The translations under genes and the position numbers were made by a program. The notes beneath the pieces are model-generated. The model had not been told where the DNA came from. It searched no databases and saw nothing but the letters and a program-made list of their open reading frames with translations. A stretch of DNA of 32,000 nucleotides from NCBI GenBank assembly GCA_001790095.1, contig MGBH01000001.1, forward strand, positions 930,001 to 962,000. Reading direction: 5' to 3'. Origin of the DNA: Candidatus Saccharimonadota bacterium (lineage in GTDB: Bacteria > Patescibacteriota > Microgenomatia > UBA1406 > GWC2-37-13). Shown piece after piece: positions 1 through 32,000 of the stretch (position 1 is the first letter of the stretch; each line of letters begins with the position of its first letter).

Positions 1-1065
1 ATTGAGCTACCTGCATCAAATGGTTCCATATCAGGAAGTAATGTTGATGGGGCTCCCGATACAACAGCCGCAACAAACACAAATGGTTTTGATTTAAACG
101 GTATGACCAATGCAAATGTAACCTGTCCTAACGGAGCTTTTGCCGCTGGAACACTTACAGCAGGAGCTGGAGGCATAGGAGCTCCACATATCGTAAGTTG
201 TAATTACTCAGGTGCTGTTGGTATACCAGCCGGTGCTAATTTAAGTATCGTAATCGGATCTGGAACAAAACCCCTAGTGAATCCTGCCCCTATAAACACA
301 GGTCACACACAGGGACTTGCAGACGTCTATCCTATGACGATCTATACTAAAGATGCCGCCAATGGTACTGGTAATAATATTGAGTCAATCCAAGTACGAG
401 CAGCGCCTATTGAGGGAGTGTTGGTGACAGCTACTGTTGATGAGACGTTAAGCTTTCAAATATCAGGTGTTGCTGTCGGATCAACCTCATTCTGTGGAGT
501 TGCGCACACGGCCGGTCTTACCACAACCGCAACATCAGTCCCTTGGGGAATTGTTAACTCAAACTACACCGCAGACAAAAATGAAGCAGTGCAGCAATTG
601 ACCGTCACAACTAACGCTCCAACCGGTTATAACGTATATGCAGAGGAAAATGATCAGATGGGAAAAGATGGCGTAACATGTACGGGAGCAGCCCCTTCTG
701 TTGGAGAGTATACGTTTGGATCTAATACGTGTATCAGAGATTATGCCAACGCTGCAACTCATACTTCGGCCACTGATTGGACTGCGGCTCCTGGATCAAA
801 CTATGGTTTCGGATACACTCTAGCCAATCAATCTGGCACTGACGCGAGATTTTTATACAATAATGGCGGTGCTTATATGGCAAAACAGTTTGCCGATCAA
901 GAAAATTCAGAAAGCAAATATGATACTAATGCCGATCTTATGTATAATGTGGGACCAGTCAGCGGATCGTCTGTTTACGTCTGTTATCGTATCCATGTAC
1001 CAGCCACACAGCCTGCCGGATTTTACTTTAACAAGTTGAAATATACCGCTGTTGCAAAGTTCTAG
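1..1065 (+). CDS. Secreted T/G/A/N-rich beta-rich surface protein, 5'-truncated by the window edge
   Basis: Frame 1 is open from nt 1 through the first ATG at 103 (IELPASNGSISGSNVDG...). The 320-aa ORF in the track is therefore probably the C-terminal part of a gene that starts upstream. There are no hydrophobic helices. Beta-strand-like patterns are present (LSFQISGVAV, QQLTVTTNAPTGYNVYA) and the protein ends ...FYFNKLKYTAVAKF. Two further exported proteins follow on the same strand. The product is inferred from composition only. Confidence 0.6.
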   Translation: MELPASNGSISGSNVDGAPDTTAATNTNGFDLNGMTNANVTCPNGAFAAGTLTAGAGGIGAPHIVSCNYSGAVGIPAGANLSIVIGSGTKPLVNPAPINTGHTQGLADVYPMTIYTKDAANGTGNNIESIQVRAAPIEGVLVTATVDETLSFQISGVAVGSTSFCGVAHTAGLTTTATSVPWGIVNSNYTADKNEAVQQLTVTTNAPTGYNVYAEENDQMGKDGVTCTGAAPSVGEYTFGSNTCIRDYANAATHTSATDWTAAPGSNYGFGYTLANQSGTDARFLYNNGGAYMAKQFADQENSESKYDTNADLMYNVGPVSGSSVYVCYRIHVPATQPAGFYFNKLKYTAVAKF

Positions 1066-1090
1066 ATAGTAGTTTAAATAATGATTGGCA

Positions 1091-1118
1091 GTTAGTAGTT
1101 AGTAGTTAGTAGTTAGTA
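1091..1118. repeat. Perfect tandem heptanucleotide repeat (GTTAGTA)x4 in the 57-nt spacer before the next start codon
   Basis: Read directly: gttagta gttagta gttagta gttagta at 1091-1097, 1098-1104, 1105-1111 and 1112-1118. The array ends 4 nt before ATG 1123. Confidence 0.95.
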
Positions 1119-1122
1119 AAAT

Positions 1123-2139
1123 ATGAAAAAAATTAAAAATATATTGATTGCTTTTGCCTTTGCCATTGTATTATCTGTATCATTAATACTTTCTACTAAC
1201 TATTCACACGCTCAAGACATCCTTCCCCTTACAGTTGGCCCAGCAAGACAACAAATCACGGTTAATCCGGGTGAACAAGCTGCTTTTTCTATTAAATTCT
1301 ATAATGAAAGCGATTCTCCACTGACAGGCATCGTAAGAGTGGCTGATTTTGTAGTACAAGATAAGGACGGATCGCCCCGCATAGTAGATGATGTTTCACA
1401 AGGCTCACCGAAGTTTTCCGCATCTGCATGGGTCACGCTTCCATACGACCGCATGTCAATACCATCCAATGACAAAGTGACTGTACAGGCTAGTTTAGCT
1501 GTTCCTCAAGACGCTCGTCCAGGAGGTCGCTATATTGCCGTATATTTTGAACCTTCCATCCCTGTTCCACAAGCAGTGGGCAGTGAAACGGTCGGTCAAG
1601 GCATATCTCCACGCATCGCTTCTCTTCTTTATGTAAGAGTATCAGGACCCATCACTGAAAGCGCAATCATCTCAAATTTGTTTGCCAAATCGTTCTATGA
1701 ATATGGACCAATCCAAATAAATGCAGAGATACTTAATAGAGGTGATTATCATATACGTCCTCGCGGAGTCCTGACGCTTGTTGATCCTATAGGTAGCACC
1801 ACTGAACAAACATCTCTTAAAGAAGAAAATATTTTTCCTGATGCTGCACGAGCTTATGAAAATAAATTGGGAACCAAGTGGATGATGGGAAGATATAAAA
1901 TCACCCTTGCCGCCTCTTACGGCGAAAAAGGACAAGCTATTGAAAGGTCTGTATTTGTTTGGGTATTTCCTTGGAGAGTTGCAACCGTTATACTTCTCTC
2001 AATCATCATTGTGATTCTTCTTATCACGGGTATGTATAAGAGGCTTGTTACGAAAGAATCAAGTCTTGAAGAAGAAATTTCAAAGGAAAGAGAAGAGATT
2101 GAGAAATTAAAAGAAGAACTCAAAAAAAGAAAGGAATAA
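1123..2139 (+). CDS. Cell-surface protein with DUF916/DUF3324 (CscA / WxL-interacting protein)-like layout
   Basis: It has a signal peptide (MKKIKNILIAFAFAIVLSVSLILSTNYSHA/QD) and a beta-rich ectodomain of about 270 aa. A single C-terminal TM helix (VATVILLSIIIVILLITGMY) is followed by a K/E-rich tail (EEEISKEREEIEKLKEELKKRKE). Motifs ITVNPGEQAAFSIKFYNESDSPL and QDARPGGRYIAVYFEP resemble that family as I remember it. No search was done. Confidence 0.75.
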   Translation: MKKIKNILIAFAFAIVLSVSLILSTNYSHAQDILPLTVGPARQQITVNPGEQAAFSIKFYNESDSPLTGIVRVADFVVQDKDGSPRIVDDVSQGSPKFSASAWVTLPYDRMSIPSNDKVTVQASLAVPQDARPGGRYIAVYFEPSIPVPQAVGSETVGQGISPRIASLLYVRVSGPITESAIISNLFAKSFYEYGPIQINAEILNRGDYHIRPRGVLTLVDPIGSTTEQTSLKEENIFPDAARAYENKLGTKWMMGRYKITLAASYGEKGQAIERSVFVWVFPWRVATVILLSIIIVILLITGMYKRLVTKESSLEEEISKEREEIEKLKEELKKRKE

Positions 2140-2157
2140 TTCGCACCCCATACTCCT

Positions 2158-3231
2158 ATGAAGCATTTTTTCTTCTTTATTATCTTTTGTTATATCTTTC
2201 TTTTTATTTCAAGTCACCAGATACATGCATATACAATTGGTCCCGTTGAAGATGTCACCGTGTCTGCCTACATCGGCATTACACCTCCCCCACCTACCAT
2301 TACACCCCTCATTATCCCAACCCCTATACAAAAGCCCGCTGAGGGTAGATTCAGTCTATTTGGATACTCTTCTCCAGGAGCGAAGATCAGCATCAACAAC
2401 CCTGGAATGTATAGTGACACTATAGCTGATAATAAAGGTTATTATGAATTTCGAAATTTTTTTTCTACCTTTCTCATTGAAGATCTATGTCTGACCTCAC
2501 AGGACCAGTTTGGTCGTGTCACTATGCCCCTATGTATCCCTCCTATCCCATCAGAAAAGGACTCCTCTATCGGACCCATCATCATGCCTCCGACTTTATC
2601 GTTGAATAATAACAATTTTTTTTCAGGCGATCAGATCACAGCCTCAGGTCAGACAGTACCAAGTACTAATATCGAACTATCAATGTTCACAGACGAAACA
2701 AAAACATCACTTCGATCTCTTTTCCAAGATAAAGATAAACCTTTTTCAAAGAAACTCTTTCTTGCATATCTTATGTTCAAAAAAAAACTAAATCCTATTC
2801 CCATAAGCTATGCTGCCTCTTTGCCGAAAAAAAATATTGTCGTTGACAATAAGGGTAACTTTTCACTCGTTCTTTCTTCTGATGACCCTCAGTATTATCG
2901 TACATTTGCACAGACCATCTTTGAAAAAGCATTCTCTCAGAAAAGTATCACTCTAAACTATGATATTTTTCCAGGGTGGTTTATACTCATGAAGTTTATA
3001 TTAGGATTTTTGCTCAGTCTTAAATCAAGGTTGCTTGAGATTGTTTTTTTGCTGCAGATATTTATCATCGCTTACTACCTAATCCATCACCATCTCCAAC
3101 CGTATAAAATTGCTCGTAAAAGGGCTCTTGCGCTCATAGATCATCCTCTCCCTATGAAGATTGAAGGACAACTGCTACTTCAAGAAAAGGAGTTAGTTCT
3201 TGAAGAACACGCAATAGAAAAATACAGATAA
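2158..3231 (+). CDS. Exported hypothetical protein with Pro-rich linker, Ig-like stretches and C-terminal membrane helices
   Basis: It has a signal peptide (MKHFFFFIIFCYIFLFISSHQIHA/YT) and a Pro-rich linker (TPPPPTITPLIIPTPIQKP). A beta-sandwich-like stretch follows (FSLFGYSSPGAKISINNPGMYSDTIADNKGYYEF). Two hydrophobic helices lie near the C-terminus (GWFILMKFILGFLLSL, LLEIVFLLQIFIIAYYLI). Confidence 0.65.
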   Translation: MKHFFFFIIFCYIFLFISSHQIHAYTIGPVEDVTVSAYIGITPPPPTITPLIIPTPIQKPAEGRFSLFGYSSPGAKISINNPGMYSDTIADNKGYYEFRNFFSTFLIEDLCLTSQDQFGRVTMPLCIPPIPSEKDSSIGPIIMPPTLSLNNNNFFSGDQITASGQTVPSTNIELSMFTDETKTSLRSLFQDKDKPFSKKLFLAYLMFKKKLNPIPISYAASLPKKNIVVDNKGNFSLVLSSDDPQYYRTFAQTIFEKAFSQKSITLNYDIFPGWFILMKFILGFLLSLKSRLLEIVFLLQIFIIAYYLIHHHLQPYKIARKRALALIDHPLPMKIEGQLLLQEKELVLEEHAIEKYR

Positions 3232-3234
3232 TCT

Positions 3235-3663
3235 TTAGTAAAATACCAGATAAGCTTTCTGAGGGAGGGTAATACTGTCAACTTTGACATCGAGATAAAA
3301 CTCTCCGTTAATCCCCTCGCTCTTGGTTGCGATATCAAAATATGCTTTTCCTAGATTGTCAGTATTGGGTGCTGTTGCAACAATAGTCAAATTCTCATTA
3401 TCAACACTACCCACAAACACTGTTTTTCCCGCAACTCCTAGTCCTTGACCATTTAATATGAATACAGTGACACGGATTTGTTGTTTACCATCTCCTTTTG
3501 CCTTTCTTGGATCACTTATCACATAGGAGTTCTCCGGCGAAAAGGAATTGTTGATGACGCTTGCTCTTCCACTCATATACCGCGCTTCATAAAAAAAGAA
3601 AAGTCCAGAAAAGAACATGAGAACGATAATAAAAATGAGCGAGGCTATTATAAACTTCTGCAT
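3235..3663 (-). CDS. Small membrane-anchored protein with one bacterial Ig-like (Big_1-like) domain
   Basis: An N-terminal anchor (FIIASLIFIIVLMFFSGLFFF) is followed by a beta domain of about 100 aa (QQIRVTVFILNGQGLGVAGKTVFV...GKAYFDIATKSEG...YLDVKV). The gene is convergent with the previous gene, with a 3-nt gap. Confidence 0.6.
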   Translation of the reverse strand: MQKFIIASLIFIIVLMFFSGLFFFYEARYMSGRASVINNSFSPENSYVISDPRKAKGDGKQQIRVTVFILNGQGLGVAGKTVFVGSVDNENLTIVATAPNTDNLGKAYFDIATKSEGINGEFYLDVKVDSITLPQKAYLVFY

Positions 3664-4180
3664 ATATAGATGTTACTCAATATAAAAAATTATTTCAATA
3701 AATAAAAAAAATGGTAATAAAGCTAACAAAACACAAATTTATCATAGATTAAATACGGTCATGGCAATCTAAGCAAAAACGAAATTATTTTAGCAAATAA
3801 TATATTCAATTGCTTAAAATGATAATAATTTGAGCCTAAAATTATTAATTTAGGGCTTTTATATGCTTTAATCCAAAACTAAATTTACACATAGAGCCTT
3901 CATATGCTTTATGTATCGCAACACCAATACAGCCTTAATCACTAAATGAGGCAAAACTACTTGTATAAAATTAAACTCAATTAAATATACATGAAGTATT
4001 TCGGGTAATATCATAATGGTATATTTGTACTATGGGTTATATGATATACTTTGATATGTATGAGTATGTTAATTTTGTCTGCGGTTATTATTTTAAATAC
4101 GATTAAATTATATTACAGGTCTATATGAGTATTTCACGTAAGTATGAAATAACTATATCATAATATATACTAAATAGCTC

Positions 4181-4210
4181 TTGACAAACTTATTATTATT
4201 GTTTTATTCT
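4181..4210 (+). promoter_or_regulatory. Sigma70-type promoter candidate giving a leaderless or near-leaderless mRNA
   Basis: TTGACA lies at 4181-4186, then an 18-nt spacer, then TATTCT at 4205-4210. The ATG at 4217 is 7 nt after the -10 element. No SD motif is present. Confidence 0.35.
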
Positions 4211-4216
4211 TAATGT

Positions 4217-4762
4217 ATGACATCTTTATCTACACACAGGTATAATCTCGATAATCTTGAGGCTTTGTTTCGGGAATTCCTTATAGTTGAAAAAGTTGCA
4301 CCGATAACTTTAAAGAATTATCTTTCCGACCTCAGACACTTTTTCGGATGGTTTGTTTTTTTTCTTCATTCAAAAAAGCACAACATTTTGATTGATCAAA
4401 AAAACGAGAATGATCTTGTAAGCTACATAAATGTTGATATCGTTAACGCATATAAAACATATTTGGAAAGTAATGCTTTACCGGTAAAAACAATAAATAG
4501 AAGACTTTCTACTATCCGCAAATTCTGTACATTGTGCATAAAACAAGGCTGGATGAAGGAAAATCCGGCTAAGAAAGTGATAAATATCGTATCCAGTGTC
4601 CCCTCCTCTGAAAGCTCATCACAGGTTGTAATATCAAAAGATCCAATCAAAGAACTGTTAAACGAGTTTTGTAAGGATCTTACAAGCCAAAACTTAACTT
4701 CACATGAAATCAATCTCGTTCAAAATGATATTGATGAGTTTCTCACCATTATTAATTATTAA
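4217..4762 (+). CDS. Stand-alone phage-integrase N-terminal SAM-like (core-binding) domain protein with no catalytic domain
   Basis: The sequence LEALFREFLIVEKVAPITLKNYLSDLRHFFGWF...IVNAYKTYLESNALPVKTINRRLSTIRKFCTLCIKQGWMKENPAKKV fits the two-part SAM-like core-binding pattern of tyrosine recombinases. The remaining ~60 aa are Ser-rich or helical. No R..HxxR..Y catalytic region is present. Confidence 0.7.
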   Translation: MTSLSTHRYNLDNLEALFREFLIVEKVAPITLKNYLSDLRHFFGWFVFFLHSKKHNILIDQKNENDLVSYINVDIVNAYKTYLESNALPVKTINRRLSTIRKFCTLCIKQGWMKENPAKKVINIVSSVPSSESSSQVVISKDPIKELLNEFCKDLTSQNLTSHEINLVQNDIDEFLTIINY

Positions 4763-4768
4763 TATCTT

Positions 4769-4936
4769 ATGAAAAATGTTTTCATGAGCGCTTTGAATAG
4801 GGCTATAAATGGCCTTAAAGAATGGACTGATCCTGCTGTTGAAGGATCTCCATATGATCCTTTTATAACTTATGCTAAGTACCCTAGCATAAAAAAACAT
4901 CTTTCTTTCCGAAGAAAAATAAGTTGGAGAGTGTAA
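4769..4936 (+). CDS. 55-codon ORF below the track cut-off, in the same frame as 4217..4762
   Basis: Translated by hand: MKNVFMSALNRAINGLKEWTDPAVEGSPYDPFITYAKYPSIKKHLSFRRKISWRV*. It lies in the same frame as the upstream gene, separated by TAA (4760-4762) plus two codons. There is no independent support for expression. Confidence 0.2.
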   Translation: MKNVFMSALNRAINGLKEWTDPAVEGSPYDPFITYAKYPSIKKHLSFRRKISWRV

Positions 4937-4949
4937 GTTTTCCTTTTTC

Positions 4950-7900
4950 ATGATAAAGATAAATACCGACTCTATTTTTCAATTTGTAAAGGCGCTTAAA
5001 AGAAAAAGTGTTCCAAAGAATGAAATTAAGCGCAGGCTTCTTTCTGTGGATAGGTTTATCAAATGGGCTCACCAGAAGAGCTATCTGGCAGATGATACGT
5101 TTAAGCAGATACAAGATGAGATTGCCAAGTTAGCGATTGGAGATCAGAGACTAGAGATTGGTAATCAATTTCCAATCACTAATCGCCAATCGCTAATCTC
5201 TAATTATTCTTTCGGCATCCAGCATTATATTGGTTTTGCTATCATATTTGTCCTCATGGCCATGCTTGGAGCAGGGCTTTATAATCAGTTCTTTAAAAAA
5301 ACACCTACACCGTTTGCATATTCAACTACTCCCCTACAAGGTGCTCGTGTCATTTCATTTCAAGGAAGATTGACTGATAGTTTGGGTAATCCCATCATCG
5401 CCCCCATCGATATCACCTACAATTTTTATACTGCACCATCTGGAGGATCTCCTATCGCCGGCTCTACTCGCGTATGTACGGCCAATCCTGATCAAGATGG
5501 AGTTTTTGCCAATCTCATAGGAGATGACAGCGGTCCTAGCTGTTCAACTCAACTTCCAGCTAACATTTTTACCGAAAATTCTGAAGTATTTCTTGGCGTC
5601 ACGATCGGATCAGAGATAACTGAGATGAGTCCTAGACAACAGATTGCGAACGTAGGATATGCCATGAATGCAGAGACACTTCAAGGCCTGCCTCCTGGCA
5701 CAACCGCATCATCAATTCCATTTATCAGTGCGCAAGGTGACCTGCTTATCGCAGCCTCAACTCCTGGTATACGTTCAACATATACGACAGCAAATTTTGT
5801 TATATCCAGTGCTCAAGCAACTACTATCCAATCAGCAAATGGAGGGGATATTACATTCAACGCAACAGATGGAGGCACACTTCGTTTTAATACTTTTAAT
5901 GGAACTTTAAACGAACGGATGACTATTACTCCCTATGGAAACGTGGGGATAAGCAATACCAATCCACGAGCTTCTCTTGATGTCATAGGAGATGCCTCTC
6001 TTTCAGGCAATCTTGTCTTTAATGGTCTAACCTCTCAGATCAGACAATTAAATGGCGGCAATTTATCTTTTGTTACATCCCCTGGTGGAGATCTTGGAGT
6101 CTCAACCAAAATGACACTCCTTAATAACGGAAATCTTGGTATTGGAACAACTGTTCCTATCTATAAACTTGATGTTGCAGGTGCTGCTTCAATCGCAGGC
6201 AATCTTATGACTGGCGGACAGATGCAGCTCGGAAGATTTGTAGCAGATCCGACAGCAGTTGGATCAGGGTCTATGTACTTTAATACAACAAACAACACTA
6301 TCTACTACTATAACGGAACTGACTGGACACAGGTCGGATCTGGTGGAGGCGGAGGTGACAATGTATGGCAACGGGTACTTGATGGAGTGGTCATACCTAA
6401 AATAGCTGCTGATGCACTTAATCTCGGCAACTCTGCAACAGCCTCAGCTACCGTGCACTTAGCTGGAAAAACAGGAGATAATTCATTTATAAATACGGGT
6501 AATTTTGGCATTGGGACGACAGGACCTGCTATGAAGCTGGATCTTGGAACAGGGTATTCAACAAACAACTCAACATTCAGAACAGGAACATATGAATTAC
6601 AACCATATGCATTAAACAACGCTTTTCTTGCGGAAAATGCTTATTATAACGGTTCTACCTGGACAAGGAGAAATACTGGATATGCCGAAGGATTTCAGTT
6701 TTTTAATGGTCAGACTTTATTCTTCAATAACACCAGTGGAACTGGTAGTTTTTCTGCAACTTATCCGTTCAAGACCGATTCTGGCAACTCCGGATCAGTA
6801 GCTCTCGGAGGAAATATTAATACAGCAACAGGTAATTATAGTGGTTCATCAATGGTTGTTTTAGGTACTGGCAACGTCGGAATTGGCACTACCTCTCCCC
6901 TTGAAAAACTTGATGTCCGTGGTAATGCCACAGTATCTGGATATCTCACGATCGGACAGAGTGGAGCTTTAAGAAGTCAGTATGGTCCTCTTAACTTAGC
7001 ATATAAGTCTGGAGTGAACTCATGGACTACGGGAATGGTGCTTAAGGATGGAAGTGGTAATGTAGGGATTGGAACTACTAATCCAGAAACCAAATTACAT
7101 GTATATACCAGTACCGCAATAGGAACATATCGAGATATTTATGCAAAACAAATTATTGACGATGCAGATGCAAGACTCCAAATTAGATCGGGTGATACGG
7201 GCAACTATGGCTCAGGATTAATTCTCTCAACAGCGGATAAAAGCTGGGCAATGATGGCACAAGCAAGCTCAGATAATAATAATTTTTATATAGGCTATAA
7301 ATCAAGCGCAACCGATGAAGATATAATGGCTGGTTCATCAAAGCACTTTACTATCAATACCTCTGGAAATGTTGGAATCGGGACAACAAATCCCCTTGAA
7401 AAACTTGATGTCCGTGGTAATGCCACAGTATCTGGATATCTCACGATCGGACAGAGTGGAGCTTTAAGAAGTCAGTATGGTCCTCTTAACTTAGCATATA
7501 AGTCTGGAGTGAACTCATGGACTACGGGGATGGTATTGCAGGATAGTACAGGCAATGTTGGAATCGGGACATTAAATCCTACTTCTTTTAAACTTGAGGT
7601 TGCAGGTGACATAGGCCCTGAAGCAGATAATACTCGTGATTTAGGTTCTGCATCACGCTATTGGAATACTATCTACGTAAATAATATCGTGGGAAGTGGA
7701 GCTTTGGGATATTGGCAGATAGATAGTAATGTTCTTCATCCTGCTAATCAATGGGCGTCTGTTGTTGATTTAGCAATTGGTGGAACATCTACTTCATCTG
7801 CTAAATTTCAAGTATACGGAAGTGGTACCAATGCAGGAACAGCATCTTCATCAGGACAACTCACTTTCAACAATAATTCAGGAACGCATTATGTCAACTC

Positions 7901-10900
7901 ACTTTGGAACCGTCCCCTATCCTTCCGCACTTCCCCTGGTGGAGATACAGGACTGACAGATAGATTATATATTGCAGCAAATGGCAATGTGGGAGTGGGG
8001 ACGACAAATCCAGTGGCAAAACTGGATATTAAAGGAACTTTCTCCTCTGAAGTTGGATATTCATCTTACACTGGCGATGGTGTTTGGAATGCAAATGCTC
8101 GACCTTCTAAAATTATTACGCCGAATTTGCATGAATTGCGATTTGGTTACTCTGATGCAGGAGGAGGTCAATATTATCCATCTATCGGTTTTGCAGCAAA
8201 TAGTACTGCCGTAAATGATTCTCTATTAATTCTCCAGTCAAGAGTCGCTTTAGGTACACCAGAATCATACAATCGATGGCAAGTAAGCGGAGGGGGAACA
8301 ATCAGCTGGGGTGCAGGAAGTGGTGCGGTTGATACAAACCTCTATCGCGTTGCAGCTAATATATTAGGCACCGATGACACACTATATGTAGGCGGCAATA
8401 TAGGCATCGGTACAACTTCCCCCCTTGAAAAACTTGATGTCACAGGCAATGCATCTGCCTCAGGATATGTCACGGTCGGACAAGCAGGAGCTTTAAGAAG
8501 TCAATATGGTCCGCTTAATCTTGCATACAAATCAGGATTAAATACCTGGACAACGGGGATGGTGTTAAAGGATGGAACGGGATATGTGGGGATTGGAACA
8601 ATTAATCCAACGTATTTATTAGATGTATCAGGCGGATCTGGAATTGTGGGAAGATTTAGCGGAAGAGTGATTGGAGGCGATGCAGTTGCTTCAAATGAAT
8701 TCGTAACGTTCGGTCAGTTGGCTGGAGGATCAGGACAGTATTGGCAAAGATCAGGAGAAGCTTTATCACCAAGCAATATTTGGAACTCAATAAATGTGGG
8801 AGCAACTGCAACAGCATCTGCTTATGTACATCTTGCAGGTACTCCGAATGAAAACTCATTTGTAAATACAGGAAATTTTGGCATTGGAACTATCTCTCCT
8901 GTTGCTAAACTTGATGTAGTAGGTAATGCAAGCATCTCCGCTTCTTTATCTTATAGAAGTGGAGCCCCAAATTATGTAAATGTATTAGGTAACCAACCTC
9001 TATCATTCCGAACTTCACCAGGAGGTGACGCAGGATTAACTGATAGATTTACTCTCTTGGCAAATGGAAATATAGGTATAGGAACAACAGCGCCTGCTAC
9101 AAAACTTGACATCGACACAAGTTCAAATACAACCGGATTGCGACTTCGCGGATTAGCGGAAACTGTTGAGATATCAGATATCTATGTTGGATCAAATGGC
9201 ACATTCATATTAGATAATACAGTCGGAACAGGTAGTAGTGGATATATTGATCTTCGTCCTGAAGATAATGATTATGGCATGGTCCTTCGTGAATCCGACG
9301 GTACAGGAACAGGCTCATTTGCCAATTTTTATGTCGTTGACGCTGCTACAGACTACATGAATATTATCGTCAATGGAGCTCAATCAACAACAGGATTGGT
9401 TGTAAATGCAAACGGAAATGTGGGGATAAACAATACTTCCCCCCTTGAAAAACTTGATGTCACAGGCAATGCATCTGCCTCAGGATATGTCACGGTCGGA
9501 CAAGCAGGAGCTTTAAGAAGTCAATATGGTCCTCTTAACTTAGCATATAAGTCTGGAGTGAACTCATGGACTACGGGGATGGTTCTTCAGGATGGGACAG
9601 GAAACGTGGGGATTGGGACAACAAATCCAGTGGCAAAATTACAGGTCTATCCTGGATATACCACAGGAACATACAATGGTATCAATGTATCTGGCGGGAC
9701 AACAGGTGGAACTTATAACGCTTTCTCAACGGATGCATTTGTAAACAGTGGAGCTGGAACAGTTACCGGTTTATCGATCACCAGCAGGATACAAAACGCC
9801 GCTACTTCTTCTAATGCATACGGCATTAATGCTACTGTATATAAGGGTAGCGGTTCAACCGGAACGACAACTGCTATTTATGGAGCTAATTTAAGAGTTC
9901 TAAACTCAAGTAGTGATGTTATTACAGATACTTACGGTCTAAAAATAGCTGACATCTCAAATTCCGGAACCATGAGCAATACTTATGGAGTGTATGTAGG
10001 AGACATTACTGCTGGAACCCAAACCAATACCCCATTCTCATTTTATGCATCTGACGCAAACGCATTAAATTACTTTGCTGGAAATGTCGGAATAGGTTCA
10101 TCTGCTCCCACCTCCTTCAAACTTGAGGTTGCAGGTGACATAGGCCCTGATGCTGATGGTACTCGGGATATTGGTTCACCCTCCAGGTACTATGACACCG
10201 TCTATGCAAACAATGTGGTAGGACTTGGTGCTCTGGGATACTGGTCAAGAGGTACGGGCGTATTGTTTCCTTCAACCACCACTGATGGAGTAGCTGCGAC
10301 AGGTTCAGCAACCACCGTTGCAACATTCACCGCCTCAGGGACAAATGATGCAGCACGTTTGGGAGGATCAGCTAACTATATAACCGTATCCCCCAGTGGA
10401 GATCTTTCATTCACCGGAGCTAATGCTGATGCGATCAATAAAGTATCAGGGACGTTAAATATAAACACAACCAATAACCAGGCGATAACTACCGGGACTG
10501 GTCAGGTCACCTTGGCGGGTAATGTGGATGCCACCAACGGACTTGATGTGACTACCGCTAACCTTACGGTTGGAGGAGCAAACTTTACCGTGGTTCCGGG
10601 TACGGGAAATATCACAACAGCGGGTACTGTTTCCATTGCAACCGGTCAATCATACACAGGAGCAGGCACCGTAACCCTCTCCTCTGCTGCTGCATCGAGT
10701 CTTACCATCAACTCAGGAACAACCGGTGCCATAGCTATTGGGAATGATGCATCTGCCGAAACAATTGGTCTGGGTACTGGTGCGGCAGCAAAAACAATAA
10801 CCATAGGCAATACCACAGGCGCAACCGCACTCAATCAACGGGTGGGTACAGGGAACTATACTCTTGACGGAGTTGCTGGATCAACCTATGCGTTTGGTGC

Positions 10901-13900
10901 ATCAACAACCACTGGCACCATGACAATCGGAGGCACAGCACAGACAGGACTTCTCACTTTGGGACAAAGCTCTGGTACCAATATTGTTGCTATTGGATCA
11001 GGTACAGGAGCAACAACCGTACAGATAGCAAACGGCGCAACAAACGGAAAAACAGTACAGATTGCAACAGGAGCTGTTGCAAATACCGTTTCTATGGGAT
11101 CAACCACGGGCGCATCTGCTACTACTCTTAATGCTGGATCAGGGAATCTTACCCTAAATGCCACATCCGGCAATGTAGCACTTCAAACTACTACAGCCGG
11201 AAATATTACCCTTACGCCAGGAGGCACCGGAGACATAAACATCACGGCTGATGCCGACTCATTTGTAAATATTGCAGGCCTCACAGACAGCACTGGCACC
11301 AGTCTTTGTCTTGATGGTTCAAGCAATCTTATTACTTGTGCAGGAGGAGGCACAGGCAATACATTGCAGGCTGCATATGATAATGGAAATACCATCACCA
11401 CAACCACTGCAAGAAATATTGCATTTACTTTAGGAGAAGTTGCAACACCTACTTCCCTTACTCTTGAAAATCAAGACACAGCCGGAACAAATGCGCAGCG
11501 AATCTTTAATTCCATTGCTTCAGGAACATTGACTAATGGACTTCTGGTTGAACAAACAGGAGCGGGTACCATGACCAGCGGAATAAATATAACACAAACC
11601 GCCGGAACTATATCAAGCGGTCTTACTTTCACTGGGATAACCAATGATATTACAACCGGTGCAAACCAACACCTGGCCCTTATGCCAAATGGAACTGGCA
11701 ATGTGGGTATAGGAACAACAAGTCCTGCTTATAACTTAGAGATCGAGGACGTTGGTGATGCTGCGATATATTTAGAAGCTGATTCCGCCGGAACTGGATC
11801 AGAAGATAATAATGCGTTTATTAAACTGAGTCAAGATGGTTTGCTTGTACAATCAATATTTGGAACTGTAGGCAATGCTGGATATGATCCAGAAAATGTC
11901 GCATATACTAATACCTTAGCTAACGCAACACTCCTGGGAACCTTAGACAATAATGGAGCGCTTCAGTTTGGGACAAACGACGCAGTCCGTATGACAATTG
12001 CAGCAACTGGAAACGTAGGTATTGGGACAACTTCTCCCACTCTTTTTAACCTTCAAGTAACAGGCAATATAGGCCCAACTACTACAAACAACTATGATCT
12101 TGGATTAACAGGTACCAGATGGAGAACAGGATATTTTGGAACTTCTCTTGACTCTCCTTCTTTAACCTATGCAGGTACTCTTGCATTGTCTGCAACAGGA
12201 GCAAATATAATAACGATGTCAACCAATGGATCTGAGAGATGGAGAGTTGCATCCAATGGAGTACTTCAGTCAAACGGTGCACAAACCATACAGACCTCAA
12301 CCGGTAATCTTACTCTTGCAACAGCTGCAGGAAACGGACATATACTTCTTTCTCCAAATGGGACGGGAAATGTGGGGGTGGGGACAACAACACCCACATC
12401 TTTCAAACTTGAAGTTGCCGGTAATATCGGACCTGATAGCGATATTACCAGAAATATAGGAGCATACAATAAGCGAATTGCCAATACATACACAGGAGTA
12501 ATTGATGAAAGCATATTTACCCAGGCAGGTGAAAATGCCATCAAGAATTCTGATCGTTACAATGGTGGACCGGGTGGATGGGGTACTGCGGCAAACTATT
12601 CTGAGGCTGTTGTGGTTGGGCCACAAGGAACAGAGGTACGAGCAATTACAAATTCAACTCCATTGAGCACGGCCGGATTATTAACTGATTATTTACCCGT
12701 TGATCCGAAAAAAGCATATCTGCTTGAATACTGGATCAAGCAGGATGACATAAGTGCAGGAACTGGAACAAATTATATTGGACGTGAAGAATATACAAGC
12801 GGTAAAGCTAATAATGACCAGGGAACCGGCCCGTACACGTGGGGCGGTCAAAAACCCCCTGCAGCAAATACATGGTATCATGTATATGGAATTATTCCTC
12901 CGCATGACTCAGGCGCTGAAGTAAGTCACACAGCAACAAACAGTACGATCACTCCTGGAACTGAGTATAAATTTTGGAGTTCATACACTGCCTATATCAG
13001 GGTTAAGATATATTTAAACTACAACCAACCAAATCCTTCACAGGTCTGGGTAACAGGAGTTGCACTTCGTCCCCTTTCAAGTGGCGGTGTTAATTCTTTT
13101 TTTGCTACACCAGGTGATGCCTCAACCTCGGGAAATCTTGCGTTTGTTACTGGGAAAACAGAAAGACTTACCATCACCTCTAACGGTAATGTTGGTATTG
13201 GTACTACTGCTCCTGCTACAGGCGCAAAATTGGATGTATATGGCGGACCTATCCGGCTTGGAGCAAATACTAGTGCAAACAACCAATTAAATACGACCGC
13301 CGGAAGTGCACCATCAGGAGACCTATATTGGGGCTCTCGAACAATCTGTGATGATTCGGGAAACTGCGGCACAGCCGGAGTGTCGCCTGATTCACTAGAC
13401 TATACAGAATTCCTAGATACCATGACTCTTGATGCAAATCTTATCTTGAATCAAACAACCTACACCTGGACGCAGAACTTTACCGGGACAACGACCACGG
13501 GCTACACTTACAATGCTAACTCTCTCACATCAGGTAAAGCTCTTAGTATCGCTTCTTCTGCTACTGCATTTACCGGCACATTAGCGCAAGTTTCTTTAAC
13601 AGGCAATAACGCCGCCAATACGGGTACCATATTTAAAGCATCTTCAAACGGAGCTTTAAATACCGGCACTGTTGCTATGATTACCAATCTGGGAGCCGGA
13701 ACATCATTTAGAGTAAATGATGAGACAGGAGATGCTGACACTACTCCATTTTTAATCGATGCAGGTGGCAATGTAGGAATAGGTACTACTTCACCTGTTT
13801 CTAAACTTCTTCTTGACGATGTTACTCCAACTATAACGGGATGGCAGAGTCTTACCATAAGAAGCACCGATGCTTTAGCTATAGATAAAGGAGGAACAAT

Positions 13901-16900
13901 CGGTTTTGGAGGCAAGTATACCTCAGGAGGCACATATGCAACATGGGCAGGTATAGCTGGATTGAAAGAAAATGCAACAGATTCAAATACTTCAGGATAT
14001 TTATCGCTGCGGACAAGAGCAAACGGAGGAAACCTAACAGAACAAATGAGAATTGCAAGTAACGGCAATGTCGGCATCGGCACTACAAACCCTTCTCTTT
14101 TTAAACTTCAAGTAACAGGCAATATAGGCCCAACTACTACAAACAACTATGATCTTGGATTAACAGGTACCAGATGGAGAACAGGATATTTTGGAACTTC
14201 TCTTGACTCTCCTTCTTTAACCTATGCAGGTACTCTTGCATTGTCTGCAACAGGAGCAAATATAATAACGATGTCAACCAATGGATCTGAGAGATGGAGA
14301 GTTGCATCCAATGGAGTACTTCAGTCAAACGGTGCACAAACCATACAGACCTCAACCGGTAATCTTACTCTTGCAACAGCTGCAGGAAACGGACATATAC
14401 TTCTTTCTCCAAATGGGACGGGAAATGTGGGTATAGGAACGACGGCGCCAAGCAATCCCCTTGCAGTCATCTCTACCACTACTCCTCAGCTTCGTGTTGG
14501 TTATGACAACACAACCAATTACTTCACATCGGCAGTTGCTTCAAACGGATCAGTCACGTTTAACGCTAATGGAGCATCTGCCGCCTTTACTTTTTCAGAT
14601 CCTACTACAATATCCTCAACCGCAAATCCTGGGCTCACTGTAGGTAACGGTACGACGGGTTATCTGAAAATCGGCGGTTCAACCATATCTGATGCTGCAG
14701 GAAACCTCACATTAGATAGTGACAGTGGTACTATCAGCGCTTCAGATATTTTAAACATGGGTTGGAACGCCATAACTGGCGCATGGATAGGAGATGCTGA
14801 TTCTTATGGAGGCGGAGGATATAACAATATCGCAAATCATAACAATAATCTTATCCGAGCGGATGAAAAGGAAACCGTTACCATGAATAATGGTTGTGAT
14901 GCAGGATCAATCGCTAATATGTTTGATGGTGACCCTTCAACTATTTGTCAACTCACTGATGCTGCACCCAATGAGATCATTACTATAGATATGGGAAGCT
15001 ATGAGCATTATTGGACAGGGTTTGAGATCATGTGGACATATGATCGAGGTACTAACAACGTAACAATAGAAAAATACTGGGATCCTGACTCAACAGGTGG
15101 CTGTGATACGTGGGCAACCATTTATAGCGGAGCAGCTACAGGATACTCTACAAAAGTAAATGCGCCAGGCAATTATATATGTCAGTACCGCATCACAATA
15201 ACTGGTACGCCAGATGTTGCAAATGATGTTCGTATCGGAGACATACGAGGGTTCCAATATTATAACGACCAGAAAAATGATCTATATGCCGATATTACCG
15301 GCGCTACTTTTTACGGTGCAGTACAAGTTGGAACATCTACGACGAACAGAGACCTTGATGTATATGGCAATGTCGGCATAGTCTCCAGTAACACCACCGG
15401 TACCACAACCAGTAGTAGTCTTGGTCTTTCTGCCAACTCCCTCACAACCGGAACAGGTTTGTACGCTGCTTCATCTACCCTAACCTCAGGTAAATTAGTA
15501 GATCTTCAGGTGAGTGGGACTGCTGCAGCTGCATCTCAAACAGGACTTAATATTCTAACTGCCGGTGCCAATGGTACTGCGGGTATCACTTCTTATGGTG
15601 CACAAATATCAAATACCCATACAGGTACTACCTCTACTAATGTTGCCCTCTATCTCAATGCCTCAGGGGGTACTACAGCAAACTATGGTTTGATTGTAAA
15701 CGCTGGTAATGTGGGTATCGGAACGACAGCACCGGGAGCAAAACTTGACGTGTATAATCCATCAGGCACCACCCTTGCTTTAGCAGCCCAGGTCCAAAAC
15801 CTTAATAATGCAACTGGTCAAAATGGGCTTCTTGTCAATGTCGCCCGTGTGACTACAGATGATGCCACATACGGACTCAATGTCCAAGGAGGCGGCACAA
15901 GCCGACTTTACGTGAGAGGTGACGGATTTGTGGGTATTGGTACTACCGCCCAATCAGCCAACTGGCCTACTGATCTGCTTTTTATAAACGGTGAATTTAC
16001 TGCTGACAAATTCAATGATTCAGGAAGCAATAACCGCTATATTGATCCCAATGGCACCTCACGAATAAGCTATCTTGAGATGAGAAACGATCTCACCTTT
16101 ATTGACGCCGGCAATGCCGGCATCGGTAAAATCAACTCAAACGGAAGTTCTGTTATTATTGAAGGCCCTACTGGAGGCACAACAGACCTCTGTGTTGAGG
16201 ATCCTGATACTGGAACAGGCGGAGAATGTGACGGTAAAATCGACGCAGGTACCATCGACCCTCCCTACACTATAAATGGGAAAAAATATGCTACATACAT
16301 GGCCTCCATGACAGGGGTCAAAGAAGAAACTACCGATACCGTACATATTGAGTCAAAGATAGCAGAAGGCAGATATGCGTATGTTATTGACTTTAATAAT
16401 CAACCCATTGGATCTGACTTATGGCTTTTTAGTAAAACAACTCATCTTAAAGATAACCTAGATCATATGAGCGTTCTTCTCACTCCAACTGATGATACAC
16501 GGACGTGGTACAAAGTAGATAACACCGGAGATCATCTCACCCTTATTCTTTATTCTTCACGACCAACACAGATATCATATCGACTTACTGCTCCACGCTT
16601 CAATGCTGAAAATTTTGCCAATATTAGACCAGATAATGCTCCTGGCGGATTCTTGATAAACGATCCCGATATCATAGGTTCCCCCTATACTATCACTGAA
16701 GTTGGATCTTTAACCGATACGCATCATATAGCTTCAACTCAACCAACCAATACCTCGCTTGAAAGCTTAAGAGAGACAATATATCAAGTTGTGCACAACA
16801 CAAGCGGAGAAATGATAGAAGAGGTAGCAGTTTTCAACAAAATATTGATAGGTAAAATCCAGGCTGGTTTTGTGGAAGCACAAAATGCTGTTGTGACCAA

Positions 16901-18263
16901 CGTATTAAACGCTTCACATATCGTATCTGAAAATATTTCAAGCTATTCGCTACAAGTCACAAAACTTTTTGTAAACGAAAAGATAATCAGCCCGATCGTT
17001 GAGACTACAGATCTGTCAGCCTCAGGTACTGCAACTCTTGCGACTATAAAGACCGATACCATCAAACCGCAAGAACAAAATGTCACGATAGACCTCAATA
17101 CTTCTTCAGACAAAGGTACATTTGCCAAGCTCATCGTAAACGGTATCAACAATATAACTGTTGCATCTATTGATGAAGCAGGTAACGCTACGTTTGCAGG
17201 CTCCCTGACTAGCGTATCAGTGATCAGTGATCAGCTGTCAGTAAATGATGCAACCATATCAGGAAGTCTAACTGCCAATGAGGCCAGTCTTTCGGGTAAA
17301 CTCATTGCGAAAGAGATTGTATCTGATAATATCAGCGAGCTTACGGAAAGAACCGCCGCGGTTGAGGAGCAAAGCGGGAAAACCGCGGAGGTTAATGAGG
17401 TTTTGAGCAACAGTATTAATCAGGTTCAACAGGATCTTGCGGCGATAAAAAACCTACCTCTCCCTAACCCCGCCTATTATCAAAATTTGAGTGACTACCC
17501 TGTTGCAACTGTTTCTTCACTTCTTGCTCAATCAATTCAGACAGAAGATCTTACTGCGACTGGCAATGTAAACCTTTACAAAGCCTCAATCGCTGATTCC
17601 CTCACGGCCGGAACTATTTTTATGCAGGATAACTCTATCCTCTCTCTTTCATGGGAGCTCAAACTTTCAGCTCTTGCTCAGATCACTCTTTTTGACGGAA
17701 GTGTGGTCATCGCAAAAAATGGAAACATTACTACAAAAGGAGAACTCATCGCTGAGGGAGGAGTCCGGACGGATGAAATACAATCAATCGATGGAAAAAA
17801 AGACATCGCTATCAAACTAAATTCTCAATTGTCAAATTCCAATGAAAATTCATTGAAAAATGCAAAATTGAAAATTGAAAATTCCGAAGGCATGGATGTT
17901 GCCTCAATCGATGCCTCAGGCGCAGCCCGTCTCAACAGTTTAGCCTTCACTCATATATCTACCAACTCTGCTATCATTGCTGATTCAGGAGAACGCACTG
18001 TGGATGATGAAATCATCCCGGCTATTGAAACCAATGCTGAGGTGGCAGGTACCGGAGTCCTGCCCGTGGATGCACCGGAGATTATAATATACAATAATAG
18101 TGTTACGGCAGATTCTCTCATCTATCTGACTCCGATTGGTGAAACGCCAATCAATCAGCTCACGGTTGTGAAAAAGGAGATACATGGCCGTCCATATTTC
18201 TCAGTCTCATCCGGTACTACTCTCCATCCAGAGATCAAGTTTAATTGGTTGATTATAAACTAG
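4950..18263 (+). CDS. Giant (4437 aa) N-terminally membrane-anchored surface protein with tail-fibre-like repeats and lectin-like modules
   Basis: A single uninterrupted ORF. About 90 aa form a cytoplasmic head, followed by one TM helix (YIGFAIIFVLMAMLGAGLYNQFF, ~5226-5290). By my count there are about 25 copies of the motif GNVGIGTTxPxxKLDV/KLEV, often followed by G(D/N)IGPxxDxTRDLGSxSxRW. That signature is typical of phage tail-fibre-domain proteins. The protein also contains a G/T/A-rich beta-helix-like tract (~10260-11300), a CBM-like module, a discoidin-like module and a long C-terminal stalk. Confidence 0.9.
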   Translation: MIKINTDSIFQFVKALKRKSVPKNEIKRRLLSVDRFIKWAHQKSYLADDTFKQIQDEIAKLAIGDQRLEIGNQFPITNRQSLISNYSFGIQHYIGFAIIFVLMAMLGAGLYNQFFKKTPTPFAYSTTPLQGARVISFQGRLTDSLGNPIIAPIDITYNFYTAPSGGSPIAGSTRVCTANPDQDGVFANLIGDDSGPSCSTQLPANIFTENSEVFLGVTIGSEITEMSPRQQIANVGYAMNAETLQGLPPGTTASSIPFISAQGDLLIAASTPGIRSTYTTANFVISSAQATTIQSANGGDITFNATDGGTLRFNTFNGTLNERMTITPYGNVGISNTNPRASLDVIGDASLSGNLVFNGLTSQIRQLNGGNLSFVTSPGGDLGVSTKMTLLNNGNLGIGTTVPIYKLDVAGAASIAGNLMTGGQMQLGRFVADPTAVGSGSMYFNTTNNTIYYYNGTDWTQVGSGGGGGDNVWQRVLDGVVIPKIAADALNLGNSATASATVHLAGKTGDNSFINTGNFGIGTTGPAMKLDLGTGYSTNNSTFRTGTYELQPYALNNAFLAENAYYNGSTWTRRNTGYAEGFQFFNGQTLFFNNTSGTGSFSATYPFKTDSGNSGSVALGGNINTATGNYSGSSMVVLGTGNVGIGTTSPLEKLDVRGNATVSGYLTIGQSGALRSQYGPLNLAYKSGVNSWTTGMVLKDGSGNVGIGTTNPETKLHVYTSTAIGTYRDIYAKQIIDDADARLQIRSGDTGNYGSGLILSTADKSWAMMAQASSDNNNFYIGYKSSATDEDIMAGSSKHFTINTSGNVGIGTTNPLEKLDVRGNATVSGYLTIGQSGALRSQYGPLNLAYKSGVNSWTTGMVLQDSTGNVGIGTLNPTSFKLEVAGDIGPEADNTRDLGSASRYWNTIYVNNIVGSGALGYWQIDSNVLHPANQWASVVDLAIGGTSTSSAKFQVYGSGTNAGTASSSGQLTFNNNSGTHYVNSLWNRPLSFRTSPGGDTGLTDRLYIAANGNVGVGTTNPVAKLDIKGTFSSEVGYSSYTGDGVWNANARPSKIITPNLHELRFGYSDAGGGQYYPSIGFAANSTAVNDSLLILQSRVALGTPESYNRWQVSGGGTISWGAGSGAVDTNLYRVAANILGTDDTLYVGGNIGIGTTSPLEKLDVTGNASASGYVTVGQAGALRSQYGPLNLAYKSGLNTWTTGMVLKDGTGYVGIGTINPTYLLDVSGGSGIVGRFSGRVIGGDAVASNEFVTFGQLAGGSGQYWQRSGEALSPSNIWNSINVGATATASAYVHLAGTPNENSFVNTGNFGIGTISPVAKLDVVGNASISASLSYRSGAPNYVNVLGNQPLSFRTSPGGDAGLTDRFTLLANGNIGIGTTAPATKLDIDTSSNTTGLRLRGLAETVEISDIYVGSNGTFILDNTVGTGSSGYIDLRPEDNDYGMVLRESDGTGTGSFANFYVVDAATDYMNIIVNGAQSTTGLVVNANGNVGINNTSPLEKLDVTGNASASGYVTVGQAGALRSQYGPLNLAYKSGVNSWTTGMVLQDGTGNVGIGTTNPVAKLQVYPGYTTGTYNGINVSGGTTGGTYNAFSTDAFVNSGAGTVTGLSITSRIQNAATSSNAYGINATVYKGSGSTGTTTAIYGANLRVLNSSSDVITDTYGLKIADISNSGTMSNTYGVYVGDITAGTQTNTPFSFYASDANALNYFAGNVGIGSSAPTSFKLEVAGDIGPDADGTRDIGSPSRYYDTVYANNVVGLGALGYWSRGTGVLFPSTTTDGVAATGSATTVATFTASGTNDAARLGGSANYITVSPSGDLSFTGANADAINKVSGTLNINTTNNQAITTGTGQVTLAGNVDATNGLDVTTANLTVGGANFTVVPGTGNITTAGTVSIATGQSYTGAGTVTLSSAAASSLTINSGTTGAIAIGNDASAETIGLGTGAAAKTITIGNTTGATALNQRVGTGNYTLDGVAGSTYAFGASTTTGTMTIGGTAQTGLLTLGQSSGTNIVAIGSGTGATTVQIANGATNGKTVQIATGAVANTVSMGSTTGASATTLNAGSGNLTLNATSGNVALQTTTAGNITLTPGGTGDINITADADSFVNIAGLTDSTGTSLCLDGSSNLITCAGGGTGNTLQAAYDNGNTITTTTARNIAFTLGEVATPTSLTLENQDTAGTNAQRIFNSIASGTLTNGLLVEQTGAGTMTSGINITQTAGTISSGLTFTGITNDITTGANQHLALMPNGTGNVGIGTTSPAYNLEIEDVGDAAIYLEADSAGTGSEDNNAFIKLSQDGLLVQSIFGTVGNAGYDPENVAYTNTLANATLLGTLDNNGALQFGTNDAVRMTIAATGNVGIGTTSPTLFNLQVTGNIGPTTTNNYDLGLTGTRWRTGYFGTSLDSPSLTYAGTLALSATGANIITMSTNGSERWRVASNGVLQSNGAQTIQTSTGNLTLATAAGNGHILLSPNGTGNVGVGTTTPTSFKLEVAGNIGPDSDITRNIGAYNKRIANTYTGVIDESIFTQAGENAIKNSDRYNGGPGGWGTAANYSEAVVVGPQGTEVRAITNSTPLSTAGLLTDYLPVDPKKAYLLEYWIKQDDISAGTGTNYIGREEYTSGKANNDQGTGPYTWGGQKPPAANTWYHVYGIIPPHDSGAEVSHTATNSTITPGTEYKFWSSYTAYIRVKIYLNYNQPNPSQVWVTGVALRPLSSGGVNSFFATPGDASTSGNLAFVTGKTERLTITSNGNVGIGTTAPATGAKLDVYGGPIRLGANTSANNQLNTTAGSAPSGDLYWGSRTICDDSGNCGTAGVSPDSLDYTEFLDTMTLDANLILNQTTYTWTQNFTGTTTTGYTYNANSLTSGKALSIASSATAFTGTLAQVSLTGNNAANTGTIFKASSNGALNTGTVAMITNLGAGTSFRVNDETGDADTTPFLIDAGGNVGIGTTSPVSKLLLDDVTPTITGWQSLTIRSTDALAIDKGGTIGFGGKYTSGGTYATWAGIAGLKENATDSNTSGYLSLRTRANGGNLTEQMRIASNGNVGIGTTNPSLFKLQVTGNIGPTTTNNYDLGLTGTRWRTGYFGTSLDSPSLTYAGTLALSATGANIITMSTNGSERWRVASNGVLQSNGAQTIQTSTGNLTLATAAGNGHILLSPNGTGNVGIGTTAPSNPLAVISTTTPQLRVGYDNTTNYFTSAVASNGSVTFNANGASAAFTFSDPTTISSTANPGLTVGNGTTGYLKIGGSTISDAAGNLTLDSDSGTISASDILNMGWNAITGAWIGDADSYGGGGYNNIANHNNNLIRADEKETVTMNNGCDAGSIANMFDGDPSTICQLTDAAPNEIITIDMGSYEHYWTGFEIMWTYDRGTNNVTIEKYWDPDSTGGCDTWATIYSGAATGYSTKVNAPGNYICQYRITITGTPDVANDVRIGDIRGFQYYNDQKNDLYADITGATFYGAVQVGTSTTNRDLDVYGNVGIVSSNTTGTTTSSSLGLSANSLTTGTGLYAASSTLTSGKLVDLQVSGTAAAASQTGLNILTAGANGTAGITSYGAQISNTHTGTTSTNVALYLNASGGTTANYGLIVNAGNVGIGTTAPGAKLDVYNPSGTTLALAAQVQNLNNATGQNGLLVNVARVTTDDATYGLNVQGGGTSRLYVRGDGFVGIGTTAQSANWPTDLLFINGEFTADKFNDSGSNNRYIDPNGTSRISYLEMRNDLTFIDAGNAGIGKINSNGSSVIIEGPTGGTTDLCVEDPDTGTGGECDGKIDAGTIDPPYTINGKKYATYMASMTGVKEETTDTVHIESKIAEGRYAYVIDFNNQPIGSDLWLFSKTTHLKDNLDHMSVLLTPTDDTRTWYKVDNTGDHLTLILYSSRPTQISYRLTAPRFNAENFANIRPDNAPGGFLINDPDIIGSPYTITEVGSLTDTHHIASTQPTNTSLESLRETIYQVVHNTSGEMIEEVAVFNKILIGKIQAGFVEAQNAVVTNVLNASHIVSENISSYSLQVTKLFVNEKIISPIVETTDLSASGTATLATIKTDTIKPQEQNVTIDLNTSSDKGTFAKLIVNGINNITVASIDEAGNATFAGSLTSVSVISDQLSVNDATISGSLTANEASLSGKLIAKEIVSDNISELTERTAAVEEQSGKTAEVNEVLSNSINQVQQDLAAIKNLPLPNPAYYQNLSDYPVATVSSLLAQSIQTEDLTATGNVNLYKASIADSLTAGTIFMQDNSILSLSWELKLSALAQITLFDGSVVIAKNGNITTKGELIAEGGVRTDEIQSIDGKKDIAIKLNSQLSNSNENSLKNAKLKIENSEGMDVASIDASGAARLNSLAFTHISTNSAIIADSGERTVDDEIIPAIETNAEVAGTGVLPVDAPEIIIYNNSVTADSLIYLTPIGETPINQLTVVKKEIHGRPYFSVSSGTTLHPEIKFNWLIIN
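5161..5206 (+). repeat. Degenerate heptanucleotide array (CYAATCN-type units) inside the cytoplasmic head of the giant ORF
   Basis: Units read as gtaatca(5161-5167) ... ccaatca(5172-5178) ctaatcg(5179-5185) ccaatcg(5186-5192) ctaatct(5193-5199) ctaatta(5200-5206). The region is translated as GNQFPITNRQSLISNY. Confidence 0.7.
6896..7033 (+). repeat. Cassette copy 1 (138-bp perfect direct repeat with 7391-7528)
   Basis: Compared base by base, with an offset of 495 nt (165 codons). It encodes SPLEKLDVRGNATVSGYLTIGQSGALRSQYGPLNLAYKSGVNSWTTG. Flanks diverge immediately on both sides. Confidence 0.95.
7391..7528 (+). repeat. Cassette copy 2 (138-bp perfect direct repeat with 6896-7033)
   Basis: See copy 1. 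The two are identical over 138 bp. Confidence 0.95.
8415..8512 (+). repeat. Cassette copy 3 (98-bp perfect direct repeat with 9435-9532)
   Basis: The offset is 1020 nt (340 codons). It encodes SPLEKLDVTGNASASGYVTVGQAGALRSQYGP. This is a variant of the same cassette as copies 1 and 2. Confidence 0.95.
9435..9583 (+). repeat. Cassette copy 4, mosaic: 5' part identical to copy 3, 3' part identical to copy 2
   Basis: 9435-9532 is identical to 8415-8512. 9525-9583 is identical to 7476-7534 (59 bp), whereas copy 3 differs there (ccgcttaatcttgcatacaaatcagg). The crossover falls within the shared tatggtcc. Confidence 0.9.
12051..12376 (+). repeat. 326-bp perfect direct repeat, copy A (with 14106-14431)
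   Basis: The offset is 2055 nt (685 codons). Identity was checked line by line and is supported by the identical antisense ORFs 12082..12300 and 14137..14355 in the track. It encodes LQVTGNIGPTTTNNYDLGLTGTRWRTGYFGTSLDSPSLTYAGTLALSATGANIITMSTNGSERWRVASNGVLQSNGAQTIQTSTGNLTLATAAGNGHILLSPNGTGNVG. Confidence 0.97.
12531..13075 (+). other. CBM4_9-like / jelly-roll carbohydrate-binding module within the giant protein
   Basis: The stretch ENAIKNSDRYNGGPGGWGTAANYSEAVVVGPQGTEVRAI...DPKKAYLLEYWIKQDD...NTWYHVYGIIPP...YIRVKIYLNY...VWVTGVALRP breaks the fibre-repeat pattern. It has the W / sG..v / Y.l..W.k / W..v spacing of CBM-type sandwiches. Recognition is by eye. Confidence 0.4.
14106..14431 (+). repeat. 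326-bp perfect direct repeat, copy B
   Basis: See copy A. There is one mismatch at 12050/14105 and the next at 12377/14432. Flanking sequence is clearly diverged. Confidence 0.97.
14821..15265 (+). other. F5/8 type C (discoidin/CBM32)-like module within the giant protein
   Basis: The stretch AGSIANMFDGDPSTICQL...EIITIDMGSYEHYWTGFEIMWTYDRGTNNVTIEKYW...CDTWATIYSG...YRITITG fits the a.n.fDGd..T.W...i.iDLG....i..i.i.W pattern of discoidin domains. Confidence 0.5.
17832..17883 (+). repeat. Copy of the dispersed heptamer-based module, in-frame in the giant ORF (SNSNENSLKNAKLKIEN)
   Basis: tcaaattccaatga (17832-17845) is 14/14 identical to the reverse complement of 28628-28641. aaattcattgaaaaatgcaaaattgaaaattgaaaatt (17846-17883) matches the reverse complement of 28575-28612 at 36/38. 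Confidence 0.9.
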
Positions 18264-18283
18264 TTTTACATCATTTGAGATGG

Positions 18284-18395
18284 TAGTCTGGATTCCCACC
18301 TTCGTGGGAATGACAGTACAAAGCAGGAATGATAATCAGGAATGATAATACAGAACTAATAGAAGTCATCCCTGCGTAGGCAGGGATCCAGTCTA
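18284..18395. repeat. 112-bp twin-hairpin element with 31-bp imperfect terminal inverted repeats and an internal 13-bp tandem duplication
   Basis: Hairpin 1 is ATTCCCAC(18292-18299)-cttc-GTGGGAAT(18304-18311). Hairpin 2 is ATCCCTGC(18368-18375)-gtag-GCAGGGAT(18380-18387). Arms 18284-18314 and the reverse complement of 18365-18395 match at 23/31, with compensatory stem changes. caggaatgataat occurs twice in tandem (18324-18336, 18337-18349). The motif GGAATGA(C/T)A occurs three times. Confidence 0.85.
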
Positions 18396-18411
18396 TTAAA
18401 ACATCTTTCCC

Positions 18412-18441
18412 TTGACAATTATATCGCAACTATATTACATT
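18412..18441 (+). promoter_or_regulatory. Sigma70-type promoter candidate for the second fibre gene, with a very short leader
   Basis: TTGACA lies at 18412-18417, then an 18-nt spacer, then TACATT at 18436-18441. The ATG at 18452 is 10 nt after the -10 element. No SD motif is present. Confidence 0.3.
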
Positions 18442-18451
18442 GATACTATAC

Positions 18452-21400
18452 ATGAAAAACTCCCTCAAACCTCATCAAGATTTCATGAGGTTCAAAATAT
18501 ATTCATATATGAGACATGTTGTTGTTTTACTTACCTTTTTTTTGCTTTTTGGATTTTTTACATATAAATTGATTGTCTTTGTCAAAGAAACTTATGCAGT
18601 AGTCGGAGATCTCGATATCGTCGGATCAGCCACTACCATTGAAGTACTATCAACTAAAACAGGATCACTCACCCTTGACACAACAGCATGTAAAAATCTA
18701 CAGGGCGTTCCTCGCCCCCTCTTAAAAGCCGCTAGCACCATCGGAGGAATTGACTGTGACACTTCTATAACCATAGCCGCAGCTGGAGCACTCACCGCAG
18801 GCACTTATAACGGTCAGACCATATCATCAGCTTCAAATTTGACAGGCAGTCTTACGGTTGCAAGCGGACTTACAGTATCAGCCGGCGCCATAACGCTTCC
18901 TGATAATTCCATTGCTTCTGCTGATGTGAACTTTAACTATGCAGCCGCTGCAAGCAAAGGAGGAGCGGCAACTGATTTATCTTGTACTAATTGTGTCGCG
19001 CTTACAACAGAAACCGCCGGTAATTATATCGCCACAATTACCGGTAACGGCCAAGTTGGGGTAGCGGGCTCAGGAGCAGAGAATGCTGCTGCTACACTCA
19101 GTATCGTTGCTGACTCAATTGGCGACACCCAGCTTGCCTATAACACAGGACAACACTTAACCACAACGAACGCTCCCACTTTTGCAGGAGGAACATTTAC
19201 CAGTACTGTTAATATGGCAGATACAAAGTATCTTTTTATGGGAGATGCAAGTGCTGGTAATTATTTTGGTTCAAATGGTACTTATCTAACCATGTATAAC
19301 GGTGGAGCGTCAGGTCTTTCTTTTTACGTCCAACAAAGCATACCTATTACATATATCTATTCGCCAAACATTTTTTTTGGCCTTGCAGCTGGAGGTACTT
19401 CGATACACACCCGAGGATCTACGGTCAATTTCGGTGAAACTGGCAATATAGGAGTAGAGAATTTTTATATGAGTTCAGCTGAAAGATTGAACTTTTTTTA
19501 TTCCAATGGAAGCACTGCCACTCAGGTCGGCGATATATCTGCATCTGATGCTTCTTGGTTTCGTATCAATCAAAATACGGTAAAGAATATCTTTACGCCC
19601 CAATATATTCGAGCTGATTCCGGATTGTTTGTCAAAAGTACCTCCTATGGTATAAGCTCTAATGGAATTCTGTTAAATGGTTCTTTATCTGGCACCTACT
19701 CAAACGCTCTTACTCTTAGTAGTGCTTCAAATGCATATTCAGGAGCTTCTCTTGCAGTAAGTGGTAATATAACGAGTTCTGCTGGAGATTTAACCATATC
19801 TGGTGGAAATATCTCAATTACTAATAATGCCGGTGGTGTTGATTTCAACGATGCTAATTCTTACTGGCTCCGCACCGCTACAAACCACGGCTTATACTGG
19901 GATACCACCAACAATACTTGGGAATGGCACTCTGCAGGTGTTGACAAATGGCGTGTTGACCTAAGTGGAAATACTGTTCAAGCTGGTGATCTCACTGTTT
20001 CTGGAACAGGTAATAGCTCTTTTGCTGGCAACGTCTACTTAACTGGCAATGTGGCTGTAGCTGGCATGTCTGCCATCCCTGCTACGTACAACAATACTAA
20101 TATTCTACCCAATCCCAGCTTTGAAGTGGCTACCAGCACTAACTACGACGGGTGGGCAGGTTCTGCCAGTGGCGGAACCGTCACTAGAACATCTAATGGG
20201 ATTTCCAATCACGATGGCGCCTATGGAATGGAACTGAATGTGACAACGGCAGGAACCGGCACTACCAATATTAATTCCACTCGACAACCGATTAGTCCAT
20301 CGACTACATATACGCTTTCAACCTGGGCTAAGGTTAATACTGCTTGTGGAGATGGCTTTCACCTTCGCGCCTACTGGATGAATGCAGCGGGAGCCTATAT
20401 TTCTGTCTCTGATCCTTACAGTAATTCTGGTGCCGTCACCACCTCATGGAATCTATATAAAGGAAATGTCACTTCTCCTGCCACTGCCTATAGTGTAAGA
20501 ATCTATATTTATAATAACCTGCCAACCAATGCCTGTACCCTCTATGTTGATCAGGTATCATTCAGACCAATGATTGACGCTGATGTACTCGTTAACGGCA
20601 ACGTGGGTATCGGCACAACAGTTCCAGCTGACAAACTTCATACTACAGGCTCTATAAGAGTAAATGGCGCAATAGCAAATGGACTTAAGTTCACATCCAA
20701 TGGAACCACAAGTTCAGATCATCTTCTTACCACACGAGGGGGCACAAGCTGGTTATATCTGAGAAATTGGGCAGATGACACATATAAAAACTTGGCAGTA
20801 GGTACGCTATACGGCGCAACCAGCATCACAGTGCCTGGTACATCAGATAGCTATATCATGGGAGACGTCGGTATTGGTACGACAGCTCCTGCGAATAAAC
20901 TCCATGTTAATGGTAATATAAGCCTAAGCACCAATATAAAGTTTACAGGAGGCGTTCCTACACTAGAAACTGCATTCGATGATTTTATATTTAAAATGGA
21001 TACGGATGCAACCAGTGGAAATGGTAGATTTGGCTTTTTTCAAGGAGCAACAGAAATGGTCGTGTTCAAAGGTAGCGGTAACGTCGGTATTGGTACAACA
21101 GCTCCTGCGAATAAACTCCATGTTAATGGTCAAATCAGATGGTATGGACGAAGCTACGTTGACTTTACGAATAATTACATGGATCAGGCGAGTCCTTACA
21201 TTGAAGTTAGAAATGGATTTACCGGTGGACTTTTCGGTATAACTGCATATGCTTCTTCTCTAAGGTTCAAAAAAAATATTACTCCGCTTGAGGTTGATTC
21301 GAATAAGATCTACGATCTCCGTCTTGTGTCATTTAACTGGAAGTCCCAAGAAGATGGTCAAATCAAGGCAATGGGCATGATTGCAGAGGAAGTAGACAAA

Positions 21401-21832
21401 ATACTTCCGCAAGTAGTAGCCTACGATAAAGAAGGTCCCCATCATATTGATTATGGTCTTTTGTCAGTGCTTACCATCAAAGAACTTAAAAAGCTGAATC
21501 ATGATATTGGTTTGACGAGCACGGGAGATATTCATATGATTGAAGATTCAAATGGCGGATATGATTTGAAAACCAAAGATGATACATTTTTTACCCGAAT
21601 AGGCGCTTTTGCTGAATTAGTTGCGGCGAAAATGCAGGCGGGTGTTATAGAGACCAAAAAGTTGCTCATCAACGGAGTTGATCTTATGAAAAAAATAACT
21701 GATCTTGAAAACCATAATGATGCCCTGCAGCAACAAGTGGACAAACTTAAACAGGAAAACACTGCTTTGAAAAATCAACAGACAAATCTAGAAAAACGTT
21801 TGGAAGTATTAGAGCAAAAGATAAGAAACTAA
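18452..21832 (+). CDS. N-terminally anchored tail-fibre-like protein with CBM-like module and Peptidase_S74 intramolecular-chaperone domain
   Basis: The track ORF starts at TTG 18440. I prefer ATG 18452 (MKNSLKPHQDF...). The protein has a TM anchor (VVVLLTFFLLFGFFTYKLIVFV) and three GNVGIGTTxPAxKLH motifs. It also has a CBM-like module, the S74 signature ASSLRFKKNITPL...MGMIAEEV...IDYGLLSVLTIKELKKL, and a C-terminal coiled coil (DLENHNDALQQQVDKLKQENTALKNQQTNLEKRLEVLEQK). Confidence 0.88.
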   Translation: MKNSLKPHQDFMRFKIYSYMRHVVVLLTFFLLFGFFTYKLIVFVKETYAVVGDLDIVGSATTIEVLSTKTGSLTLDTTACKNLQGVPRPLLKAASTIGGIDCDTSITIAAAGALTAGTYNGQTISSASNLTGSLTVASGLTVSAGAITLPDNSIASADVNFNYAAAASKGGAATDLSCTNCVALTTETAGNYIATITGNGQVGVAGSGAENAAATLSIVADSIGDTQLAYNTGQHLTTTNAPTFAGGTFTSTVNMADTKYLFMGDASAGNYFGSNGTYLTMYNGGASGLSFYVQQSIPITYIYSPNIFFGLAAGGTSIHTRGSTVNFGETGNIGVENFYMSSAERLNFFYSNGSTATQVGDISASDASWFRINQNTVKNIFTPQYIRADSGLFVKSTSYGISSNGILLNGSLSGTYSNALTLSSASNAYSGASLAVSGNITSSAGDLTISGGNISITNNAGGVDFNDANSYWLRTATNHGLYWDTTNNTWEWHSAGVDKWRVDLSGNTVQAGDLTVSGTGNSSFAGNVYLTGNVAVAGMSAIPATYNNTNILPNPSFEVATSTNYDGWAGSASGGTVTRTSNGISNHDGAYGMELNVTTAGTGTTNINSTRQPISPSTTYTLSTWAKVNTACGDGFHLRAYWMNAAGAYISVSDPYSNSGAVTTSWNLYKGNVTSPATAYSVRIYIYNNLPTNACTLYVDQVSFRPMIDADVLVNGNVGIGTTVPADKLHTTGSIRVNGAIANGLKFTSNGTTSSDHLLTTRGGTSWLYLRNWADDTYKNLAVGTLYGATSITVPGTSDSYIMGDVGIGTTAPANKLHVNGNISLSTNIKFTGGVPTLETAFDDFIFKMDTDATSGNGRFGFFQGATEMVVFKGSGNVGIGTTAPANKLHVNGQIRWYGRSYVDFTNNYMDQASPYIEVRNGFTGGLFGITAYASSLRFKKNITPLEVDSNKIYDLRLVSFNWKSQEDGQIKAMGMIAEEVDKILPQVVAYDKEGPHHIDYGLLSVLTIKELKKLNHDIGLTSTGDIHMIEDSNGGYDLKTKDDTFFTRIGAFAELVAAKMQAGVIETKKLLINGVDLMKKITDLENHNDALQQQVDKLKQENTALKNQQTNLEKRLEVLEQKIRN
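20098..20570 (+). other. CBM4_9-like carbohydrate-binding module
   Basis: The stretch NILPNPSFEVATSTNYDGWAGSASGGTVTRTSN..HDGAYGMELNV...STTYTLSTWAKV...TSWNLYKGNVTSPATAYSVRIYIYNN...LYVDQVSFRP matches the classic N.sFE....gW ... G..sl.v ... Y.ls.W.k ... dd.s. pattern. Confidence 0.55.
21251..21510 (+). other. Peptidase_S74 (endosialidase/tail-spike C-terminal intramolecular chaperone) domain
   Basis: A-S-S-L-R-F-K-K-N-I aligns with the family motif S-D-R-R-L-K-E-N-I. The candidate nucleophile Ser is at 21254-21256, and the Lys five residues later is at 21269-21271. The downstream pattern GMIAEEVDKILPQVV...IDYGLLSVLTIKELKKL matches the rest of the domain. Confidence 0.7.
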
Positions 21833-21896
21833 TTTACATTTATCTTCCGCCGCCACCATCATGCATGTACAAAATCATAAATATCACCATAAATGT

Positions 21897-22733
21897 ATGA
21901 ATGAACTAAAAATAAAAATTCTTATTGTTGTCACCCTCTTTTTTCTTATATTGCTAGGTGTAGACGTATTTTTTGGAGACTCATTCCGATCTTTGTTTTC
22001 AAAAAAAACAAAAGTATCGCCTGATGTTTTAATGGTAACTAAACCTATCCATTCACTCATTGGAAAAGTAGTTAAGATCGAAAAAGATAAGCTAACTATT
22101 TCGCATGAGTCAACTAATACAGTCAATGCTCCACTTACCAATTTTACAGTCAAAGTCCCAAAAAACTTCCTTGTGAGCGTCACGTTTCATCCTATCCCCT
22201 ATCATTTCTCACAAACAGATCCTATCCAACAGATTCCTTTTATCAAATATCAAGACCTTGAGCTCGGGGAGATCGTTGTAATTCAAACTAATGATGACCT
22301 ACGTATTACAACGGGCAAAATCCCTCTTGCAAGTCAGATAAGCATCGTAAGTTCTTCCAATTTCATCCTTGGTGAGATCCTTTCTATCACAGATCATGTT
22401 CTTTCTGTTAAGGGCCGTGCACAACTCATGCCGACTGATATATCCACCACAGTAGAACAAGAGTTTACCAGAGAAAAGCTATATTCAGTGCAGGTTGACC
22501 AAAACACTGAAATATCATATGTTCCATCAGAACCATCCTCGACACTTTTATCAAGCGAACCACCAGCTCCCCCTCCTCCAAAACAAGCTTCATTTGCCGA
22601 TCTTAAACCCGGGATGACTCTTTATATATATACAAATAAGAACGTTTTGAAGAGTCCATCTGTTCTGGCCCTTCGTATTGAACCTTTTGGACTACCCGCT
22701 ACTACCTCTGTAGAAGACACTGAAAACAAATAA
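21897..22733 (+). CDS. Membrane-anchored hypothetical protein with Pro-rich segment
   Basis: The track ORF starts at 21861. ATG 21897 (MNELKIKILIVVTLFFLILLGVDVFF) gives a more typical N-terminal anchor. There are two similar beta-barrel-like segments (LIGKVVKIEKDKLTISHES; ILGEILSITDHVLSVKGRAQL) and an EPPAPPPPK linker. No family was recognised. Confidence 0.55.
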   Translation: MNELKIKILIVVTLFFLILLGVDVFFGDSFRSLFSKKTKVSPDVLMVTKPIHSLIGKVVKIEKDKLTISHESTNTVNAPLTNFTVKVPKNFLVSVTFHPIPYHFSQTDPIQQIPFIKYQDLELGEIVVIQTNDDLRITTGKIPLASQISIVSSSNFILGEILSITDHVLSVKGRAQLMPTDISTTVEQEFTREKLYSVQVDQNTEISYVPSEPSSTLLSSEPPAPPPPKQASFADLKPGMTLYIYTNKNVLKSPSVLALRIEPFGLPATTSVEDTENK

Positions 22734-22754
22734 ATATATATCATATATTGTATT

Positions 22755-23438
22755 ATGGACAGATCAAATAAAAAAGAAGCCGCTGTTACTCTTCTGGAGA
22801 TCATGATGATTGTGGCCATAATTACTCTTCTTGTTGTAGCGGTTATATCTCTTCTTGATCCTGTTGAGCAAATTGCACGTTCAAGAGATACTAAGCGCAA
22901 ACAAGACCTCAACGTGTTGCAAAAAAAATTTGAGGAATGGTATAACGATAAAGGATGTTACCCACGACTTAGTGAGGTCGCCTATACATCAAGTATCTCA
23001 GGTCTGGCGGGCAAAATCTGTTCAACCAAAGATGACTCTCCCAATCTCACCTATTTTACAGACAACATCATCTGTGATCCACAATCTCCTTTTTATGAAT
23101 ATCTCTATGTGACAACAGGAGCCTCAACCTGTCCAACTGCGTATGTCGTTTATTCGCGTCTTGCCGCAACATACGTGCGTGAAAATGACGTATATGACTG
23201 CGGGCCCCATGGCTGCGGAATTGCGCCTTCCTACGGATACGACTATCTTGTATCAAGTCCAAACGCCGTAATCTCTGTATCTGATGATTTTTACTGTTTT
23301 GATCGAAGTAGCCGCTGTACCAGTTGCGGCACTTATGAATCATGCGTAAATGCAATGTATGATCAAGTATGCATAACTATCTACGCTTCAAAATACCTAT
23401 GCTGTCAAGCAGAGCCAGGAGCTGGATACTGCCCTTGA
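22755..23438 (+). CDS. Type IV pilin/pseudopilin-like protein with a Cys-rich globular domain
   Basis: The N-terminus MDRSNKKEAA/VTLLEIMMIVAIITLLVVAVISLL has a short charged leader. Glu is at +5 of the predicted mature end and is followed by a hydrophobic helix, a prepilin-type pattern. Ala-Val replaces the canonical Gly-Phe. The C-terminal ~160 aa contain 14 Cys. Confidence 0.55.
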   Translation: MDRSNKKEAAVTLLEIMMIVAIITLLVVAVISLLDPVEQIARSRDTKRKQDLNVLQKKFEEWYNDKGCYPRLSEVAYTSSISGLAGKICSTKDDSPNLTYFTDNIICDPQSPFYEYLYVTTGASTCPTAYVVYSRLAATYVRENDVYDCGPHGCGIAPSYGYDYLVSSPNAVISVSDDFYCFDRSSRCTSCGTYESCVNAMYDQVCITIYASKYLCCQAEPGAGYCP

Positions 23439-23463
23439 CAATCCCCTCTCCTTTTCCTACACT
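23435..23463 (+). promoter_or_regulatory. Sigma70-type promoter candidate overlapping the pilin stop codon
   Basis: TTGACA lies at 23435-23440 and contains stop TGA 23436-23438. A 17-nt spacer follows, then TACACT at 23458-23463, then ~40 nt to ATG 23503. Confidence 0.35.
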
Positions 23464-23502
23464 AAATAGATACAAAATATCAGTTATTAATTCCTCTTTT
23501 TT

Positions 23503-25536
23503 ATGGAGCAAGAAACAAGTTTACTAAAAAGTATTAAATCGACCGCATTATATGTCATAATATTTCTCTTCCCTCTTTTTTTTCTTCCGTTTACTCAAGA
23601 ATATTTTTTGACCGGTAAAGTATATTTTTTATTATTTGGATCACTGCTTCTTCTTGTTTTAGCTACTCTTGAGTTTCTCGTCACAAAAAAATTTATTTGG
23701 GAAAAAAAACCTTTTGACAACACCGTAATCCTGTTTTTCATCACGATCGTGCTTTCTACCATCATATCATCACCCAATAAAATCCAAGCCATACTCAACC
23801 CAACGCTTGGCATCATGCCTTTATTTTCTTTTTTAATCCTTTATTTTTTTATATCACGAGAAAAAAACACAACTATTAAAAATGCTCTTGTCTATCTGTC
23901 CTCGTGTGTGGTGGCGCTTGTTTCCATCGTCATTTTTTTCAATCCGTTCAAACAAGCAGAACTACCAGTTATATTTGATTTTTTAAAGAACCCAGGCTTT
24001 TCTCCCCTTGGCAATTCGCTTGATGCTATATTTTTTCTTGGTTTTGCCGCAGTCCTTGCTGCATCTTCAATCTTTTCAAAGACAAACAAATCTCAAACAG
24101 AACGCATCCTTTCTTTTGGAAGCTTTACTCTCTCTCTTTCCGCAATAGGTTTTCTCATTTTTTCGTTGGTAAAGACAAAGGATGCATTTATTCTTCCCCC
24201 TTTTAATCTCTCTTGGTACGGTGCAGTTGAAACACTCAAACAACCTCTCACTGCTCTTTTTGGGGTTGGTGTTGATAATTATGCCAGTATGTTCACGCGC
24301 GTAAAAGATACTGCATATAATGCATCAAACATGTGGCAGATCAGCGCATTCAACGCCTCTCGATCAACATTTCTTCATATTCCAACAGAGCTTGGTATGT
24401 TTGGTGCTGTCGCGTTTGGCTTACTCATACTTCAGATCATCAGACACGGGTTTGCTATCCAAAAACAACACGGAAATAAATACGTGTTTCTCCCGATACT
24501 TTTTTTCCTGATTATTACTCTACTTTTTCCTCCATCATTAACTGTGTTTTTTCTTCTTTTTCTCATCCTAAGCGGAGTAGGAACCCATGAAAAACACGAA
24601 GAAACCGCTGCCTTTACCCTTGACACAGGTAAAATATTGCCTTTGTATGGATCTTTTATAATCATATCCCTTCTTTTCATTGGAGCTCTTGGATATCTTG
24701 GAGGCAGATCATATGCGGCAGAAGTCTATTTCAAACGCTCACTAGATGGTTTTGCAAAAAACAACGCAAAATATGTTTATGAAAATATGCGAATGGCTGT
24801 CATAACCAATCCTTTTATCGAGCGATTCCGTTCCAATTTTTCACAAACCAACCTTTTATTAGCCAATAATATTGCAGCAAAAGCTGCCGACCCCGCAAAT
24901 GCTTCGGCAGACAAACAAACAGATTCGACCAACACCAATACTTTATCTGATCAAGACAGACAAACTATCTCTCAAGCTCTACAGGCCGCAATTGAGGAAG
25001 CAAAAGCAGCGGTTACACTCAATCCTCAAAAAGCCGTAAATTGGGAGAATTTGGCCAACATATACCGCAACATCATGAACGTTGCTCAAGGAGCCGATAG
25101 CTGGACTATATCAGCATATCAACGAGCAATTATCCTTGATCCCCAAAATCCAAGCCATAGAGTCAATCTTGGTGGAATAATGCTTTCATTCAAGAACTAC
25201 GATGAGGCTGCGAAGCTGTTTGAGCAAGCAATTGCGATAAAGCCTGACTGGCCAAATGCATATTACAATCTTGGATGGGCAGCCTACCAAAAAAAAGACT
25301 ATCAAAAAGCAGCTCAAGCCATGCAAAGCACCGTCTCTCTTCTTGACCCAAAAAAAGATGAGGCAGACTATAAAAAAGCAATGGCAGATTTGGAAGAATT
25401 TAAAAAAATGCTTCCTGAAGAGGAGGCAACAGAAGCAGCCACAACGCCTTCAAAGTTAAGTGTTCCAACTCCCTCTTCTTTGGAGATCGAACCCAAAATC
25501 AAGCTGCCAAATGAGGCAAGCCCGGAAGCTAAATAG
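23503..25536 (+). CDS. Polytopic membrane protein of the O-antigen ligase/Wzy_C family with C-terminal TPR repeats
   Basis: The first ~400 aa contain about 10 or more hydrophobic helices. The loop motif NASRSTFLHIPTELGMFGAVAFGLLIL resembles the Wzy_C H..yl....E.G..G motif. The C-terminus has TPR-like repeats (NWENLANIYRN..., AYQRAIILDPQNPSHRVNLGGIMLSFKNYDEAAKLFEQAIAIKPDWPNAYYNLGWAAYQKKDYQKAAQAMQSTVSLLDP). Confidence 0.7.
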   Translation: MEQETSLLKSIKSTALYVIIFLFPLFFLPFTQEYFLTGKVYFLLFGSLLLLVLATLEFLVTKKFIWEKKPFDNTVILFFITIVLSTIISSPNKIQAILNPTLGIMPLFSFLILYFFISREKNTTIKNALVYLSSCVVALVSIVIFFNPFKQAELPVIFDFLKNPGFSPLGNSLDAIFFLGFAAVLAASSIFSKTNKSQTERILSFGSFTLSLSAIGFLIFSLVKTKDAFILPPFNLSWYGAVETLKQPLTALFGVGVDNYASMFTRVKDTAYNASNMWQISAFNASRSTFLHIPTELGMFGAVAFGLLILQIIRHGFAIQKQHGNKYVFLPILFFLIITLLFPPSLTVFFLLFLILSGVGTHEKHEETAAFTLDTGKILPLYGSFIIISLLFIGALGYLGGRSYAAEVYFKRSLDGFAKNNAKYVYENMRMAVITNPFIERFRSNFSQTNLLLANNIAAKAADPANASADKQTDSTNTNTLSDQDRQTISQALQAAIEEAKAAVTLNPQKAVNWENLANIYRNIMNVAQGADSWTISAYQRAIILDPQNPSHRVNLGGIMLSFKNYDEAAKLFEQAIAIKPDWPNAYYNLGWAAYQKKDYQKAAQAMQSTVSLLDPKKDEADYKKAMADLEEFKKMLPEEEATEAATTPSKLSVPTPSSLEIEPKIKLPNEASPEAK

Positions 25537-25549
25537 ATAGTAGTAAGAT

Positions 25550-25884
25550 ATGGAAAAGATCGTGTCATTTTCTGATTTGATTGCATGGAAAAAAGCACAT
25601 CTTTTCCATCAGAAGAAAAATTTTGTCTCATTGATCAGTTACGAAGAGCAGCAGTAACTATTACAAGCAATATTGCAGAAGGCTTCAATAGAAAAACACC
25701 ACTAGATAAGATTCATTTTTACTATACTGCCATATCTTCTGTTAGCGAAATACAAAGCCAGTTATATATAGCCCATGACCTACAATATATCACTGTAAAG
25801 ACATTTAGTAATCTTATGAGCGAGTCTGTAGAGATTCATAAACTAATCAATGGTCTTATTAAATATATGAAAAACCATACTTAA
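25550..25884 (+). pseudogene. Four-helix-bundle protein (23S rRNA intervening-sequence protein family) disrupted by a deletion and frameshift
   Basis: Frame 2 from ATG 25550 gives MEKIVSFSDLIAWKKAH, the family N-terminus, then runs out of frame to a stop at 25655-25657. Frame 1 (track ORF 25585..25884) carries the rest: FPSEEKFCLIDQLRRAAVTITSNIAEGFNRK...SEIQSQLYIAHDLQYI. WKKAH ends at 25600 and FPSEE starts at 25603, so the ~13 residues that normally separate them are missing. A truncated 99-aa product from ATG 25585 remains possible. Confidence 0.5.
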
Positions 25885-25907
25885 TACTCCCTACTTTCTA
25901 CTATCTA

Positions 25908-26990
25908 CTATCTTAAGTAGCTCTGTGGATTCTGAAGAACTCCTCCTAATCTTATTTCAAAATGAAGATGTGTTCCGGTTGATCGGCCGGTTGAACCCAT
26001 GGATCCGATCTGAACTCCCTGGGCTACGGCTTGACCTGAGGAGACGCTGATCGATGAAAGATGAGCATAAAGTGTCTGGAAACCGTTTGCATGGTCAATG
26101 ACAATATGACATCCATATCCATACTGCATACAACCTGCAAAAGTGACCGTCCCTGTGTCTGAGGCTAAGACAGGAGGTGCGGCGTTATTTGCTACGTCAA
26201 GAGCCATATGATACCAGATCGGATACTGTGTGATTATTCCGTTGGTTGGCCATATGAAGTTTGAGGTACCCTTTACGCCAGCTTGTACCTGCGCATAGGT
26301 GGGAGCTTGAGCAAAGTATTTTGGCTTTTCTTCTTCAATCACTCCGTCAGGCACATACAATACTTGCCCAACCTGTAAACCAAAGGTATCAGGATCCGTA
26401 AATTCATTAAAGATAAAGTTCACAATGTTTTGGGCTGTGGTATTATACTTCTTTGCGATCGTATAGACTGTGTCTCCTGACGCTACTTTATGCACAACAC
26501 CTGTGATGGGAGGAACTTTAAGGATTTGGTCTGGTTTTATAACATCAGTCTTGAGATTGTTAGCCCATTTGATAGTATCGATTGAGACACTAAACTTACG
26601 TGCGATGGACATGAGCGTATCTCCTGATACTACTCTATAGTCTACGATTTTATCACGAGGTTTGGATGAGATGACAGTTGACAGCACATTATCATATGGA
26701 TTATAGGAGACTACCGTCGCTTGATTTTGCGGTTGATACCGATCGTTTAAGAAGGGCACAAAGGGATTGTTTTCAGCGATTATGGGACCAGCTATCACAC
26801 CAGCTGCAACAAGAACAAAAAAAGACGTATTAAGAAATGACGATGAGTATTTACCACGCTTTACCACAAGAAGAGCCACTACAATATCTTTTGCTCCTTC
26901 AAATCCATGCCCAAACTGCAGGATCCGTGAAAATAGGTAACGTTTAAAAAAATTTACATACTCTGCCAACTCCTGCATAATGGTCATCAT
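25908..26990 (-). CDS. LysM-LysM-M23 family murein endopeptidase, membrane-anchored
   Basis: It has a TM helix (FFVLVAAGVIAGPIIA) and two LysM repeats (YRVVSGDTLMSIARKFSVSIDTIKWANNL...ILKVP; HKVASGDTVYTIAKKYNTTAQNIVNF...VLYVP). M23 motifs are present: HMALDV...GYGCHIVIDHANGFQTLYAHLS...GSMGSTGRSTGTHLHFEI. A possible SD (AGAGG) precedes the start. Confidence 0.9.
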   Translation of the reverse strand: MMTIMQELAEYVNFFKRYLFSRILQFGHGFEGAKDIVVALLVVKRGKYSSSFLNTSFFVLVAAGVIAGPIIAENNPFVPFLNDRYQPQNQATVVSYNPYDNVLSTVISSKPRDKIVDYRVVSGDTLMSIARKFSVSIDTIKWANNLKTDVIKPDQILKVPPITGVVHKVASGDTVYTIAKKYNTTAQNIVNFIFNEFTDPDTFGLQVGQVLYVPDGVIEEEKPKYFAQAPTYAQVQAGVKGTSNFIWPTNGIITQYPIWYHMALDVANNAAPPVLASDTGTVTFAGCMQYGYGCHIVIDHANGFQTLYAHLSSISVSSGQAVAQGVQIGSMGSTGRSTGTHLHFEIRLGGVLQNPQSYLR

Positions 26991-27002
26991 AGAAGACCTC
27001 TA

Positions 27003-28322
27003 TTATACCATTTTTGCCAGGATTCGTTCGATAGCTACCTCAAACGCTGCCTGTTTAAGCGGCAGTTTTTTTGCCACTGATTTCTTCCAGATGATATCAA
27101 GAGCCTCTTCCATCATTTTTTTCAGCCTTTTGTTTACTTTTTCCTCCCTCCACGTCTCACCTTTCATGTTTTGATACCATTCAAGGTAGGATACAGTCAC
27201 TCCTCCACTGTTTGCCAACACATCAGGTACGATCACAACTCCTTGTTTTGTAAGATATTCATAGGCTTCCTCAGTCACCGGTCCGTTTGCCATCTCAACA
27301 ACTATCTTTGCTTTAATTTTCTTCATGTTTTGTGCATTTATTACATTTTCAAGCGCTGCAGGAACCAATATATCTACAGGAAGTTCTAGTAACTCCTCAT
27401 TAGATATTGTTTTTCCGTATGCTATATTACATACTGATCCTTTGCAGTAACAGCCAGCTACGCTTCCTTTTTCTTTTTTACATTTTAAGGTTGCATCCAC
27501 ATCAAGTCCTTCTTTCACATAGACTCCCCCCTTTGAATCGGAAAGAGCTACGATCGTAAATTTTTCTTCTTCTGCAAGACGAGCAAAATAGTACCCCACA
27601 TTTCCAAATCCCTGCACTGCAATTTTCAATGATTGTGTATTGGAATTTGCCTGTGATTTGTGGTTTGTGGTTTGAGTTTTGAGTTTTGAAAGCAGAGCTT
27701 TTAATATTATAACCCCTCCTCTTCCCGTAGCCTCTGTTCGACCCAACGTACCTCCTAAATCAAGCGGCTTCCCGGTAAAAGTAGCCCATAACTGGCTTTT
27801 CGTATAATGGGTTTTTCTTGCCTGTTGAATCTTCACATACTCATCCACCATCCATCTCATGATCTGCGGATTAGTGTTGACATCGGGAGCTGGCACATCA
27901 TACTCTGGTCCAACAAAGGACGAAATCGCACGAGCATATGCTCTTGATATTCGTTCAAGCTCGCCCCCAGACACTGTCTTGGGATCAAAGATCACTCCTC
28001 CCTTGCCTCCACCGTACGGAATACCTGCTACTGCACATTTTATCGTCATGAGTGTTGCTAGGGCTCTTACCTCATCTCTGTTTACATTGGGGTGGAATCG
28101 AATTCCCCCTTTATAAGGGCCAAGGGCGTTATTATGCTCTATCCTATAGGCGGTAAATATTTTTTCTGTTCCATCATCCATAGTCACTGAAAAATGCAAT
28201 TCATGTACTGCATCAGATTCAAGAAGCCTGTCTATCGTTGCATCCGGAAGTTTGAGACCCTTTGCCGTTTTAGTTATAACCCCAAGAGCCGACTCGAGCA
28301 TTTTTTTGCCAGTGTTGGACAT
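27003..28322 (-). CDS. gdhA: Glutamate dehydrogenase (Glu/Leu/Phe/Val dehydrogenase family)
   Basis: It has the catalytic-Lys motif GPYKGGIRFHP, then GIPYGGGKGG and DVPAPDVNT, and the Rossmann motif VQGFGNVGYYFA. The stop lies 12 nt before the M23 gene start. Confidence 0.9.
   Translation of the reverse strand: MSNTGKKMLESALGVITKTAKGLKLPDATIDRLLESDAVHELHFSVTMDDGTEKIFTAYRIEHNNALGPYKGGIRFHPNVNRDEVRALATLMTIKCAVAGIPYGGGKGGVIFDPKTVSGGELERISRAYARAISSFVGPEYDVPAPDVNTNPQIMRWMVDEYVKIQQARKTHYTKSQLWATFTGKPLDLGGTLGRTEATGRGGVIILKALLSKLKTQTTNHKSQANSNTQSLKIAVQGFGNVGYYFARLAEEEKFTIVALSDSKGGVYVKEGLDVDATLKCKKEKGSVAGCYCKGSVCNIAYGKTISNEELLELPVDILVPAALENVINAQNMKKIKAKIVVEMANGPVTEEAYEYLTKQGVVIVPDVLANSGGVTVSYLEWYQNMKGETWREEKVNKRLKKMMEEALDIIWKKSVAKKLPLKQAAFEVAIERILAKMV
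27618..27688 (-). repeat. Heptamer-based module in-frame in gdh (KTQTTNHKSQANSNTQSLKIA)
   Basis: On the plus strand, tgcaattttcaatga (27618-27632) is 15/15 identical to 28594-28608 in trxB, and attggaatttg (27639-27649) is 11/11 identical to 28630-28640. Five tandem heptads follow: tgatttg tggtttg tggtttg agttttg agttttg (27654-27688). Confidence 0.85.
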
Positions 28323-28416
28323 ATATGTTAATAATTAATAATTATAAGCAGAAGTGCCGATATGTTTTTTATGCGACTTGGGAATAAAAGGGTTCCCACC
28401 GAGCAAAAAAAATATA

Positions 28417-29478
28417 TCAAACTTCTGAATTTGCTTCTAACCAGTTTTCAACATCTAAAGCCGCACCCACACCCATACCAGCAGCTACAGCTGCCTGACG
28501 ATAAATATGATCGACACAATCTCCAGCTGCAAATACACCCCTGACAGATGTTGCGGTTTGATAATCCATATCAAAATTTTCAGTTTTCAATTTTGCAATT
28601 TTCAATGAATTTTCAGTTTTTAATTGATCATTGGAATTTGATTGATAATTGGATCTTGATAATTGAAAATTAATAAGTGCTGCTCGCTGTGTTGTCACTA
28701 TATAGCCTTTATCATCAAATTTAACCATATCTTTAAATAAATCCGTATCTGGTTTATGGCCGATAGCAACGAACAGCCCGTCAATTTTTAATTGTCGGTC
28801 GGTTGAAACTAGCTGAGAACTGATTTCAGCCGATTTCAACCGTACTCCTTCTACTCTGTTTTGTCCTAAGACTTCTTCAATCGTACTGTTCCATATAATC
28901 TCAATTTTGGTATTTTCTTTTACCCGCTTTTGCATTATTTTGGATGCACGGAAATCCGAACGTCTGTGGATAATAAACACTTTTGATGCGAACTTAGTGA
29001 GAGTAAGAGCTTCTTCAAGCGCTGTATCTCCACCACCAGCCACACCAACTATTTTGTTTTTGAAGAAAAATCCATCGCAGGTTGCACATGCAGAGACTCC
29101 CTTACCTCGCAGTCGCTGTTCGCTGGCAAGTCCAAGCCATAATGCTTTTGCGCCTGTTGCGATGATAACGGATTTGGTTTTAATCGCTTGAACCAGTTTG
29201 TCTGATTGATCAAATTTGACCAGCTGTACATTTTCATCGATGATATGTGCGCCGAACTTTACGGCTTGTTTGCGCATCTTGTCAATAAGTTCTGAGCCAA
29301 GAATATTTTCATGTCCGGGATAGTTTTCCACTTCAGATGTAAGCACCAACTGTCCTCCTGGCGGAGATCCTGCATATATGATAGGTGCAAGGCCCGCTCG
29401 CCCCAGATATATTCCAGCAGATAATCCAGCAGCCCCTCCCCCTATGATAACTACGTCTTTTAGATCTGACTGTTTCAT
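28417..29478 (-). CDS. trxB: Thioredoxin-disulfide reductase carrying an internal insertion
   Basis: It has the FAD motif VVIIGGGAAGLSAG, the redox-active CATCDG, the NADPH motif GVAGGGDTALEEA...HRRSDFRA, and C-terminal GVFAAGDCVDHIYRQAAVAAGMG. At 353 aa it is longer than the ~310-320 aa usual for the family. Confidence 0.92.
   Translation of the reverse strand: MKQSDLKDVVIIGGGAAGLSAGIYLGRAGLAPIIYAGSPPGGQLVLTSEVENYPGHENILGSELIDKMRKQAVKFGAHIIDENVQLVKFDQSDKLVQAIKTKSVIIATGAKALWLGLASEQRLRGKGVSACATCDGFFFKNKIVGVAGGGDTALEEALTLTKFASKVFIIHRRSDFRASKIMQKRVKENTKIEIIWNSTIEEVLGQNRVEGVRLKSAEISSQLVSTDRQLKIDGLFVAIGHKPDTDLFKDMVKFDDKGYIVTTQRAALINFQLSRSNYQSNSNDQLKTENSLKIAKLKTENFDMDYQTATSVRGVFAAGDCVDHIYRQAAVAAGMGVGAALDVENWLEANSEV
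28566..28680 (-). repeat. Heptamer-based palindromic module in-frame in trxB, about 115 nt
   Basis: Heptads attgata attggat cttgata attgaaa attaata lie at 28641-28675, and TGAAAAY-type units lie at 28575-28612. An internal inverted repeat CAATGA...TCATTG is present. The module is stop-free in the coding frame and translates to INFQLSRSNYQSNSNDQLKTENSLKIAKLKTENFDMDY. Confidence 0.85.
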
Positions 29479-29525
29479 ATTTGGTTTTCTAGGTGATAAT
29501 ACTATATATTAAAAAAAAATACAAA

Positions 29526-29753
29526 TCACAGGTTTATTGCCCTTTCAATCATCTTTTCCACCTTGCTTACGTCTTTCTCAGGTAAAAACTCGCACATATC
29601 AGAAACGACAATCTCTTTGGAAAGACCATCGATCGCTTTCTTGATGGCAGATATTTGTTGTAGAACATCACTACACTCTCTTTTTTCCTTTACCATGCGC
29701 TGTATTCCTTTTAATTGTCCAATCACACGGTTAATTCGTTGATCTAAGTCCAT
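29526..29753 (-). CDS. CsoR/RcnR/FrmR-family (DUF156) transcriptional repressor, His-less x-C-x-C type
   Basis: The 75-aa protein reads RINRVIGQLKGIQRMVKEKRECSDVLQQISAIKKAIDGL...SDMCEF. This is the family pattern R..R..GQ..g...M.e....C.dvl.Q..A...A. Cys occupy positions 27 and 54, and Val sits where the Cu-ligand His of CsoR would be (4 residues before the second Cys). Confidence 0.8.
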   Translation of the reverse strand: MDLDQRINRVIGQLKGIQRMVKEKRECSDVLQQISAIKKAIDGLSKEIVVSDMCEFLPEKDVSKVEKMIERAINL

Positions 29754-29792
29754 GAATAACGTTTTATAATTGGTAACTTCCTTTTACTCTCG

Positions 29793-29840
29793 CCCCCCTA
29801 TACTCAGTACTAGTATAGAGTATACAATATTAAATTTCAA
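29793..29840 (-). promoter_or_regulatory. Promoter plus candidate CsoR-family operator for the csoR-like/trxB operon
   Basis: On the minus strand, TTGAAA (plus 29835-29840) is followed by a 17-nt spacer and TATACT (plus 29812-29817). The inverted repeat CTATACT(29798-29804)-N7-AGTATAG(29812-29818) overlaps the -10 element. It abuts a C6/G6 tract (29793-29798), the G/C tract flanked by AT-rich arms typical of CsoR/RcnR operators. Confidence 0.5.
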
Positions 29841-29900
29841 GTATCAATTCTCAATTTTCAAACAATTGCCAATTTGGCAAATGAGAATCGAAAATTATCC
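29841..29900. repeat. Intergenic low-complexity segment related to the heptamer module, with a 15-nt palindrome
   Basis: attctcaatt (29847-29856) is identical to 17821-17830 next to the giant-gene copy. aattttc and gaaaatt motifs are present. The perfect palindrome TTGCCAAtTTGGCAA lies at 29866-29880. Confidence 0.6.
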
Positions 29901-29902
29901 AC

Positions 29903-30496
29903 TTACCTTTTTATAAGAAGCTTAATAATAAGCAGGGAGGTATCTATGAATATTTTTATATCCTTCCCGAACGAAGGATTCTTCGCGTACTCGACATCCA
30001 TTTTCATCCATTTATCAAATGGAATATCGTGAGCCCCCTTCACGATCCATTCGCTTGTCATACCGGGAAGCACAGAAAAACGTGCCTGGTATTGCTTTGG
30101 GATCAGAAGCGCCTCCTCCATGGGGAGCGGACGCGGACCAATCAAACTCATCTCACCCCGCATAACATTGATAAGCTGTAAGATCTCATCAAGGGCATAA
30201 TGAGAGAGTTTTTTTCCTACTTTTGTGTATCTTGGGTCATGACGAATCTTAAATACCGGCCCATCAACTTCGTTGAGATGAAGAAGCTTTTTTTGTTGCT
30301 TTTCTGCTCCAACTACCATAGTCCGGATTTTATAGAGAGTAAAGGGTTTTTTACCCTTTCCCATCCGCTTTTGTGTAAATATAAACGGGCCCTTAGAATC
30401 AAGTTTGACTATAATATACAATACACAAAGGACTGGGATCAGGAAAATTAATCCGCAAAAAGCTATGATGCGATAGAGAAAATAACGAAGCGCCAT
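29903..30496 (-). CDS. Small monotopic phosphoglycosyl (sugar-1-phosphate) transferase, bacterial sugar transferase family (PglC/WbaP C-terminal type)
   Basis: It has an N-terminal re-entrant helix (IIAFCGLIFLIPVLCVLYIIV). Motifs present are GPFIFTQKRMGKGKKPFTLYKIRTM, DPRYTKVGKKLSHYALDEILQLINVMRGEMSLIGPRPLP. Confidence 0.88.
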   Translation of the reverse strand: MALRYFLYRIIAFCGLIFLIPVLCVLYIIVKLDSKGPFIFTQKRMGKGKKPFTLYKIRTMVVGAEKQQKKLLHLNEVDGPVFKIRHDPRYTKVGKKLSHYALDEILQLINVMRGEMSLIGPRPLPMEEALLIPKQYQARFSVLPGMTSEWIVKGAHDIPFDKWMKMDVEYAKNPSFGKDIKIFIDTSLLIIKLLIKR

Positions 30497-30499
30497 GAC

Positions 30500-31855
30500 T
30501 TATCCTTTATTCAGACTTTCCAAAAATTCTTTATTATCTTTGGTCTTGGAAAGCTTGTTGATAAGCGCGGTTAGTCTCTCCTCAGGAGTAAGAAGTGACA
30601 ACATGCGACGCAAGGTATTGATACGCACCTGTGTCTCCGCATCAAAAAGCAACTCTTCATGACGAGTACCTGATTTTTCTACATCTATGGCTGGATACAG
30701 ACGCTTGTCAGCAAAACCACGATCAAGATGAATCTCCATATTGCCGGTACCTTTAAATTCTTCATATATGAGATCATCCATCCGTGATTCTGTCTTTATA
30801 AGAGCGGTTCCAATGATGGTAAGACTTCCCCCTTCTTCACAGTTGCGTGCAGCTCCTAAGAATTTTTTAGCGGGAAAAAGCGCTGCCTGATCAAATCCAC
30901 CAGACATGCTCCGCCCGGTACCGCGTCCACCATTGCGTGTATCTACCGAAAGATTGAGCGCACGAGCTAATCGTGTAATTGAATCAAGCAGGATGACTAC
31001 GTCATCACCCATCTCAACCATGCGGCGGGCACGGTCAAGGGCAAGATGTGCCACCTTGACTTGCTGGCGAGGAGACTCATCAAAGTTTGATGCTGCTACC
31101 TCTCCTTTGATAAATCTCTTTATCTCTGTTACTTCCTCTGGCCTCTCACCGATGAGGATGGCCATAAGGCGAGCTTTTGGATAATTTTGTGCAATAGCCT
31201 CGGCCATTTCCTTCAAAAAGGTCGTTTTTCCGGCTTTTGGCTGAGAGACAATAAGAGCTCTCTGTCCAAATCCAACAGGAGAAATAAGATCAATTATGCG
31301 CATAGCCAACACTTCCTTTTTTGTTTCAAGTTTTATCTGTTTATTGGGATGCAAAGAAGTAAGGCTGTCAAAATTTTTTCTTTGTCTGCTTTGTTCTTCA
31401 GTAAGTTCAACTCCGTTTATCTTTTTGATAAGAAGAAGCGAATGAAACCGTTCGCCTTCTTTTGAAGGCCGCGCTAATCCTTCAACCAAATCTCCTTTTC
31501 GCAACCAAAATCTGCGGATCTGAGAGGTTGAGACATAGATATCGGCGTCTGGATTGATAGCATAATCTTTTCTTAAAAAACCATATCCGCCAAATGTGAT
31601 ATCCAGTATTCCTTTTGCTTCATAACTCATCTTCAAATCCTCTTTTAGTCGCTCTTCAAGTGGCGTGTCTTTTTGAGGTTCTTTTGACGCTACAGGAGTT
31701 ACCTCTTTTTTAACATGAGGCTTTTTGACTGTTAAGGGCATTTCCTCAGGAATAATAATAGGCTTTTCCTCATAGGCTTCAAGCATCGAGGAGACATCAA
31801 GAGAAGATGTAGGAGCGGTTTTTTTCTCCGCCGCTGTTTTTCTTTTTGTGAACAT
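30500..31855 (-). CDS. rho: Transcription termination factor Rho
   Basis: It has an RNA-binding OB region (GYGFLR...[14 protein letters not shown]) and Walker [23 protein letters not shown]. Further motifs are [16 protein letters not shown], and C-terminal [14 protein letters not shown]...RLYPAIDV. Confidence 0.93.
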
Positions 31856-32000
31856 AAATAAATGAATAAATAATAAAGAGATTTATCATCAAACCTCAAA
31901 TCTATCCCTCATATATACATGAGATGATGATAGCTTTGAATCTTGAAGGAATCATTTTATGTCCAAATAGTATCGAAAAACCATGATAAAAACAAAAGAA

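Follow-up and report, generated by a model that had tools for sequence, protein, structure and literature searches.

An in-frame copy of a dispersed, heptamer-built palindromic repeat in a thioredoxin reductase gene of Patescibacteria

The window (the whole 32,000-nt stretch of DNA that was analysed) contains a trxB gene in which a palindromic module is read in frame. The module belongs to a dispersed repeat family of Patescibacteria, other members of which also lie in frame in protein-coding genes and the arms of which are common with those of cassettes carrying an S23p-type gene. The trxB module is quite probably a translated, non-autonomous, ORF-less copy of this repeat, and the short copies of the family look like internal-deletion derivatives of S23p cassettes. 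The gene and the parts of its element are as follows.

28417-29478, minus strand: trxB (thioredoxin-disulfide reductase), 353 aa, the host gene, taken from the ORF list
28575-28671, minus strand: full-length ORF-less palindromic element, 97 nt, in frame, TrxB residues ~270-302 (NFQLSRSNYQSNSNDQLKTENSLKIAKLKTENF)
~28671-28628, minus strand: left arm of the trxB element in the sense direction, AATTTTC/AATTATC units
~28630-28575, minus strand: right arm of the trxB element in the sense direction, GAAAATT units

TrxB matches a protein of Candidatus Roizmanbacteria RIFOXYB2_FULL_38_10 at 100% identity, and its only Pfam domains are those of pyridine-nucleotide oxidoreductases. Solved TrxB chains match the query at E 1e-79, and the alignment to every one of them splits into two blocks, query residues 6-263/265 and 307/308-348, which are separated by 0-3 residues in the solved chains; measured against these chains, the net insertion is ~42 aa. 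The first-pass annotation had counted 49 residues between DDKGYI and TSVRGVFAAGD, and this count holds. It had placed the module at 28566-28680, where a module does lie, but the element proper is slightly narrower (28575-28671). Its description of the insert as AT-rich and made of 7-nt units is borne out by a G+C content of 20.6% in 28575-28671, compared to 42.7% in the rest of trxB, and by two period-7 arrays reported by Tandem Repeats Finder, one at 28575-28606 (4.4 copies of AATTTTC, 84% matches) and the other at 28641-28676 (5.1 copies, 70% matches). An nhmmer model of the arm recognizes the right arm at E 2e-9 and also finds the left one, and 23 canonical copies can be aligned with the module over its entire length. 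Candidate tryptic peptides include SNYQSNSNDQLK and TENFDMDYQTATSVR.

The family is far wider than is visible from the window alone. It is a dispersed palindromic repeat, AATTTTCAATTTTCAATTTACAATGA ... TCATTGAAAATTYATTGAAAATTGTAAATTGAAAATTGAAAATT, of 76-166 nt (mode near 108), its arms being arrays of AATTTTC heptamers and of the complementary GAAAATT; 38 full-length copies have common termini, AATTTTCAAT...ATTGAAAATT, and unrelated flanks. The arm model matches 59 of the 60 fetched loci labelled Patescibacteria, which come from a pattern scan and cover ~20 named lineages, while the Clostridia, Paenibacillus and Asgard loci that matched the scan pattern carry no arm-model matches. Carriers with Ignavibacteria, Bdellovibrionales or Gammaproteobacteria labels also occur, which could reflect transfer or mis-binning. 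Across many CPR lineages, the arms are roughly 85-90% identical over ~60 nt; such conservation across phyla suggests either a conserved protein that recognizes the arms or frequent transfer among CPR lineages. The core had been expected to occur outside trxB, and it does so, with defined ends, in this genome, in its relatives and across Patescibacteria. The expectation that the heptamer-based family was undescribed also stands: Rfam at gathering thresholds returns only tRNAs in the window and eight loci, with no family for the repeat, no intron and no rRNA, and a literature search found no paper containing the repeat sequence and none on MITEs or palindromic repeats of CPR.

The window holds further copies, as well as a palindrome built of another heptamer.

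17820-17883, plus strand: shorter copy of the element with both termini kept and the interior deleted, in frame in a gene for a 4437-aa surface protein (NSQLSNSNENSLKNAKLKIENS)
27618-27649, minus strand: probable fragment from the middle of the element, in the gdh variable loop directly before the GFGNVG Rossmann motif
29832-29905, minus strand: degenerate intergenic copy directly upstream of the promoter of a csoR-like gene, nhmmer E 0.02
5130-5196, plus strand: palindrome of another heptamer (AGCGATT / AATCGCT), TRF period 7, in frame close to the N-terminal end of the giant gene

The copy in the giant surface-protein gene matches the trxB copy over 41 nt at 95% and the arm model at E 1.4e-8. 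The 38-nt core noted earlier indeed recurs here, at 17846-17883 with 2 mismatches (0 of 100 shuffles matched), together with a second, 14/14 match at 17832-17845. The recurrence claimed for gdh is real in that two collinear matches of 15/15 and 11/11 to the trxB copy are present, but they amount to a fragment and not to a full copy: it is 84% identical to the giant-gene copy over 32 nt, is not matched by the nhmmer arm model, and the K-I-A codons at its end overlap the native Rossmann strand. Further heptamer arrays, at 27652-27689, precede the fragment, and among relatives the gdh loop varies from 0 to +31 aa. The trxB, giant-gene and gdh copies are all read in an identical relative frame, SNSN..SLK.A, as had been proposed. 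The intergenic copy lies upstream of the csoR-like gene at 29526-29753, which precedes trxB, and its last heptamer, TTGAAAT, falls at the -35 position; the orthologous spacer is empty in locus L006 and filled with a full copy in L007. The palindrome at 5130-5196 has 31-nt arms that are 81% complementary and 5 nt apart, with an RNA fold of -28.3 kcal/mol (z = -6.5); it is a module of the same class as that in trxB but of a different family.

In the ~48 kb sampled from the 1.2-Mb genome of this species there are four clear and three degenerate copies. The clear copies are those in trxB, in the giant gene, in TGT (in frame: NDQLKIENSLKNENWKMEIN) and a full intergenic copy, which lies 5 nt before the start of an ABC-2 gene and has 26 identical nt in common with the trxB left arm. 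Leftward extension of the sample added 8.9 kb of new sequence and zero copies, and a metagenome scan with the two-box pattern of this genome's subfamily returned one unrelated stretch only.

Elsewhere, in-frame copies are found in MnmA, MiaB, a GT1 glycosyltransferase, the A24 prepilin peptidase and LspA; they represent both orientations and two sense frames, and most fall between Pfam domains. Fmt carries one in frame in L004. The gdh and TGT loops in L004 and L007 are occupied by a different palindromic family, and both loops are permissive sites. Such in-frame copies in unrelated conserved genes support the first-pass view that the element occupies ORFs without breaking them, in the manner of Rickettsia palindromic elements (RPEs). 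A profile of the element-encoded peptides run against a protein collection retrieved 23 tiny ORFs (27-73 aa) and no host proteins.

The dispersed copies bear directly on a local origin of the insert, namely a lineage-specific TrxB loop grown in place by slippage of AT-rich heptamers, its likeness to other loci being due to convergence or gene conversion. Most Microgenomates TrxBs hold related sequence at this site, with lengths from 0 to ~55 aa, L004 contains a perfect (AATTTTC)4 run, many distinct heptamer arrays occur in the window and in relatives, and the number of heptamers varies in the Coxiella intervening sequence (IVS) as well (PMC4990558), all of which speaks for such growth. However, a sequence of ~100 nt with its termini and internal order kept recurs at unrelated coding and intergenic loci, also in distant phyla, and identical stretches of 26-41 nt are beyond convergence. 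A purely local slippage origin is largely refuted by these copies and is very unlikely; slippage accounts for length variation, not for origin. Since the trxB site is filled in most Microgenomates TrxBs, the insertion is not a recent one private to this genome, and the trxB copy may be old. If it is, its 95% similarity to the giant-gene copy requires gene conversion or re-insertion.

The inverted repeat described in the first-pass annotation is present end to end in the trxB element, but on the mRNA strand, where the palindrome of this copy has decayed, folding does not exceed that of shuffles (z = 0.0). It does so on the antisense strand (z = -3.5), and canonical copies reach z of -4 to -13. 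That the trxB and giant-gene copies fold more strongly in antisense is within the spread of non-coding copies, so no selection against mRNA hairpins is claimed. The arms are 86.8% complementary in 24 copies, with pairs counted from a fold derived from a single locus (L025), and show no compensatory covariation in these copies; RNAalifold on the 24 aligned copies yields no consensus pairs, and over 49 copies folding shows no strand asymmetry. A structural role is thus unsupported.

The copies presumably arose by insertion. No target-site duplication was found, flank identity at k = 1-6 being no higher than with shuffled pairing in 37 full copies, although a palindromic AATT target may be hidden within the element ends. 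Among 57 arm pairs, the larger ones enclose only PF05635 genes (four), a GIY-YIG gene (one) or a host gene fragment; in ~0.9 Mb of loci, no IS with family ends encodes a transposase, and the copies and loci examined show neither a transposase nor an insertion event. We infer mobility from the distribution of the copies, and the words selfish and colonises, which had been applied to the element, have the same standing.

The family copies are mostly intergenic and frequently abut start codons: of 106 arm ends, 21 have the ATG of an ORF with 80 codons or more at a distance of 0-9 nt, where ~2% would be expected, and in L006, L007, L001 and the window copies immediately precede -35/-10 boxes. This placement would suit a cis-acting module, in which the heptamer arrays (TTGAAAA/TTGTAAA) serve as promoter, UP-element or protein-binding arrays, or resemble uptake signals, and are spread by molecular drive with the genic copies as by-products. 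The arms are, moreover, conserved as sequence and not as compensated structure, and their identity across CPR would be unusual for neutral selfish DNA. By contrast, the distance to the downstream -10 boxes is inconsistent, copies lie well inside long ORFs, remote from gene starts and in both orientations, and a two-armed palindrome with cargo cassettes (S23p, GIY-YIG) is not expected of a promoter element. We consider a cis-acting module unlikely and favour a dispersed repeat that is translated where it falls within genes.

The larger members of the family connect the repeat to a known class of gene. In the composite members L036, L038, L089 and L108, and in L007 with related arms, a four-helix-bundle gene (PF05635, "23S rRNA IVS protein") lies between arms that are 455-470 nt apart. 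Each of the five S23p genes in the fetched loci lies between heptamer-built inverted arms of 50-64 nt, in four cases of the AATTTTC family, and the S23p ATG lies inside the heptamer arm (TTTCAATGA). The trxB copy itself contains no ORF, while the centre of the short copies retains the first ~6 S23p codons, CAATGAATCAATTTTCAAAC. The window has a cassette of its own:

25534-25907, plus strand: S23p-type four-helix-bundle (PF05635) gene with inverted arms, named after its Pfam label and apparently frameshifted (25551-25880)

Its arms are made of a different heptamer, TAGATAGTAGTAAG / CTTTCTACTATCTA (TRF CTACTAT x3.3), and include a 14-nt inverted repeat, 93% complementary and 346 nt apart; the cassette architecture is that of the AATTTTC-family composites. 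The 23S IVS of Coxiella has the same parts, with strain-variable heptamer repeats before the S23p ATG (PMC4990558), and a literature search on S23p together with heptamers found nothing beyond this Coxiella paper. No fetched locus contains 23S rRNA sequence. S23p, or another protein, may recognize the arms. Tentatively, and with considerable doubt, S23p cassettes and heptamer palindromes might form one widespread class of mobile cassette, of which the rRNA IVSs would be the members inserted in rRNA; either S23p or a heptamer-reading host factor would mobilize both the cassettes and their ~100-nt ORF-less derivatives, which would have spread Patescibacteria-wide and into essential genes in frame.

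The 23S IVSs are excised by RNase III (PMC4990558), and the related architecture of the trxB module, together with its significant antisense-strand hairpin, raises the question of whether the segment is likewise an intervening sequence that is removed after transcription, by RNase III-type cleavage, splicing or bypass, to leave a mature TrxB that lacks it. RNase III leaves fragments, however, and would sever the mRNA; the mRNA strand folds at chance level, and no Rfam intron family matches. As stated in the first-pass annotation, the only open sense frame of the trxB and giant-gene copies is the one used, the other two hitting TGA or TAA. All coding copies are stop-free only in the used frame despite 21% G+C, and orthologous inserts differ by whole codons. 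A lone open sense frame in so AT-rich a segment and whole-codon differences argue for translation, not removal, which is scarcely credible here; judging by the sequence, the segment is probably kept in both mRNA and protein.

As a translated copy of the dispersed repeat, the trxB element would be transcribed and translated with the enzyme, adding ~33 residues inside a ~42-residue excursion that, by alignment, follows the GYI-terminated strand and precedes the C-terminal FAD GD motif. In the larger members the family arms surround a four-helix-bundle (S23p/Avd-like) gene, as they do in 23S rRNA IVSs, and internal deletion would convert such S23p cassettes into the short copies. The family is also found in conserved genes, in loops that tolerate it and in linkers between domains, and the trxB copy would persist because selection leaves only those versions that keep the frame, contain no stop and sit in tolerant sites. 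Afterwards, slippage of heptamer units would let the length drift.

Members of the Patescibacteria superphylum have tiny genomes, in which junk DNA is assumed to be scarce. Palindromic repeats tolerated in essential proteins have so far, to our knowledge, been found chiefly in Rickettsia; the family described here would be a second, much larger example. It would help to explain the odd low-complexity insertions that are frequent in housekeeping orthologues of CPR and affect annotation, alignment-based phylogeny and structure prediction. The nature and movement of rRNA IVSs have been in question since about 1990, and the arms in common with S23p cassettes offer a testable handle on both, as well as on the four-helix-bundle ORFs. 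The arm sequence could also be used as a marker for CPR DNA.

Several known systems resemble the family in part. Bacterial MITEs, such as Correia and ERIC/IRU, are small and ORF-less, have terminal inverted repeats and sometimes are fused to ORFs or supply promoters. The family is similarly small, ORF-less and dispersed, with conserved terminal inverted repeats (AATTTTCAAT/ATTGAAAATT), but it lacks a target-site duplication and a cognate IS with a DDE transposase, and the cargo of its larger relatives is S23p or GIY-YIG. A lack of target duplication would fit elements of the REP/BIME or IS200/IS605 type; unlike these, the family shows neither covariation nor a consensus fold, and no Y1 transposase (RAYT/TnpA) was noticed between arm pairs. 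An intein or self-splicing intron is rejected as an identity for the module, which is 33 low-complexity residues with no Rfam intron and no Pfam splicing domain, and a chance AT-rich low-complexity match is likewise rejected. The heptameric STRR repeats of cyanobacteria, reportedly treated by Mazel in 1990 and Elhai in 2008, are said to comprise several heptamer types per genome, and small mobile repeats are reportedly nested in them, some of the insertions preserving the frame. Tandem heptamer units of several types are common to both systems, whereas phylum and sequences differ, and we know of no description linking STRRs to an S23p cassette.

The S23p-type 23S IVSs of Coxiella, Leptospira, Brucella and Xanthomonas have an ORF of ~120 aa within a total of ~430-500 nt; ORF-less versions exist, and mobility has long been suspected (PMC4990558). 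The composites resemble them in their terminal inverted repeats around a PF05635 ORF and in the heptamers adjoining its ATG. By contrast, the copies described here lie in spacers and protein-coding genes, not in helix 25 or 45 of 23S rRNA, their short form is ~100 nt and highly multicopy, and excision from a protein-coding gene would be lethal to the message. RPEs, which Ogata and colleagues are said to have described in 2000 and 2002, are reportedly palindromic repeats of ~100-150 nt, present in many copies per genome and without a transposase of their own; they reportedly lie both between genes and in frame in conserved genes, where they are read through as an extra surface peptide. The family is likewise a palindromic, dispersed, multicopy repeat of ~100 nt with in-frame copies in conserved genes. 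Compared by description, it is at best an analogue of RPEs, since its hosts are Patescibacteria; it differs from them also in its heptamer arms, in a sequence conserved across many phyla and not within one genus, and in the four-helix-bundle gene carried by its larger members.

The 97-nt module at 28575-28671 (minus strand) is probably a translated, ORF-less copy of a heptamer-armed palindromic repeat that spans the candidate phyla radiation (CPR; Patescibacteria) and is related to cassettes of the S23p/intervening sequence (IVS) type. Its host gene is as follows.

28417-29478, minus strand: trxB, thioredoxin reductase

trxB lies in a conserved block (rho, sugar transferase, csoR-like gene, trxB, gdh, LysM-M23 peptidase), and its product is 100% identical to a protein of Candidatus Roizmanbacteria bacterium RIFOXYB2_FULL_38_10 (GCA_001790045.1), where the locus is also present. 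The first-pass annotation had placed 49 residues, correctly quoted, between ...DDKGYI and TSVRGVFAAGD and had held most of them to be extra. All solved TrxB chains align in two blocks (query 6-263/265 and 307/308-348) with 0-3 chain residues in between; the segment is thus a net insertion of about 42 residues. By sequence alignment it follows the strand ending in GYI and precedes the FAD GD motif. AlphaFold2 (25-sequence alignment) models the TrxB core confidently and the insert as two low-confidence helices, 263-279 and 285-293 (pLDDT about 50-70).

The proposed build from 7-nt units is borne out by Tandem Repeats Finder (period-7 arrays at 28575-28606 and 28641-28676), as is AT-richness, with G+C at 20.6% in the 97-nt core vs 42.7% in the remainder of trxB. 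The reported inverted repeat does span the whole element, but folding of the mRNA strand is indistinguishable from that of shuffles (z = 0.0), against z = -3.5 for the antisense strand; folding as DNA reaches significance on neither strand. On the sense strand the used frame is, as claimed, the only open one, both here and in the second copy, which lies at 17820-17883 in the giant surface-protein gene; that the insert is removed post-transcriptionally is very improbable.

The reported recurrence of the 38-nt core was recovered at 17846-17883 with two mismatches, and shuffles give no match. Extended, this match covers 41 nt at 95%, with another 14/14 match upstream; in the sense direction the two copies are alignable over their whole length, two in-frame indels apart, and share their first (AATTYTCAATTRTC) and last (TTGAAAAYTGAAAATT) bases. 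The gdh recurrence (27618-27649, 32 nt at 84%) stands, though as a partial match whose 3' end overlaps native codons. An nhmmer model of the element arm (heptamers AATTTTC/GAAAATT) scores the trxB copy at E = 2e-9, the giant-gene copy at 1.4e-8 and a degenerate copy upstream of csoR at 0.02. Directly outside the window, locus L001 has further copies: one in frame within TGT, one full-length and intergenic, 5 nt 5' of an ABC-2 gene ATG and identical to the trxB left arm over 26 bases, and one directly 5' of a TATAAT box; the model finds zero copies in the 8.9 kb further left of the window. The core does therefore occur elsewhere in the genome, with four clear and three degenerate copies in about 48 kb sampled, half of the clear ones inside genes. 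Growth of the insert by in-place slippage, to be weighed with the period-7 arrays on one side and these dispersed copies on the other, is unlikely.

A pattern scan (AAATTYATTGAAAAWTGYAAA, one genome per GTDB species) returned at least 119 stretches. Similarity reaches far past the pattern, to a sharp end after ...TTGAAAATTGAAAATT, in 72 of the 120 matches listed; 38 of these 72 are full palindromes, and in the fetched loci, again among matches listed, the spans of arm pairs group between 76 and 166 nt, most often near 108. Arm-model matches occur in 59 of 60 listed loci with Patescibacteria labels. As deposited, the labels of the carriers include Saccharibacteria; Roizman-, Woese-, Davies-, Ames-, Curtiss-, Levy-, Moran-, Magasanik-, Falkow-, Kaiser- and Zambryski-bacteria; Paceibacterota; and Peregrini-/Peribacteria. 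A few MAGs under the labels Ignavibacteria, Bdellovibrionales or Gammaproteobacteria are carriers too. Pattern matches listed from Clostridia, Paenibacillus, Bacteroidota and Asgard come without arm-model matches. Over its full length the trxB module can be aligned to 23 canonical copies from the arm-model lineages. Among the matches listed, 8 of the 72 extended ones lie in ORFs running at least 60 codons past the copy on both sides. By Pfam, the hosts are MnmA, MiaB (between UPF0004 and the radical-SAM domain), a GT1 glycosyltransferase and a prepilin peptidase A24 (between the two domains of each) and LspA; a GT39-like membrane protein stands outside the Pfam set. In-frame copies use both orientations and two sense frames (ENSLKIVNCKLKI, KFIENCKLKIEN; antisense FTIFNEFS). 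A dispersed palindromic repeat tolerated in ORFs, as first proposed, is supported by copies in this species, in relatives and across Patescibacteria, some of them in frame. The view that the family is undescribed is supported as well: Rfam has no family matching the element, and a literature search found no paper with its sequence and none on such a repeat in CPR.

In four relatives the trxB site contains a palindrome of heptamers, with (AATTTTC)n in the left arm encoding NFQFSIFNFQ and (GAAAATT/TAAAAAT)n in the right arm encoding ENSLKIKNLKLKI; in one relative an (AATTTTC)4 run is perfect. Since most Microgenomates TrxBs carry related sequence of widely variable length at this site, and a few have none (P0093, P0119), the trxB copy is probably old. 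Such age, together with the 95% giant-gene match and the 26-nt identity with the intergenic copy, points to re-insertion or gene conversion among copies. Local BLAST found further copies in these relatives: L006 and L007 carry theirs in intergenic DNA, L004 in frame within fmt. Host-gene loops are hypervariable (gdh, 0 to +31 aa among relatives), and those of gdh and TGT are occupied by another palindromic repeat in L004 and L007.

L004, 11808-11907: second palindromic family, in frame in gdh
L004, 717-761: second palindromic family, in frame in TGT
L007, 740-768: second palindromic family, in frame in TGT

This family (ACACCAAATTTTTTTGACGC...GCGCAAAAAAATTGGTGT, GGGG/CCCC centre; peptide FFDAMGTPxPLKxKK; its copies in the two housekeeping genes match at 93% over 45 nt) sits in loops that hold AATTTTC-family sequence in the window genome, so permissive sites are filled by whichever family is present.

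A third, G+C-richer TrxB insert (…PPQSAGSVAPRS…EGSLRRSLAQT…) differs in position by orthologue (P0033 and P0092 vs P0006, P0009 and P0075; columns 101-157 and 280-325 of TrxB alignment A1), which suggests yet another in-frame repeat family. Within the AT-rich trxB element of L007 is nested a small G+C hairpin (CCCGCCtctGGCGGG, 10830-10850; peptide ESRLWRE). Directly 3' of the element in trxB of L004-L007 (L004 ~11020-11060), an inverted repeat (CCGAAGTTTGAT / ATCAAACTTCGG) encodes the conserved PKFD…YQTS stretch; its right half is the native TrxB QTS codons, and L005 shows an apparent compensated change (CAGAAGTTTG / CAAACTTCTG).

Repeats of 7-nt units, in many different sequences, seem to characterise these genomes in general.

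5130-5196, plus strand: AGCGATT/AATCGCT palindrome, in frame near the N-terminus of the giant gene
1090-1118: perfect (AGTTAGT)4 array, intergenic
27652-27689: AAACCAC/AAAACTC heptamer array inside gdh
L004, 9470-9500 and 9568-9596: TTAAAAA and ACACGTT/ATACGTT arrays upstream of csoR in this relative

The first (arms 31 nt, 81% complementary; RNA z -6.5) is like the trxB module in architecture and unrelated in sequence. The giant gene itself is strain-variable, with 4437 aa in the window (4950-18263) vs 4769 aa called in L128 (13828-end), a difference in keeping with its internal repeats (277-300 nt) and recurrent 27-58-nt motif. In one metagenome's version of the window species, a 7-nt deletion (GATGAGG, beside GATCAGG; L003 vs L001, ~1630 in L001) breaks TGT up into two ORFs; slippage by one heptamer length or a misassembly could account for it.

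Neither a target-site duplication of 1-6 nt nor a conserved flanking dinucleotide was found in 37 full copies. Arm complementarity is 86.8% over 24 copies vs 26-60% when slid, double changes in these arms do not exceed their frequency in shuffles, and by RNAalifold the aligned copies have no consensus fold. The arms are thus conserved as sequence, like transposon ends, not as compensated hairpins; over 49 copies folding has no strand preference. Of 106 arm ends, 21 lie 0-9 nt from a long-ORF ATG, roughly eightfold more than expected, and several copies lie directly 5' of -35/-10 boxes. The rho-csoR spacer is empty in L006; in L007 it contains a full copy, 4 nt away from the -35, and in the window a degenerate one with its last heptamer at the -35 position. 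Arm proximity to ATGs and promoter-adjacent copies, with other mechanism tests, keep a regulatory reading of the family alive, and that the element is a cis-regulatory or otherwise functional array is a minor possibility. The csoR promoter (TTGACA/TTGAAA, N17, TATACT) is conserved in the window (29755-29800), L006 (6753-6795) and L007 (9620-9665); the palindromic ATACTnGTAnnnAGTAT box after it, directly 5' of the ATG, is probably a CsoR operator.

The relation to S23p/IVS-type cassettes in the favoured reading draws on longer composites. Among matches listed, five arm pairs in fetched loci lie 454-501 nt apart. Four (454-472 nt) enclose a 117-133-aa ORF matching PF05635, the four-helix-bundle S23p or '23S rRNA IVS protein' (Pfam E 1e-13 to 1e-15); between the arms of the fifth (501 nt) lies a GIY-YIG gene. 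The latter (L079, 1314-1814, AATTTTC-type arms) is additionally bracketed by G+C-rich inverted repeats (GTCATCCTGAGCGGAGCGAAGGATCTCTGTCC / GGACAGAGATTCTTCACTCCGC...GAATGACA). The PF05635 start codon lies inside the arm (TTTCAATGA), and the first six codons, CAATGAATCAATTTTCAAAC, are kept in the centre of short copies, which look like ORF-less derivatives of the S23p composites. All five S23p genes of the fetched loci lie between heptamer-built inverted arms of 50-64 nt. The window has its own.

25534-25907, plus strand: S23p gene (PF05635), apparently frameshifted, with a 14-nt flanking inverted repeat of another heptamer, CTACTAT

Its downstream CTACTAT arm begins at the LysM-M23 gene stop codon.

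The Coxiella IVS (428-444 nt) has a 28-bp terminal stem, an S23p ORF and, directly 5' of the S23p ATG, two to four tandem heptamers (GACAGAT) of strain-variable number; its ORF was long ago suggested as a putative mobility component (PMC4990558). The CPR S23p composites share these parts and their order. The element behaves like a Rickettsia palindromic element but stands apart from that family in host or sequence, and its architecture is that of an IVS, from which it differs in location.
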